From: an uncultured candidate division Zixibacteria bacterium
Lineage (GTDB): Bacteria; Zixibacteria; MSB-5A5; UBA10806; 4484-95
DNA: 64,000 nucleotides
NCBI GenBank assembly: GCA_963668625.2
Contig: CAXXKA010000008.1
Coordinates: forward strand, 672,001 to 736,000
Direction: 5' to 3'
Shown here: positions 1 to 64,000 of the stretch, one piece after another
How the letters are laid out: every line of letters starts with the position of its first letter
Position numbering within the stretch: the first letter of the stretch is position 1
Program-made: the position numbers and the translations under genes
Notes under the pieces: generated by a model
What the model saw: the letters and a program-made list of their open reading frames with translations, nothing else
Databases searched by the model: none
What the model was told of the DNA's origin: nothing

Positions 1-57
1 CCCACCTGGGAAGACATGAAGAAAATGATGGCGAAATTGAAGGAGTTAAGTGACTGA
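1..57 (+). CDS. 3' end of a gene running into the window, probably family-4 uracil-DNA glycosylase
   Basis: Frame reads PTWEDMKKMMAKLKELSD*, resembling the UDG-F4 C-terminus; stop is 2 nt before dnaB. Fragment only. Confidence 0.45.
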   Translation, partial: PTWEDMKKMMAKLKELSD

Positions 58-59
58 CG

Positions 60-1406
60 ATGGCCGAGACAACCGAGAAAATTCCACCACAGGCGCTGGA
101 GGCCGAACAGGCGGTATTAGGCGCGATGCTTCTCTCACGGGAGGCAATCGATATAGCTATAGAGATATTATCCGATAGCTTTTTCTACCGCCCGGCCCAT
201 CGCAAAATATACAAAGTCATTATCGATCTTTACGATAAAAACGAACCCGCCGATCTGATCACCGTTTCCCACGAATTAAATAACCGTGCCCAGCTCGAGG
301 ATGTCGGCGGACGAGCTTACCTGGCCAGCCTGACCGAGGCTACGCCGGGTATCGCCAATATAGAACATCACGCGAATATCATCATAGAAAAAGCCACACT
401 AAACAGGTTGATCGAATCGGCCAACACCATCCTGACAAAGGTATTCGATCAAACACAAAACGTTGATGATATCCTGGATTCGGCCGAGCATGAGATATTC
501 TCTATCAAGGAGGAGAAACTCAAAGGCACGTTCGTACCGCTCGGGGATATCCTTCCCGGCACGTTCAAAGATATCGAGATGTACGCCCAGCACGAGGGGC
601 ATCTTACCGGCGTGCCCAGTGGTTTCAAGCCCCTGGATGACCTGACCTCGGGATTCCAGAAATCGGATCTTATCATCGTAGCTTGCAGGCCATCTGTGGG
701 TAAAACCTCACTGAGTATGAATATCGTCGAGCACCTGTCGGTTGATAATAAAATACCGACTATCATATTTTCGCTGGAGATGTCCAAGGAGCAGTTGGCC
801 CAGAGACTATTGTGCTCACGCGCCCGTATCTCCTCGCATCTGATGCGTACGGGCAAGCTGGCTGATGAGCAATGGACCAATCTTTCGATCGCGGTCGGCC
901 CTCTGTCGGAGGCGCCTATTTTCATCGATGATACCCCCTCGATGACGGTGCTCGAGATGCGGGCCAAGGCCAGGCGATTGAAAGCGCGTGAAAATATAGG
1001 ACTGATAGTAATAGACTACCTTCAGCTTATACAGGGCCCCAAACGCGCCGAAAGCCGTCAGCAGGAGGTTAGCTATATCTCGCGTTCACTCAAAGGTATG
1101 GCCAGGGAGTTGGGCGTGCCGGTGGTATCGTTGTCGCAGCTATCTCGTCAAGTGGAATTGCGCGGTAAGGATGCCAAACCCCAGCTTTCGGATTTACGTG
1201 AGTCGGGCAGTATCGAGCAGGACGCGGATGTCGTGCTATTCATTCATCGCCCCCGTGATGATGACGGCCAATGGGGTACTGATGCCGAGATAATCCTGGC
1301 CAAGCAACGTAACGGCCCGACCGGGAAGATCGACCTGGTGTTCGTAAAGGATTTCTCGCGCTTCGAGCTACGCGAACTATATCATGGTTTCCCCGGGGAT
1401 GAGTAA
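60..1406 (+). CDS. dnaB: Replicative DNA helicase DnaB
   Basis: PPQALEAEQAVLG N-terminus, Walker A RPSVGKT, IVIDYLQL, LSDLRESGSIEQDAD, KQRNGPTG. Confidence 0.98.
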   Translation: MAETTEKIPPQALEAEQAVLGAMLLSREAIDIAIEILSDSFFYRPAHRKIYKVIIDLYDKNEPADLITVSHELNNRAQLEDVGGRAYLASLTEATPGIANIEHHANIIIEKATLNRLIESANTILTKVFDQTQNVDDILDSAEHEIFSIKEEKLKGTFVPLGDILPGTFKDIEMYAQHEGHLTGVPSGFKPLDDLTSGFQKSDLIIVACRPSVGKTSLSMNIVEHLSVDNKIPTIIFSLEMSKEQLAQRLLCSRARISSHLMRTGKLADEQWTNLSIAVGPLSEAPIFIDDTPSMTVLEMRAKARRLKARENIGLIVIDYLQLIQGPKRAESRQQEVSYISRSLKGMARELGVPVVSLSQLSRQVELRGKDAKPQLSDLRESGSIEQDADVVLFIHRPRDDDGQWGTDAEIILAKQRNGPTGKIDLVFVKDFSRFELRELYHGFPGDE

Positions 1407-1914
1407 CCGCTAAACGGTTATCATCATACGCTGTTACCAATCCCACATAAAATACACGGTAGTCCTCCAAGAGTGATTGACATCCAGCTTTAGTATATTC
1501 TCTTTGGTTTGCTAACAACGGATATCTATTCTATCATGGCGGATGCTATAAATAAGCTTATTTTCAATCTTAAAATAATCTAAAAGTCACTTCCTTAGCG
1601 GTCACATTCGGTATGGTTTCCGCTCATAAAATTTCGTATCGTATCGCCATGTTCCACGAGGTCAAAATTACCTTTTCGGGCAATTCCGATCAAATAAAAG
1701 AGAGTCCAGACCCTATTGTCCGACAATTCATACAGGGGCGTGTGAAAGGTTCTTTAGCTACCATTAAGCCTTAAGTATTTAACGCTTTAGCCGACTAATA
1801 ATAAAAAAGTTGGAAACAATGTAGAAAAAGGTATTTACAATGGCTGAAGTAGAGACTATAATGCCTCCGGAAACCGAAGAAAAAGATTTTGACGAGCCGT
1901 CAGGGCGGAGGGAC

Positions 1915-2943
1915 ATGTCCTGGTTTAATTTTCTTTCCAATGACATCGGAATAGATTTAGGTACAGCAAATACATTGGTATACGTTCGCGGATCCGGAAT
2001 CGTTTTGAACGAGCCTTCCGTCGTAGCTATCGAAAAAGACTCAGGCAAAATTTTAGCTGTTGGAATCGCGGCCAAGGAGATGATCGGTCGTACACCGGGC
2101 AGTATAGATGCTATCAGGCCGTTGAAAGACGGCGTAATTGCCGATTTCGATATTACCGAACGTATGCTTTCGGATTTCATCAAGCGAGTCGTAAAACATC
2201 GCTACCTGATGAAACCGAAAATCGTGATCTCCGTACCTTCGGGAATTACCGAGGTGGAGAAACGTGCCGTACGTGATTCAGCCGAAAATGCCGGCGCTCG
2301 AGAGGTTTATCTCATACAGGAGCCGATGGCGGCCGCTATCGGTGTCGGCCTACCGGTCGATCAGCCATCCGGTTCGATGATTATCGATATCGGCGGCGGA
2401 ACCTCGGAGATCGCTGTAATCGCGCTTCACGATATCGTATCCAACACCTCCGTGCGTATTGCCGGTGATGAGTTGGATGACGTTATCGGGCAATATTTCA
2501 AGAAAAACTACAACCTTCTGATAGGCGAACGTACCGCCGAGCAAATCAAACTCAAAATTGGTTCCGCATATCCTATGGATAAAGAGGAATCGATGGAGAT
2601 TAAGGGTCGTGACCTGGTTGCCGGCGTGCCTAAAACTATGAAAATTACCTCCTCGCAAGTACGAGAGGCGATTTCCGAACCCGTGGATGCCATTATCGAT
2701 GCTGTCAGGCTGGCGCTGGAACAAACACCGCCGGAGCTGGCCTCGGATATCCTCGATCGGGGGATTATCTTAACAGGTGGCGGCGCTATGATTCGCGGCC
2801 TGGATAAAAGGCTCAGGCAGGAAACCAATCTGCCGGTTATAGTCGCTGATGATCCATTGACTTGCGTGGCACGCGGTACGGGCATAGTTCTGGAAAACAT
2901 GACGAAATATCAGAAAGTTCTCTTGAAATCTCGTCGCGATTAG
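1915..2943 (+). CDS. mreB: Rod shape-determining protein MreB (ORF open from 1840; ATG 1915 with GGAGG RBS is the more likely start)
   Basis: GIDLGTANT, EPSVVA, PLKDGVIADF, DIGGGT, LTGGGA motifs. Confidence 0.97.
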   Translation: MSWFNFLSNDIGIDLGTANTLVYVRGSGIVLNEPSVVAIEKDSGKILAVGIAAKEMIGRTPGSIDAIRPLKDGVIADFDITERMLSDFIKRVVKHRYLMKPKIVISVPSGITEVEKRAVRDSAENAGAREVYLIQEPMAAAIGVGLPVDQPSGSMIIDIGGGTSEIAVIALHDIVSNTSVRIAGDELDDVIGQYFKKNYNLLIGERTAEQIKLKIGSAYPMDKEESMEIKGRDLVAGVPKTMKITSSQVREAISEPVDAIIDAVRLALEQTPPELASDILDRGIILTGGGAMIRGLDKRLRQETNLPVIVADDPLTCVARGTGIVLENMTKYQKVLLKSRRD

Positions 2944-3059
2944 AAAGCAATCCCGGCAATAATAGAATAGTTATTGATTTGGGTGAAGTGTTAAGTAATA
3001 ATTAAGTTTTTAACTTGACACCGGGCTTTAAATCTATATTTTCGTAGAGTGATTTTTCT

Positions 3060-3131
3060 GGGGGTGTAGCTCAGTGGTAGAGCATCTGCCTTTTAAGCAG
3101 GTGGTCGAAGGTTCAATCCCTTCCACCCTCA
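3060..3131 (+). tRNA. tRNA-Lys(TTT)
   Basis: GGGGGTG/CACCCTC acceptor stem, TAGCTCAGTGGTAGAGC D-arm, TCTGC-CTTTTAA-GCAGG anticodon arm, GGTTCAATCC T-loop; TTGACA promoter upstream. Confidence 0.96.
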
Positions 3132-3673
3132 CTTGATTTCCAACGAGTTACATGGATTTTAAAACACATCGAAAATCTACTATGTATTATTATGTCACAA
3201 GACTATTGTAATTAGCTATAACAATCCCAACTAGCTTAGTGCCCCGAATTTAAATGATACCAGAAAACACCACAGATCAACCGCGGTTGTTACTGTATTG
3301 TTGACGCAATAGAAATTCAGGCTATAGATATTTCTAAAGTTACGACTTCCGGATTATATGCTTACTTAAGCGTCCGAGTACAAAAAAACCACCAGACACT
3401 AATCTGTAATAATAGCAATATGTTATAGGATATAGCGTGTCTGGTGTTTTGGCTGGTTATGTTAGAAAAATGTTAGAAATCGAGGTTCATTACGGTTAAC
3501 TAAAATAAATCATATTGCTAAAAATATCATTTTCAAATGCAAGTAATTGAGAGCTAAATTCGCTTTTAAATAGTATTTTATCCATAATACTTAAACTATA
3601 TTGACAAATAGGTGTAATATATTATTATAATGTTAATTATAAACAGATTGGGAATTTTACCAGTGGAGTATGT

Positions 3674-5197
3674 ATGAAAACAATTATAACAGCCATCTTC
3701 ATACTAAGTTTGGCATGTTTTTGTTATGCCGATGAGGAACTTGCATTAGTTGATATTATAAGTTTTACAGATTTGGATACCGATGCAGAAATCACCTCGA
3801 TTAATAATGTAGGTGATTTCAATGCTGATGGCTACGATGATTTATTGATCGGTATTTACCAGGGGCCTACAGCTACCGATTTTCGTGAAGCAGCCTTTCT
3901 GTATTATGGCGGGCCTATTTTTGACACTGAACCTGACTTGATTTTCAAAGGCGAACCAAATGCTGAATTTTGCTACCCCGATGTTACTGCAGGCTTTGGC
4001 CGAAGAGCCTGTGGTTTAGGCGATTTCAATGCTGATGGTTATGATGATATAGTAATATCAGCTTCCGGGTTGTGTATTGACGATTTATATCAAGGGCGAT
4101 TATACTTTTACTTCGGATCACCTGAACCAGATACTACTATTGATTTAATAATCGATGGTGAAAGGTATAGAGATTTTCTTGGACGTTATTTAATCGCGGG
4201 TGATTTCAACGGAGATAACATTGGTGACTTATATACCTGCACTGATAACAGTTACTATGGCCCACAGGTGTTCATCTATTTGGGCAGCGATTCTCCTAAT
4301 AATACTCGTGATTTTATCTATGATTATTCCTATCAAGAAGTATACCTTGAAGGAATTGGGGGTGGATTTGATATAAACGGTGATAGTTGTGATGAATTTA
4401 ATTGGAATATTTATTTAAATGATTTGTATTCAGTATATTTAAATTTAGGATCAGATGAACTCAACTTAGAACCTGATTATCGATTCGATAATGTTTTATT
4501 TATAGGGGACATATCTTGCGATGGTATTGATGATTTCATAATGCACAATTCAGAAAATGAATATTTTCTTTATTTAGGGGGAGATCCGGTCGATATATTG
4601 CCCGATTTTTATATGTGGACAGAGAATTATTTTCAATGTAATCCCTTTGTTTGTGAATTGGCAACTGGGGATTATAGATTAATTACCGAGGATTTTATGA
4701 ACACCCAAATATCATGCTATAATATAGGTGTACCATTTAATACAGAGCCATGTGCTAATTATAATTACCACCAATCCCGGTGTATAAGCTACCCTTTAAG
4801 TATTGGGGATATTAACGCAGATGGATTAAATGAATTCTCCATAAATTATGTAACAGATTCTCTTCAAGATATGATTTATTTATATTCAATGTCAACAGTA
4901 AGTATTGGCGATTATTATAGCCATATTCCTATGGATAAAGAATTGATTTCCTGCTATCCCAATCCATTTAATTCATCAACAATTATAAGTTACTCATCAT
5001 CGGAGGGAGGTGATATAGGAATATATGATATTACAGGTAGATTGGTCAAAAGCTACCTGATGGGGGATTTGAAGGAGGGGAATATAATCTGGGATGGTAC
5101 CAATTATCAAGGTGATAAGGTGTCATCCGGTATATACTTTGTTAAATTACAAAGCCTTCAAAGTTCAGTTTCCACTAAACTAATATTTATGAAATAG
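3674..5197 (+). CDS. Secreted FG-GAP (integrin-alpha-like) repeat protein with C-terminal YPNPFN/FlgD-Ig sorting domain
   Basis: Signal peptide; repeated GDFNADGYDD motifs; C-terminal CYPNPFNSST...IYDITGRLVK...SGIYFVKL...KLIFMK. Confidence 0.88.
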   Translation: MKTIITAIFILSLACFCYADEELALVDIISFTDLDTDAEITSINNVGDFNADGYDDLLIGIYQGPTATDFREAAFLYYGGPIFDTEPDLIFKGEPNAEFCYPDVTAGFGRRACGLGDFNADGYDDIVISASGLCIDDLYQGRLYFYFGSPEPDTTIDLIIDGERYRDFLGRYLIAGDFNGDNIGDLYTCTDNSYYGPQVFIYLGSDSPNNTRDFIYDYSYQEVYLEGIGGGFDINGDSCDEFNWNIYLNDLYSVYLNLGSDELNLEPDYRFDNVLFIGDISCDGIDDFIMHNSENEYFLYLGGDPVDILPDFYMWTENYFQCNPFVCELATGDYRLITEDFMNTQISCYNIGVPFNTEPCANYNYHQSRCISYPLSIGDINADGLNEFSINYVTDSLQDMIYLYSMSTVSIGDYYSHIPMDKELISCYPNPFNSSTIISYSSSEGGDIGIYDITGRLVKSYLMGDLKEGNIIWDGTNYQGDKVSSGIYFVKLQSLQSSVSTKLIFMK

Positions 5198-5236
5198 TTG
5201 ATTAGGTTCAGCTATTATTTTTCAGGGGGGAAGTTA

Positions 5237-5359
5237 GTGTTACACAAGTTTACATTTGTGTCCTTCATGGTTGTGCTTATTACAAATATGGTATTTGGTA
5301 TAAGCCATACTGTTAATTTTAACGAAACAGGTAACCCACCAGTATGGTGGGCAAGCTAA
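5237..5359 (+). pseudogene. Short signal-peptide stub (MLHKFTFVSFMVVLITNMVFGISHTVNFNETGNPPVWWAS*) running into repeat R1
   Basis: GGGGGG RBS-like run, GTG start, hydrophobic N-terminus; last 10 codons lie within repeat R. Confidence 0.4.
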
Positions 5360-5449
5360 AGCCTCACAGCCATATATAATTGAGCACTAAACTAAATACA
5401 GGCTAATCTTTAATTATTGAAAGACAACTAGCTGAGCAGGGATTCGAAC
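5325..5449. repeat. Direct repeat R, copy 1 (~125 bp), ending in a reverse-strand tRNA-3'-end-like sequence
   Basis: Matches 9238-9362 with about 7 mismatches; reverse complement of its end reads GTTCGAATCCCTGCTCAGCTA. Confidence 0.9.
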
Positions 5450-6162
5450 AGGTGGTGAGGACATGTTTCATCAAAGCGGCATATAGAAATACTGAATATA
5501 GCCGTAATTGTCACCTGGCTCAGAATTGGAATCTAAAGATAATTATAGGGTTAGGATAATTGGCAAGCTAAAGCGTGTTTGTTAATAAAACTGTTTCAAA
5601 TTAGTGAATAATAAGAAATTCAGCCTATTATTTCATGCTTCTAATGAAAAAGCTGGCAAAAGTCGGGGGTTTATAGCGGGGGTTGGTATTATTGATAGTG
5701 CGAAGATGTTATTCAAGTCAATGGCAATTTACTATCGTGATTCAGTTAGTTACTAGTAACTAATCAAGAATTAGGCTGTTATGCTGGTTGTAGGATTAAA
5801 ATGATTGTTGAGCAGCTTAGTCGCATACTCTTAAATTGTTATCTATTGGCAGGAAACTTATAATCGGTCCTTACTCAAAAAGGACTGATATAAATTATAT
5901 CAGCAAGATCGGGATTTAAAGCCAGTAATATTGAATCAACTACTTATCCCAAGTTGAATTCAAGTAATGAATATTATTTATCTTTTCTGAGTTATTTTAG
6001 TAAATTTATTCTTTAAAGTATATTCTGTTGATCAATAAAGACTTAAATTTGATTAAACTCATGCTTCCACTACTAGAATACACTGACCAGGTACCTCGGC
6101 AGTTCCCCTTTTATTGATAAAAGCGGTTACTAATGTATTACCGTTGCGATTTAATTTAACAA

Positions 6163-6343
6163 TAATTCTATAATAAATAACTTGGCCTGAAAGTCAATAC
6201 TGATTATATAAAACAAGGATTTTTAGCTTAAGTATTAGATGTTCGTTTTGGCTTAAAATCTTGGATTAGTTTAAAGTTTAGAAATTTGTCATATAATTTT
6301 AAGATTATCTAGTGGAATTTAATCTTGGAGGTGTAAGTGAGTA
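6163..6343 (+). repeat. Duplicated upstream region U, copy 1 (~180 bp, includes RBS and GTG start)
   Basis: Identical to 7845-8025 except 2 adjacent nt. Confidence 0.93.
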
Positions 6344-7560
6344 CGGGAATAATAAAATTTAACCGGCTACTTATTAGCATAATAGTGATATTGCTAGTGC
6401 CTACCTGTTATGCTCAGGTTATTTCGATCGAGGAATACCTGAATTCGGCAATGGCTGATAAGCAGTCTGGGTTAAAATACTCAAAGGACTTTGATGGTAA
6501 TTATTATTCAACATTTGTTACAAGAGAATATGTTGCTATTCGAGAGCAAAGTCTTTACCCCAAAAATGTGGATAAAGGCCAAATGGAAAACATTTACAAA
6601 CCACATAAAATAAGCTTCCTATCAGGGGAGAATAAACTCGCCGAATTAGATTTAAATGGTGAAAACTACATGGTTAAAGGAGTTATTAAATCAGAAGATG
6701 AGGATTTATTCATATATACTTCCAGGGTAGATGGAAAATACTGTTCTAGTATTCGTAAACTTGACGGCAGTTTGATTAGCATCCTAAATTGCCCGCCCTT
6801 TGTTACATGTTCTCCGGGGGGTGTATATTATTATAACTCTCGTGCCAATGACGGATTGAGTATTTACGACGAGTATGGTAATTTTATTTTTGCTATCCCA
6901 TGTATTGGGAGTTATTCTGCTAAAGCAGTATCAGATTCTCTAATTTTAGTTTTGGATGCAAACAGTTTATCGATGTGGGATATTTCCTATAAGAGTGTCA
7001 TTTGGAAAACTGAAATTCCATCACCATCATTTAAGCTTTCAGGCAATTCCATTATCAAATTCTCATTACTTCACAATATTATTGCAGTAAATGGATTGTA
7101 TGGATGTTACTGTTTTGATTTTAACGGTAATTTCTTGTGGCAAAAAGAATATGATTCCAATCAGGAACGACTGCAAATGTTAGGTATTTCTTCATTTAGC
7201 GGTGAATTAGTCACCATCAGGCAAGATTACAATCTAAAAAACTCAATTATTGAGTTTTTTACTGTGGATGGGAAATTAAGAACAAATAAAAAAATGAATT
7301 GGATTAATTCGCAAAATGCGTTTCGGGAATGGGATAAAGACCTTTTAATATTTGAGGATATCATTATGGTTCCTTGCATTTCAGGGAATTATAATACTCG
7401 AGACTATTACACAAGTATAATAACCTTTGAAAATGATGAACCCCAAATTACCAATATTGCGGGCTTCTGGTATTTTCTTGAATCTAAAACAGGAGAAACT
7501 CATATAGTTGGCTTTTCCCCAGATGATAATAAGATAAAATCATTTAAAATCGTACTATAG
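6337..7560 (+). CDS. Secreted hypothetical protein, probable beta-propeller; paralog of 8019-9239
   Basis: GGAGG RBS, signal peptide ending CYA-Q; shares AQVISIEE, LNGENY, CSPGG, GCYCF, GFWY motifs with its paralog. Confidence 0.8.
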   Translation: MSTGIIKFNRLLISIIVILLVPTCYAQVISIEEYLNSAMADKQSGLKYSKDFDGNYYSTFVTREYVAIREQSLYPKNVDKGQMENIYKPHKISFLSGENKLAELDLNGENYMVKGVIKSEDEDLFIYTSRVDGKYCSSIRKLDGSLISILNCPPFVTCSPGGVYYYNSRANDGLSIYDEYGNFIFAIPCIGSYSAKAVSDSLILVLDANSLSMWDISYKSVIWKTEIPSPSFKLSGNSIIKFSLLHNIIAVNGLYGCYCFDFNGNFLWQKEYDSNQERLQMLGISSFSGELVTIRQDYNLKNSIIEFFTVDGKLRTNKKMNWINSQNAFREWDKDLLIFEDIIMVPCISGNYNTRDYYTSIITFENDEPQITNIAGFWYFLESKTGETHIVGFSPDDNKIKSFKIVL

Positions 7561-7603
7561 AAAGAGTAATAAGTTATGAAACATAATAATGCATTGACAC
7601 TGA

Positions 7604-7844
7604 TCTTTCATCTCGTTGCGAAGCGCTGCTTCGCAACGTGGCTTGTTTGCCGGCAGAATGCGCATTCTACATGATTCAAGAAGGTTTCCAAGCAGCGCTT
7701 GGAAACCAGAAAACCAAGCCTAACATCGGCAGGATATGTCAGGATGAATGATACGCTGAATAAAATAATTATATCGGAAAATATTTCTCATTAACAATTC
7801 CAAGGAGAAATTTAAAATTTAACGAAAAACACCGGACACTAGTG
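7604..7844 (+). mobile_element. IS4-end MITE copy, left end missing
   Basis: Near-identical to 45776-46030; ends CCGGACACTAGTG like the IS4 at 19578-20843. Confidence 0.88.
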
Positions 7845-8025
7845 TAATTCTATAATAAATAACTTGGCCTGAAAGTCAATACTGATTATATAAAACAAGG
7901 ATTTTTAGCTTAAGTATTAGATGTTCGTTTTGGCTTAAAATCTTGGATTAGTTTAAAGTTTAGAAATTTGTCATATAATTTTAAGATTATCTAGTGGAAT
8001 TTAATACTGGAGGTGTAAGTGAGTA
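7845..8025 (+). repeat. Duplicated upstream region U, copy 2
   Basis: Matches 6163-6343; begins immediately after the MITE right end. Confidence 0.93.
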
Positions 8026-9239
8026 TGAAAAGAAGAATTCGATGTTGGGTACTGATTTGTTTTACATTGATATTGCTAGTACCAGCATGCTATGCCCAAG
8101 TTATATCAATTGAGGAATTTATTCAGTCAGCTATGGCTGATAAGCAGTTAGAGTTAAATTATGCGATCAATACAGAAGGGGTTTTTTACGCTGCTATTTC
8201 AACTGATAACTACATTATCTTTGAAGAAGCCAAATTATACTCTCGAACATCTCAGGCTCATGGTGATGTAAGGATCAGCAAACCCCATAAGATTCATATT
8301 TTATCAACAGAAAACAGTATGACTGAATTTAATCTAAATGGAGAAAACTATATCGTTCAAGGATTATTTACAGCAGATGACGAAGACTACTTTATTTACT
8401 CTGCTAAAATGAATGATAATTTTGGGGCGCAATTATATTCAATTGATGGTATTTTTATTCGTACATTAAATTGCCCTGCAAATGTAAAGTGTTCTCCAGG
8501 TGGTAAGTATTATTATGAAGAACGCGGACAGATGGGATTTGGTATATATGATGAGCTTGGTAACTTTAAATTCAATATAAACTGTTTGGGGGAGTTTTTC
8601 TCTAAGGCAGTATCTGACTCATATCTCCTTGTTTTAGATGCTAAATCCCTAGCATTGTGGGATATTAATTCAAAGCGTATAGTATGGAAATCTGATATCC
8701 CAAACACTTCATATAAAATCTCAGGATTATCGATTATTTCTTTCTCTGAACAACATGATTTAATATTATTCAATGCTTATGACGGTTGTTATTGCTTTAA
8801 TTTCCATGGTGATTTTTTGTGGTTTAAGGATATTGATAGAAACTATAGCCGGTTTCAAACGTTTGGAATATCTGAGTCAAATGGTGAGATTATGGTTCTT
8901 ATAGCAAACAGCGCTATAATGGACTTGGAACTTAACATCTTTGACAAGAATGGCAATCTGAACAAACAAATCCCCTTACAAGTTCAAAATTCTCAAGAAC
9001 TACTAGGAGCTTGGGATTCTGAATTAATGGTTTATGATGATTATATTGTTATACCCTATATTACCGGTCACCAAAATGATCGGAAGTGTTATTCAAGTAT
9101 TCTGGCATTGAGTGATAATCAACTATCAATATATAATATTTATGGTTTTTGGTATTTACTAAAGATCAATCAAAATCAATTGTGTTTTATCGGCTATGAA
9201 TCTAATCAAGAATCCATAAAATCTTATGGCATTCGATAA
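8019..9239 (+). CDS. Secreted hypothetical protein, probable beta-propeller; paralog of 6337-7560
   Basis: Signal peptide; colinear motifs with the 407-aa paralog. Confidence 0.8.
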   Translation: MSMKRRIRCWVLICFTLILLVPACYAQVISIEEFIQSAMADKQLELNYAINTEGVFYAAISTDNYIIFEEAKLYSRTSQAHGDVRISKPHKIHILSTENSMTEFNLNGENYIVQGLFTADDEDYFIYSAKMNDNFGAQLYSIDGIFIRTLNCPANVKCSPGGKYYYEERGQMGFGIYDELGNFKFNINCLGEFFSKAVSDSYLLVLDAKSLALWDINSKRIVWKSDIPNTSYKISGLSIISFSEQHDLILFNAYDGCYCFNFHGDFLWFKDIDRNYSRFQTFGISESNGEIMVLIANSAIMDLELNIFDKNGNLNKQIPLQVQNSQELLGAWDSELMVYDDYIVIPYITGHQNDRKCYSSILALSDNQLSIYNIYGFWYLLKINQNQLCFIGYESNQESIKSYGIR

Positions 9240-9362
9240 ACAGGTAACCCACCAGTATGGTAGGCAAGCTAAAGCCTCACAGCCATATATAATTGAGCAC
9301 TAAACTAAATACAGGCTAATCCTTAATTATTGAAAGACAAGTAGCGGAGCAGGGACTTAAAC
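9238..9362. repeat. Direct repeat R, copy 2
   Basis: Matches 5325-5449; reverse complement of its end and adjacent bases reads GGGGTTTAAGTCCCTGCTCCGCTAC. Confidence 0.9.
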
Positions 9363-9417
9363 CCCGGACTTCGTCCGCCCAGCGACTCATGCAAATGGCT
9401 TTTTGAACAACCCCCTA

Positions 9418-10062
9418 AGGAGAAGACACCTGGGACACGTACGATTATACAGAGCCTTACCGATCCTAACAGCGGTTACATGTGTCGTGACCGCAAGGGC
9501 GAAGGTTTTTGCTATCTTGATCATGTTACCACCGACAGTAAACAGAATATAATAACGGATGTTTATGTAACACCCGGTAATGTACACGATTCGGTTCCTT
9601 ATTTAAAGAGGTTGGATTATCAGATAGAAAAGTTCAATTTTGGTGTTGGTGGCGTTGGTCTGGATGCCGGTTACAGCACGACTCCTATTTGTAAGGGGCT
9701 TGCTGATCATCAGATATTCGGTGTGATTCAGTATGCTAGAGTACGTTGTAAGGGGCTTAAGTATCAGAAGCGTCATTTTAAATATAATTCTACGAAAGAT
9801 GTTTATATTTGTCCGGAGGGTCATGAGCTTTGTTAGAGGTATTAAAAAGGTCACCGAACAGTGTTTGATGACTGCCATTGCCATGAACATAAAGAAGATA
9901 GCCTGTTGTTTTCATTATGTTATCTATTATTGGTTGAAAACTCGGTTAAATCCGGCGTTTTGATTTCAACAACTCGATTCTACGCAATCTAAATTAACAA
10001 TCCTTTAAAATATTACAAAAACAAAAGGGAGTCTCGAAAAACTCCCTTTTGCCATCAGTCTG
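9418..10062 (+). pseudogene. IS1182-family transposase remnant (5'-truncated, internal deletion/frameshift)
   Basis: GFCYLDHVTTD...NIITDVYVTPGNVHDS...LDAGY...DVYICPEG, then in another frame RGIKKVTEQCLMTAIAMNIKKIA; IS1182-like end TTTTGCCATCAGTCTG. Confidence 0.8.
10024..10050. terminator. Probable bidirectional intrinsic terminator
   Basis: AAAAGGGAGT-ctcgaaaa-ACTCCCTTTT hairpin between convergent units. Confidence 0.6.
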
Positions 10063-10109
10063 AAGGGAGCATTGCTGCTCCCTCGTAAATATCAATTCAA
10101 ATCAGTTTT

Positions 10110-13100
10110 CTATTTAACCATAACCATCTTACGAGATTCCGTGAAATCATCGGCGGTAATCTTATAGAAATATATGCCGGTTGCGTATGGTGAGGCATTC
10201 CAGATCACGCTGTGATAACCGGCCGGCATCGCCTGATCCACGAGTGTTTCTACCTTACGTCCGAGTATATCGTAAATCTCCAGCTTAACCGGCGATTGCT
10301 CGGGCAGGTTGAAATTAATCGTGGTTTGAGGATTAAACGGATTGGGGTAGTTTTGCATAAGCTCATAAGTTAGCGGCAAGGCATTTTCGCCATCATCGAT
10401 ATCCGTAGGCTGAGCCGGCAAATAAGCCTCGTTAGAATAATTGCTTTCGGTGTCGCCGTCGTATATGGCGGTAATAACGTAGTAATTTTCACGGGTAGGA
10501 ATACATTCCTCATCCACGAAAGAAAGCTCGGTTATTAAAACGTCATTAACCGGCGTATCCCCGTATTGGGCTGGCTCATCGTTTCTGTATACGTTGTAAC
10601 CGTCCGGAGTTATACCCTCCGGAGCGACCCAACCGAGAATTACCTCGGATTGATTTACCAGTTCGACATCCAGATTGCCGGGAACCGGGTAAGGATTATC
10701 GGCCGTGATTTTAATATCATCGACGAACCATCCCTCCTCGGGAACACTGCCATCCGAGCCGAAACGGAATCGTATGTTAGCTGTTTCATTGGCGTAATCG
10801 CCGAGATCGAAAGTGATTTCCCGCCAGTTGCTCGTGCCCGAGAAAATCGGGGTTTCGGCGCTGAACGGTCCCGGAGTTCCGCCAATCCGTACGAAATATG
10901 GGTATCCGCCAACCGGGAATATCTGCTCCCAGTTTTCGCCGCCATCGATACTGAGCTCAACCAGGCCGCCATCATAAGCGTAGCTGGGATAGCTCGTGCT
11001 GTACTCGGCTCTAATCCACTGCCAGTATTTCAGAAGGCAGTTTTCGTTTAGATTGAGTTCCGACATTTCCAATCCGGCGTCGAGAAGATTGGCGTAGTCG
11101 CCCGATCCCTCATCGCCGCATTTCCAGCTATACTGACCGGACTCCGTATGATTGCGTTGATCGCTCAAATGCCATTGATCCAAGAATCCGCTCGAGATGT
11201 TAGAATGTTCCCAATCGCTCACGCCGCTTTCGAATGATTCGCTCATTCCACCGACAAGCATAGTAAAAGTCATACTGCTAAAATGGCCGTTGGAGGCATC
11301 CACTGAAAGCGTGAAACTAACGTCTTTTGGTATGGGACAATCCTCACTGACCGTTAGCATGCAGGCTGAATTTAAAGAAGCCTGCCCGCCCGGAGCTATT
11401 GGCCCACCGGGAGCGCCGTTGCCGGTAATCGTGATATTAGGATCATTGGTAAACACCAGCCCGTCGAACTCACCCAATTCACTGCTGCCTGAATTAAGAA
11501 TGCTGGGATTGAATTCAATGGTTTCGCCGGGATCGATAATACCGTCGCCGTTACCAGCCATATCATCGATGGTACATGAGACAAACGATGTAACAGGGGC
11601 GTGGGCAACCAGGTTGATCGTCCGTGTCCACGGATCCTCGCTGCCATCGGCGTACATCTCAACCTCTATACCGATATTATGCATATCCGGGCAATTAGGC
11701 GAGATACTAATAGTATAGCTATCCTCGCTCATGCCTGTTTCACCCGGGGCCATATCACCGAAAGAAGCGGTATTATCGATTGTGAATACATACGGATCAT
11801 CGCAGGAGATTAAAGCATAAATGTTATCCGCGTTCTCGCTACCGACATTCTCCAGGGTCATCCACAGCTCGATAGTCTCACCGTAATCCAGTATGCCGTC
11901 ATCATTGCCGCCGAGTTCATCATCGATTTCGTAGTTTTCATATGCAATATAAGGACCTTCAGGAGGAACTACGTCGATAGTAGTTTCATACATATCGAAA
12001 TTATGCGCGGTTGCTACGAGGTTCAGCTCCGTGGTATCATCCAGGCTGCCGATAATATCGATCGTAACTACGCCGGACTCATTGGTGAGGCCCCGGCCAA
12101 TACAAACGCCATTTTGAGATAGGGCGACACGGGCTCCGGAAATAGGATCGTCATCGCTATCGGCTAAGGTTACGGAAAAATCCTCCATACCGATCAGGAT
12201 CACATTGTCGTGACCGGCTGTCATCGGTACCGGCGCGGCCAACCACAGATCTAGTGTCGGATCGCCGAACAGGTTTGAGCAATAATGACACCAGCGGTTT
12301 TGCGCGAAATCTATATATGGTATATTATCCAGCTTGGCGTCGCTCTGGGTTTCGCCAACCCGAGTGATATTCTCATCAAGCATGGCATCGAAAAATTGTC
12401 TGTCGTAATACTGGGATGAGCCGTTGGTGCTGTCAACATCGCCCCAACCGTAGCGGCTGTTAGTTACCAGAATAACCGGGCCGTTCTCGATCGTGGTCCA
12501 GACCTCGGATATGCAATCCTGGCCGTAGCTTCCGTAAGAATCGCGGTTATCGAATGCACCGCAGTAACAGCCCTGCGAGTAAACGAGATAGTAACCATGG
12601 GTAACGCCGTCATTGGTGAAATTGTTATCGTTGATATTGCTATTATACAATTTCATCATGTAGGTATTATTGGCGTGTCCCAGATGGTTTACCAGTCCCA
12701 TACCGGCATTCAATCTCGGTACGAGATCGCCCAATGGGCTCCAGTCGCCGTTTAGATCATACAGCGTATCCTGATCGAAACCATAGCGTGGGAATCCCGC
12801 CGTATGATATCCCCAGGCATCCGATCCACAGCGTATTTCCTCTTTATAGGCTCGTCCCCAAACCTCCCAACCAAGGTCCTCACCGGTCATCAGGATATTG
12901 TTAACATCCTCGGCCACTGGCTGGTATTGGTACAAAATGGTTTTATTGATGAAATTTTCGGCCTCTGTCGGCGAATCTACCGCCATTCTTCCGATATAAA
13001 CCTCGCCGGCTAAATCGGCCTCGTCGGGCTCTCCCCAGCGGTTATCGCCATCTTGGTTCCAGGAGCCGTCCAGCCCGGCAAAATATATATCCGCCGGAAC

Positions 13101-14039
13101 ATCAAACTCATCCTCATAGCCACCTGCGTCATCGTATAAACCGCGATGAGGTACCAGCTCGGTATCGCCGGCCAGGAGCACGTATTCAACCCCGTGATTC
13201 TGGTACTGATCGATAATACAGTTCCTGATCATATCCTGCTGGTCACTACCGGTATATTGGCCGTAAATATCTGAAACCAGCATGATCTCGGTAAGGAAAC
13301 CGGTACGATTCTTATACGCGGCCAATTCCTCGAACGAGCTTTGCAGCGACTCCTCGGTGATAATCAGGTAATCATAATTACCGTCATCATCGACATCCAG
13401 AGAGGTTTGACCGTAGTATGAATTTATCGATTCGGTGTTATCTATATAACCGGTCAATTTCCGGTTGGTTTTACTATCGGTTCTTAAAAACATGCGATAG
13501 GCATCGTTGGCTTTCGCTGATGGCTCGGTTATGATATTAACCTCGATTTGCCTGTAATAATAAAGCTCGCCTGTTTTGGGATAGTACTCGAACGGACAGA
13601 CATTGAAATAAGCGATACCATGGCCGCGGAAAAACTGGGTGCTCAATCCCTGCTCCATTGTCGACGGGTATTTGCTATCGCTTTGGTAAACCGACACTAG
13701 AGGCTCGGTGCGCTCGAATGGTCCGGCGTACCCGATAGGGTATTGCCTGTTGGCCGGCGCGATATCGTAACTGCCCTGGACTTTCACCCTGTCGCCCAGC
13801 ACGTACTCTATCCTGACTGCCTCCTCACCCGCCGGTAGAAGAATAGACATTGCCTGACGGGGAAGCGGCGGTTCACCCGGGTTCGAGATAGTAAGGCATC
13901 CCGGAAGTGTAACACTTGCCAGGTTGTCAGCCTGTTTGATCTCTGGTTGATCGAAGTAAAGGGTTCTGCTAACCTGGCCTGCCGAAACGATGCCGGCCAT
14001 CATGCAGATTAATCCCAAAATAACCATCAGCTTGCGCAT
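10110..14039 (-). CDS. Gingipain-like C25 cysteine peptidase with propeptide, Ig-like, adhesin-like and FN3 domains and C-terminal sorting domain
   Basis: Signal peptide; PGEPPLP propeptide; YVLLAGD, DIYFA, IGRM, catalytic NHLGH and SQGCYCG, NLFGDP; C-terminal NYPNPFNP...KMVMVK. Confidence 0.93.
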   Translation of the reverse strand: MRKLMVILGLICMMAGIVSAGQVSRTLYFDQPEIKQADNLASVTLPGCLTISNPGEPPLPRQAMSILLPAGEEAVRIEYVLGDRVKVQGSYDIAPANRQYPIGYAGPFERTEPLVSVYQSDSKYPSTMEQGLSTQFFRGHGIAYFNVCPFEYYPKTGELYYYRQIEVNIITEPSAKANDAYRMFLRTDSKTNRKLTGYIDNTESINSYYGQTSLDVDDDGNYDYLIITEESLQSSFEELAAYKNRTGFLTEIMLVSDIYGQYTGSDQQDMIRNCIIDQYQNHGVEYVLLAGDTELVPHRGLYDDAGGYEDEFDVPADIYFAGLDGSWNQDGDNRWGEPDEADLAGEVYIGRMAVDSPTEAENFINKTILYQYQPVAEDVNNILMTGEDLGWEVWGRAYKEEIRCGSDAWGYHTAGFPRYGFDQDTLYDLNGDWSPLGDLVPRLNAGMGLVNHLGHANNTYMMKLYNSNINDNNFTNDGVTHGYYLVYSQGCYCGAFDNRDSYGSYGQDCISEVWTTIENGPVILVTNSRYGWGDVDSTNGSSQYYDRQFFDAMLDENITRVGETQSDAKLDNIPYIDFAQNRWCHYCSNLFGDPTLDLWLAAPVPMTAGHDNVILIGMEDFSVTLADSDDDPISGARVALSQNGVCIGRGLTNESGVVTIDIIGSLDDTTELNLVATAHNFDMYETTIDVVPPEGPYIAYENYEIDDELGGNDDGILDYGETIELWMTLENVGSENADNIYALISCDDPYVFTIDNTASFGDMAPGETGMSEDSYTISISPNCPDMHNIGIEVEMYADGSEDPWTRTINLVAHAPVTSFVSCTIDDMAGNGDGIIDPGETIEFNPSILNSGSSELGEFDGLVFTNDPNITITGNGAPGGPIAPGGQASLNSACMLTVSEDCPIPKDVSFTLSVDASNGHFSSMTFTMLVGGMSESFESGVSDWEHSNISSGFLDQWHLSDQRNHTESGQYSWKCGDEGSGDYANLLDAGLEMSELNLNENCLLKYWQWIRAEYSTSYPSYAYDGGLVELSIDGGENWEQIFPVGGYPYFVRIGGTPGPFSAETPIFSGTSNWREITFDLGDYANETANIRFRFGSDGSVPEEGWFVDDIKITADNPYPVPGNLDVELVNQSEVILGWVAPEGITPDGYNVYRNDEPAQYGDTPVNDVLITELSFVDEECIPTRENYYVITAIYDGDTESNYSNEAYLPAQPTDIDDGENALPLTYELMQNYPNPFNPQTTINFNLPEQSPVKLEIYDILGRKVETLVDQAMPAGYHSVIWNASPYATGIYFYKITADDFTESRKMVMVK

Positions 14040-14559
14040 GCTTGTATCTCCTTTCGATATGTTTACGGAGCTAATATTCTAAATATAACAGAATTTGATA
14101 CAATTTCCATACCAAAATGGCTAATTGCTATCAAATAAGCCAAGCCTATATTAGCTAAAGAATTAACAGAAATAAATCGGTACGAAAAAATAATTTTGGT
14201 AAGGAATTTGTGATTAATAATAACATCAATACTATTCGCTGATAATTAGCGTTATAAACATATACAATTGAACAATTTATGTTACCATTAATAACTAAAA
14301 CATATTCGCTAAATTGGTTAATTTCTAATAAATAAACTGTGTTGTTTCTGATCTCAAAGTAGCGTAGCCCGAAGGTCTTATCATATATATTATTATGACA
14401 GTCAATATCCCTGACAACACCTTGCCGGTCAAGACTTGATATAACTGAAAGCATAAGGTTTGAATAAACAATTAATGATATATCAAGGTAATTCTTCTCG
14501 GAATATCAATTAGCTGCAAGTATATTCAGGCAAATTCAATCTAATATTAAAGCAATGGG

Positions 14560-15339
14560 GTGGATTTGAAAGAAATACGAAGGGATTCTAAAATAGGTCT
14601 GGCGCTTGGTGGGGGCGCGGTTCTCGGTGCTGCTCATATTGGAGTGTTGAAAGCGCTCGATGATTACGATATCAAGCCAGCCTGCATAGCGGGCACGAGT
14701 ATAGGCTCGTTCGTCGGAGCGCTTTACGCGTTCGGTAAATGCTCTGAAGAGGTAGAAAAAATCGGGCTGGATTTGAAATGGCTGGACATATCGGGGTTAT
14801 CCCTTTCTCATTTCGGTTTATTATCCAATAAAAAGATGGCTAAACTTCTAAATGAAAATATCAGCGAGGCATTGTTCGATCAGGCCTCAATACCGTTTTC
14901 CGTGATAGCCACCGATATTTCCAACGGCGAGAAGGCTACCCTTAGCACCGGCAGTGTCGCCTCGGCTGTCATGGCCAGTACCTGCATTCCCGGAATATTC
15001 AAACCGGTTGAAATTGGGGGCAGGCTTTTAGTTGATGGCGGTATAGTCGAGAACGTGCCGGTCTCTCCACTCAAAGATATGGGAGCCGAAATTATCATCG
15101 GTGTGGATTTGATCTCCGGGTTATCACATAAACGACCGCATAACATTATCGAGGTACTGCTTAATTCATTCATGTTCGCCCTGCAAACGGCATCCAAGAT
15201 TCAGACCGAGGCGGCGGATATACTGATAAAGCCGGATTTATCGGCATTCAATATGGTCGATACCGACCAGGCGCCGAAGTTGATCGAAGAAGGTTATGAT
15301 GAGGCGATCTCGGTGCTGAACGAATACGTTATAATCTAG
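14560..15339 (+). CDS. Patatin-like phospholipase (RssA/NTE family)
   Basis: LALGGGAVLGAAHIGV, GTSIG nucleophile elbow, LVDGG. Confidence 0.93.
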   Translation: MDLKEIRRDSKIGLALGGGAVLGAAHIGVLKALDDYDIKPACIAGTSIGSFVGALYAFGKCSEEVEKIGLDLKWLDISGLSLSHFGLLSNKKMAKLLNENISEALFDQASIPFSVIATDISNGEKATLSTGSVASAVMASTCIPGIFKPVEIGGRLLVDGGIVENVPVSPLKDMGAEIIIGVDLISGLSHKRPHNIIEVLLNSFMFALQTASKIQTEAADILIKPDLSAFNMVDTDQAPKLIEEGYDEAISVLNEYVII

Positions 15340-15391
15340 GGTAAATTTTGACCTTGAAACAATTCCATATAGGACTATAACTAAATCGTAT

Positions 15392-15808
15392 TTACTGAAG
15401 GTTTCTATAGTAGTGAAAGCTGGAAAGCAATAATGCCGAGCCGATCGCGATATAGAATGGAGCTAGATATATTTTCGGGATAGGCGAGTGACGAAGCCCG
15501 TAGCCCATAGATATCATTATCAGCACGATAAAATAGCTTCGCTTATCCTGGAAAGCGAACAGGCAAACTTTGTCTTTACCCGGCGCCTGGGCATGGATTC
15601 TGTTCAAATTCTTTTTAGCCAGTTTGACAAACTGCAACCGGTATATCGCGAAGCCAAGTGTAATACCGATGGCTATCGATAGCAGCCAGTTACCGGAGTT
15701 AATATATATCCACATACCGGCGACCGTAATCAGCGCGACTCCGACTATACTCCAGAGCAGCCCGGCCAGGAACACCAGCATTTTTCTATTTACAGCAGGT
15801 GTATTCAT
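15392..15808 (-). CDS. Hypothetical membrane protein (4 TM)
   Basis: Four hydrophobic segments in 138 aa. Confidence 0.75.
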   Translation of the reverse strand: MNTPAVNRKMLVFLAGLLWSIVGVALITVAGMWIYINSGNWLLSIAIGITLGFAIYRLQFVKLAKKNLNRIHAQAPGKDKVCLFAFQDKRSYFIVLIMISMGYGLRHSPIPKIYLAPFYIAIGSALLLSSFHYYRNLQ

Positions 15809-15925
15809 TTGGGTGATATAATAAATCTAGAAGAGAATGGCAAGTTTAACCGCCGATGTTAAGTTGACAACTCGTTACATTGAGATGCCAGGCGTAAGAA
15901 GTCTTTAATTCCACCCCTCTGTTGC

Positions 15926-16921
15926 CTAAAACTTCTTCTCATGCACATGACAGTACGGTGTCTTGCCGTTGCCCTCGTAGTAATCCTGATGGTAATCCTC
16001 GGCGGCATAGAATTCGCCCGCTTTCTCAACCTCGGTGACTACCTTATAGCCTTTTTCTTTGAGTACATCTATCAGCCTATCGGCGGTAAATTTCTGCTCG
16101 GCGCTGGTATAGAATACCGCCGAACGATACTGCGGGCCGATGTCGGGCCCCTGGCGGTTCTCCTGGCCGGGATCATGTATCTCGAAAAAGTACTTGGCCA
16201 ACTCCTCGAACGATATTTTCGCCGGATCGAATTTTACCTCAACCGCCTCTGCATGGCCGGTGTTTTCGTGGCATACTTGATAGTATGTCGGGTTCTCCAC
16301 ATGTCCGCCCATGAATCCGGAACGGGCATCGATGACACCATCTAGTTGCTCCAATAGATACTCGACTCCCCAGAAACATCCACCGGCAAAATAAGCGGTT
16401 TCCACTTTACTCTCGGTGATCACTGGCGGAAGCTCCTCGTCTTTTGGCACGAAACTCAGAGATATCGAATTCACGCAGTGACGGACGTTTTTATCGGTGA
16501 AATGCTCACCCTCGAATACGTGGCCGAGATGGCCGCCGCAATTAGTACAGGTAATTTCCGTGCGATGACCATCGGCATCCAGGGTATGCCTGACCGCGCC
16601 GGGAATCTCATCATCGAAACTGGGCCAGCCGCAGCCGGAATCGAACTTATCGGTGGAGTGATAAAGTGGAGCGTTGCACTGTTTACAGATAAACGTACCG
16701 TTATCCTTGAAATGCTCGTATTTACCGCTGCCGGGACGCTCGGTACCTTTATGTACGATAACTCGCGCCTCCTCCGGGGTTAACTCGTTATATTTCATTT
16801 CGCTACTCTCCCCCATATCGTTGTCGGCGTATGATGATTTCTGTGATATCGTCAATCCGATGAATACCGCCAGTATTATCATCGCTATGCCTAATCCTGC
16901 CGAATATGTTTTCATGTTCAT
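15926..16921 (-). CDS. msrAB: Exported bifunctional methionine sulfoxide reductase MsrB-MsrA
   Basis: N-terminal signal/anchor; MsrB motifs KGTERP, DSGCGWPSF, GHLGHVF, RHCVNS; MsrA motifs FAGGCFWG, GHAEAV, QYRS, AEDYHQDY. Confidence 0.95.
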   Translation of the reverse strand: MNMKTYSAGLGIAMIILAVFIGLTISQKSSYADNDMGESSEMKYNELTPEEARVIVHKGTERPGSGKYEHFKDNGTFICKQCNAPLYHSTDKFDSGCGWPSFDDEIPGAVRHTLDADGHRTEITCTNCGGHLGHVFEGEHFTDKNVRHCVNSISLSFVPKDEELPPVITESKVETAYFAGGCFWGVEYLLEQLDGVIDARSGFMGGHVENPTYYQVCHENTGHAEAVEVKFDPAKISFEELAKYFFEIHDPGQENRQGPDIGPQYRSAVFYTSAEQKFTADRLIDVLKEKGYKVVTEVEKAGEFYAAEDYHQDYYEGNGKTPYCHVHEKKF

Positions 16922-17110
16922 CTCCTTATTAAGGCATTGCTGTTAGTGTAAACAAAGAATCGCGGCGTAATTGTTTCCACTATGACGGGAAAATGTCATA
17001 ATTACAAAAGTTAAACATTTATTGTCACAGTAACAACATAGCCGTTGATTAAAATGGCTTTACGATGAATTATAAAATATCAATGATGATCGAAGATTTT
17101 TAACCGGCAG

Positions 17111-17836
17111 GTGAATATGACATTCAAGAATTCTTACGAGGATATAACCCGGGCCGAATCGTATGCCAAACTGGAATACCCCGGTACTTACTATCTGGCA
17201 TTTCGGGATATCCCCGGGTTTCTAAATATGCATGTAATCGGCAAACAGTCGCTCGATTTCGGCTGTGGTACCGGACGGTCTACCCGTTACCTTAAAAGCC
17301 TGGGATTCGATACGATCGGAATCGATATATCGAAGGAGATGCTGGCCATTGCCCGCCGTCTCGATAGCGAAGGGGAGTATCTGCTGGTAGATAATGGAGA
17401 CCTAAGCGCGCTCGAGGGCAGAAGGTTCGATCTTGTTTTCTCCTCATTCACTTTCGATAATATTCCCTCGATAAGTAATAAGATTGGTTTATTTGCGCAG
17501 TTCAAATCTATGCTGAACGAAAACGGAGTCATGTTGAACATGGTCTCCACACCGGATATGTATTTGAACGAGTGGCATTCGTTTTCGACAAAAGATTACC
17601 CGGAAAACCATCGGGCCAAGGCCGGTGATATTGTCAGAATTATCACTACCGCGGTTGAGGATAAACGTCCGGTGGAGGATATATTGATGACCGATGAGGC
17701 GTACCGCGAGGTATATGCTAAAGCCGGTTTAACGGTTATAGAAACTCACAGGCCTCTCGGTAAAGCACATGAGCCATACGACTGGGTGAACGAGACCAAG
17801 ATTGCTCCCTGGGCGATCTATATATTAAGAGCATAG
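17111..17836 (+). CDS. Class I SAM-dependent methyltransferase
   Basis: LDFGCGTG motif I, GIDISKEML motif II. Confidence 0.9.
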   Translation: MNMTFKNSYEDITRAESYAKLEYPGTYYLAFRDIPGFLNMHVIGKQSLDFGCGTGRSTRYLKSLGFDTIGIDISKEMLAIARRLDSEGEYLLVDNGDLSALEGRRFDLVFSSFTFDNIPSISNKIGLFAQFKSMLNENGVMLNMVSTPDMYLNEWHSFSTKDYPENHRAKAGDIVRIITTAVEDKRPVEDILMTDEAYREVYAKAGLTVIETHRPLGKAHEPYDWVNETKIAPWAIYILRA

Positions 17837-17884
17837 ACGGATATCCGTTAATATCGAATCAGTCTGTTAGTAGGTTTCGGATAG

Positions 17885-19210
17885 CTAATTACCAACTCGT
17901 TTCTGGGCCGGGTAGGTATCGCCATCGCTGTCCAACTCGTAAAGCTCGACTATTTCCCCGTATATATCCCTGACGAATTGAACCCTGTATTTGGCGTAAT
18001 TCTCCTCAGCATATTTAAAAAGATCATTCCCCATAGGAACAAGCTCGTGATAGCCACCTCTGCCCCATGTATAAAATATTCTGTTGCATTTAACGGTGAT
18101 CGTGTCACTTTCGCCATAAACGCCTGCATATTCTAACAAGATTTCGCTATCTATAGTCACCTGGTTCATATCGCTCTCATAGTAAGTCATCGTCCATTCC
18201 AACAGATATCTCGTATCCTCGGCTTCCTCGGATTCGAGCAGATATTTGCATGCCTCAAAGTTGGCAACGATAAAGGCCTTATCGGTTGGAGTCTCAATAT
18301 CCGGTATTATCCCATTAATATAATTTGTTTTGGAGTACGGATTGATATCACTGGTGTACGGTACTTTCATATTGATTCCGAGTTCGGGGAAACTCATATA
18401 TTTAACCGAATGCGCCCCGCCTTTGGTTTTCTGGCCAATAATAGTCGCTTTGCCCAGTTGCTGAAGTTGATATGAGAACGCCTCGGTGGCCGAATATGAA
18501 AAGCCGCTCAGAAGAATATACACCGGAATATCAGTAAGCTTTGGCCCGGCTACGCTCTCCATTGTCCAGACTTCCTCGGTAGTATTGGTCGAACGGGTGT
18601 AAATATCGGTCAGATGCGTCCGCTTGTCGAAAAGGTAACTGCATAACAATATTCCCATATCCGTATCACCGCCTCCGTTCAAGCGAAGGTCAAAAATCAA
18701 GGCATCACAGTTAGCCACGAAATTCATTGCCGCAATCGCCGTTGCTCCGGCGCTCTTCGGATTATTAAAAGTAACGAGTTCGATATAACCGATATTTCCC
18801 GGCAGTATCTCTACTTTATGAAAGCCAAAATTATCCTCGGGGGAACCAAGTTTTGTTTCATGCGCCAGGTCATCGGGTATTTTCTCGTATGGATAAATCT
18901 TAATATGATGATCGTTGGATATCTCGCGCAGGTCCGAGGTCAATTTTGCCGTGAGCTCGGGAATTTCCGTAAGACTATCGTATTCGTACCTTCTATATTT
19001 ACCATTAATGTAATCGGTCATCGAAACAGCTACATCCTCCAAAGGATATAACTCATTAAATACCTTATCTATTTTACTAATAATCGCAGAACGTTTTTGG
19101 TTGCTCAGAATGGTATCGTCGGAGCTATAGTCATTTTGCGATAAAGCCGGAGTGACCAGAACCGAAAATACCAGGATTAGATAGGCTGCTAATTTTAATA
19201 ATCGATACAT
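17885..19210 (-). CDS. Secreted S41-family peptidase (IRBP/tricorn-like)
   Basis: Signal peptide; GNIGYI, DLRLNGGG, SYSATEAF, IIGQKTKGGAH, GIIPD. Confidence 0.9.
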   Translation of the reverse strand: MYRLLKLAAYLILVFSVLVTPALSQNDYSSDDTILSNQKRSAIISKIDKVFNELYPLEDVAVSMTDYINGKYRRYEYDSLTEIPELTAKLTSDLREISNDHHIKIYPYEKIPDDLAHETKLGSPEDNFGFHKVEILPGNIGYIELVTFNNPKSAGATAIAAMNFVANCDALIFDLRLNGGGDTDMGILLCSYLFDKRTHLTDIYTRSTNTTEEVWTMESVAGPKLTDIPVYILLSGFSYSATEAFSYQLQQLGKATIIGQKTKGGAHSVKYMSFPELGINMKVPYTSDINPYSKTNYINGIIPDIETPTDKAFIVANFEACKYLLESEEAEDTRYLLEWTMTYYESDMNQVTIDSEILLEYAGVYGESDTITVKCNRIFYTWGRGGYHELVPMGNDLFKYAEENYAKYRVQFVRDIYGEIVELYELDSDGDTYPAQKRVGN

Positions 19211-19376
19211 GGTAGTTCACCTTCTCCGTGGTTAAATATTAGTACAAGATTTATATTCATATTTATCTTACGAAAACAGGTTTCCAAAGTAACAAAATAA
19301 TATTAGCTAGAGAAATAATTCTATTTCATGATAATATTATTTCAACTAGCTACGAACTTACGGATTATCTTTCCCT

Positions 19377-19474
19377 TCTCGTTGCGACGCGCCGCTTCGC
19401 AACGTGGCTTCCGTGCAGGAAGAATGCTCATTTACATGACTCATGAAGGTTTCCAAGCAACACTTGGAAACCAG
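19377..19474 (+). repeat. Diverged REP-like doublet of the MITE family
   Basis: TCTCGTTGCGACGCGCCGCTTCGCAACG ... GGTTTCCAAGCAACACTTGGAAACCAG. Confidence 0.8.
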
Positions 19475-19577
19475 GCGGAAAAGATTATTCTATGAAATTA
19501 AATGGCAATAGTGTCAGGATGGCGCTCCGTTTTCATACTGACATATCCCGGCGTGGTAAGATATAACTATATATTAA

Positions 19578-20843
19578 CACTAGTGTCCGGGCTTTGAGGC
19601 TGGCTTGACAGACCTCCTATAATAAGGGTGTAAACGCTAATTATAACACCTTTGTTTACAGGAGGTTAAAAATGCAAGGGAAGGTTACAATACTTCGCCA
19701 GATAACGCAAATGATTTCTCGATACGATTTCCAAAAAGCAGTTTCGACTGGCAAAGGGCGGCATTTCACGGTTTCTTTCGGCTACTGGTCGCACCTGGTG
19801 GCGATGATATTCGGGCAATTATCGGAGCAGCAATCGCTGCGTGATCTGGTCTTGAATCTTTCCCGTCAGGCGCATAGGTTTTACCATCTGGGTATGTCAA
19901 AGATACGCCGTTCGACTTTTTCGGATGCCAACAATCATCGGCCCTCGGCAATATACGAGAACTTGTTTTACATATTATTGAATCGTTACGGTTGTCATTT
20001 TCAAGGCAAAAACCGGAAGCTGGGGAATAAATTATACTCAGTTGATTCGACGGTCATAGATTTGTGTCTGGGGTTATTTTATTGGGCTAAATTCAGAACG
20101 ACCAAGGCCGGTGTCAAGCTTCATGTCAGGTTAAACCATGATGGTTACATCCCTGATTTTGCGGTTGTCACCAATGCCAATATTCATGATTCCAGAGTCA
20201 GGAAGATGTTCAATTTACCGGCTGGCAGTATCGTGACTTTCGACAAAGGCTACAATGACTACAGTCTTTTCAAGTTATTAAATGATAAGGGGATAATCTT
20301 TGTCACGCGGCAGAAGAATAACGCTAAATACAAAGTAATCAAACGGTGTAGAACTAATCGTAAGCAAGGAGTCACCTCCGATCATTGGATTGAATTTACC
20401 GGTTTTTACTCCAAGCAAAAATGTTCGATTAGGCTGAGACGAATCCGTTATATCGATAAAGAAACCGGTAAAGTTTATGTATTCCTGACCAATGATTTCA
20501 AACATGCCGCCTCGACTATTGCCGACATTTATAAGCAGCGCTGGCAGATAGAATTGTTTTTTAAAGCGTTAAAACAGAACCTTGTGATCAAGACTTTCTG
20601 GGGTACCTCCAAGAACGCAGTATATTCCCAGATCTGGGTGGCTTTGATAATCTATTTGTTAATGAGCGCGCTGAAATACAAATACAAAATATCGGCCTCA
20701 GTTGGAAAGTTAATTCAGAGAATCCGGTCATTCGTGTTTGAAAAAGATGATGTCCTGAGATTCCTTAAAGACCAAATACCAATCCCAATACAAATCGCTC
20801 AAACATCTCAAATTAACCTGTCCCTAAAGGCCGGACACTAGTG
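19578..20843 (+). mobile_element. Complete IS4-family insertion sequence (1266 bp)
   Basis: 18-bp TIRs CACTAGTGTCCGG(G/C)CTTT; perfect 9-bp TSD ATATATTAA at 19569-19577 and 20844-20852. Confidence 0.95.
19672..20841 (+). CDS. IS4-family DDE transposase (DUF4372-type N-terminus)
   Basis: SLRDL, RRSTFSDAN, VDST, KAGVKLH, FDKGY, YKQRWQIELFFKALKQ (YREK signature); stop codon inside right TIR. Confidence 0.95.
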   Translation: MQGKVTILRQITQMISRYDFQKAVSTGKGRHFTVSFGYWSHLVAMIFGQLSEQQSLRDLVLNLSRQAHRFYHLGMSKIRRSTFSDANNHRPSAIYENLFYILLNRYGCHFQGKNRKLGNKLYSVDSTVIDLCLGLFYWAKFRTTKAGVKLHVRLNHDGYIPDFAVVTNANIHDSRVRKMFNLPAGSIVTFDKGYNDYSLFKLLNDKGIIFVTRQKNNAKYKVIKRCRTNRKQGVTSDHWIEFTGFYSKQKCSIRLRRIRYIDKETGKVYVFLTNDFKHAASTIADIYKQRWQIELFFKALKQNLVIKTFWGTSKNAVYSQIWVALIIYLLMSALKYKYKISASVGKLIQRIRSFVFEKDDVLRFLKDQIPIPIQIAQTSQINLSLKAGH

Positions 20844-20915
20844 ATATATTAACATAACTAATCCCAATCCGATACCTCAAGATGGGAGGTTCGATATCCT
20901 GATTTCACTCAAATT

Positions 20916-20933
20916 AAAGACCGGACACCAGTG
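20916..20933 (+). mobile_element. Orphan IS4/MITE right terminal inverted repeat
   Basis: AAAGACCGGACACCAGTG, ending 90 bp downstream of the IS right end. Confidence 0.7.
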
Positions 20934-20982
20934 ATATGAGGTTAGTATAAACATACGAACTATCTTCGAAAATATTTCCCGA

Positions 20983-21345
20983 TTAATAATTATGCGTGCC
21001 GATCACCACTTCCTTATCGAAATTCTCTTTGATCAGGTTGGTGATCTTGTCGAAATCAAGCGGGCAATCGCCTGTTTTCTTGGCTTTCACCACGCATGTT
21101 CCCAGATGGATGATATCGTAATTTCGATCGATACCGGCCGCGATTTCATTCATCAGTGTAACTTTGGGCATTATAAGCCCAGGGCAGTCGCCGCAGTTTC
21201 CCAGCGCGATAAGCTCGAGTTCGTCATCATCCTTGTACCGGGCGAACTCGCCCTCGCGAAGGCTGATTGCTTTGAGACATTTCTCGCAGGCTATACAGAG
21301 CTGATCCTGGATCCGCTTGCAGCCGACGATAGCTATCTTTGCCAT
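20983..21345 (-). CDS. CGGC-domain protein (Cys-rich, putative metal/Fe-S binding)
   Basis: IAIVGC, CIACEKC, CGDCPG, IHLGTC, CP, VIGTH pattern. Confidence 0.85.
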   Translation of the reverse strand: MAKIAIVGCKRIQDQLCIACEKCLKAISLREGEFARYKDDDELELIALGNCGDCPGLIMPKVTLMNEIAAGIDRNYDIIHLGTCVVKAKKTGDCPLDFDKITNLIKENFDKEVVIGTHNY

Positions 21346-21484
21346 AATATTTCCTCCTGTTATCCCATCGATATATGAAATTGAATATACTAAAAATAGT
21401 TTACGACTGGTAGGAAAAATATAAGTAAACTACCATCGGCCACAGGTCTGGCGGCTTTTATCCTGCAGGCTTAAGCCGGCTATA

Positions 21485-21508
21485 TCATCCTGAACTTGAT
21501 TCAGGATC
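21485..21508. repeat. REP-like palindrome
   Basis: TCATCCTGAACTTGATTCAGGATC hairpin. Confidence 0.6.
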
Positions 21509-21665
21509 CGGGGGCTGGGGAAGAGGTGTGCCGGTTGCAAAACTCCGATTTTGTAACCCATAATATTATGAAAACTTCGTTTTGTTTCCCCTTCATATAA
21601 ACTAACTTAATAGAAATAAGGTCTAGGGTTATAAAAAGAAGTGGCCGTACTGGTTTACCTCCTCC

Positions 21666-21813
21666 GGGCTTGTTGAAAAAGTTCATGTTGGATGACGGTG
21701 ATGGCAGGAATCCCTTCCTGCCACCTGAAATCACGCAGTATTTCGCCGGGAAAGGATGAACAAAGGACTTCGTCCGCCCAGCGACTCATGCAAATGGCTT
21801 TTCCAACAACCTC
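21666..21813. mobile_element. Putative IS5/IS1182-type MITE (~148 bp)
   Basis: Imperfect TIRs GGGCTTGTTGAAAAAG / CTTTTCCAACAACCTC; its last ~50 bp recur at 9366-9414. Confidence 0.6.
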
Positions 21814-21876
21814 CTACGAGGTAAGAACTGATATAAAATAGTGCCGCTATTGAGAGAATCGGTCGTTACTGTTGAT

Positions 21877-22066
21877 CGCCACTGTCCGGCCTTTCCATCT
21901 CGTTGCGAAGCGCTGCTTCGCAACGTGGCTTGTTTGCCTGCAGAATGCGCATTCTACATGACTCAAGAAGGTTTCCAGGCAGCGCTTGGAAACCAGCGAA
22001 CTAAACCTAACATCGGCAGGACATATCAGGATGTATGATACACTGAATATACAATTATATCGAAAA
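21877..22066 (+). mobile_element. IS4-end MITE copy, right end missing
   Basis: Starts CGCCACTGTCCGGCCTTT; colinear with 45776-46030; abuts the stop codon of the DUF1579 gene. Confidence 0.85.
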
Positions 22067-22633
22067 TTATCGCTTGGTATAAACAGCCTTGCCCATAACT
22101 TGCCAGGTTTTACCGCCATCGAATGAATGCTCGAATAACCAATCGAACTTGTTTTCGGTCTGGTTAAAAATGGTCACCCGTGAATGAAGTTTCTGTCCGG
22201 CCCAGACCTCTTTGCCGGAGGTTACCATCTTACCCTCCTGGTATTTGCCGGTATAAAATGACATCTTACCGCCCATCGAATCGATCCAGAGATTTTGCCA
22301 CTCGTTTGTATCACGGTCATAACTTATCATCATGAAACCATCGAAAGGCATCCCCAGCATTTCGCCCTTAAACCGGCTCTCGATCGCACAACCATCCAGG
22401 GTGTATTTATACATAGCGCTACCCCGGGTTTTATTCCATTTCTCGGGATTTTCCATATCGGCCCATTCCATATCGCAATCCCATTGCCCCTCCATGTAAG
22501 CCAGTTCTTTCATCTGAGCGGGCGCTCCCATCTCCATTGCCGCCATCTCATTTTGCTCGTGGTTATCACCGATTGCCGCTGAGAAGCTGATTCCTGCGAT
22601 TAAAACCAGTGTTAAGATACTTCTGATGACCAT
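22067..22633 (-). CDS. Secreted DUF1579-family protein
   Basis: Signal peptide; EGQWD, GMPFDG, YDRDTNEWQNLWIDSMG, SFDGGKTW. Confidence 0.8.
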   Translation of the reverse strand: MVIRSILTLVLIAGISFSAAIGDNHEQNEMAAMEMGAPAQMKELAYMEGQWDCDMEWADMENPEKWNKTRGSAMYKYTLDGCAIESRFKGEMLGMPFDGFMMISYDRDTNEWQNLWIDSMGGKMSFYTGKYQEGKMVTSGKEVWAGQKLHSRVTIFNQTENKFDWLFEHSFDGGKTWQVMGKAVYTKR

Positions 22634-22739
22634 CTCTTGCTCCTTCCGTAAGTGAATAATTAGTTTATGTTAATCGAGTTAAGATTGATGTTAAAACATC
22701 TTTAACATCCACCGGGGTTTCCTAAAAAATTCTATTTTC

Positions 22740-22769
22740 TTGACTAAATACCCATAAAATGGTTAGATA
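22740..22769 (+). promoter_or_regulatory. Putative sigma70 promoter of the four-gene membrane operon
   Basis: TTGACT-N17/18-TAGATA upstream of 22915. Confidence 0.4.
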
Positions 22770-22914
22770 AAAAACCTATGAATACCATATACGAATATTT
22801 CAATTACCCCGTAGACTCGATCAGCAGGATCGCCAATATAGCATGCCCCAAGACGGCTGTAAATAGAATAAACTATGATACATTTAAAATAATAACAAAA
22901 AGAAAGAGGTACTC

Positions 22915-24141
22915 ATGAAACAAAAGATCCTTTATGTGATACTTTTGGTGATTCTACTCTCGTTGGGCTCTTTCGGTCAGGAGACCACCCCGGTTGCGGA
23001 TGAAAGCTCTCCGGCCGAGATGATCCAGGTTCCGACCGTAGCCCCGCCGGGTGAGGTGATCGCCAAAGACACACCTAATGATGCAGGCTCATCGATAACT
23101 ATCAGGTGGGAACGCTCGCCCGATGATATCGCTGAGACCCCCGGGTTTGCAGGTTACGCGATCCTTCGCGGGGAATCTCCCGAGGGGCCGTTCGAGCAGC
23201 TCGGCGAGACCACCGCCGGTGGGGATGAGGATAACCATGACTACAAAACCTATCTCGACAACAACGCTTTGGATGGCGTGAAATACTGGTACGCTATAGA
23301 TGCCAGAGCCGGGGATCAGATTGCCCGGGCAATCACGAGCACGCCGGTGACATCCTCACAACAGTGGTTCAATTTCGGCCTGACAAACATGTTTATCGCC
23401 ACCGCGTTTCTTATCTCGGCGATACTGTTCTATATCACCAGCGCCAAATCGGGCAAGAAACTGTACATCCGTAAAATAGCCGGTTTGGAGGCCGTCGATG
23501 AGGCGGTTGGCCGTGCCACCGAGATGGGCAAGAAAATATTTTTCATACCGGGCACTCAGGATATGGACAACGTCCAAACTATCGCAGGAGTGACTATTCT
23601 CGGCCGTGTTGCGCAGAAAACAGCCGAGTACGAAGCTCGTATCGATGTGCCCGTGTCGCGTTCGCTGGTGATGGTAACCGCGCGAGAGGTGGTTAAAGAG
23701 GCGTATCTCAACGCCGGCCGCCCCGATGCTTACTCCGATGACATGGTGTACTATCTCACCGATGACCAGTTCGGTTACGCCGCCGGTATCGATGGCTTGA
23801 TCGTTCGCCAGAAACCGGCCACCATCTTCTATCAGGGGGCGTTCTACGCCGAATCGTTGATTCTGGCCGAGACCGGCAACTCTATCGGCGCTATCCAAAT
23901 CGCCGGAACGGCTATGCCTTCGCAATTGCCGTTTTTCGTGGCCGCCTGCGATTACACCCTGATCGGTGAGGAGCTGTTCGCCGCCAGCGCATATCTCTCG
24001 CGCGAACCCAAGCTCCTCGGCTCCCTGAAGGGTCAGGATCTGGGTAAGCTCGCAATCATTACCGCGTTATTGTTGGGATTCGTAATCCAGGTGTTGGGAA
24101 TATTCAATTTCGCAACCCTATTCGATGTGTCGGGAGGTTAG
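22915..24141 (+). CDS. DUF6754-type membrane protein with N-terminal exported FN3-like domain (subunit A)
   Basis: Signal peptide; DTPNDAG...ITIRW...YWY FN3-like region; TM; IRKIAGLEAVDEAVGRATEMG, ESLILAETG, QLPFFVAACDYTLIGEELFAASAYLS; C-terminal TM. Confidence 0.85.
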   Translation: MKQKILYVILLVILLSLGSFGQETTPVADESSPAEMIQVPTVAPPGEVIAKDTPNDAGSSITIRWERSPDDIAETPGFAGYAILRGESPEGPFEQLGETTAGGDEDNHDYKTYLDNNALDGVKYWYAIDARAGDQIARAITSTPVTSSQQWFNFGLTNMFIATAFLISAILFYITSAKSGKKLYIRKIAGLEAVDEAVGRATEMGKKIFFIPGTQDMDNVQTIAGVTILGRVAQKTAEYEARIDVPVSRSLVMVTAREVVKEAYLNAGRPDAYSDDMVYYLTDDQFGYAAGIDGLIVRQKPATIFYQGAFYAESLILAETGNSIGAIQIAGTAMPSQLPFFVAACDYTLIGEELFAASAYLSREPKLLGSLKGQDLGKLAIITALLLGFVIQVLGIFNFATLFDVSGG

Positions 24142-24144
24142 GCT

Positions 24145-24798
24145 ATGAAACGTGAAGTTCCATTACTGATTGCCGGTATAGTCGGATCGGTGCTGGTTAT
24201 ACAGTACTTCATCCCGCATACCCCGTTCGGCACATTAAACGATGTTTTCTCGGACTGGTTCTCTATCATCCAGGCAACCGCTATCTGGCTGGGCGCGCTC
24301 AACCTCATAAAGGTTGCCGGTGATAAAGTGTATAAACGTCAGAAAGACTGGCCATACTCGTTAATAGTAATTGTCTGTTTCTTGATAATGGTCATCGTCG
24401 GCTTGTTCTTCTCCGGCGGCACTCGTTTCCTTGATCCGGGTACGCCGTTTTCGACATTATACGATTATGTCTACTCACCACTCGTGTCAATGATGTTCGC
24501 TTTGCTGGCGTTCTTCGTCGGTTCGGCCTCGTACCGGGCATTCAGGGCGCGCAATAAGGAGGCTACCGTACTGCTGGTGGCGGCATTCCTCGTGATGCTC
24601 GGCCGTGTGCCGCTTGGCGATATGCTGACAGGCTGGCTGCCTCATTCTCTGCAAATGTCCAACGTGGCGAGCTGGATTATGAACGTACCCAACCTTGCCG
24701 GTCAGAGAGCTATCATGATCGGTATCTCGCTGGGTATCGTCTCCACTGCGCTGCGCATGATACTTGGCATCGAACGCTCATACCTGGGAGGTGAATAA
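24145..24798 (+). CDS. Polytopic membrane protein (subunit B of DUF6754 operon)
   Basis: About 6 hydrophobic segments; LLAFFVGSASYRAFRAR, AGQRAIMIG, LRMILGIERSYLG. Confidence 0.85.
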   Translation: MKREVPLLIAGIVGSVLVIQYFIPHTPFGTLNDVFSDWFSIIQATAIWLGALNLIKVAGDKVYKRQKDWPYSLIVIVCFLIMVIVGLFFSGGTRFLDPGTPFSTLYDYVYSPLVSMMFALLAFFVGSASYRAFRARNKEATVLLVAAFLVMLGRVPLGDMLTGWLPHSLQMSNVASWIMNVPNLAGQRAIMIGISLGIVSTALRMILGIERSYLGGE

Positions 24799-25652
24799 TG
24801 GCTAACGGTGTGAAAAACTTCCTGGAAAGAATGATGGGAATAGACCGTCGGGTGATCTTCCTGCTTATTTTCATTGCGCTGTCTATCCCGATGTTTATCA
24901 AGTTCGATATGGAAATCCCGACCTCGCCCGAGGTAGAACTGTTGGTTGATACCATGGAGAAACTGCCAGACGGCGCCAAGGTGATGGTCTCGCTTGACTA
25001 CGACCCCAGCTCCGAACCGGAGCTTCAACCGATGGCAGAGACATTCCTTCAATATGCTTTAAAGCGCAATTTCAAGGTTATCTGTATCGGTTTATGGCCA
25101 CAGGGTTCCATACAAGCCGAACGTGCCCGTCGAGTAGCCGAGGAAGTATCGGGTCGGCCGTTCGAGTACGGCGTTGATTATATCAACCTCGGTTACCAGG
25201 CAGGTAACGAGCTGGTTATTCAGCGCATGGGCTCCTCCATACCGGCGATGTTTCCCAACGATAATTTCGGCACGCCCGTCGATCAATTCCCGATAATGCA
25301 GGGCGTGAAGAATTTCTCGAACATCGATTACGTGTTCAATCTCTCAGCCGGTTATCCCGGCACGATTGAGTGGGTACTGTTCGCGGCCGATAAATTCGGC
25401 GCGATAGTCGGCGCGGGTAATACCGCCGTGCAGGCCCCCTCGGTATATCCTTACCTCGGCAAGCAACTTCGTGGGCTGGCCGGTGGCATGAAAGGCGGCG
25501 CCGAATTCGAGATACTTACCGAGTTCCCCGGCCGGGCCGTAAAATACATGGTCGGCCAGACATTCGCCCATACCGTGATCGTACTGTTTATCATCGTCGC
25601 GAATATTGCCTTCTTTGCCACACGCGGTAATAAGAAGGGAGGCGTACTATGA
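24798..25652 (+). CDS. Membrane-anchored protein with central alpha/beta domain (subunit C of DUF6754 operon)
   Basis: DRRVIF N-terminal TM, DYDPSSEPELQPM, YGVDYINLGY, GGMKGGAEFE, C-terminal TM; TAATG overlap with B. Confidence 0.85.
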   Translation: MANGVKNFLERMMGIDRRVIFLLIFIALSIPMFIKFDMEIPTSPEVELLVDTMEKLPDGAKVMVSLDYDPSSEPELQPMAETFLQYALKRNFKVICIGLWPQGSIQAERARRVAEEVSGRPFEYGVDYINLGYQAGNELVIQRMGSSIPAMFPNDNFGTPVDQFPIMQGVKNFSNIDYVFNLSAGYPGTIEWVLFAADKFGAIVGAGNTAVQAPSVYPYLGKQLRGLAGGMKGGAEFEILTEFPGRAVKYMVGQTFAHTVIVLFIIVANIAFFATRGNKKGGVL

Positions 25653-26344
25653 TTACTTTCTGGACATGGATCGGCGCTATCCTGACACTGGGTATACTTT
25701 CGTTCTTGTACAAGGATAACCCGTTTTACAAAGTCTCCGAGGCTATTTTCATGGGGATATCCGCCGGCTACTGGTTCGTTTCGCTGTGGTTCCAGTCGTT
25801 CACCCCGAAACTTCTCGATAACCTCGGCATACGCAAAATGCTGGGCGCGGATGTTGATAACGGCGCATTGCAGAACGTTTTTAGCGGCCACTACGATGAA
25901 CGTATCTGGTATGTCGTAGCGGGTATACTGGCAATCATGATGTTGTGTCGCTTGATCCCCAAAGTCGGCTGGATATCGCGCTGGCCGCTGGCGTTTATCG
26001 TGGGTACGACCTCCGGCGTGTATCTCACCCGTTACCTGGCATCCAACGCGCTGGCACAGATCAACAACACGCTGAAAGTGTTCATCCCGCTTGGCGCGGA
26101 GGGCTTTTTAAGCTGGGCCAACCTGAACTACTTCCTGATTCTGATAGGTGTGCTCACGGGCCTGATATATTTCTATTTCTCCAAGGAGCACAAGGGAATA
26201 ACAGGTGGAGCGGCCCGTATCGGCATTTATTTCCTGATGGTGACATTCGGCGCGTCATTTGGCTACACGGTGATGTCGCGTATGTCGCTACTGATAGGCC
26301 GGCTCGATTTCCTATACAGCGACTGGCTGCATCTGATAAAGTAA
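25649..26344 (+). CDS. Polytopic membrane protein (subunit D of DUF6754 operon)
   Basis: SFLYKDNPFYKVSEAIFMG, ISRWPLA, YFYFSKEH, MVTFGASFGYTVMSRMSLLIGR; ATGA overlap with C. Confidence 0.85.
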   Translation: MITFWTWIGAILTLGILSFLYKDNPFYKVSEAIFMGISAGYWFVSLWFQSFTPKLLDNLGIRKMLGADVDNGALQNVFSGHYDERIWYVVAGILAIMMLCRLIPKVGWISRWPLAFIVGTTSGVYLTRYLASNALAQINNTLKVFIPLGAEGFLSWANLNYFLILIGVLTGLIYFYFSKEHKGITGGAARIGIYFLMVTFGASFGYTVMSRMSLLIGRLDFLYSDWLHLIK

Positions 26345-26358
26345 AACGATTCAACACG

Positions 26359-26389
26359 AAGGTGCCGGGCAAAAAGCTCGGCGCCTTTT
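26359..26389 (+). terminator. Intrinsic terminator of the DUF6754 operon
   Basis: AAGGTGCCGGGC-AAAAA-GCTCGGCGCCTT hairpin followed by T run. Confidence 0.7.
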
Positions 26390-26428
26390 CCAATCGCTAG
26401 CTTTGCGTAAATAAATTAATGACCACCC

Positions 26429-26576
26429 GTAGGGGCGTATCGAATACGCCCTGAGGCAGGGGTGGGGCATTTTAATAATATCATAAATAGTAAGATGCCA
26501 AGCGTAGGGGGCGATCTAAAACCGCTCCGTATCAGCATGGCAACCAACCCGGGCTGGTCTTAGACACAGCCCCTAC
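26429..26576. repeat. Cluster of GTAG-type REP palindromes
   Basis: GTAGGGGCGTATCGAATACGCCC, GTAGGGGGCG..., and inverted GGGCTG...CAGCCCCTAC. Confidence 0.75.
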
Positions 26577-26601
26577 GTAATCTGCTAATAAGGGCGAAAC
26601 C

Positions 26602-28464
26602 ATGACCGAACCAAAAACCTGCAAATACGATGGCTGCAACGAGCCGGTAAACTCCCCTCACGATGAGGAATTCTGCGTTTTCCATGCATCCGTGGAGAAC
26701 AAGGGGATTAGTGTTGAGGAGTTTAATAATAAGATATTTGAGAGAATTGATGATATTTTTAAACATAATAAACATGAGCAAAATGATAAGGATAAGAAGT
26801 ATTTTGATTTTGAAGGTTTTATATTCCCCGGCAATATAGATTTTGGTGATTATGAAAGGATATATAATAGTAAATTGAATTTTAATCACCATGCTTATTT
26901 CACGAATGCCCAATTTTCAGGAGATGCTTCTTTCATAAATGTTCAATTTTCAGAAGATGCTGATTTCTTGGGTGCCATTTTTTTAAAACGTGTTTATTTC
27001 ATAGGTGACATATTTTCAGGAAATTCTTATTTCATAAATGCCCAATTTTCACGAGATGCTATTTTTAGGAATGCCCAATTTTCAAGAGATGCTGATTTCA
27101 CGAATGCCCAATTTTCAGGAGATGCTTATTTCAAGAATGCCCAATTTTCAGGAGATGCTTCTTTCAGTGATGCCCAATTTTCAGGAGATGCTGATTTCAT
27201 GAATGCCCAATTTCCAGGAGATGCTGATTTCAGTAAAGCCCAATTTTCAAAATATGCTTATTTCATAAATGCCCAATTTCCAGGAGATGCTTCTTTCTGG
27301 AATGCCCAGTTTTCAGGAAATGCTTATTTCAGTAATGCCCAATTTTCAGGAGATGCTTATTTTCATCAAACTCATTTTGATGGCACAATCCTGTCTAATG
27401 ACTTAACAATTGAAAAAAAAATTAGTTTTGCTAACATTACCATGTCTGATAAGGCTCGTTTTTATTTAAGAAATCCAATATTTAAACCTGCGGGATATGT
27501 CAGTCCTAAGATAATATTCGATTCTATACAATTTAATCCCTTCGCAGTTTATTTTGGAGATATAAATTCTAATGATAATATCAATGCTTGTTTGCTATTC
27601 CGCTACTGCCAACTAAAAGATGTCTATTTCACAAATAACGATATGTCTCTATTCTCATTTTACAAGAGCTCTTTCGATGAAGCCCGATTTATATCAAGCA
27701 AATGGGGATTAGTTAACGATAGAATCCTATGTTTCCCATTCAAGAGACAGAATATTATCCCCGAAGAGCATTTCTTAAAGCAAGTAAATGAATTAAATGA
27801 TAACGAAGAACAAACTAAGCAACTCAGAAAAGCCTACAAAATAGAGGACTTAAACTCCCCCCTCGATATCGCCTCCCTGTACCGCCGTATGAAAACCGCT
27901 CTGGATAACACCAAAGACTACGAGCAATCCGGCTGGTTCTATTTCAATGAACTCGAGATGAAACGTCAGGCTTTAGAGGATGAGATTGAAACTAGCGAAC
28001 CTAAATGGAAGATCTTCAGGTGGCAACCATTTATATGGTTAAATCAACAACGCAAAAAACTTTTCAGCCGATATATACTCTATTTCTCCTACAAGGTGTT
28101 CACCGGTTTCGGGCAAAAACCAATGTGGTCTTTCTGCTGGTTCATGTTTTTCACGGTGTTTTTTTCATTCATTCATCTACTTACAGGCTTAAGGAATGAG
28201 GCCTCCGGTATTGAGGATATCAAATACTCGTTGTCATCACTATATGGCTCTTTGGCCAACGGTTATTTCTGGAGTGATTTTCTCGACTCATTCATCTACA
28301 CGATATCACGCGTATTACCTGTCAGCTATGTCTCAACATCGCCCTCGGACTGTTACCCTCTAACATCACTGGGGAAAATAGCCTCGGTATTCAACTCGGT
28401 AATACTTATCATTCTGATAATCTTCATCGGCATAGGTCTCAAACGCCATTTCCGGAGATTTTGA
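26602..28464 (+). CDS. Pentapeptide-repeat protein with N-terminal Cys/His motif and C-terminal membrane domain
   Basis: About 15 repeats of NAQFSGDAxF (30-bp DNA unit); C-x4-C...FCVFH; YRRMK...GWFYFNELEM; terminal TM helices. Confidence 0.88.
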   Translation: MTEPKTCKYDGCNEPVNSPHDEEFCVFHASVENKGISVEEFNNKIFERIDDIFKHNKHEQNDKDKKYFDFEGFIFPGNIDFGDYERIYNSKLNFNHHAYFTNAQFSGDASFINVQFSEDADFLGAIFLKRVYFIGDIFSGNSYFINAQFSRDAIFRNAQFSRDADFTNAQFSGDAYFKNAQFSGDASFSDAQFSGDADFMNAQFPGDADFSKAQFSKYAYFINAQFPGDASFWNAQFSGNAYFSNAQFSGDAYFHQTHFDGTILSNDLTIEKKISFANITMSDKARFYLRNPIFKPAGYVSPKIIFDSIQFNPFAVYFGDINSNDNINACLLFRYCQLKDVYFTNNDMSLFSFYKSSFDEARFISSKWGLVNDRILCFPFKRQNIIPEEHFLKQVNELNDNEEQTKQLRKAYKIEDLNSPLDIASLYRRMKTALDNTKDYEQSGWFYFNELEMKRQALEDEIETSEPKWKIFRWQPFIWLNQQRKKLFSRYILYFSYKVFTGFGQKPMWSFCWFMFFTVFFSFIHLLTGLRNEASGIEDIKYSLSSLYGSLANGYFWSDFLDSFIYTISRVLPVSYVSTSPSDCYPLTSLGKIASVFNSVILIILIIFIGIGLKRHFRRF

Positions 28465-28685
28465 AATCACTGCCTTTTCCGTGAAAAAACAAATCTTTTT
28501 ATCTTAATTAACATACTCGCCATTATCCTTCCCTCCGGAACGATTGAAACAACCTTTTTCCAATCATAAACATGCTTGCACTATCGCCTTACGCCCGGCT
28601 TGATTATACTGACCAATTGCTTAATTATATTCGACTGAATAAGTCCGAATACAGGAATAAGTAACAGGGGGAAATTTTACTAGCT

Positions 28686-30290
28686 ATGGATATTTATAAA
28701 AATATTATTAATCCTATCAGTACCGGCGACGATTCGAATTTCAGCGCTGAATCGGCAGTCGATAAAATCAACAGGCCGTATATCGAATTTTTCAATGCTG
28801 TCATGGATGGGCTCGGTATAATCGATGAGCATAACAAGCTGGTACTATGCAATCCTGCTTTCGCTAAAATATTGGATATGGATAGCCCGTCTCAGATAAT
28901 AGGAAAAAACGTATTTACTTTTCTGGATAAAGACCAGAAAGCCGTATTCGAGGATAAAATAAAATCATGTCGCGAGGGGAAATCGTCACGGTTCGAACTT
29001 AGAATAACGACAGGCCAGAGGAATATCAAATTCGTCTATGTCTCGATTACACCCAGGTTCAATAAAAAAAGAAAATATATCGGAGCGATCGGAGATATCA
29101 CGGATATTACCGAGATTAAGGAAATCGAACATGCCTTGAGAGACACCGAGCGGCGCAATCGCAGCATCATGGATCACATAGCATTAGGTATTTCACTGAT
29201 AGGCCCGGATATGCGAATAATTTCCATGAATAAAAAAATGCAAGAATGGTTTCCTGATGTCGACGAGAATAAACATCCTTTATGTTTTAAGGCTTATAAT
29301 AAACCTTGCCGGGATGAAATTTGCAGCCATTGCCCGACAGTGAAAGTATTCCGCGATGGATTGATTCATCAAGCGGAAATAGAGACGCCCGACGGAGATG
29401 ATATTATTAATTTTAAAATTACCGCCTCACCTCTAAAAGATGAATACGGGAACACCTACGCGGCTATCGAAACGGTCGAGGATGTTACCGAGACTATTAA
29501 AAACCGGCAGGTGATGATTCAATCGGAGAAACTGGCCTCGCTGGGAACGCTGGCGGCTGGAGTCGCACACGAGTTGAACAACCCTATAGGCTATATCAAC
29601 TCCAATCTCAGGGCCATGTTAAAATACCTGGTTAAAATCACGAATGTTTTCGATGATTTCGAAAGCGTAACGAGTGATAACATAAAGTCCATGAAAGAAA
29701 TCCTGGTGGATTTTAACGATGCCATCAACGAATCACTCGAAGGCGGTGACAGGGTAAAGAAAATAGTATCGGATTTAAAGAACTTCACCCGCATGGAGAA
29801 ATCCGGAAAAGAGTATGCCGATATCAACAGCGGTATCAAAAGCACTTTGAATATTGTCTGGAACGAGCTCAAGTACAAATGTAAAGTAGAAACCGAATAC
29901 GGAGAACTTCCCGAACTATACTGTATACCCGGCCAACTGAACCAGGTGTTTTTAAACCTGCTGGTGAACGCCTCCCACGCCATAGTTGGTAATGAGGGGT
30001 TGGTGATAATCAAAACCTGGGCGGACGAGAAGGCCGTATATGTCTCGGTTAAGGATAACGGCATCGGAATACCTCCAGAAAAAATAAAACGTATATTCGA
30101 GCCTTTCTATACCACTAAACCTGCCGGTAAAGGTACTGGTCTTGGTTTGAGCATAGCATATGATATCGTGAAAAAGCATAAAGGCATAATTGAAATTAAA
30201 ACCAAAGTTGGTGTGGGTACGGAGTTCCTGGTTATTTTGCCTTTGGACGGATTGCTCGATGCTAAAGAAGCGGTCGCTGAGATGGTATGA
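28686..30290 (+). CDS. Cytoplasmic PAS-PAS sensor histidine kinase
   Basis: Two PAS domains; H-box EKLASLGTLAAGVAHELNNP; N box NLLVNA; DNGIGI; GTGLGL. Confidence 0.93.
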   Translation: MDIYKNIINPISTGDDSNFSAESAVDKINRPYIEFFNAVMDGLGIIDEHNKLVLCNPAFAKILDMDSPSQIIGKNVFTFLDKDQKAVFEDKIKSCREGKSSRFELRITTGQRNIKFVYVSITPRFNKKRKYIGAIGDITDITEIKEIEHALRDTERRNRSIMDHIALGISLIGPDMRIISMNKKMQEWFPDVDENKHPLCFKAYNKPCRDEICSHCPTVKVFRDGLIHQAEIETPDGDDIINFKITASPLKDEYGNTYAAIETVEDVTETIKNRQVMIQSEKLASLGTLAAGVAHELNNPIGYINSNLRAMLKYLVKITNVFDDFESVTSDNIKSMKEILVDFNDAINESLEGGDRVKKIVSDLKNFTRMEKSGKEYADINSGIKSTLNIVWNELKYKCKVETEYGELPELYCIPGQLNQVFLNLLVNASHAIVGNEGLVIIKTWADEKAVYVSVKDNGIGIPPEKIKRIFEPFYTTKPAGKGTGLGLSIAYDIVKKHKGIIEIKTKVGVGTEFLVILPLDGLLDAKEAVAEMV

Positions 30291-30293
30291 ATT

Positions 30294-31880
30294 ATGAACG
30301 ATGACAAACCGGAATCGATGAAAGAAAGCAGCTGCCAGGAGTTGTTCAATGCGATTTCCGACGGTCTGGCTTTTATTGATAGCAGTGATAAATTAGAATA
30401 TTGCAATATCGCCTTAGCCGAGTTCCTCGAGTTCGATGAGCCATCCGAACTGATCGGGCGAAAGCTTACCGAATTTTTCTCAAGCGATAAAGCCACCGAG
30501 CTAAGTATATTCGATAGGTTACGCGATGGTGAAAAATTGAGGTACGAATTTATCGTCAAAACCGGCAAGGGGAACAAGAAATATGCCCTTATCGCTCTAA
30601 CGCCGCGCTATGATAACCAGGGGAAATATATAGGATGTTTCGGTGATATTACCGATATAACCGAGTTAAAAATCATCGAAAAAGCCTCGCGGGAATCAGA
30701 GGCGAAATATAAGACACTGGTGGATAATATCGGAGTGGGAGTCGCCGTTATCGATAAGGAAATGAATTTGTTATCGGTAAACAAATTTTTATATGATGCC
30801 ATCCCCAACCTGGAGGTTAAAAAGAATTGCAAATGCCATAAAACATTCATCCAGCCTCCCCGCGATTCGATCTGCGTGAATTGCCCGGCAATAAAGGTTT
30901 TCGAGGATGGTAAAACGCATCAATCGATAGTCGAAACACCGACATCCGCCGATGTGAAAAGCATTAGACTTGTAGCTACCCCGCTGAGGAATACCGCCGG
31001 TGAGATTTACGCGGTAATCGAAACGGTCGAGGATATCACCGAAATTCAACGAGGCCGGGAGCAGTTGATACAATCGGAAAAATTGGCGGCGCTGGGTACG
31101 TTGTCGGCCGGAGTTGCTCATGAAATCAATAATCCTATGGCTTACATCAACTCCAATCTGATAACGATGCAGAAATATATAAAGAAAATCGATTCCTATA
31201 TAGAAAGAATATCATCCAACCGGGATGACGCCTATGAGAAAATCAAATATATACTGGAGGATTTTCAGGACGCCGTAGATGAGTCGCTCGAGGGGTCTGG
31301 AAGAGTTAGGAAAATAGTTGCCGACTTGAAAAGTTTTACCCGTCTGGATCGCGTTAAAACCGAGTATGCCGATATCAACGAGGGGATAAAGAGCACCTTG
31401 AACATAGTCTGGAACGAGTTGAAATACAAATGCAAGGTAGAAACCGAGTATGGCGATATTCCGATGCTATTTTGTAATGCAAATCAGCTCAACCAGGTAT
31501 TTTTAAACATTTTGATGAATGCCGCTCAAGCCATCGAGAGAAATGATGGATTAATCATGATAAGAACTTGGTGTAATAGTAAAGCGATTCATGTCTCATT
31601 CAAAGATAACGGCAGCGGTATGACCGAGGAGGTGGCCGCCCGAATATTCGAACCTTTTTTCACCACCAAGGAGGTAGGTAGGGGAACCGGTCTGGGTATG
31701 AGCCTGTCATTCGATATCATAAACAAGCACCGAGGTATCATAGAGGTTAGTACCAAACCGAACGAAGGTACTGAATTCGAGATAGTATTGCCACTGGATG
31801 GCTTAAAGCAGTCAAATGAACAATCCGAGGCGGGGGATCGGTCTGATTCTGAAATAAATGTCAGAGAAGCTGCAAATTAA
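30294..31880 (+). CDS. Cytoplasmic PAS-PAS sensor histidine kinase (tandem paralog)
   Basis: AGVAHEINNP, NILMNA, DNGSGM, GTGLGM; colinear with upstream kinase. Confidence 0.93.
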   Translation: MNDDKPESMKESSCQELFNAISDGLAFIDSSDKLEYCNIALAEFLEFDEPSELIGRKLTEFFSSDKATELSIFDRLRDGEKLRYEFIVKTGKGNKKYALIALTPRYDNQGKYIGCFGDITDITELKIIEKASRESEAKYKTLVDNIGVGVAVIDKEMNLLSVNKFLYDAIPNLEVKKNCKCHKTFIQPPRDSICVNCPAIKVFEDGKTHQSIVETPTSADVKSIRLVATPLRNTAGEIYAVIETVEDITEIQRGREQLIQSEKLAALGTLSAGVAHEINNPMAYINSNLITMQKYIKKIDSYIERISSNRDDAYEKIKYILEDFQDAVDESLEGSGRVRKIVADLKSFTRLDRVKTEYADINEGIKSTLNIVWNELKYKCKVETEYGDIPMLFCNANQLNQVFLNILMNAAQAIERNDGLIMIRTWCNSKAIHVSFKDNGSGMTEEVAARIFEPFFTTKEVGRGTGLGMSLSFDIINKHRGIIEVSTKPNEGTEFEIVLPLDGLKQSNEQSEAGDRSDSEINVREAAN

Positions 31881-31940
31881 TACTTTCAATATGGTATTTG
31901 ATGAACCCCACATGCCGCGTGAATTCTTGTATGAATCAGG

Positions 31941-32435
31941 CTATGTAATCGGATAATCATTCCCCTCGGGAATCGGCTTACCTAGATGACGGCACATAGC
32001 CGCTATTTGTCCGGTGTGATGGTACAAATGCGTGAGTGTCCTCATGATCACCTGTGCCGGTATTAGCATCTTCTCTTTATTACCCCAGGTAATCATTGGA
32101 CGCGCGGTTGATAACTCTTCGGTGGTAGCGGATCGGAGGTAATCTTCAGCGATATCGTAAACTTGCTCGCGAAATATTTCCAGTGAATCTACGGTTTGAT
32201 AATCATTCTCATCCATATCGACATCAATACGACCCAGTAATACTCCTATCCAGTATTTCTCCGCGCCTATTATATGATGTATCTGAATTCGTACAGTGGG
32301 ATATCCGAACCCGCTTAGCTCCTTATTCAATTCCTCATCACTGAGTTGATTGCAATGCTGCAGCAAGGTTTTCAGGGTTTGATGAGATCGTTTATGGAAT
32401 TCTTTTAATCCGTCCGAGGTGTACATGTAAGCCAT
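31941..32435 (-). CDS. DinB/YfiT-family protein
   Basis: IHHIIGAEKYW and THLYHHTGQ His motifs. Confidence 0.85.
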   Translation of the reverse strand: MAYMYTSDGLKEFHKRSHQTLKTLLQHCNQLSDEELNKELSGFGYPTVRIQIHHIIGAEKYWIGVLLGRIDVDMDENDYQTVDSLEIFREQVYDIAEDYLRSATTEELSTARPMITWGNKEKMLIPAQVIMRTLTHLYHHTGQIAAMCRHLGKPIPEGNDYPIT

Positions 32436-32624
32436 CCTTGAAACTAGTATTGTTAAATATCAATATATACCATGTAGATAGTAAATAAATATATTACTTT
32501 TTTGTTCCAGAAATATGTCATTTGTCGGATCTCACGACTGCTAAGGCCGTGAATTACCCGGATGAACATTCATTACATCAACGAAGCTATTAGCTTCACT
32601 GCATAGCTCCCGAAATAAATCAGA

Positions 32625-32651
32625 TAAATTAAATGAATAATGTATCGATAA
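32625..32651 (+). promoter_or_regulatory. Putative sigma28 (FliA/WhiG)-type promoter
   Basis: TAAA-N15-ATCGATAA upstream of ORF 32690. Confidence 0.45.
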
Positions 32652-32689
32652 TGTGAATAGATATGTTTTGCTTTCAATCGTAACCGGAG

Positions 32690-33154
32690 GTGGTAATGTA
32701 TTCGATTAACGGTGTATCATCAACAATTGCCTTAACTGAAATCAATGCTCAATCTGTCAAATCCAGTAAAACTGCGTTAAATTCCCAAACCCCAATCGAG
32801 AATGGTAGCGATGAGCTAATCTGGTGTCAGCTTGGCAGAGAATACGATGTGCACGATATCAACACGGAACAAAGAGCCGCGCTTTCCCAAAAGCTATATG
32901 ATGCAGGCCAAATTTCCCTGGCTGACCATGCTATACTATCTTTCGATGGCGAACGTAATTTGCCATCAGGGAGCACGTTTTTAACCGAACCTACAAGCAA
33001 CGGTGGTTATGATATTATTTCCGAATTCAAGGCGCGAATCGAACTGGACAAGCAAATGAACAACGAGCAGAACGCCCAAAACAATCAGCGCATTCTCGAC
33101 ATTTTAAACCATCTGGAAAGCGCAGCCGCCAAACCTATAGAGATTGTAGCATGA
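32690..33154 (+). CDS. Hypothetical protein (start possibly ATG 32696)
   Basis: GGAGGT RBS; low-complexity S/T-rich N-terminus, helical C-terminus. Confidence 0.7.
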   Translation: MVMYSINGVSSTIALTEINAQSVKSSKTALNSQTPIENGSDELIWCQLGREYDVHDINTEQRAALSQKLYDAGQISLADHAILSFDGERNLPSGSTFLTEPTSNGGYDIISEFKARIELDKQMNNEQNAQNNQRILDILNHLESAAAKPIEIVA

Positions 33155-33407
33155 TAGATCAAGTCCACTCGGGACTTGACTGACCCGCACAGGTGATTGC
33201 AAACGTGACATATATGATATAACAGTGCGTATGGTTAATTCGTTAGCTGGTCGCTTCCGGATGAACCTTTTGCGTCTCGATATTTTAAACATGAAATAAA
33301 ATGGCGAATGACATGTGTGATCCAATTTCCCTAAACAGAATATTTTCGGTAACCAAATCACGACAATCTTCGTATTACCTGAAGAATATAAAAGATATGA
33401 GGTGTAA

Positions 33408-34325
33408 ATGAATCCAGGTTTAATACGGACAATGCTAACAGTCTTCATACTGCTGACAACCGGTGTCACTTATGTTTTCACTGATGAAATACGTAAAGAT
33501 GATTCTATTCCGGTTGAGTTCGAGTCGATCCTCGATAGCGATGGTATCGATAAAGCGGTTGAATTTCTTCAAACGAAGCAAAATTCGCTGCCGTCAGATA
33601 GCCTGCTTGATATCAGCGGTATGATAGAAAAATCAGTGTCGGAGTTCTCTGATGGCGACAGGCAATTCGGCATCGATATGATGCTGGCGCTCGGTGAATT
33701 TCGGCCCGAGAATGTCTCGGTTAACTCGGTTTTAGGGCAATTTTTCTGGTATGAGGATGATCGGGATAATTGTATCAAGTATTTTAAGAAAACGCTCGAG
33801 CTTGATCCTGAGCATCGCGAGGCAAAGATCTACATGAAAAGGCTGTTTTTCGTGCCGGATGATTTTGTGCCGCCTCAGAAATTTGAGACCAAACGATATA
33901 CGATCATGCCGATCAAGGAATCCCACGCGCATCTCGATTTTGAGGCGTTGAAAGGCAGCGTCGAGCATCTGCAGGGCACTTTCGGGCCCGGCGATACCTG
34001 GCCCGCTGAGGTCACCATTGAGGAGAATATCGAGGTGCTGGGCTGGCACGAGCAGGAGTTTGCCAAACGCATAGGGTTTGTCTATACCGTGATGAATCAT
34101 GACGAGACCAAAGTGCTTGGCTGCATTTATATCTACCCCTCGCGCCTGGATAGTTACGATGCCGAGTCGATATGCTGGGTAACCAAAGCGGAGTACGACC
34201 TCGGCATGGATTCGGTGCTATATAATGATCTTCAAACCTGGCTTACTAAGGATTGGCCTTTCGAGAAGGTAGTATACCCCGGCCGCTCGATAGACTGGGC
34301 GGAGTTTTTAGATAAGATACAGTAG
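33408..34325 (+). CDS. Exported TPR plus GNAT-like domain protein
   Basis: Signal peptide; TPR-like YFKKTLELDPEH; C-terminal FVPDDFVPP...LGCIYIYP...WPF GNAT-like domain. Confidence 0.7.
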   Translation: MNPGLIRTMLTVFILLTTGVTYVFTDEIRKDDSIPVEFESILDSDGIDKAVEFLQTKQNSLPSDSLLDISGMIEKSVSEFSDGDRQFGIDMMLALGEFRPENVSVNSVLGQFFWYEDDRDNCIKYFKKTLELDPEHREAKIYMKRLFFVPDDFVPPQKFETKRYTIMPIKESHAHLDFEALKGSVEHLQGTFGPGDTWPAEVTIEENIEVLGWHEQEFAKRIGFVYTVMNHDETKVLGCIYIYPSRLDSYDAESICWVTKAEYDLGMDSVLYNDLQTWLTKDWPFEKVVYPGRSIDWAEFLDKIQ

Positions 34326-34370
34326 GTCACGCGCATTCGTGGATCAACCCGTTACGATTAACGATGGCAG

Positions 34371-34405
34371 TTATTGCGTGGTAGCGGAGCGGACGAAGCA
34401 ATCTG
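34371..34405. repeat. REP-like element
   Basis: TTATTGCGTGGTAGCGGAGCGGACGAAGCAATCTG, resembling the ATTGCGAG...GAAGCAATC palindrome family. Confidence 0.45.
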
Positions 34406-34597
34406 TAAGATTGTGGTAGTAGTGTGTTTGCTATACTGGGGCTGGAGTTTTTTGGGGGAATTACAAAAAATTATACTTGACTTTGATACTTATATTAATG
34501 ATTTTATAGTGGTTTTGGTCAATTAGTTTAGGCCTATTTTTTACCAAATATATCTGTTAAACATCTTAAATGTGGAAAAGGATTTAGGAAGTATTTT

Positions 34598-36409
34598 ATG
34601 AAAGGTAATCCATTTCAAGATACAAATCCTGATATTGATAATAATAGTTTTTTAAGAACACCTCAACGTGAGGCATTTAAATCAATATCTAGTCTAGAAA
34701 ATGATCAAAAATCGCCAAGAGAAGTAGGAATAGTAATGCCTGTTGGTTGTGGTAAATCCGGATGTATTACTCTTGCGCCTTTCGCGTTACATTCAATGCG
34801 TACTTTAGTCGTAGCACCAAATATAAATATAGCTAAACAGTTAATGGGTGATTTTGATCCTGCAAATCAAAATATGTTTTATATTAAATGTGAAATCATT
34901 GAAAAGCCACCTTATCCAGAACCGGTAGAAATAAGAGGTCGGAGTTCAAATTTATCTGATTTAGAAGAATCAGATGTAGTTGTCACTAATATTCAACAAT
35001 TGCAGGGAGAAAATAATAGATGGCTCCAGCAATTGCCACCTGACTTTTTTGATTTAATTCTATTCGATGAAGCGCACCACAATGTGGCTTCGAGCTGGGA
35101 GGTTTTAAGAAAAAGTTTCCCTGATGCGCGTATTATTAATTTTAGCGCTACTCCTCAAAGAGCTGATGGACAGCTTATGACAGGGGCCATTATCTATTCG
35201 TATCCATTATTTCAAGCTATACAAGAAGGTTATGTAAAAAGATTAAAAGCAATTGTTCTTAATCCAGCAACATTAAAGTATGTTAGGAGAGAAGACCAAC
35301 AAGAAATTGAAGTATCTTTGCCGGAAGTTTATCGATTAGGAGAACAAGATTCTGGTTTTAGAAGGAGTATTGTTACATCACAAGAAACTTTGTCTACTAT
35401 TGTTGATGCTTCTATAAGGGAATTAGATAGAATTCGAGAAGAGACTTCTGAAAAAAGGCATAAAATTATTGCATCAGCTTTAAACTATGAACATTGCATA
35501 CAGATAGTGGAATGTTATCGATCAAAGGGAAAACGAGTTGGATATGTACATAGCCGTGAAGGTTCCGCTATAAATGATGAGGTTTATCAGAAATTGGAAA
35601 ACCATGAAATTGATGTAATCGTTCAAGTTAAAAAACTTGGTGAAGGTTTTGATCATCCGTATTTATCAGTTGCTGCTGTATTTAGCATATTTAGGTCGTT
35701 ATCTCCGTTTGTCCAATTTGTTGGAAGGATTATGAGAGTTATTGCTCATGGAGATCCAAGTAATATTCAAAATCAAGGTTCCGTTGTTTTTCATGCTGGC
35801 GCAAATGTCGCGAGAAGATGGGAAGATTTTCAAACATTTAGTCAAGCCGATCAAGAATATTTTGATCAGTTGTTGCCTATTGTAGGCTTAGATTTTTCCT
35901 CAGCATCGGAAATAGAGATAAATCCTGATAGTACTCATCAAATAATACCCTCTAATCAATTTGAAGTGAATTCTCAAACATCTATTTATCTTCAGGAAAT
36001 ACCTTTATTATCTCAAGATGTTGAAGCTCAAAGAGCTTTTGAGCTTTTGCGTTCAAGAGGGTTTACAGTAGATGATTATAAGCGTGCTCTTGAATTGCAG
36101 CCTGTGCCTACAACGCGTGTACGTGAACGACAAGCCAAAAGACATACCCTTGATGATAATATTAAAACAGCCACCGGGAAAATACTTGCGGAACGGAAGA
36201 TTAATCCAGGTGGCTTTGATTTAGATAATAATCATTTAGGAAGAACGAATTTTGTAATATTAAAATCAGCAATTGATAAAAAAATAAATAACTTTGTTAA
36301 TAGGCCTAGCAACCAAAGGAGCGAGTTTTCTAGGCAAGAACTTGATTTAATTAATGAAAACTTTGAAAATCTAATTAACGAGATAATATCGGAGTTGTTT
36401 GATGGCTAG
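34598..36409 (+). CDS. Superfamily-2 DEAH-box helicase (ResIII-like), AT-rich
   Basis: LRTPQREA, MPVGCGKS, FDEAHH, FSATP, LGEGFD, QFVGRIMR motifs. Confidence 0.92.
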   Translation: MKGNPFQDTNPDIDNNSFLRTPQREAFKSISSLENDQKSPREVGIVMPVGCGKSGCITLAPFALHSMRTLVVAPNINIAKQLMGDFDPANQNMFYIKCEIIEKPPYPEPVEIRGRSSNLSDLEESDVVVTNIQQLQGENNRWLQQLPPDFFDLILFDEAHHNVASSWEVLRKSFPDARIINFSATPQRADGQLMTGAIIYSYPLFQAIQEGYVKRLKAIVLNPATLKYVRREDQQEIEVSLPEVYRLGEQDSGFRRSIVTSQETLSTIVDASIRELDRIREETSEKRHKIIASALNYEHCIQIVECYRSKGKRVGYVHSREGSAINDEVYQKLENHEIDVIVQVKKLGEGFDHPYLSVAAVFSIFRSLSPFVQFVGRIMRVIAHGDPSNIQNQGSVVFHAGANVARRWEDFQTFSQADQEYFDQLLPIVGLDFSSASEIEINPDSTHQIIPSNQFEVNSQTSIYLQEIPLLSQDVEAQRAFELLRSRGFTVDDYKRALELQPVPTTRVRERQAKRHTLDDNIKTATGKILAERKINPGGFDLDNNHLGRTNFVILKSAIDKKINNFVNRPSNQRSEFSRQELDLINENFENLINEIISELFDG

Positions 36410-36629
36410 GCATAAATCTTTTCTTAAGAATATTAAGGTTGACATTGTACAAAAAGCACATAATTGCCAGCATAATTCCTCACATCGATTAGAGAAAGGG
36501 ATGAAAAGGTTAAAGCTATCACACTCAGGTCAGCGTTCACCAGAACATTTCTGTAAATCTTGTGCAATTGAAGGATTGAATCAAGATCTTAAGAAAATAG
36601 AAAAAATACTAGATGAACTTGAGTCATAA
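36402..36629 (+). CDS. Small putative zinc-finger protein translationally coupled to the helicase
   Basis: GGAG RBS at 36391; overlaps helicase stop; CQHNSSH...HFCKSC; C-terminal amphipathic helix. Confidence 0.75.
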   Translation: MARHKSFLKNIKVDIVQKAHNCQHNSSHRLEKGMKRLKLSHSGQRSPEHFCKSCAIEGLNQDLKKIEKILDELES

Positions 36630-36710
36630 TTATTTTACATCTTCTAGAACAAAAGAAACAACACCTTAAAAATCCGCCCCGTTAATATGTAAACGCGGGT
36701 TAGTCTTCGG

Positions 36711-38111
36711 CTACGGCAGCACCTTCCCGGGATTCAACACCCCCTTCGGATCAAACACGTTCTTTATCCCGCGCATCAGATCCAGCTCGGTCTCCGAGCA
36801 GGCTATTTTCAGATACTCTTTCTGTACCCAGCCTATGCCGTGCTCACCCGATATCGTGCCGCCTAATTTTACCACCTCCGTAAACAGCTCTGCAATCGCT
36901 TTGGGCAGCTCGTTACGCCAGCGCTCCTCGGTGATATCTTTCTTGATGATATTGCAGTGGATGTTGCCATCCCCGGCATGGCCGTAGCTTATGGTGGTTA
37001 TATTATGACGTTCCGATATCTCCTTGATCTTCTCGACTAACTCCGGCAGTTTGGAACGCGGGACGACCGTGTCCTCCTCCTTGTACGGCGCTATCGATTT
37101 TACCGCCTCGCCTATTTTGCGACGGGTATCCCATAGCTCGGCCTGCTTGGTGGGGTTATCGGCTATGAAGACATCAATGGCGTTACCCTCCAGGCATATC
37201 TCCCCGATATGCTCGGCCTGCTGCTCCAGAAGGTCCGGGTAGTTGCCATCGATTTCTAAAAGCAGTAACGCCGCCGAATCGGAGTAAGGAAACTTGCGCT
37301 CGAACTTGTCCTCAGCCGCTTTGATCGCCCGCTGCTCGATGAACTCCGCCGCCGAGGGGACTATGCGGTTGACGAATATCTGCGTTAATGTCTGGGCCGC
37401 CTCCTTGAGCGAGTTAAACGGTACCAGCATCGTTTGTACATATTTGGGTTTGGCGATGACTTTCAGCGTTATTTCCGTGACCACAGCCAGGGTGCCCTCG
37501 GCTCCCACCAGAAGCTGCACCAGGTTGTAGCCAGAGACGTTTTTCAGTAGCTTGCCGCCGGAGGAGAATATACGGCCATCTGGAAGTACTGCTTTAAGGC
37601 CATACACGTAATCCTTGGTGACACCATATTTGACAGCGCGCGGCCCGCCGGAGTTTTCGGCGATATTGCCGCCTATGAGGCACGATTCTTTCGAGGCCGG
37701 ATCGACCGGGTAGAACAGGCCCTGCTCCTCGAGCGTGTCCTGCAGCACTTTCACTATGACGCCCGGCTGCGTTACCACCATCATGTTGTCAACATCTATT
37801 TCAAGTATCCGATTAAGCCGCTCGAGGGAGAGCACCACGCCGCCGTAAACAGGCAGCGCCCCGCCGGAAAGCCCGGTACCGCCGCCGCGAGGGGTGACCG
37901 GAATAGTATGCTCGTTGCAGAGTTTCAGTATTGCCGAGATCTGATCGGTATCAGCGGGCTTGACCGCGACCTCGGGCCAGTACTTGAGGTCCTCGGTTTC
38001 ATCGTGAGAGTATGGTTCTATATCGAACTTTTCTGTCAGGACATAGTCATTCCCGACAATTGCTTTGAGTTTAGTGAGGATCTCATTGTCTATTTTATTA
38101 AACTCTGTCAT
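36711..38111 (-). CDS. FAD-linked oxidase, GlcD/D-lactate dehydrogenase family
   Basis: PRGGGTGLSGGA, GGNIAENSGG, KYGVT, GAEGTL, GHAGDGNIH, SGEHGIG, NPGK. Confidence 0.93.
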   Translation of the reverse strand: MTEFNKIDNEILTKLKAIVGNDYVLTEKFDIEPYSHDETEDLKYWPEVAVKPADTDQISAILKLCNEHTIPVTPRGGGTGLSGGALPVYGGVVLSLERLNRILEIDVDNMMVVTQPGVIVKVLQDTLEEQGLFYPVDPASKESCLIGGNIAENSGGPRAVKYGVTKDYVYGLKAVLPDGRIFSSGGKLLKNVSGYNLVQLLVGAEGTLAVVTEITLKVIAKPKYVQTMLVPFNSLKEAAQTLTQIFVNRIVPSAAEFIEQRAIKAAEDKFERKFPYSDSAALLLLEIDGNYPDLLEQQAEHIGEICLEGNAIDVFIADNPTKQAELWDTRRKIGEAVKSIAPYKEEDTVVPRSKLPELVEKIKEISERHNITTISYGHAGDGNIHCNIIKKDITEERWRNELPKAIAELFTEVVKLGGTISGEHGIGWVQKEYLKIACSETELDLMRGIKNVFDPKGVLNPGKVLP

Positions 38112-38241
38112 ACTAGTTCCCTTTGTTAACATTTATCCTCAATAATATGTTTTCCGGGGCTTAAATCAAATAAAAATTGAATCATACCCTTTATTAATAT
38201 ATATTTAGCGCTTAAAATATTTAAAGTATTTACAAGGAGGA

Positions 38242-39207
38242 GTGATGAGAAAATCAGTAGTAATATTCACGTTATTTGCCCTGCTAGCTATGTTCGCTAT
38301 GGCGCAGGCGGATGTTATCGTGAAACAGGAGGCCAAATCCAGCGCTATGGGCATGATGGAGATGGAGATCAAAACCGTCGAGTATGTCCGTGCCGATATG
38401 AGCGCCTCGGAGCAGACAACCCTGGCCAAAGGGGGGATGGCTGTAATGTTCGGTGGCGCCGACAAAGAGATCAAAAATGTCATGGTGAACCGTCTCGATA
38501 AGGGTGTCATGTGGGATATCAACATCGATGAGAAATCTTATTTCGAAACCCGCTTGGACTCGTATAAAGAGATGATCGGTGGGGATGATGAAGATGCTTA
38601 CACCGATGAAGATGAAATAGATGAGGAGGACGATTACGAGTGGACCGTAGATATCCAGACCAAAGACAAACCTGTTGATATTAACGGTTTCTCCTGCAAA
38701 GGCTATATCGCCACTGCTAAAGGTGTCAGCAAGAAAGATCCCAACGAAAAAAGCGAGCTTTATTTCGAATACTGGTATTCCAACGATGTTGAGGGCTATG
38801 ACGAGTTAAAGGAATACGGTGAAAATTTCGCCAAGATCACCGGTGTGGATTTGGTAGAGTCGCAGAAAGAAACCGGGAAAGTATTCAGCCAGTACGGTGA
38901 TGAGTTCTCCAAGATATTCGAGAAGATGGGCGATGCCGACGGCTACCCGATCAAGACCGTAGTTACTGTCAAAGGCGCCGGCGGTGATACGCCCTCTATG
39001 GATGAAGAGGAGATGGACGAAAGCAAGATGCCGGCCGGTGTGATGAATATGATGAAGGGCATGATGGGCGGCAAGGATAAATCCGAGGACGGTATGGCCA
39101 CGCTTTTTTCAGTCACTAATGTAGTGACAAGTATCGAGAAAAAGGGTGTTGAGGACGGCAAATTCGAGATCCCCGAGGGATTCGAGAAAGAATCTTCCAG
39201 ATACTAA
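38242..39207 (+). CDS. Secreted DUF4412-like protein
   Basis: Signal peptide ending AQA; INGFSCKGY, EYWYS, GYPIKT, FEIPEGF. Confidence 0.7.
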   Translation: MMRKSVVIFTLFALLAMFAMAQADVIVKQEAKSSAMGMMEMEIKTVEYVRADMSASEQTTLAKGGMAVMFGGADKEIKNVMVNRLDKGVMWDINIDEKSYFETRLDSYKEMIGGDDEDAYTDEDEIDEEDDYEWTVDIQTKDKPVDINGFSCKGYIATAKGVSKKDPNEKSELYFEYWYSNDVEGYDELKEYGENFAKITGVDLVESQKETGKVFSQYGDEFSKIFEKMGDADGYPIKTVVTVKGAGGDTPSMDEEEMDESKMPAGVMNMMKGMMGGKDKSEDGMATLFSVTNVVTSIEKKGVEDGKFEIPEGFEKESSRY

Positions 39208-39231
39208 TATTAGTTCGAGATAGAATTAAAC

Positions 39232-39262
39232 AGCCGGTTCAACATCAGATCCGGCTTTTTTT
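39232..39262 (+). terminator. Intrinsic terminator
   Basis: AGCCGG...CCGGCT followed by T run. Confidence 0.6.
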
Positions 39263-39299
39263 ATTGTAGAAATCGTGGCGATTGATTATATCATCAGCC

Positions 39300-40487
39300 A
39301 TGCTAACGGTTAAGCTTAAAAATGGCCGCGAGAAATCGGTGCGTAATTTTCATCCCTGGCTTTTCTCCGGGGCTATAGGTAAAGTCGAGGGGAGGCCCTC
39401 ACCGGGCGAGATAGTGCGCATTGCCGATAGCGGTAACAATTTCCTGGCCTATGGTTATTATAATCACAAACCGCAAATTACCGTCAGGATTCTGGAGTGG
39501 GCCGAAACTGCCATAATTGATGATACCTGGTGGTATGATAAAATCGCCGAGTCCATTGCTCGTAGAAATAAACTGGCGAGTGAGAAATCAACCGATTCAT
39601 ATCGCTTAGTCCATGCCGAGTGTGACAGACTGCCCGGACTAATCGTTGATAAATACTCGGATCGTATCGTGGTGCAATCCTCAACCGCCGGAGTAGACAG
39701 AGCTAAGGATGCTATCGTTAAATCATTGGTCGAACTTCTGAGCCCGGCCTGTATCTTCGAACGCAGTGATATGGAGACACGTAAGCTGGAGGGATTAAAA
39801 GAATCCTCAGGATTATTATATGGTGATAAGATGCCTGAAGAATTGATTATCCGGGAAAACGGATTAAAATTCGCAGTCGATATCGCCAGTGGGCAGAAAA
39901 CAGGTTTCTATCTGGATCAGCGGGCAAATCGTAGAAAAGTAGCCGAGCATGTTGCCGGGCTTGATATCCTCGATTGCTTCAGCCATACCGGGGCTTTTTC
40001 GGTTTATGCCTTAAAAGCAGAAGCCCGCTCAGTGACCCTTCTTGACAGCTCTAAGGCTAGCCTCGCACTGGCTCGTCGTAATATCGAATTAAATGATTTC
40101 ACCGGCGACCGAGCGGATTATATCGCCGGGGATGCTTTCGAAATTCTGAGACGATTCCGGGAGCAGGGTAGAAAGTTCGATATGGTAATACTTGATCCGC
40201 CTAAATTCGCCGCCAGTCGGAGCAATCTAAAGAAAGCCCTTACCGGTTATAAAGATATAAATATGTTGGGTATAGACCTGCTCAAGCCGGGCGGCTATCT
40301 CGCCAGTTATTCCTGCTCCTCAGCAGTTGATTACGAAACATTGAAACTGGTGTTATTCTGGGCTGCGATCGATACCGGCAGAATTCTCCAAATACATCAC
40401 GATTTTTCTCAGGGGGATGATCATCCCCGATTAGCCTCATTCCCTGAGGGGACATATCTTAAAGGATTTGGCTGCCGGGCGTTATAA
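39300..40487 (+). CDS. rlmI: 23S rRNA m5C1962 methyltransferase (RlmI family)
   Basis: HPWLFSG PUA domain, DRLPGLIVDKY, GQKTGFYLDQR, LDPPKF, SCS, YLKG. Confidence 0.88.
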   Translation: MLTVKLKNGREKSVRNFHPWLFSGAIGKVEGRPSPGEIVRIADSGNNFLAYGYYNHKPQITVRILEWAETAIIDDTWWYDKIAESIARRNKLASEKSTDSYRLVHAECDRLPGLIVDKYSDRIVVQSSTAGVDRAKDAIVKSLVELLSPACIFERSDMETRKLEGLKESSGLLYGDKMPEELIIRENGLKFAVDIASGQKTGFYLDQRANRRKVAEHVAGLDILDCFSHTGAFSVYALKAEARSVTLLDSSKASLALARRNIELNDFTGDRADYIAGDAFEILRRFREQGRKFDMVILDPPKFAASRSNLKKALTGYKDINMLGIDLLKPGGYLASYSCSSAVDYETLKLVLFWAAIDTGRILQIHHDFSQGDDHPRLASFPEGTYLKGFGCRAL

Positions 40488-40536
40488 TAATTGGTTTGTA
40501 AAAAACTAAAATTGATCCGTGGCTGGAGTACATCCT

Positions 40537-40721
40537 GAGATTGTACCAAAAGGTCATTGCTAGTTTTCTACTGGCTTGGTTGTATGAACTCGCGCAAGAA
40601 CAGGCCACTCACCTGTCCGAACTTCCGCATATGAATCATCAGCCAATAGCCCTCATCATCCGTACAGCACTGGTATGACTGGTCCTTCATCCTCTTTCAT
40701 TGATATTTTTGAGACAGCCTC
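40537..40721. mobile_element. Possible IS1182-type MITE
   Basis: Imperfect TIRs GAGATTGTACCAAAA / TTTTGAGACAGCCTC; non-coding interior. Confidence 0.4.
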
Positions 40722-41005
40722 TCCTTGTCCGCCGGCGTTATTTATCAGGCATACCGATTGAGGTACGAGAACATACCCGAACTTCAACCAGGCCATCCCG
40801 GGTATATCCGGGATCTGTTCTTAGTCAGCCAATCGTCAATTTACCAGATAGTTTCTAAATAATAATAATCATTACTGATATGAATTGGCTAACTTATTAA
40901 TACTACAAAAATTATATGAGTATTATGATAAATTTATCATAAAGGCGGAACCGATTATTTTGACAATCAGTTTCAACTAATGAACAAGATAAAAGGGGAA
41001 ACATC

Positions 41006-41098
41006 ATGAGCAAACAGGAAAGAAGAAATACGTTTTATCAATCATTTGGAATTATCACCCTGATAGCCTTTATCGCCGCCGGTATCGTTATCAGTTAA
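41006..41098 (+). CDS. 30-aa single-TM small protein (MSKQERRNTFYQSFGIITLIAFIAAGIVIS)
   Basis: AAGGGG RBS, ATG, basic N-terminus plus hydrophobic helix; own terminator. Confidence 0.55.
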   Translation: MSKQERRNTFYQSFGIITLIAFIAAGIVIS

Positions 41099-41188
41099 GG
41101 CGTATCGGGTTAAATAAAATTACGCCCTGGTTAGTGTGTGGTGTTATTAACCAGATGATGGGTTTGAATAGTCGGTGGTTCAAGCCCC

Positions 41189-41224
41189 TGGGCTCCTGAC
41201 TCCTGCCAGGAGCCCCATTTTTTT
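41189..41224 (+). terminator. Intrinsic terminator
   Basis: GGGCTCCTG-actcctgc-CAGGAGCCC then TTTTTTT. Confidence 0.8.
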
Positions 41225-41353
41225 GCATATTAAATTGTGCGCTGCACAAAAAAATAAAACAATCATGAATATTTCCCGTATTTATGGGTAAAGATATAAA
41301 GACATTAAAGCTAAACAAGCAGATACTTTGAACCTGGATAAAGGAGGAAAGTG

Positions 41354-41569
41354 ATGGCAAAAAAACTAGAGCGTTCATTGGACGATAAAATGGTCGCCGG
41401 TGTATGCGGTGGAATAGGCGAGTATTTCGATATCGATCCCACGATTGTTCGTTTGTTGTGGGTAGCGTTATCGCTGGCATTCGGCGGTGGTATTATCGCT
41501 TATATAATAGCCTGGCTGATAGTACCCGAGGAGAGCCGGGTGGAGATAGTAGAGGAAAACGGTATATAA
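41354..41569 (+). CDS. PspC-domain protein
   Basis: [30 protein letters not shown]...[11 protein letters not shown]; AAGGAGG RBS. Confidence 0.92.
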
Positions 41570-42080
41570 AACCGGGGATAATAATTCCACCTCGGTAAGC
41601 GGATGCAACAGTTTCGACTTTGAGTTTGATTCATGTAATTCTGAATTCGATTCTATCTGGTATACAGCTATGGATAATCCATTAGGAAAAGTGACTCGGC
41701 CGCCTTTAAAGCATCGATAGTCAAGAAACCGAGTATCTCCACTTTCAACTACCGGGAGGTGGTACAGCTTGATGTAAAACAAGCCGGATTTACATATCGT
41801 ACGATCATCCATATGGGAATTCGTGAAAATGTTTATTAACAAAGCCGTCAGTGTTATATGGCATAAGGTAATTTTCTAGAGTTTTTAAATTACCCTAGAA
41901 AACGAGGAAATAATCATAATTACCAAATCTAAACCGTAATATCTTATTGGCTATTAATATCATTTTAAATACATATCATAGAAAACCGTAAGATTTACCT
42001 TGCTATAATTATAACCTCTCATTAATTAAATTATCAAAATGTCGTAAAAATAATATACCTTAAAAAACCGAGGGGGAACA

Positions 42081-43796
42081 ATGCCTGATGTATTAATAAA
42101 AACCGTAAGTAACCTTACATTTAAAAAAGAGGGTGAGGTTTACTCCTCACCGGTTGATTGGCGGGATAATTTCATTTATTTCCTGCTCGTGGATAGATTC
42201 GATAACAATGAAGATATTCCCCTGTATGATGAGCAGGCCGCAGTTACCGATCGGGACAGTTCGCAGGGTAAATTATTTCAGGGGGGCAAAATTCGGGGTA
42301 TTATTCGGCGGTTGGACTATATTAAAAATCTTGGGGCTAACACGCTCTGGCTTAGCCCGATTTTCAAAAACCGGGTGGAGAAAAACGATACCTATCATGG
42401 CTACGGCATTCAAAATTTCCTGGATGTCGATCCCAGGTTCGGCACGAAAAAGGATTTAGTAGAGTTAGTCGACCAGGCTCATCGGCGTGGGATGTATGTC
42501 ATATTGGATATTATCTTGAATCATACCGGTGATAATTGGGCCTATCCGAATGACGATCCTTATTATTTTCAGAAAAGCGCTGCTCAACCTTTCGATTTCG
42601 GATTCTGGCGGGAGGCCGATAAAAAGCCCGGCTTTCAGCCCGATGATGCTATCTGGCCGAAGGAATTCCAAAATATATCATACTACAAACGTCGCGGGCA
42701 AATAAGCGATTGGAATAATCCCGATCAAGCCTTAAACGGTGATTTCCTGACGTTAAAAGAGCTGGATTTAAATAACGCCCTGGATCCCCTGATTAAAGCA
42801 TACAAGTACTGGATATCCACTGCCGATATCGATGGTTTCCGCCTCGATACGGCGAAGCATATGGAAACCGGGGCGACGGCTATTTTCTGCAACGCCATCC
42901 GCGAGTATACGAAAAGCATGGGAAAACATAATTTCTTTTTATTCGGTGAGATAGTCGCCGATGATACTACACTGCAAAAATATATCGGGCGCAACAGCCG
43001 TATCGAGGGTACCAACGAGCGTTTTCCCTCACTCGATGCCGCGCTGGATTTTCCGCTCTATTTCGTGCTTGAGGAGGTGATCAAAGGATTCGCCAATCCC
43101 TCACTTTTGCGTGAACGCTATGAGCGTTTTAAAACCATGTATGCCGATCACGGCGAGGCCGGGCAGTATTTCGTTACATTCGTAGATAATCATGATCAGA
43201 TGTCTCGTCCTTACAGACGTTTTATGCATGGTAATAAAATCTGGCAGCAGGCGATACTGGCAATGGGCTATCTTCTGACAAGCCAGGGGGTGCCCTGCAT
43301 TTACTACGGTACCGAGCAGGGTTTCGATGGTGGCGGCGATAATGACAGCTATATCAGGGAATGTATGTTCGGCGGTAAGTGGGGGCCGTTCAACACGACC
43401 GGTAGTCATTTTTTTAACCAGGAGAATACTATTTATAAAATGATCTCGAGTATCGCCAAGACCAGGGCCACCGAGCCGGCTTTACGATACGGCAGGCAGT
43501 ATTTCCGCGAGATATCGGGCAACGGCGCCGATTTCGGTTTCCCCATTGATGGCAACAGCACGCTGGCATATTCTCGTATCCTGGATGACACCGAGATACT
43601 GGTAGCACTAAATCTATCGGGAGCCGCCCGTAATGATTTTGTGACGATAGATAGCAACTTGAATCAGATCGGGGCTGAGATGGTGAACCTTCTGAATCCG
43701 GTACGCAAGACACCGATCGAAACACGCGCCAGCAGGCGGGTAGGGAAGATATCGCTCGAGCCGTGGGAGATGGGGGTTTATAAAGCGCAGGTGTGA
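42081..43796 (+). CDS. GH13 alpha-amylase-family glycosidase (cytoplasmic)
   Basis: YFLLVDRF, YHGY, DIILNH, GFRLDTAKH, FGE, FVDNHD, PCIYYGTEQ. Confidence 0.93.
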   Translation: MPDVLIKTVSNLTFKKEGEVYSSPVDWRDNFIYFLLVDRFDNNEDIPLYDEQAAVTDRDSSQGKLFQGGKIRGIIRRLDYIKNLGANTLWLSPIFKNRVEKNDTYHGYGIQNFLDVDPRFGTKKDLVELVDQAHRRGMYVILDIILNHTGDNWAYPNDDPYYFQKSAAQPFDFGFWREADKKPGFQPDDAIWPKEFQNISYYKRRGQISDWNNPDQALNGDFLTLKELDLNNALDPLIKAYKYWISTADIDGFRLDTAKHMETGATAIFCNAIREYTKSMGKHNFFLFGEIVADDTTLQKYIGRNSRIEGTNERFPSLDAALDFPLYFVLEEVIKGFANPSLLRERYERFKTMYADHGEAGQYFVTFVDNHDQMSRPYRRFMHGNKIWQQAILAMGYLLTSQGVPCIYYGTEQGFDGGGDNDSYIRECMFGGKWGPFNTTGSHFFNQENTIYKMISSIAKTRATEPALRYGRQYFREISGNGADFGFPIDGNSTLAYSRILDDTEILVALNLSGAARNDFVTIDSNLNQIGAEMVNLLNPVRKTPIETRASRRVGKISLEPWEMGVYKAQV

Positions 43797-43888
43797 TGGA
43801 GAGTTATAAAGCATAGTTGAAGCTTATAATTTAGATGAATTTAAAGATAGCCGATGTTGAATTTAAAAGGATGCTTTTTGAGAATGAC

Positions 43889-45700
43889 TCATCGGTTGTT
43901 ATGCAATATAATCATAGATGACTCATCAGCTACATATACGTAACTTCCAATTGTGAAGACATCACGCGTATGACCAGGCGTATTATAACTATCTACTAAT
44001 GTAGGGATGGCAGGATCAGAAATATCAATGACCTGTATTTTCCCATCGCCCAAATATGCGTAATTGTCAGATAGGAAAACATATCGAGAAAGGTTCGTGT
44101 TAATACGGCTGGTTAGCTCTAGCGCAACAGGATCGGAAATGTCGATAACTAGCAATTCCGATTTGAAAGTTACATAGGCGTAATCTCCTGATACTGAGAC
44201 TGATCTATATAAACCAGTTTCGCTGTAACTCCCTTCAAATGAAGGCTCAATTGGATTAGAAATATTTACAACTTGAAGACCGGTGGTTCGATCAATCAGG
44301 TATACATAATTATCAGAAACTATGAAATCCGTTATTCTATCGAATGTATTGAGTCTGGCGGCCAATACCGGCCTATACGGATCAGAGATATCAAGGATAT
44401 AAAGACCAGACCAAAAAGCCGCGTAAATGTATTTCTCGGAGGCATAAACACCAACCGCGTAGTCTGTATCATCAAAGTTGAATGAACTTATTAATGATGG
44501 TTTTGATAAATCAGAAATATCAATAATTTCAAGACCTGAAAAAGTAACTGCAAGGTATGCATAGTTTTCATCAACAAATATATCAGATATTTTGGGCTTA
44601 GTGCTATAGTTACTAACCTGAGTCGGTGTGGATGGAACAGAGATATCATATATATGAAGGCCGGAATTGGCGGTACCGATATAAGCATGGTTATCCTCAA
44701 TAAAGATATCTGTTACTTGTCCATGTGTTGCGTATTTTCCCATTGGATTTAATAGTGATGGTTGAGCGATATTTATAATCCAAATGCCACCAGCATCTAA
44801 ATAAACGTAGCCATTAGCGATGTATAATAAATTACCATGGCCTATATAATTTTTTTCTACTAATACTGGTTGCGATGGATCTGAGATATCAATAATCTGA
44901 ATCCCTAAACCAGATATGGTAATATATGCTTGATGCTCTACCACAAATACTTTCGATATTCGCTCGGCTGTTCCGTAGCTTCCTATTAACGATGGCTTTG
45001 CCTTATCAGAAATATCAAGAATTATTAGACTATCAGCAGCTAGAAAAGCGTGGCTATTAATAATGTAAATGTCAGTAATTTGACTTGAAGTGTGATATAC
45101 TCCCATCATGATTGGATTAATAGGGTTGGATATATCTAATATAGAAAAACTGGAATCATTCCCTGCAACACAAGCGAATTTCTCTGCGATGAAAAAATCC
45201 ATGATCATATTGGGCATGTTATATCTTCCCGCGAATTCCGGTTTGGATGGATTAGAAACATCAATAATATCAATACACGAACTGCAGTCGGCTATATAAG
45301 CATAATTTCCTGTGACACAAATATCTACAGACCGACTAATTGATTTACTTCGAGGTCGTTTCGGAATTATGTATTTGCTTTTAAGAGTCTGCTTAACCGG
45401 ATTGGAGATGTCGATAATTTGTAGACCATGTTCACCATCGATTAAATATGCATATTTACCAGAAACATCTAAAGCGCGCGTTCCCTCCTGCACATAATAT
45501 TTACTTATTTCGTCTAGGGATTTTGGATCCGACACATCCAGTATTATTAATCCACTTGTGAAAGCGCAGTAAGCAAAATCATTCATGACCGTAATATCTA
45601 TAGCGTTATACCAAAGTGATGAATTAACATAGTCTATAGTATTAGATTGTGTAGAACTAATAGTTACGGTTAATAATATTAGCATCACTATATTCCTCAC
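43889..45700 (-). CDS. Secreted LVIVD-repeat beta-propeller protein
   Basis: Signal peptide; about 13 repeats of YAY...GLxIIDISxPxxP. Confidence 0.9.
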   Translation of the reverse strand: MRNIVMLILLTVTISSTQSNTIDYVNSSLWYNAIDITVMNDFAYCAFTSGLIILDVSDPKSLDEISKYYVQEGTRALDVSGKYAYLIDGEHGLQIIDISNPVKQTLKSKYIIPKRPRSKSISRSVDICVTGNYAYIADCSSCIDIIDVSNPSKPEFAGRYNMPNMIMDFFIAEKFACVAGNDSSFSILDISNPINPIMMGVYHTSSQITDIYIINSHAFLAADSLIILDISDKAKPSLIGSYGTAERISKVFVVEHQAYITISGLGIQIIDISDPSQPVLVEKNYIGHGNLLYIANGYVYLDAGGIWIINIAQPSLLNPMGKYATHGQVTDIFIEDNHAYIGTANSGLHIYDISVPSTPTQVSNYSTKPKISDIFVDENYAYLAVTFSGLEIIDISDLSKPSLISSFNFDDTDYAVGVYASEKYIYAAFWSGLYILDISDPYRPVLAARLNTFDRITDFIVSDNYVYLIDRTTGLQVVNISNPIEPSFEGSYSETGLYRSVSVSGDYAYVTFKSELLVIDISDPVALELTSRINTNLSRYVFLSDNYAYLGDGKIQVIDISDPAIPTLVDSYNTPGHTRDVFTIGSYVYVADESSMIILHNNR

Positions 45701-45775
45701 CCCACACCTCCTTAATACTTGTAATACTACAACATATAAACATCAGGTTAATACTAATCAGTATATCTATAAAGT

Positions 45776-46030
45776 CACTACTGTCCGGTCTTTTCATCTC
45801 GTTGCGAAGCGCTGCTTGGCAACGTGGCTTGTTTGCCTGCAGAATGCGTATTCTACATGACCCAAGGAGGTTTCCAGGCAGCGCTTGGAAACCAGAAAAC
45901 CAAGCCTAACATCGGCAGGATATGTCAGGATGAATGATACGCTGAATAAAATAATTATATCGGAAAATATTTTTCATTAACAATTCCAAGGAGAAATTTA
46001 AAATTTAACGAAAAACACCGGACACTAGTG
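45776..46030 (+). mobile_element. Full-length IS4-end MITE (255 bp)
   Basis: TIRs CACTACTGTCCGGTCTTT / AAACACCGGACACTAGTG; 9-bp TSD CTATAAAGT / ATATAAAGT. Confidence 0.92.
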
Positions 46031-46185
46031 ATATAAAGTAATACATAAATTAAGCTGATTTATTCCAATAATTATCCCAAGCTCGAGTTTATAAAACTGC
46101 TAATATCCTGTCGACTGATTAATTTAAGGTGGCTTTAAGATGCCGGGCAATTTCAATAAATAATTTTGCTGTGATACAACAATCC

Positions 46186-47121
46186 CTAAAGCGCGTGAAC
46201 CGTTCTGTTTTTTTCTAATTGGAAACGTAAATCTTCCAAAGATTCTACATATATGGCGTTAATATCATTAATAATATTCTTATAGTATTTAGCTGCCCGC
46301 CCGCCAACAAGGATATCTACATTTCCACCGACATATTGCCTTAGCTTCGAAAACTCCCGGGCAACGGTTAAATCGTCAGAAGGATAAACCATGCTTAACG
46401 CGATAGCATCGGCTTTTTGACTGATAGCCGCGTTAGCAATATCATCAGCAGGAATGTTAGCCCCCAGATAAATAACTCGCCAGTTGTCTTCAGTTGCAGT
46501 TACAGCAGCTAATAATGCGCCGAATTCATGAACCTGGCCGGCTGGAGTTGTCACTACGATTGTTGAATCTTTGGGGGTTTCATTTTGGGTATTGAGCATA
46601 CCACCGAGAATCGTGCGAACCACCGTTGAAACTAAATGCTCATGTAAAACCTTCAAGTCGCCTGCCCGCCAGAGATCACCTATTTTATTCATTAATGGTT
46701 CAATAACCTGATTAAGAAAAACCGGTCGGCTAAGGACCACCGCCGCTTGCATCAAGATAGCTTCAACCTGTTTTTGATCTACATTTTTAGCCGCCTTAAG
46801 GCAAGAATCAATATATTCTGCAGGTGATTGATCATCGTTTATATTGTTCAGGCTGTAATTGTTCGCTTTCTCCAATGATTCACCGACAAGTTCAATCAAC
46901 TGGGGTAGAGTCAGGCTAGCGATTTGCCCGATACTTTCACCGTCAAGGGTGGCTTTACGCAACAATGATAGCCGCTTTATATCCTCATCGCTGTATAACC
47001 GTCGATTTGTATCGGTCCGCTGCGGGGTGACTACATTATATCGGCGTTCCCAGGCTCTTATAATGTATGGAGTGAGCCCGGATTTTTTTGCGGCTATTCT
47101 GATTGGGTGTAAAGTATTCAT
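46186..47121 (-). CDS. CarH/LitR-type MerR-HTH cobalamin-binding transcriptional repressor
   Basis: IRAWERRY...RRLYS HTH; W-x9-EH (WRAGDLKVLHEH); QVHEFG B12-binding His motif; LGANIP; ALSMV; VGG. Confidence 0.9.
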   Translation of the reverse strand: MNTLHPIRIAAKKSGLTPYIIRAWERRYNVVTPQRTDTNRRLYSDEDIKRLSLLRKATLDGESIGQIASLTLPQLIELVGESLEKANNYSLNNINDDQSPAEYIDSCLKAAKNVDQKQVEAILMQAAVVLSRPVFLNQVIEPLMNKIGDLWRAGDLKVLHEHLVSTVVRTILGGMLNTQNETPKDSTIVVTTPAGQVHEFGALLAAVTATEDNWRVIYLGANIPADDIANAAISQKADAIALSMVYPSDDLTVAREFSKLRQYVGGNVDILVGGRAAKYYKNIINDINAIYVESLEDLRFQLEKNRTVHAL

Positions 47122-47273
47122 CGGTAATCTTATTTTAGTATTTTATTGTACATTTGTCAAATATTTTAACCATAAACTTGAACAATTTGTTTCTATGTTT
47201 TGGTAATGCAATTATAATGCTATATGTACCAATGTATTACATCTATTATTATCGATATTTGTAGATTTTTATT

Positions 47274-47317
47274 TTAATATACAAATTATATACAAAATGG
47301 GAACCTAATCTATACAG
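47274..47317 (+). promoter_or_regulatory. Putative CarH operator: tandem 11-bp direct repeats
   Basis: TATACA at 47278, 47289 and 47311 with GGAACC at 47300, exact 11-bp period; fits the known nnnnTnnACAn consensus. Confidence 0.7.
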
Positions 47318-47379
47318 TGTTGGTTTTCTGTATCAAATGAAATGGAAATCTTGAATGAAACCTTTACTTTGGAGGAAAG

Positions 47380-47604
47380 ATGAAAAAAATAGACGTAATC
47401 ATGGCCTTGCTTCTTGTGATAGGCGGGCTCAATTGGGGATTAGTTGGCCTTTTGAATTTTGATCTTGTGGCCACGGTTCTCGGCGATATGAGTGCCTTTA
47501 GCCGGATTATCTACGCTGTTGTCGGGATAAGCGCAATATACCAGGCTATGCAGTGGAGATCGATCCACAAACGTTGGAGTACTGCTGCCGTTGAAGGCAA
47601 ATAG
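47380..47604 (+). CDS. DUF378-family small membrane protein
   Basis: LLVIGGLNWGLVGLLNFDLVA...SRIIYAVVGISA. Confidence 0.9.
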   Translation: MKKIDVIMALLLVIGGLNWGLVGLLNFDLVATVLGDMSAFSRIIYAVVGISAIYQAMQWRSIHKRWSTAAVEGK

Positions 47605-47711
47605 AAAATAATTACTGATTTGTGACAAGTACAGCCCGGATACTGCGGGGGGGGGGGATGACCTCCCCCTTGTTAGCCCGGGGAAATAGAAAACGATTTA
47701 AGGAGTAAGAG

Positions 47712-48257
47712 ATGTTTAAAAGAACAGTAATTGTAGCAATCGTAGCTTTAATGACAATTCCGGCGATGAGTTTCGCTAAGGATATGACCGGAAAATACGG
47801 TCTCGGGTACTTTAATTCGTCCACGCCTGTTGGCGGACGTTACTGGGTGAATTCTAATTTTGGTATCGACTTAGGCTTTGGTTTCGAGTCAACCGATCAG
47901 GGAGATGATAACTACACCGATTTTTATGTCGGAGCAGGTTTCCCTTATGTGGTTTACGATACCGAGCGGGTAAATTTCCTTATCAGACCGGGAATTACTT
48001 ATGGCTCTCTTGATGGTCGTCCATATGGAATTATGTCCGAGTCTAAATGGACCATGTTAAGTTTTACTTTGATGCCCGTGGCTGAGGTCTTTTTCGGCGA
48101 TCATTTCTCCGTCCAGGCGGGGCATGGATTTGAAATCGAAATGCTCTCATATCCTGATGAAGCCGAATTTGGCGTTCTGGCCGGTGAGTCCAGGACAAAT
48201 ATCAGGACTATAGAGGGTGGAATAAGTCACTTGGGATTCAATTTCTACTTTAAATAA
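47712..48257 (+). CDS. Small outer-membrane beta-barrel protein
   Basis: Signal peptide ending SFA; alternating aromatic beta strands; C-terminal GFNFYFK. Confidence 0.8.
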   Translation: MFKRTVIVAIVALMTIPAMSFAKDMTGKYGLGYFNSSTPVGGRYWVNSNFGIDLGFGFESTDQGDDNYTDFYVGAGFPYVVYDTERVNFLIRPGITYGSLDGRPYGIMSESKWTMLSFTLMPVAEVFFGDHFSVQAGHGFEIEMLSYPDEAEFGVLAGESRTNIRTIEGGISHLGFNFYFK

Positions 48258-48273
48258 AAACAGAAATGAGGGA

Positions 48274-50226
48274 ATGATGAAAAATTTAATTAATAAGTTA
48301 GCCTTGCTGCCAATCCTGGGAATAATCTTTATTACCGGTTGCAGTGATGATAACAACGATCCGGTTAGCCCGAACCCACAAGCAAATGCTAAGGTAAGGG
48401 TTATCCATACTAGTTACGATGCGCCTGCTGTTGACATATGGATCGACGATCAGGTCGCAATCTCTGACCTTGCTTACGGCCAATCCTCGGGTTACGCCGA
48501 GATCGGCTCGGGTATGATTAATGTAAAGGTAACGCCCAGTGGCGCGAGCGAACCTGTAGTTATTGAGGCTGACCTTGAATTAGCCGCCGATGGTGAATAT
48601 ACCGTATTCGCGGTCGATCAGCTCTCCTCGATTGAACCTGTAGTTAGTGCTGATAATCGCACTCCTGAGGCCAGTATGGCCAAGATTCGTTTCATGCACG
48701 CATCTCCGGATGCTCCTGCTGTTGATATTAAACTGAATAATGGTAACGGTCCGACTGTTTTTGGTAACGCATCTTTTAAAAGCATAGCCGAATATACCTC
48801 GGTTGATGCAGGTTCATACTCATTCGCGGTTACCGCCGCCGGTTCAACCGATGAGGTTGTCAGGTTTGACCCTATCAATGTTTCAGCCGGGACCAGCTAC
48901 ACCGTAGTTGCCCGGGGTACTTTAAACCCCGGCGATAACTACGATTTTGAGGTGCGTGTTTTTATCGATAATGATGAGGGCTCGGCTTTTGCTGATCTGA
49001 ACCCTGCGGAAGCTCCGACCTCGCTGATTCGTGTCGTACATACCAGTTATGATGCCCCCAGTGTGGATATCTGGGTTGACGGCGCAGTTGCCGTAAATGA
49101 TCTTGCCTATGGTATGTCCTCCGGTTATGCCATGGTTGAATCCGGTAACCGTCTCGTGCAAGTAACCCCGGCCGGTTCATCCTCCCCGGTAGTAATTGAT
49201 GCTACCCTGAATTTGATGGAAGATGCCGACTATACGGTTTTTGCAATTGATGAATTAGCGATGATTACGCCTCTTGTTTCCGAGGATATGAGAGATTCAA
49301 ACCCCGGTAAGGCTAAAGTTAGATTTCTCCACGCCTCGCCTGATGCCCCTGCAGTCGATATCAAGCTCGACTCCGGCAATGGCCCGGCCGTGTTTTTAAA
49401 TAGATCTTTTGGCGAACTCACCGATTATGCCGAGGTTGATGGCTCAGATTACACCTTTGTAGTTACACCTGCGGGAGCCTCAACCGAGGTTGTAGTATTC
49501 GATCCTATCACTGTCGTTGAGGGAAATGTATATACGGTGATAGCCCATGGTACTCTCGATAACTCGGATGAGTATCCGTTCTCTGTCAGGGCTTTTATCG
49601 ATAACAGTGATGGTGTCTCTTATGCCGATTTAACTCCTGCCGTTTCAAATGTCATGGTTGTACATGCCTCTCCGAATGCCCCCGGTGTTGACCTTCTGGT
49701 TGACAACCTTGTACTTAACAGCTCTGCTTTGGAATTCCCCTCCAATACCGGTTATTTGGGTACTGGAGCCGGTGACAGAAATATTAGAGTGAATGTCTCC
49801 GGCACAGAGACAACCGTTATCGAGGCCGATTTGAATCTTGATGCTGATATGAACTACTCGATATTCGCTATCGATGAGATCTCCGAGATCGCGCCATTGG
49901 TTATCATGGATGATTTAACTGCACCATCCCCTGGTATGGCTCATGTCAGATTTATACATCTCTCCCCTGATGCGCCGGCGGTTGATATCACTTTAACAGA
50001 TGGTACTATTGTATTCGGTAACTATGCTTTCGGTGAATACTCGATGTATACACCGGTCGGTGCCGGTACCTACGACTTTCAGGTAAGATTACAGGGAAGT
50101 GAAACCGTGGTTCTGGATCTTCCCGGTATAGAACTTATGAGCGGTAAAATATATACCGTATTCGCCAAAGGCTATGCCGGCGGCGGTGAACCATCATTAG
50201 GCGCGGAAATAATTGTTAATATGTAA
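48274..50226 (+). CDS. Lipoprotein with three tandem DUF4397 modules
   Basis: Lipobox ITGC; six repeats of VRxxHxSxDAPxVDI...YTVxA. Confidence 0.88.
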   Translation: MMKNLINKLALLPILGIIFITGCSDDNNDPVSPNPQANAKVRVIHTSYDAPAVDIWIDDQVAISDLAYGQSSGYAEIGSGMINVKVTPSGASEPVVIEADLELAADGEYTVFAVDQLSSIEPVVSADNRTPEASMAKIRFMHASPDAPAVDIKLNNGNGPTVFGNASFKSIAEYTSVDAGSYSFAVTAAGSTDEVVRFDPINVSAGTSYTVVARGTLNPGDNYDFEVRVFIDNDEGSAFADLNPAEAPTSLIRVVHTSYDAPSVDIWVDGAVAVNDLAYGMSSGYAMVESGNRLVQVTPAGSSSPVVIDATLNLMEDADYTVFAIDELAMITPLVSEDMRDSNPGKAKVRFLHASPDAPAVDIKLDSGNGPAVFLNRSFGELTDYAEVDGSDYTFVVTPAGASTEVVVFDPITVVEGNVYTVIAHGTLDNSDEYPFSVRAFIDNSDGVSYADLTPAVSNVMVVHASPNAPGVDLLVDNLVLNSSALEFPSNTGYLGTGAGDRNIRVNVSGTETTVIEADLNLDADMNYSIFAIDEISEIAPLVIMDDLTAPSPGMAHVRFIHLSPDAPAVDITLTDGTIVFGNYAFGEYSMYTPVGAGTYDFQVRLQGSETVVLDLPGIELMSGKIYTVFAKGYAGGGEPSLGAEIIVNM

Positions 50227-50371
50227 ACAGGGGAACACCTGGATTTGTGACAAGGACTCCGCGGAAAAAATCGATCCGTATAAGCCGTTCGAGGATCAAA
50301 ATATCGAAAGATGTCAGGTAATGCCTTTTGACCACGGTGGCTGATTGGTAATTATATCAACTAATGTTAAT

Positions 50372-50405
50372 ACCGATCCCGTTTTATCCGGGATCGGTTT
50401 TTTTT
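50372..50405 (+). terminator. Intrinsic terminator
   Basis: ACCGATCCCG-ttttatc-CGGGATCGGT then T run. Confidence 0.8.
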
Positions 50406-50416
50406 CAACCTGGAGA

Positions 50417-50799
50417 ATGATAATGAGGAATATGACAAGACAGGATTTTCTAAGTGAGATTTTTGATTATAAACATAATAAGGACGGGACTACCAGGAGA
50501 CATTGCCCTGCATAATTGATTTTTATGATGAGAATTGCCCTCCCTGCAAAGCAATAGAACCTGATTTAGTAAAACTGAACAACGATTATATGGGGTTGGT
50601 TGAATTTTATAGAGTCGATATAAATAAGGAAAAGATATAAACGCAAGAGCTTGGTGTTGATAATTTACCAACCCTGGTACTGTGTTCACCCGGCAGGAAG
50701 CCTGTAGTAATGCAGGGATATGCTGATTATGGTAAACTTAAACAAGTAATCGAGCAGCAGTTAACAGATCAGCACGGAGGAGTGATTGAAAATGCTTAA
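50417..50799 (+). pseudogene. Thioredoxin pseudogene (frameshift near 50484, in-frame TAA at 50638)
   Basis: Reconstructed MTRQDFLSEIFDYKHNKD/DYQETLPCIIDFYDENCPPCK...YRVDINKEKI*...LPTL with CPPC active site. Confidence 0.8.
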
Positions 50800-51247
50800 A
50801 GTTGGCGAATCGATTCCGAAATTCGAGCTTGATGTTTTCGTTGTTGATAATATTAAAAAAATCAAGTTCAGTGATTTACGTGGCAAGTGGCTGATACTGA
50901 TATTCTACCCGGCAGACTTTACCTGCGTATGTCCGACAGAACTCGAGCAAGCATCGGAGTTGTACGGCGATTTTAAAAATCTCGGTACGGAGATTATGAG
51001 CCTTAGTACCGATACTGCGTATAGTCACAAAGCCTGGCATAGCATGTCGAAAGCTGTCGGCAAAGTAAAATTATCGATGTTTTCTGATCCCTCGGGTAAG
51101 GTTTGTCGTATGTTTGGTACATACATAGAGGATGAGGGGCTTTCTTTACGCGCGACCTTTATTGTCAATCCTGATGGTAAGGTAATGTCGCTGGAGATGC
51201 ATGATACGCTGAATATAATAATTATATCGGAAAATATCTTTCACTAA
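50792..51247 (+). pseudogene. ahpC: Peroxiredoxin AhpC, 3'-truncated by a MITE fragment
   Basis: FYPADFTCVCPTE, SHKAW, LRATFIVNPDG; homology stops at MHD and continues in MITE sequence; resolving-Cys region absent. Confidence 0.85.
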
Positions 51248-51297
51248 CAATTCCAAGGAGAAATTTAAAATTTACCGAAAAACACCGGGCACCAGTG
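51196..51297 (+). mobile_element. IS4-end MITE, right-hand fragment
   Basis: ATGATACGCTGAAT...CAATTCCAAGGAGAAATTTAAAATTT...CCGGGCACCAGTG matches the last ~100 bp of the 45776-46030 copy. Confidence 0.85.
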
Positions 51298-51358
51298 ATA
51301 AAGTTTAAGTAAATATATTTCATGCAATGATTATATTGGATTTTGATTAGATCAAAAG

Positions 51359-51431
51359 CTCCCCGGGACAGACTCGAACTGCCGACAGGGTGGTTAACAG
51401 CCACCTGCTCTACCAACTGAGCTACCGGGGA
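51359..51431 (-). tRNA. tRNA-Asn(GTT)
   Basis: Reverse complement TCCCCGGTAGCTCAGTTGGTAGAGCAGGTGGCTGTTAACCACCCTGTCGGCAGTTCGAGTCTGTCCCGGGGAG. Confidence 0.96.
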
Positions 51432-51440
51432 ATAATTTAC

Positions 51441-51467
51441 TTATCGGCAAAACAAAATATTCATTTA
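51441..51467 (-). promoter_or_regulatory. Perfect sigma28-type promoter upstream of tRNA-Asn (overlapping a TTGACA sigma70-type promoter)
   Basis: Minus strand TAAA-N15-GCCGATAA, 9 nt before the tRNA 5' end. Confidence 0.55.
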
Positions 51468-51711
51468 TTCTCGATTGTCAAGTTTATTTCTGCCAAATCG
51501 ATATATTCATTGATAATCCAACCAGAGGATATACTTCTTTGCGATTAAAATTCAACCTAATCATAACAATTATATCGATAAATATCATCACAATGCGATA
51601 TAATCATCTATACTAATATATTTATTTAATAAAACATATCGTGAAACTGATTGACACACTAAACGTAAAAACGTATATAGTCTCATTATCGCATACGGTA
51701 AGGAGATTCGT

Positions 51712-52287
51712 TTGGATAAGAGATCCGAGATACTGGCTGCCGCTAAAGAGCTGATTGCGCGTTTTGGCCTGAAAAAGACTACTGCTGATGATATCGCGAA
51801 AAAAGCGAGAGTCTCTAAGGCAACGGTTTACCGGTATTTTAATAACAAGGATGAGATATTCAAAGAGATTTGTAAGCTGGAGGTCGATAGTATTTGGGAG
51901 ATGGTCGAAAAAGCAGTCCATCGGGAATCTACTATCAGGGACAAACTGAAAGCGCACTTAACGACGAAAATCGAGGCAGTGCATGAGCTGGTACGATACT
52001 ATGAAATCACTCCCGAACTTTGGAATGAGTATCTGCCGTATATCAGGCTCGTGCAGGATAGAATCGCAACCTGGGAAGTCACCATGTTGGCGGAGATACT
52101 TAAAGAGGGTAACATATCGGGTGAACTGGATGTCGATCGAATAGACACCATCGCTTACATAATGGTTACCTCATTGAAAGCCCTGGAAAACCCCTGGGTA
52201 CTGGGCAAGAGAAGTGTTCCGTTATCGGAGTATATAAGCACTATGCTGGATGCATTATTGTATGGAATCGCTAAGAGGAAAGTATGA
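51712..52287 (+). CDS. TetR/AcrR-family transcriptional regulator
   Basis: ILAAAKELIARFGLKKTTADDIAKKARVSKATVYRYFNNKDEIF; AAGGAG RBS, TTG start. Confidence 0.93.
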   Translation: MDKRSEILAAAKELIARFGLKKTTADDIAKKARVSKATVYRYFNNKDEIFKEICKLEVDSIWEMVEKAVHRESTIRDKLKAHLTTKIEAVHELVRYYEITPELWNEYLPYIRLVQDRIATWEVTMLAEILKEGNISGELDVDRIDTIAYIMVTSLKALENPWVLGKRSVPLSEYISTMLDALLYGIAKRKV

Positions 52288-54137
52288 ATAATCAGGAAAA
52301 TAACAACGTATCGAAAAGCGCATTACCGGTTAGTCCTCACACCTTTCATATCCCTGTCATGGGCACCGGTTTTACTATCGATACGCCGCTCAAAGTAGCT
52401 AAATACGGGATATCCTCGGTGGTATCTCTGGGGGATGATAATTTAATAGAGCAAATGAGAAAATATCACTCCGAGCGTTTGGGGGAGTCTTATACCGAAA
52501 TCGGCGCGCATGATGATGATAGCCGGGCGCGTAGAATTACCGCATACCTCGATCTGCTGGATAAAATAGTCAAACGTCAAACCGATGATTTGAGAAATAC
52601 TCCGTTCGAGCCGGGCAGCGAGATAACACGGTATTTCACGATGTTGCCGGAATCGGAATTGAAAAAGCAATATCAGGCGATGCTTGACACACACGATCCG
52701 ACCGCACGGAAAATCAAACAGGATGACCTTCGCAGCAAAGTAGTACCGGGGAGTATCGATGTTAATATCATGTGCAGCGCCGATCGGGCACAATACCGTC
52801 ACGGCCAAAAACTCTCGCCGGAGTATTCGCTGGCTTGCTCGGCTCTTCGCGGTTTTGCCTTGAGCCGGGTGCGATCCTCGATCGTTCTTTCCGCCGGATT
52901 CAATCAGCGGCTGTACGGTTACCTGGCCGATTTCGATGGTTTTTTCCCCGATATTAATGGTGAGCTTTCCAAGAAAATTATCCTTAAGGTATCCGATTTC
53001 AGATCGGCGGCTATACAGGCGAAATACCTGGCTAAGCGCGGCTTGTGGGTATCTGAATTCAGAATAGAGTCCGGGCTTAACTGCGGTGGTCATGCATTCG
53101 CTACGAAAGGCCTTTTGCTGGGACCGATTTTACAGGAGTTCATCGATAAAAAAGAGGAGTTGTCGAATCTGCTTTCGGGATCGGTAATGAAAGTTTTAGC
53201 CGACAGGAAGTATGATAAAGCTGGTTTTCCGGGCGATATTTTGCTAACCGTGCAGGGGGGAATCGGTACCGCCGAGGAGAATGATATATTCCTGAAAATA
53301 TTTCGGGTCGATAGAACCGGTTGGGGGACGCCTTTCCTAATGGTACCCGAGGCGGTCAACATGGACCGAGAACATCTCGAGAAACTCAGCAAAGCCTCGG
53401 TTTTGGATGTCGGCCTGAGCGAGAATTCGCCGTTCGGTATCCCGTTCTGGAACCTTCGCACCTCCGCCAGCGAGCAAGCCCGCAACGAACGAATTAACCA
53501 GGGCAAACCGGGAAGCCCATGCGTGCAGGGTTATCTCAAGGGCAATACGGAGTTTACGGAAAATCCGATCTGCGTCGCCTCCCGTCAATACCAAAAAACG
53601 AAACTGGAGGACCTGGAGAAGCAAGGATACGGCCCGGCCGAGTTGAAATCGTTGAAAAATTCCGTGATGAGTAAAGCGTGTATTTGCTGCGATCTGGCCG
53701 GCAGCGCGACTCGCGTTAACGGCATAAATCCCAAGGCCAAGCCAGCGATATGCTGTGGCCCGAATATCGTGAATTTTTCTAAAATAGCTACTCTGGATGA
53801 GATCGTAAGCCATATTTACGGTCGTTTATCCCTGCTGACAAATCCCGAACGTCCTCATATTTTCGTTCAGGAGGCGAAACTATATTTCGAGCATCTCAGC
53901 AACGAGTTCGATAAATTCACCGATGGTTTGTCCCGTCAGAAATTAAAATATTTCGAGGATTTCAAGAGTAATCTTCTGGAGAGCATAGACTATTACCAGG
54001 GATTCGCGGAGAATCATCTGATTGGCAAGCTTAGAGAGCGATATGAGCGTGATTTGAAAGCAATGCAACAACTCCGTGAGCGCATAGAAGATATGAACAT
54101 ACTACCGACAGTTAATTTAAGTTTAGAGATGGGTTGA
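52284..54137 (+). CDS. Conserved hypothetical protein, probable FMN TIM-barrel (nitronate monooxygenase/FabK-like) with Cys cluster
   Basis: HIPVMGTG, ESGLNCGGHAF, VQGGIG, GWGTPFL; later CVQGYL, CVAS, CICCDL, ICCGPN. Confidence 0.6.
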   Translation: MNNQENNNVSKSALPVSPHTFHIPVMGTGFTIDTPLKVAKYGISSVVSLGDDNLIEQMRKYHSERLGESYTEIGAHDDDSRARRITAYLDLLDKIVKRQTDDLRNTPFEPGSEITRYFTMLPESELKKQYQAMLDTHDPTARKIKQDDLRSKVVPGSIDVNIMCSADRAQYRHGQKLSPEYSLACSALRGFALSRVRSSIVLSAGFNQRLYGYLADFDGFFPDINGELSKKIILKVSDFRSAAIQAKYLAKRGLWVSEFRIESGLNCGGHAFATKGLLLGPILQEFIDKKEELSNLLSGSVMKVLADRKYDKAGFPGDILLTVQGGIGTAEENDIFLKIFRVDRTGWGTPFLMVPEAVNMDREHLEKLSKASVLDVGLSENSPFGIPFWNLRTSASEQARNERINQGKPGSPCVQGYLKGNTEFTENPICVASRQYQKTKLEDLEKQGYGPAELKSLKNSVMSKACICCDLAGSATRVNGINPKAKPAICCGPNIVNFSKIATLDEIVSHIYGRLSLLTNPERPHIFVQEAKLYFEHLSNEFDKFTDGLSRQKLKYFEDFKSNLLESIDYYQGFAENHLIGKLRERYERDLKAMQQLRERIEDMNILPTVNLSLEMG

Positions 54138-54336
54138 TCAAGTTACGCGTGGTACTATCTGATACCTATTATAGTTACTATACAGAGCTATTACCGCATT
54201 GGTATGTATTGGTACAAGCTTCAAACTGAGAATATCAGCCTGGTCAAAATGATGTTGACCAAATAGATCACTATAGAACAAATCACTATATTGCAGTTTC
54301 CTTGACTATCCCAGTCCTTATAGCTATAATTCCCGC

Positions 54337-55092
54337 ATGGCAGAAATCGAATTCTCAGAAGAGCTTATTGAGGTATTGCAATCGGCTAAAAGAGTGGTCG
54401 CTCTGACAGGGGCGGGCATATCCGCCGAATCGGGTATCCCTACGTTTCGCGGTAAGGATGGTTGGTGGCGCAATCACGATCCGATGACACTGGCCACGTT
54501 CGAGTCTTTTGATCGCGATCCGGTACTTGTCTGGGAGTGGTATCTTTACCGAAGGGATATCGTGCATAAGTCCCAACCTAATCCCGGTCATCACGCTTTA
54601 GCCGAAATGGCTGACTTGTTCGAGGATTTCACTCTTATTACCCAGAATGTCGATAGATTCCACATGGATGCCGGCTCGAAAGTGATTCATGAGCTTCACG
54701 GCAATATCCATCGCAACAGGTGCCTCGACTGTGGCCTGACAAACTACACCGAGACATTCGAGGAGCTTCCCCCGAAATGTCCCGAATGTGGCGGGCGGTT
54801 TCGTCCCGATGTTGTCTGGTTTGGCGAGATGTTACCGGCACAGGCGATGGAAAATTCCATGCGGGCGGCCAATAATTCCGAGTTATTCTTCACGATCGGC
54901 ACCTCCGGGGCGGTACAGCCGGCAGCCTCGTTACCCGTGATCGCCAAACGAAACAAAGCCTTTGTAGTGGAGGTCAATCTCGAACCGAGCGAGATATCGC
55001 ATATTTGCGATATCAAGTTTCACGATAAATCGGGTGAGATTTTACCGCAAATAATAGCGAAAATTAAAGAACTTAAAGGAATAGATAAATAG
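54337..55092 (+). CDS. cobB: NAD-dependent protein deacylase (sirtuin, CobB family)
   Basis: LTGAGISAESGIPTFRG, TQNVD, HG, CxxC...CxxC, RPDVVWFGE, GTSGAVQPAASLP. Confidence 0.93.
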   Translation: MAEIEFSEELIEVLQSAKRVVALTGAGISAESGIPTFRGKDGWWRNHDPMTLATFESFDRDPVLVWEWYLYRRDIVHKSQPNPGHHALAEMADLFEDFTLITQNVDRFHMDAGSKVIHELHGNIHRNRCLDCGLTNYTETFEELPPKCPECGGRFRPDVVWFGEMLPAQAMENSMRAANNSELFFTIGTSGAVQPAASLPVIAKRNKAFVVEVNLEPSEISHICDIKFHDKSGEILPQIIAKIKELKGIDK

Positions 55093-55103
55093 AGGATAAT
55101 CAT

Positions 55104-55859
55104 ATGGACGATAAATTAAGACATCTACCGGCAAAAACCCGTAAACTGGCAAGTGACTTCGCCGAGCAATTGATCGAGAGCCTGGGCGGAAACCTGTATT
55201 GCTTCATGTTATTCGGCTCTGCCGCCCGAGCCTCCAAGCGTAATGGGGATGATTTCAAAGAGGGCGCCTCGGATATTAATACTCTTATTATTTTGGAGAG
55301 TGTCAGCACCAACGAGCTTAATATTATTCTGGAGATCGGCCGTAAGTTCAAAGGTCAGGGGCTGGCGATACCGCTGGTGTTCAAGCGCGGCCATATCCAC
55401 TCCTCGCTCGATACGTTCCCACTCGAATTTTCTGATATGAAACAAAATCACATAGTTCTTTACGGCGAGAACCCGCTTGAAGATGCGGAAATCGAGACAA
55501 AGAACCTGCGTCACCAATGCGAGGTCGAGTTTAAAGGCCAACTGGTTCAGCTTCGCCGCGGCTTCCTGGCCTCGGCCGGAGACCAGGAGATATTAACCGG
55601 ATTGATCTCCACCTCGGTAACATCGATTATTGCCGCCTGTCGTGGCATGGCGCTTATTGCGGGTAAAACTCCGCCGGATAATAAATCCGATTTGTTAAAG
55701 CTCGTCAATGATGATTACGATGTCGACACTATGCCGATCGATCAAGCCTGGCGTATGAAACACGGCGAAACCGGAGGCGCTACGGCTGCGTTGGAGGTGC
55801 TGTTCGATAAGTACCTGTTAACGATCGAGAAGCTGGCTGATGTAGTTGACCGGTTGTAA
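55104..55859 (+). CDS. Nucleotidyltransferase-domain protein
   Basis: LFGSAAR...SDINTL (GS-x-D motif); SLDTFPLEF; LRHQCE. Confidence 0.8.
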   Translation: MDDKLRHLPAKTRKLASDFAEQLIESLGGNLYCFMLFGSAARASKRNGDDFKEGASDINTLIILESVSTNELNIILEIGRKFKGQGLAIPLVFKRGHIHSSLDTFPLEFSDMKQNHIVLYGENPLEDAEIETKNLRHQCEVEFKGQLVQLRRGFLASAGDQEILTGLISTSVTSIIAACRGMALIAGKTPPDNKSDLLKLVNDDYDVDTMPIDQAWRMKHGETGGATAALEVLFDKYLLTIEKLADVVDRL

Positions 55860-55963
55860 ATAAATCCCACTCGGCGGTTGGATAACCTGTGGACAGAATT
55901 ATAAGCGCAAACAGCATGTTGATAATACGTGATTGGGTAAACTGATACGCCTGAAATATGCCG

Positions 55964-57187
55964 TTACTTCAGCCGATTACTTAATATCTTTTTAAATTCC
56001 GGGTGATGGATTTTCTCCAGCTTTATGCGTTCGCATTTATTGAATATCATCATCGCGTTTAAACTTTTCATGAACGACTCCAGGAATCTGTCATCCGGCT
56101 GGAAATCGTTTTCGAAATGAAGCTGTCGAATAATATATGTTTTTGTTTTCCTGTCCGCCTTGGAATCCATCCTGCCGATGAATTTGTCGCCGTACAAAAT
56201 CGGTTGTACGAAATAGCCGTACACTCTCTTAGGCGCGGGTACGTAGCATTCTATCGAATATTCGAAATCGAAAAGTTTCTTTACCCTGTCACGAAGGATC
56301 ACGAAATTATCGAAAGGCGAGAGGAATCTTACCCGAGATTTGCTAAGCCGTATTTTAGACAGGCTGTTCAGGTATTCCGGTTTGGTATAATATGACGAGT
56401 TCTCTATTCCCCGGATATCGATTCCGGTAATTTCGCCGGAGTCAAGCATCGAATTAAGCGCGGTCTTTATCGCCTCTCTGGAGGAGATAGCGAGGTGATC
56501 TACGATATCCTTCAACGAGGCTACACCATAAGCGTTGATCGCCCGCTCCACCGCGAAACGACCCAGCTCATCATCACCCGGCAAGCGTAAATCGATATCC
56601 TCGGGTAACACTCGTTCGGCAAGATCGTAAACCCGCTGGAATTTACGCCGCTCGGTAATCATCAACTTGCCCTGCCAGAAAAGCATCTCCAGCGCCACCT
56701 TGGTAGGCCGCCAGTCCCACCAGCCGCTTTTTTTCGCGCCTTCGGGCGGCTTGAAATCCTTGGAGCAAACCGGGCCCTCGTTGATTATCCGCTCGAGTAC
56801 GGCGGGCATCATATGGCCGTATTTCTCCAGACGCTGTTTCTCCCATTTATCGTGCGGATCGAGAAATTGTTTCATCCGGGGAAGGTAAAAACGGTAGTCT
56901 CTCATCGGTAAATACGAGGCGGCATGCCCCCAGTATTCGAACACCCGGCGGTCTACAGCCTGCAAATCGTGAAGCATACCCTCATCGTAGTCCGGGTTGC
57001 GGTTGTAGAGCGTGTGGTGATGCGCCCGTTCGATTACCGATATCGTATCGATTTGCACGTAGCCGAGATGCTCGATCGTTCGAGCGATTCCCTCCTTGCC
57101 TCTGGCAGGCTTACTTGCGCCTGTAGGCCACTGACGGTTTATCGCTAATTTTCGCGCTTGTTTCAAACTCAGACCGGGTACTGTCAT
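55964..57187 (-). CDS. AlkZ/YcaQ-family (HTH_42) crosslink-repair DNA glycosylase
   Basis: VQIDTISVIERAHH, FEYWGHAAS, FQRVYDL, LSPFD, ECYVPAPKRVYGYF, GRMD. Confidence 0.9.
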   Translation of the reverse strand: MTVPGLSLKQARKLAINRQWPTGASKPARGKEGIARTIEHLGYVQIDTISVIERAHHHTLYNRNPDYDEGMLHDLQAVDRRVFEYWGHAASYLPMRDYRFYLPRMKQFLDPHDKWEKQRLEKYGHMMPAVLERIINEGPVCSKDFKPPEGAKKSGWWDWRPTKVALEMLFWQGKLMITERRKFQRVYDLAERVLPEDIDLRLPGDDELGRFAVERAINAYGVASLKDIVDHLAISSREAIKTALNSMLDSGEITGIDIRGIENSSYYTKPEYLNSLSKIRLSKSRVRFLSPFDNFVILRDRVKKLFDFEYSIECYVPAPKRVYGYFVQPILYGDKFIGRMDSKADRKTKTYIIRQLHFENDFQPDDRFLESFMKSLNAMMIFNKCERIKLEKIHHPEFKKILSNRLK

Positions 57188-57606
57188 GTAACGCCTTTCG
57201 ATTGCTAGCCTATAGTATCATGATTTGTCGGTGGTTTGTCAAGATCGTGGCCCTGAAATCCGTCCAGCCGGACCACTCTGGGAAGCAATCCGGCTGAAAC
57301 GTTCGGTTAGGCAAATTTGGGCTGAGGTATTTAGTTTAGCCTGCTTTTTATACGTAATCCTTACCTCCCGGTTTCATAAATTCTGATTTTAGTATCGGAT
57401 GGCTATATGACCGTACGATTCGACAGGCCATGCTCATCAGGGGCTTGACTGACACGGCTAATTCATTGTAAATAATCGTTGCTATCGAATGGCTAAATAC
57501 CCGGTCATCCGATTAAGTCGATTGAGGATTAGCCGGACCTGCTATCTGCGAGAGATATTTCATCACCGGGAGAAAAAAGACAATAACGATAATAACGAGG
57601 AGGAAT

Positions 57607-58023
57607 ATGATGGCGGAAAAAACATCGCGATATGTAATACTGATTCTCGTATCGGGCATATTGAATTGCCTGCTGGCGGTTGCTCATCAAGTGGTGGTGT
57701 ATTTTACCTACCTGGATTATCAGGCTCTGATAACGCCCGAGGCCGAACCGGTGCTGAAAGATTTCCTGCTATTTTCCATTGGAATAGGCGTGGTGTTGCT
57801 ATTCGTAGGATTGCTTACGATTTACTGCTACAGGGGAATAAAGCGCGGCCAGAGATGGGGTATCGTTATAGGCGGCGGTATCAGTGTATTTCTTCTGGTA
57901 GTATTTATTTTAATCACAGTGATAACCGGCGCCGATCAGCCGGTAGCGTACGTGCATTTACTGAATAGCTTACTGGTTGGCGTGCCGGTGATGTTGAACC
58001 GTGGGTTGCTTGTTTCAGAGTAG
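57607..58023 (+). CDS. Hypothetical membrane protein (4 TM)
   Basis: GAGGAGG RBS; four hydrophobic segments. Confidence 0.75.
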   Translation: MMAEKTSRYVILILVSGILNCLLAVAHQVVVYFTYLDYQALITPEAEPVLKDFLLFSIGIGVVLLFVGLLTIYCYRGIKRGQRWGIVIGGGISVFLLVVFILITVITGADQPVAYVHLLNSLLVGVPVMLNRGLLVSE

Positions 58024-58033
58024 CTCAGGAGCT

Positions 58034-58047
58034 GCGAGGCGATATAA
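58034..58047 (+). repeat. Left direct repeat flanking the PfkB-like islet
   Basis: GCGAGGCGATATAA, identical at 60121-60134; both preceded by GAGTAGCT. Confidence 0.75.
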
Positions 58048-58082
58048 CTTTCATTTTAAAATAGGAGATACAATCTGCCGAA

Positions 58083-59783
58083 TTAATCGCCGATTCCCAT
58101 AAGCTTACGAAGCTCCAGAGTTACTCCCAATCTTTCTGAAGAAACAGGGATTTTTAGACGATTATCTTTTCCAACGCCTTCTGGCAAATTATCTGATGCT
58201 ATTAATTCAGAAATTATCTCAACATTAGGAAGAAAAACGCTCGCAAAGTGACTATGCTCAAGCAAATCCATTACTTCAGTTCCATCTACGCGTCCGCGCC
58301 GATTTGAGGCTTTTGCGTATGCAGCAGCCGATGCTACGGCCATAAAATAGCGCATCTCCATTATCGGTCCGCCAGGTTTAGCTATATTCACCCCCGAAAT
58401 GCTTTCTTTTGTATCTCGTCTTTTCGCCCACTCCATTAGCGAAATCCCGGCACAGAAGGCATCCCCACATGCGTTTGTGTCATAGATAGATGCCCTTGGT
58501 TTACTATAACGCCATACATAAACAATACTACCATCAAATTCAATTCCCAGACTGCCTCGATCACCTATTGTTACATAAATTCTGGGTTTTGCTACTTTCT
58601 CAAAATTAAATAGATTTCTAATCTCAATAGCGATTTTTGCGAATTTAACGATATTTGGCATATCGCCCGGATACTCTACGAAGGGTTTAACATCATTACA
58701 AAAGACCCTGGCAAATTCGTAGGCTTCTTTTTCATTAAATACTAATATGAAAGGCGGAAGATTATTATCATCGCTCTTGATGCAATCAAGAAAGATTTGA
58801 CGCATAGTTTTTGTCATCGCTAAAATGCCGACAACGTTTTTATCTTTACTGATGGCATTAAGGTAAATATCATAGCTGGCTTTAAACATTGCTTTATCAG
58901 CTAAAGAGTTAAATAAAAATACACCTATATCTTTTGTTTGCCCTTTTAGGAGTTTATATATTTTATCCTTATCATTACCATTTAGTCTTTCCTGTTTCCC
59001 TTTACAAACTATTTTATCATCCATCGATCTGGTTGAACTTCTTACGCGACTAAAAATAATATTTCTTCTAAAGCTAGGATCGTCAGGTCTGTAAAGTAGT
59101 GAGTTTACTGGTAATGAGGCCAAATACACTTCCAGAGAACGTAAAGGTGAATACTTCGATACTATTGATGCTATATCAGAAGCTAGCTCTTCGGTGATAG
59201 CCGGTTGTTCGCTCATGAGATCAGAAATAATAGAGTATAAGTTTTCATAAGACAGATTTTCAACTTTTGCGTTTTTTATTGCTTTATCCAATTCACTTTG
59301 AAGTTTTTTTATAAAAATATGCAGAGTTCGACTCATTGCAACATCAGTATATATGATAGGCAAAGTATTTGTATCTGGTATAAGCGATCTTAAAAAAGTA
59401 GTACAATTCAGCCCGCCGCCGCCCCATAACATATTTTCGCACGGTACAAAAAGGCCATCATCTGAGTTCCAAGCATCTTTTTTGACTTTTTGAACGGATC
59501 CTGACAATTGATACTTACCGCCAGGGATTAAGGGGTAGAAATCCTCGCTATCTTTATTAGGCCCTTTTGACGAGTCCCCAGTAGAAAACTGCATCTCGGT
59601 TTTAAATAGATCAAATCCAATTCTAGTGTAAATCCATAGCTTTTCATGAAGCTTCAAATTACCATCTAAGCGTATTTTATCAGGGATGTTTTCGTACTCA
59701 ATCGCTAACCTATCTAAATCAATCAAATCCAGAGTAATATCTTGGACCGCGTTGCCAAATACCCATATGTTTTTTTCCGACAA
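58083..59783 (-). CDS. Divergent PfkB/ribokinase-superfamily kinase, AT-rich
   Basis: VFGNAVQDI, WGGGGLNC, FNEKEA, VTIGDRGS, DTNACGDAFCAG, MAVASAAA; GGAGG RBS, TTG start. Confidence 0.75.
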   Translation of the reverse strand: MSEKNIWVFGNAVQDITLDLIDLDRLAIEYENIPDKIRLDGNLKLHEKLWIYTRIGFDLFKTEMQFSTGDSSKGPNKDSEDFYPLIPGGKYQLSGSVQKVKKDAWNSDDGLFVPCENMLWGGGGLNCTTFLRSLIPDTNTLPIIYTDVAMSRTLHIFIKKLQSELDKAIKNAKVENLSYENLYSIISDLMSEQPAITEELASDIASIVSKYSPLRSLEVYLASLPVNSLLYRPDDPSFRRNIIFSRVRSSTRSMDDKIVCKGKQERLNGNDKDKIYKLLKGQTKDIGVFLFNSLADKAMFKASYDIYLNAISKDKNVVGILAMTKTMRQIFLDCIKSDDNNLPPFILVFNEKEAYEFARVFCNDVKPFVEYPGDMPNIVKFAKIAIEIRNLFNFEKVAKPRIYVTIGDRGSLGIEFDGSIVYVWRYSKPRASIYDTNACGDAFCAGISLMEWAKRRDTKESISGVNIAKPGGPIMEMRYFMAVASAAAYAKASNRRGRVDGTEVMDLLEHSHFASVFLPNVEIISELIASDNLPEGVGKDNRLKIPVSSERLGVTLELRKLMGIGD

Positions 59784-60120
59784 ATTTAACCTCCTTGCTA
59801 TAGACTAATAACTACTGAATAGACCTTAAACTAAGAGCACAGGAGCTAATTACATGTTAATTTGGAAAAGTTATAATAGTCATTTTACCCCTGTTGCTTA
59901 TGCTTTTCCACACAAAATACAATCTGCTGGAAAAACGATATAATTGATTGTTTATATATTAATTCTTTAGTCGCCTAATAGCAAGATAAATAATAGAAAT
60001 TTGCATTTATTATTTTATTATTCATTTATTGAAACTTTTTTATAATCTTTATCCAATAAATGATTCTTATGTGTAAATGAGCTAATTAGAATTTTATGGG
60101 GAAGTTGAGTAGCTAAACCC

Positions 60121-60134
60121 GCGAGGCGATATAA
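60121..60134 (+). repeat. Right direct repeat flanking the PfkB-like islet
   Basis: GCGAGGCGATATAA. Confidence 0.75.
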
Positions 60135-60365
60135 AGCGCTCGAATCAGCAGCATTCACCCCACCCTATGTCGGGAGCTGGCTTCGCCATCCCTTCAGGAC
60201 AGGGCTCGCCGACCTACGCCCCGCCAAATGACATGAGCGGTGGTTGTGTATGTAAAGGCTCGTCCGATTTATCCTCCGAAATCAATTAATCACAACATTC
60301 ATAAATCCCCGCACACTAGCCTTGACTAACCTCATCCCCGCAACTATATTATCAAGTTCACGGAG

Positions 60366-60448
<83 letters not shown>

Positions 60449-60641
60449 TCTTAAAATATCTGTTGGCCGATGAAAACATCCGCTAACCACATATAGATTA
60501 ACACGGCTTAAAATAAGCCGTTGCCAATCAAGGAGATTGCCGCGATCACGCCGCCGCCTCAACCTGACGTTCAGGCTGTTAAAACGAGTTGGACGGGAAC
60601 GCAGCAGACCCTGTCAGTTGTTATTGTCTTAAGGAGAATCG

Positions 60642-61892
60642 ATGAAAGTTACTGTTAACACCGAGCCTAATTGCAGACGGATTTTAGATATCGAAGTACC
60701 TAACGAGGAAATCTCAGTCGAGATGGATCGCCTGGTGATGGAATACCGGGCCAAAGCCTCCATCCCCGGTTTCCGCAAAGGTAAAGCGCCCGTTGATGTC
60801 GTCCGGAAAAGATACATTGACAGCATCAAGATGGATGCTATGGAAAATCTGGTAAACAAAGCCTACGAGGAGGCGCTCGATCAGGAGAAAATCCACGCTA
60901 TCGAACAGCCGAAACTCTCCAATATCCAGTTTGAGGATGAAAAACCGCTAAGTTTCCGCGCCGAGGTTGAGGTGCTGCCGGAGTTCACGGTAGAGGGCTA
61001 TAAAGGTCTTAAAGCCGAGAAGAAAGTCAAGGAGACTACGGATAAAGATATTGATGACACGATCTCCCAGTTACAACGCCAGAACGCCGAATATCACCCG
61101 GTGGAACGCGCCTGTCATGGCGAGGACCTGGTCGTTGTCGACCTGGTCAAGAAATTCGACAAAATGGGCACTATCAAGGATGACAAGATGGATGGTGTCG
61201 AGGTCGATCTGGGCAGCGAGGGCGTGATAAAAGAGTTTCGCGATAGTCTTCGCGGCATGAGTATTGGCGAGATGAAGGATATCGAGATCAAGTATCCCGA
61301 TGATTATACTGAAAAACAATTGGCCGGCAACGAGGTAAAGTACACGGCGCTGGTTAAGGAAGTAAAAGAGATAAAACTCCCCGAGTTAAATGACGATTTC
61401 GCGAAAGATTTCACCCAGATTGAAACACTCGATAAGTTAAAAGAGCAAATCCGGGAAAATATCACCATGCAAAGCCAGATGGACGCCGAAAACGAGTTAA
61501 AGAGCGGTTTAATCACCCAAATAGTCGAAAAAAACCGTTTCGACGTACCCGAATCGATGGTGGACAGATATTTGAATGGTGTAACCGAAGATTTCAAGAA
61601 ACGTTATAAAGATGTCGATGAAGTAAAATTGAGGCAAAGTTATCGCCCGGTTGGCGAGGATACGATTCGTTGGCAGTTTATTTTCCGTAGAATTGCCGAT
61701 ATGGAGAATATGACGGTCACCGAGGAGGATCGCGCGGGTTGGGTGAAAGAGTTTGCCGCCAAGTACAACATGCCGGAGGACAAGGCTCGCGAGGCATTGG
61801 GCAAGGCCGGTAAATTTCAGGAGATCGATGAGAACCTTCTGGAGAGAAAAGTACTACAATTTATTATCGAGAATGCTGAAATCAGTCAATAA
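60642..61892 (+). CDS. tig: Trigger factor
   Basis: IPGFRKGKAP ribosome-binding motif, FKBP-like middle, LPELNDDFA; precedes clpP. Confidence 0.96.
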   Translation: MKVTVNTEPNCRRILDIEVPNEEISVEMDRLVMEYRAKASIPGFRKGKAPVDVVRKRYIDSIKMDAMENLVNKAYEEALDQEKIHAIEQPKLSNIQFEDEKPLSFRAEVEVLPEFTVEGYKGLKAEKKVKETTDKDIDDTISQLQRQNAEYHPVERACHGEDLVVVDLVKKFDKMGTIKDDKMDGVEVDLGSEGVIKEFRDSLRGMSIGEMKDIEIKYPDDYTEKQLAGNEVKYTALVKEVKEIKLPELNDDFAKDFTQIETLDKLKEQIRENITMQSQMDAENELKSGLITQIVEKNRFDVPESMVDRYLNGVTEDFKKRYKDVDEVKLRQSYRPVGEDTIRWQFIFRRIADMENMTVTEEDRAGWVKEFAAKYNMPEDKAREALGKAGKFQEIDENLLERKVLQFIIENAEISQ

Positions 61893-61904
61893 CAAGGAGA
61901 GGAA

Positions 61905-62510
61905 ATGGAAGATCTGAAAATGCAAACACTCGTTCCGATGGTGGTCGAACAAACCGGCCGTGGTGAACGCGCTTATGATATCTATTCACGTCTGCTAAAA
62001 GATAGAATCGTTTTCATCGGTACTCCCATTGATGACAATATCGCCAACCTGGTAGTGGCCCAGCTTCTGTTTTTGGACGCCGAGGATCCGGGTAAGGATA
62101 TTTTCCTGTATGTCAATTCACCGGGTGGTTCGGTTTCCGCAGGTTTAGCGATTTACGATACCATGCAGTTCATCAAATCGGATGTCAACACGACCTGTGT
62201 CGGTCTGGCCGCATCCATGGGCGCGGTGCTTCTTTGCGCCGGTGAAACCGGTAAAAGAGCCGCATTGAAAAATTCCAGAATCCTGATTCATCAACCTTTA
62301 GGCGGTTTCCGGGGGCAGGCCTCCGATATAGAGATTCATGCCAACGAGATTCTTTACACGAAGAAGCAGCTTATCGGTATAATAGCTCATCACACCGGGC
62401 AAACCGATGAGAAGATTCTTCATGATAGCGATCGTGATTATTTCATGTCGGCCGAAGAGGCCAAGGATTATGGCCTGGTCGATGAGGTATTCGAACGTCG
62501 ACCCAAGTAA
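61905..62510 (+). CDS. clpP: ATP-dependent Clp protease proteolytic subunit
   Basis: [36 protein letters not shown]. Confidence 0.98.
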
Positions 62511-62536
62511 GATTTAACGGAGTTGTACTGTAGTAA

Positions 62537-63790
62537 ATGACAAAAGATAGAAGTAAGAATTCGCCGGGCAAAAAGCCTTTCAAAGATCGATGCAGCTTTT
62601 GCGGACGCACCTCCGATTCCGGAGTAAAACTGATCTCGGCGCCGCAAGCCTCGATCTGTTCGGATTGCATTAAGGTATGCTCCGACCTGGTAACAAAGCA
62701 GGGTTGGAGCGGGCCCAAATTCGATGTCCCCGTTCCTGAGGAGATCAAAGCCTTTCTCGATCAATATGTAATCGGCCAGGAGAATGCCAAGCGCACTCTC
62801 TCCGTGGCCGTTTATAACCATTATAAGCGTATTCTCAACCCGCCTGCCCGGGATGAGGTGGAACTCGATAAATCGAATATTTTACTGGTCGGACCTACCG
62901 GCACGGGTAAAACCCTGTTCGCCCAAACGCTGGCCAAGATGCTTAAAGTGCCATTTACGATCGCGGATGCCACCGTGTTGACCGAGGCCGGTTATGTTGG
63001 CGAGGATGTCGAAAACATACTGGTTCGCCTTCTGCAGGCAGCCAATTACGATGTCGAGGCGGCCCAACTCGGGATAATCTATATCGATGAGATCGATAAG
63101 ATCGCCCGGAAAAGCGGCAACCCAAGTATCACCCGTGATGTTTCCGGCGAGGGAGTACAGCAGGGTTTGTTGAAAATCCTCGAGGGCACGATCGCGGCGG
63201 TACCTCCCAAGGGAGGCCGAAAACATCCCGAACAGGATTTGATCAAGATCGATACCCGCAATATACTGTTTGTCTGCGGCGGTGCTTTTGACGGCCTGGA
63301 GAAAATCATCGCCCGACGTCTGGGGCGAAAGGTAGTCGGGTTCAAATCCGACTCCAAGGCGATCAAAAAGAAAATCGGCGATCTTCTGATAAACGTGCAG
63401 GATGAGGACTTGCTGCAATTCGGCCTGATCCCGGAGATAATCGGCCGTTTGCCCGTTATCTGTTCATTAGGTGAATTGGATGAGGATGCCCTGAGACAAA
63501 TCCTGACAGAGCCCAGGAACGCGCTTATCAAACAGTACAATCATAGTTTCAAGCTCGAGGGAATCGAGTTGGAGTTCGAGGATGGGGCTATCGAGGCTAT
63601 CGCCAAGAAGGCTATGAAACGCAACACCGGAGCCAGGTCCCTGCGTTCGATCATGGAAAACGCTATGCTCGATTTGATGTACGAGACGCCATCCAAAAAA
63701 GATTTAAAAAAGATAATTATCACCCGTGATTTTATCGAACTGGATTCCGAACCTCAGTATGTATATAAGAAAACCCGTAAACGAGCTTAG
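62537..63790 (+). CDS. clpX: ATP-dependent Clp protease ATP-binding subunit ClpX
   Basis: CSFCG...ICSDC zinc domain, [25 protein letters not shown] loop, GARSLR. Confidence 0.98.
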
Positions 63791-63842
63791 TATGATGACT
63801 GCCAACCTCAATATACTTCCCGGCCTGTAGGGGCCGTTTTTT

Positions 63843-64000
63843 ATGCAGTTCAATCAAGCAAAATACGTAGCCTCATACTTTGACTTTAATGATATACCCA
63901 AAACGGGTTATCCCGAGGTCGCTTTCGCGGGGCGTTCCAATGTCGGTAAATCCACGTTGATAAACAATATCCTCAATCGCAAGAAACTCGTGCAGGTATC
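63843..64000 (+). CDS. yihA: Ribosome biogenesis GTPase YihA/YsxC (5' part, runs off window)
   Basis: [11 protein letters not shown]...[18 protein letters not shown]; follows clpX. Confidence 0.9.

Follow-up and report, generated by a model that had tools for sequence, protein, structure and literature searches.

The locus described here raises the question of whether four adjacent membrane protein genes, only one of which encodes a member of a named family, specify the subunits of a single complex, and what such a complex would do. The genes lie in a 64,000-nucleotide stretch of DNA, hereafter referred to as the window. A sequence-only reading had proposed an uncharacterised multi-subunit membrane complex, such as a new secondary transporter, channel or ion-coupled system, perhaps for peptides or amino acids. 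The organisation of the operon, the architectures of its products and the related loci in other genomes are discussed below.

Organisation of the operon

The four co-oriented open reading frames delineated in the sequence-only reading were reproduced in the ORF list with exactly the same coordinates. The genes and the flanking signals are the following.

22634-22914, + strand: intergenic leader 5' of A, with the ribosome-binding site AAGAGG at 22904-22909
22915-24141, + strand: gene A, DUF6754 protein, 408 aa
24145-24798, + strand: gene B, polytopic membrane protein, 217 aa
24798-25652, + strand: gene C, TM / Rossmann-like / TM protein, 284 aa
25649-26344, + strand: gene D, polytopic membrane protein, 231 aa
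26358-26389, + strand: intrinsic-terminator-like hairpin and U tract, 14 nt after the D stop

The tight junctions claimed for the genes are seen in the sequence: the A stop codon TAG is followed by GCT and the ATG of B, a 3-nt gap, and the B/C and C/D overlaps read TAATG and ATGA, respectively. Ribosome-binding sites of the GGAGG type (AAGAGG or GGGAGG) are located 5-9 nt 5' of all four starts. A-D constitute a translationally coupled operon. The terminator proposed after D was recovered as a 13-bp hairpin (26358-26388) that runs into a U tract; its folding energy is -25.7 kcal/mol (z = -5.3; 0 of 200 shuffles fold equally well), and a simple terminator scan overlooked it because its U tail consists of four U only. 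The proposed promoter did not stand out, since a sigma-70-type scan, the consensus of which may not be the promoter type of the host phylum, returned 6 sites where shuffled sequences would give 6.2. The operon is GC-rich, as had been noted (0.531 against 0.435 for the window), and of the 19 ORFs for which values were tabulated in 1-30290 its genes have the highest GC3 (0.63-0.69). No Rfam family was matched in 22000-27000 and no second copy of the module was found elsewhere in the 64-kb window. Each of the four proteins has one Cys, and no Walker A, CxxC or CxxCH motif occurs in A-D, in agreement with the claimed absence of ATPase, Fe-S and heme motifs.

Domain architectures of the four proteins

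The assignment of A to DUF6754 in the sequence-only reading is borne out by a match to PF20539 (E 1.5e-122, 408.2 bits against a cutoff of 27) that spans aa 148-402 of A and profile positions 2-256 of 257, making A a full-length member. Pfam lists DUF6754 (PF20539) as a family of unknown function, and the entry names the A domain alone; no paper on DUF6754/PF20539 was found in the literature searched. The AF2 model of A (pLDDT 89.6) displays the TM-alpha/beta-TM plan and the exported FN3-like domain that had been described, with the following features.

A aa 1-~21, + strand: signal peptide, AF2 helix
A aa 48-138 (23056-23328), + strand: FN3-like ectodomain, AF2 beta-sandwich
A aa 154-178 (23374-23448), + strand: first TM helix, AF2
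A aa 189-362 (23479-24000), + strand: Rossmann-like alpha/beta domain, AF2, highly conserved
A aa 365-394 (24007-24096), + strand: second TM helix, AF2

Residues 48-138 superpose on titin, Robo3 and bacterial Fn3 domains with target-normalised TM-scores of 0.70-0.76, rmsd values of 2.5-3.5 A and 14-20% identity, which identifies an Fn3 beta-sandwich fold. The Pfam fn3 model (PF00041) has no match in the A protein of the window at E <= 1; among 82 long relatives of A, fn3 was matched in six and PQQ_2/BamB-like propellers in 16, and one relative carries a fusion of A to Peptidase_S49. Short forms of A (267-303 aa) occur without any ectodomain, and the exposed domain is therefore not essential to the core. 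Between representatives of clusters formed at 50% identity, the DUF6754 domain itself shows 55-62% identity, and 39 of its columns are invariant among 40 diverse sequences. Judging from the signal peptide and the charge distribution, its alpha/beta domain should be cytoplasmic. Apart from Fn3 domains, Foldseek of the A model returned a poor LNS2/HAD-like match (TM-score 0.2-0.33, rmsd ~27 A), and PDB sequence and profile searches with A gave nothing meaningful. A reading of A as a HAD phosphatase was dropped because the DxDxT-type motif is not conserved.

The TM-alpha/beta-TM plan claimed for C is likewise present in its AF2 model (pLDDT 94.1).

C N-terminus, + strand: amphipathic helix
C aa 17-33, + strand: first TM helix, AF2
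C aa 44-240 (24927-25517), + strand: Rossmann-like alpha/beta domain, AF2
C aa 246-279, + strand: second TM helix, AF2

On the basis of the model and the charge distribution, the alpha/beta domain of C should be extracytoplasmic. C has 783 homologues; the sources of the 120 listed are all named 'hypothetical protein' and bear no Pfam label, an Atlas search gave unnamed clusters only as its neighbours, and no family was matched in Pfam, NCBIfam or PDB. Foldseek of the C model found generic Rossmann, SDR, GT-B and flavodoxin matches alone (query TM-score <= 0.34), and by Foldseek of the AF2 models neither the A nor the C alpha/beta domain has a specific structural relative.

The proposed pseudo-symmetry, in which A would resemble C and B would resemble D, is not supported by sequence comparisons: the hhalign probability is 1.9% for A against C and 0.3% for B against D, and BLASTP detected no match in either pair. 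A 189-362 and C 44-240 share six helix-strand units in the same order, placed between two TM helices in the AF2 models, and the top Foldseek matches of the two models differ. A and C may be said to share an architecture, homology being not supported by profile-profile comparison.

The claim of about six TM segments each for B and D is compatible with the 4-6 hydrophobic windows counted in both polytopic proteins. B, with about six TM segments, is probably oriented N-in. The motif quoted for B (SA..R.F, aa 127-133) is conserved, with S127, A128, R131 and F133 invariant in 93 B sequences. In a relative an FG-GAP propeller is inserted between aa ~92 and ~96 of B, and this loop is therefore probably extracytoplasmic. 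The motif quoted for D (FGASFGYTVM.R) is also conserved, F200, G201, F204, G205, M209 and R211 being invariant in 83 D sequences, as are D23, N24, Y27, E31, R111 and H181. The D proteins of relatives contain inserts, HHH_3/PsbU-like and others. With regard to the orientation of D, the R/K-rich linker of a natural C-D fusion points to N-in, whereas N-out is suggested by a relative that has an N-terminal anchor and an extension of 200 aa, and also by the K/R-rich loops 3 and 5. Neither B nor D matched any family in Pfam, NCBIfam or PDB (0 PDB profile matches for each), and the Atlas search gave no usable named match for D.

Conservation of the module in uncultured lineages

The 73 related loci retained for the analysis are all from metagenome-assembled genomes (MAGs) of uncultured lineages and represent at least 14 named lineages. 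The carriers include Zixibacteria, Ignavibacteria, WOR-3, Stahl-, Coates-, Eisen-, Fermenti- and Aegiribacteria as well as Cloacimonadota, Gemmatimonadota, Marinimicrobia, Planctomycetota, Acidobacteriota, Armatimonadota and 'Deltaproteobacteria'. At least 619 stretches matching DUF6754 are present in species-representative genomes, and in public data the domain falls into 2432 clusters when grouped at 50% identity.

The gene-neighbourhood survey suggested in the sequence-only reading found B, C and D in order after A in 72 of the 80 cases in which at least 2700 nt are available downstream of A; in seven of the eight exceptions matches to B, C and D are all present, with B or D interrupted or partial. 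Many Zixibacteria and Ignavibacteria possess two to three tandem modules that diverged long ago, all four genes co-diverging. Pairwise-distance correlations among the four families are r = 0.83-0.86 (78 modules), and in 42 of 42 modules of multi-module loci the nearest relative of each protein belongs to another locus. The partitions of C and D into four groups are nearly identical (ARI 0.94), and C and D are fused in an uninterrupted 571-aa frame in one relative (L060:13673-15388). The claim that the four products constitute a multi-subunit unit is thus strengthened by the conserved order across phyla, the co-diverging paralogous modules and the C-D fusion. The alternative that four unrelated membrane genes are neighbours by chance is contradicted by the same three observations and is scarcely credible.

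The products of A, B, C and D very probably form one complex. A prediction of the complex of A (aa 148-408), B, C and D with A as the partner speaks neither for nor against binding: the runs scored 0.75, 0.72 and 0.71, and those with A swapped for unrelated proteins 0.00 and 0.00, but the score was still 0.70 with C replaced. As far as their sequences tell, the B, C and D families have no Pfam or NCBIfam model and resemble no studied system. The four genes apparently represent a module of a new kind, belonging to a hetero-oligomeric cytoplasmic-membrane complex that is ancient and widespread and has hitherto escaped study, the mechanism of which we infer in the following section.

Genomic neighbours and a possible function

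In about a third of the related loci the module is accompanied by genes for a MutL/GlmL-like ASKHA ATPase and a conserved protein of 375 aa (P375). Among the 40 loci for which 5 kb or more of upstream sequence is available, the MutL-like gene adjoins the module in 11 and P375 in 14, and in 23 the ATPase, P375 and two small proteins are all absent within reach. The absence of an ATPase, as claimed earlier, holds within the window, where no MutL-like, P375 or small-protein gene was found in the 64 kb, but not for the 11 loci with such an ATPase nearby. Since the set is missing from the 23 loci and from the window, the link is facultative or operates in trans. The co-oriented order small-small-MutL-P375-A-B-C-D recurs in Zixibacteria, Ignavibacteria, Fermenti- and Aegiribacteria, Planctomycetota, Acidobacteriota and unclassified MAGs. 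The MutL-like protein (~617 aa) matches PF13941 (E 1e-128) and falls below the NCBIfam GlmL cutoffs (232 bits against 475 for GlmL, 217 against 600 and 171 against 204), and is therefore a divergent, longer branch; no paper on PF13941 was found in the literature searched. P375 has a mean column identity of 66%, and its N-terminus shows sub-threshold similarity to RnfC_N (9 of 18 sequences), NQRA_N (5 of 18) and Biotin_lipoyl-like domains (12 of 18); PDB searches with P375 gave nothing meaningful.

These neighbours bring in the reading that the module is the membrane part of an ATP-driven machine, the motor of which, the MutL/GlmL-like ATPase with P375, would have been separated from it here by rearrangement. 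The eight-gene order in several phyla and the strong conservation of P375 speak for it, as does the closest relative (L022), in which P375 lies directly upstream of A, at a position occupied in the window by DUF1579 and CGGC genes and an IS4-type transposase. However, both components are confined to a minority of the loci and absent from the window, and the ATPase does not reach the GlmL cutoffs and is not known to have a membrane role; we consider the reading unlikely.

The wider neighbours vary and include genes for glycine cleavage, a TonB receptor, ExbBD, rhomboid, NfeD/SPFH, ABC-F and LepA; a metabolic theme was rejected because these neighbours are variable and uninformative. True ExbB/ExbD genes were found separately near some related loci. 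The peptide or amino acid substrate suggested earlier finds no result pointing to it, the neighbourhood being without a link to peptide or amino acid metabolism.

Comparison with known systems yielded partial likenesses. By sequence profiles none of the subunits could be placed in a characterised family, whether of transporters or of other proteins, and PADLOC assigned no family to A-D or to four neighbour proteins. Sequence-profile searches of B and D against transporter, respiratory and motor families (ABC-2, Rnf-Nqr, PTS, ExbB/MotA, MFS) gave scattered sub-threshold matches and nothing above the cutoff; in fold, B and D may still be of a known transporter type. The Na+-NQR/Rnf complexes similarly combine two polytopic subunits of ~200-230 aa with a subunit bearing an extracytoplasmic domain, and the barrel-sandwich N-terminus of the soluble neighbour in related loci recalls RnfC_N/NQRA_N below threshold; however, B and D match no Rnf-Nqr family, A-D have no Fe-S, flavin or heme motif, and the TM / alpha-beta / TM plan of A has no counterpart there. 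An Nqr/Rnf-like redox pump was rejected for want of cofactor motifs and a family match. The GldF/GldG-type ABC-2 systems also pair a permease-sized protein of ~6 TM with a TM-soluble domain-TM protein, but the module is without an ABC ATPase and the soluble domain of A is predicted to be cytoplasmic. ExbB-ExbD, TolQ-TolR and MotA-MotB likewise have an inner-membrane core that couples ion flow to a periplasmic domain, and C begins as ExbD/TolR do, with a cytoplasmic N-terminus, one TM and a periplasmic alpha/beta domain; they differ in that no family match exists, C has a second TM, and B and D have other sizes and TM numbers.

A new ion-coupled secondary transporter or channel, with a pore of B and D, C as a tethered binding domain and A as a regulatory subunit, would account for two polytopic subunits with invariant charged residues in an operon without an ATPase, and for an extracytoplasmic alpha/beta domain in C that could bind a substrate. 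The tandem paralogous modules resemble transporter families, and such arrangements are also typical of solute transporters with differing specificities. Yet the members of the B and D alignments reach no transporter family, the best and commonest match being sub-threshold TMD0_ABC in 21 of 93 B sequences, with none for D (ABC2_membrane_3 was matched by one of the 93 B sequences, E 0.012). C, with its single Rossmann-like lobe, does not resemble a binding protein, the grafts belong to domain types that bind proteins, polymers or DNA, and the neighbours beyond the conserved set vary. We consider this reading unlikely.

The variable ectodomains on a conserved cytoplasmic domain of A could also suit a transmembrane sensor or signalling complex in which the ectodomains sense a cue and the cytoplasmic domain relays it, and 7 of 93 B sequences show a weak, sub-threshold similarity to 7TMR-DISM_7TM (E 0.002). 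Against it, no subunit has an output domain (kinase, cyclase, HTH), four co-diverging subunits with near-invariant membrane residues exceed the usual needs of a sensor, and forms of A without an ectodomain occur, leaving this reading very unlikely.

The reading that we tentatively prefer as the most likely one is an envelope machine that couples the cytoplasmic face of the membrane to an extracytoplasmic macromolecular or envelope partner. Since the grafts are FN3, BamB-like and FG-GAP propellers, HhH and S49 peptidase domains, macromolecular partners fit better than small solutes, and a small-solute carrier is less likely. B and D would form a membrane core with invariant charged or polar residues (R131 of B; D23, N24, E31, R111, H181 and R211 of D), to which the two TM helices of A would clamp its conserved cytoplasmic alpha/beta domain. 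A would display outside a variable ectodomain, FN3-like in the window, and C would contribute another alpha/beta domain on the opposite, outer side. In this way processes on the cytoplasmic side may be coupled to the outside partner in translocation, assembly or anchoring. The energy would come from an ion gradient or, in loci that have them, from the MutL-like ASKHA ATPase and the 375-aa protein encoded nearby. A more specific form of the envelope-machine reading, held with lower confidence, is that the module may be the core of an unrecognised machine that moves or assembles a macromolecule at the cytoplasmic membrane. At least three module types would then have existed before the carrier phyla split, with a tandem order that stays constant in Zixibacteria and Ignavibacteria; in part of its range the machine would be served by the MutL-like ATPase and the 375-aa barrel-sandwich partner, and tandem modules may form a hetero-oligomeric super-complex.

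The 55-62% identity of the A domain across phyla and the consistent organisation of the module suggest that it probably has a basic membrane or envelope function in the carrier phyla. The co-diverging paralogous modules and the natural fusions are ready material for structure prediction and the design of experiments. Knowledge of what the module does would close an annotation gap in candidate phyla, those of the FCB group among them, and a new class of membrane machine could come to light.

Organisation of the four-gene operon

Four co-oriented open reading frames, here called A to D, lie at exactly the coordinates proposed for them in an earlier, sequence-only reading, and constitute the single ABCD module carried by the window:

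22915-24141, plus strand: gene A, 408 aa
24145-24798, plus strand: gene B, 217 aa
24798-25652, plus strand: gene C, 284 aa
25649-26344, plus strand: gene D, 231 aa

The junctions described in that reading are all seen in the sequence (A and B are 3 nt apart, B runs into C through TAATG, and C into D through ATGA), and AAGAGG or GGGAGG occurs 5' of every start codon. The terminator it had put forward is borne out by a 13-bp hairpin with a U tract located 14 nt past the D stop (-25.7 kcal/mol, z -5.3; none of 200 shuffles folds equally well). The promoter it had proposed finds no such backing, a scan for sigma-70-type sites giving 6 against 6.2 expected, and no Rfam elements were found within 22000-27000. 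The GC content of the operon is 0.531 versus 0.435 for the window, and its GC3 (0.63-0.69) is above that of the native-looking neighbours (0.48-0.62) and far exceeds that of the low-GC genes at 3674-9239 and 26602-28464.

Other features of the window
3674-9239: low-GC island of three ORFs of 406-507 aa, differing in composition from its surroundings (GC 0.33-0.35, GC3 0.28-0.31)
15926-16921, minus strand: MsrB-MsrA fusion (methionine sulfoxide reductase; SelR + PMSR), an ordinary neighbour
17885-19210, minus strand: S41 peptidase, an ordinary neighbour
19672-20841: IS4-type DDE transposase (DDE_Tnp_1 + DUF4372)
20983-21345, minus strand: CGGC-domain gene
22067-22633, minus strand: DUF1579 gene
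26602-28464: pentapeptide-repeat protein of 620 aa (Pentapeptide_3, E 1e-41), Cys-rich at the N-terminus and with hydrophobic segments at the C-terminal end; GC 0.37, well under that of the operon

Domain architectures of the four proteins

Protein A contains DUF6754 in full (PF20539, E 1.5e-122), the family to which its sequence had earlier been assigned. Confident AlphaFold2 models of A and C, built on purpose-made alignments, reached pLDDT values of 89.6 and 94.1, respectively.

Segments of A and C in the AlphaFold2 models
A, N-terminal to aa 48: signal-peptide helix and disordered linker
A, aa 48-138: beta-sandwich
A, aa 154-178: transmembrane (TM) segment
A, aa 189-362: alpha/beta domain of six helix-strand units
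A, aa 365-394: TM segment
C, N-terminal to aa 17: amphipathic helix
C, aa 17-33: TM segment
C, aa 44-240: alpha/beta domain, likewise of six helix-strand units
C, aa 246-279: TM segment

Foldseek assigns the A ectodomain to the Fn3 fold (TM 0.70-0.76 on target, rmsd ~3 A) and returns only generic Rossmann-type neighbours for the alpha/beta domains of both A and C. That of A is probably cytoplasmic, as indicated by the signal peptide and a K/R-rich stretch past the first TM segment, and the K/R-rich termini of protein C suggest that its own lies on the extracytoplasmic side. Sequence comparison gives no support to an origin by duplication (A with C, B with D) of the pseudo-symmetry earlier proposed for the four proteins.

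Close homologues of A number more than 8000 in a 90%-clustered set, those with names being Zixibacteria metagenome-assembled genomes (MAGs); at 50% identity, 2432 clusters have E <= 1e-3 and 806 reach 1e-30. The DUF6754 part is 55-62% identical across the 50%-cluster representatives, and an alignment of 40 diverse A sequences has 39 columns without variation, many of which hold charged or polar residues. The N-terminal part, in turn, ranges from absent to >700 aa. Among 82 long representatives out of 150 listed (>=455 aa or C-terminally extended; two dropped for size), fn3 precedes DUF6754 in 6 and PQQ_2/BamB-like propellers in 16, the remainder having ectodomains of no recognised family. In third-position modules, A is short (267-303 aa) and lacks an ectodomain.

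B, C and D fall below every Pfam and NCBIfam cutoff. Sequences scanned one by one gave scattered sub-threshold matches for the B family (93 sequences; TMD0_ABC commonest, 21/93) and no consistent match for the D family (83 sequences). PDB sequence and profile searches with the four proteins were empty, PADLOC models did not match them, and none contains a Walker A, CxxC or CxxCH motif; in the Atlas, C has only unnamed clusters as neighbours and D no usable named match.

B is predicted to have six TM segments with its N-terminus inside; in one relative an FG-GAP propeller sits between residues ~92 and ~96, which fits an outside location of that loop. B variants of ~600 aa (L023:12947-14725, L059:9165-10952 and L049:4182-6020, in related loci) have ~380 extra residues in the loop that follows hydrophobic segment three; these are an FG-GAP beta-propeller in L023 and lack a Pfam match in the other two. 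Nineteen longer forms of D were found (including P0391-P0408), most with a 160-400-aa insertion after residue ~145, some of these labelled HHH_3/PsbU or CheB_methylest; one has its insertion after residue ~60, and another is extended at the N-terminus by 240 aa that lie behind a hydrophobic anchor. This extension points to an outside N-terminus for D, as do the K/R-rich loops 3 and 5, while the R/K-rich linker of a natural C-D fusion (571 aa, L060:13673-15388; also present as an NCBI record) points to an inside one.

Conservation, co-divergence and gene neighbourhoods

A scan of species-representative genomes gave at least 619 matching stretches, and 73 loci were kept, all from MAGs.

Lineages of the 73 kept loci, assigned by record title
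Zixibacteria: 21
Ignavibacteria: 7
Fermenti-/Aegiribacteria: 5
WOR-3: 3
Cloacimonadota: 3
Planctomycetota: 3
Stahlbacteria: 2
Eisenbacteria: 2
Gemmatimonadota: 2
Acidobacteriota: 2
'Deltaproteobacteria': 2
Coatesbacteria: 1
Armatimonadota: 1
Marinimicrobia: 1
unclassified: 18

The co-occurrence in other genomes expected of a four-gene system is observed in these loci: of the 80 A genes whose downstream sequence extends for 2700 nt or more, 72 have B, C and D next, in this order (tblastn with the window proteins). In five of the eight exceptions B is split by a large insertion (L018, L023, L049, L059, L069); L011 has B, C and a partial D, L009 has D in two pieces, and L010 has a 795-aa protein in which DUF6754 precedes a Peptidase_S49 domain (SppA/NfeD-like; L010:7956-10343), B, C and D all being missing after it. 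The chromosome of L010 also bears two full loci, L011 and L060.

Many Zixibacteria and Ignavibacteria loci contain two to three tandem modules, with the module type of the window placed first in L005, L009, L013, L016, L017, L019, L023, L024, L027, L032, L034, L036, L042, L048 and L063. The module of the window was compared with 77 complete modules from 56 loci (78 in all). Between the A, B, C and D families, the correlation of pairwise distances is r = 0.83-0.86, raw values to which shared phylogeny contributes. Comparison within genomes carries more weight: in none of the 42 modules from multi-module loci does any of the four proteins have its nearest relative in the adjacent module, this relative lying in another locus every time. 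Thus, the module duplications predate the split of the loci and species, and the genes of each module have evolved together. Average-linkage clustering gave three main module types, the window belonging to the largest (38/78); the C and D partitions are nearly identical (ARI 0.94), and comparisons involving A or B score lower (ARI 0.17-0.51 at k = 4).

A conserved protein of ~375 aa (P375; 66% mean column identity) often adjoins A in related loci, either co-oriented directly upstream or divergent within 5 kb. Its sub-threshold matches in 18 sequences are to Biotin_lipoyl (12/18), RnfC_N (9/18), NQRA_N (5/18) and KOW (2/18). It is preceded by a ~617-aa MutL/GlmL-like ASKHA ATPase (PF13941, E 1e-128; under all NCBIfam GlmL cutoffs) and by two small proteins without a known family. 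Of the 40 loci in which upstream sequence extends for 5 kb or more, P375 is present in 14, the ATPase in 11 and the small proteins in 12 and 8; all four are absent from 23 and none lies within the 64-kb window. In L022, the closest relative among the kept loci (A 77% identical), P375 is directly upstream of A, and the 19672-22633 stretch occupying its place in the window suggests a break in synteny. Between its two modules, L022 carries NfeD and SPFH/Band-7 (stomatin-like) genes (11395-12749). The further neighbours of related loci differ and show no metabolic theme.

Proposed role of the ABCD module

Conserved order, translational coupling, co-divergence and the C-D fusion give good grounds to regard A, B, C and D as probable parts of one membrane complex. 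The types of domain grafted onto it (protein-, polymer- or DNA-binding), and the ASKHA ATPase and conserved soluble protein accompanying modules in several phyla, favour an envelope machine acting on a macromolecular or envelope partner over the small-solute transporter of the sequence-only reading, which is the less probable of the two. In such an envelope machine, the strongly constrained cytoplasmic domain of A would form the inner end, and B and D a membrane core bearing polar residues and linking the inner and outer parts; through this core the extracytoplasmic side, made up of the A ectodomain and C, would be reached, where the macromolecular or envelope partner may be acted upon.

A DUF entry already covers the A domain. 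For families B, C and D, and for the module as a system, the open libraries searched have no entry, and no mention of DUF6754, PF20539, PF13941 or the module was found in the searchable open literature. With the main reservation lying in the folds of B and D, ABCD is rated here as an apparently new kind of system.
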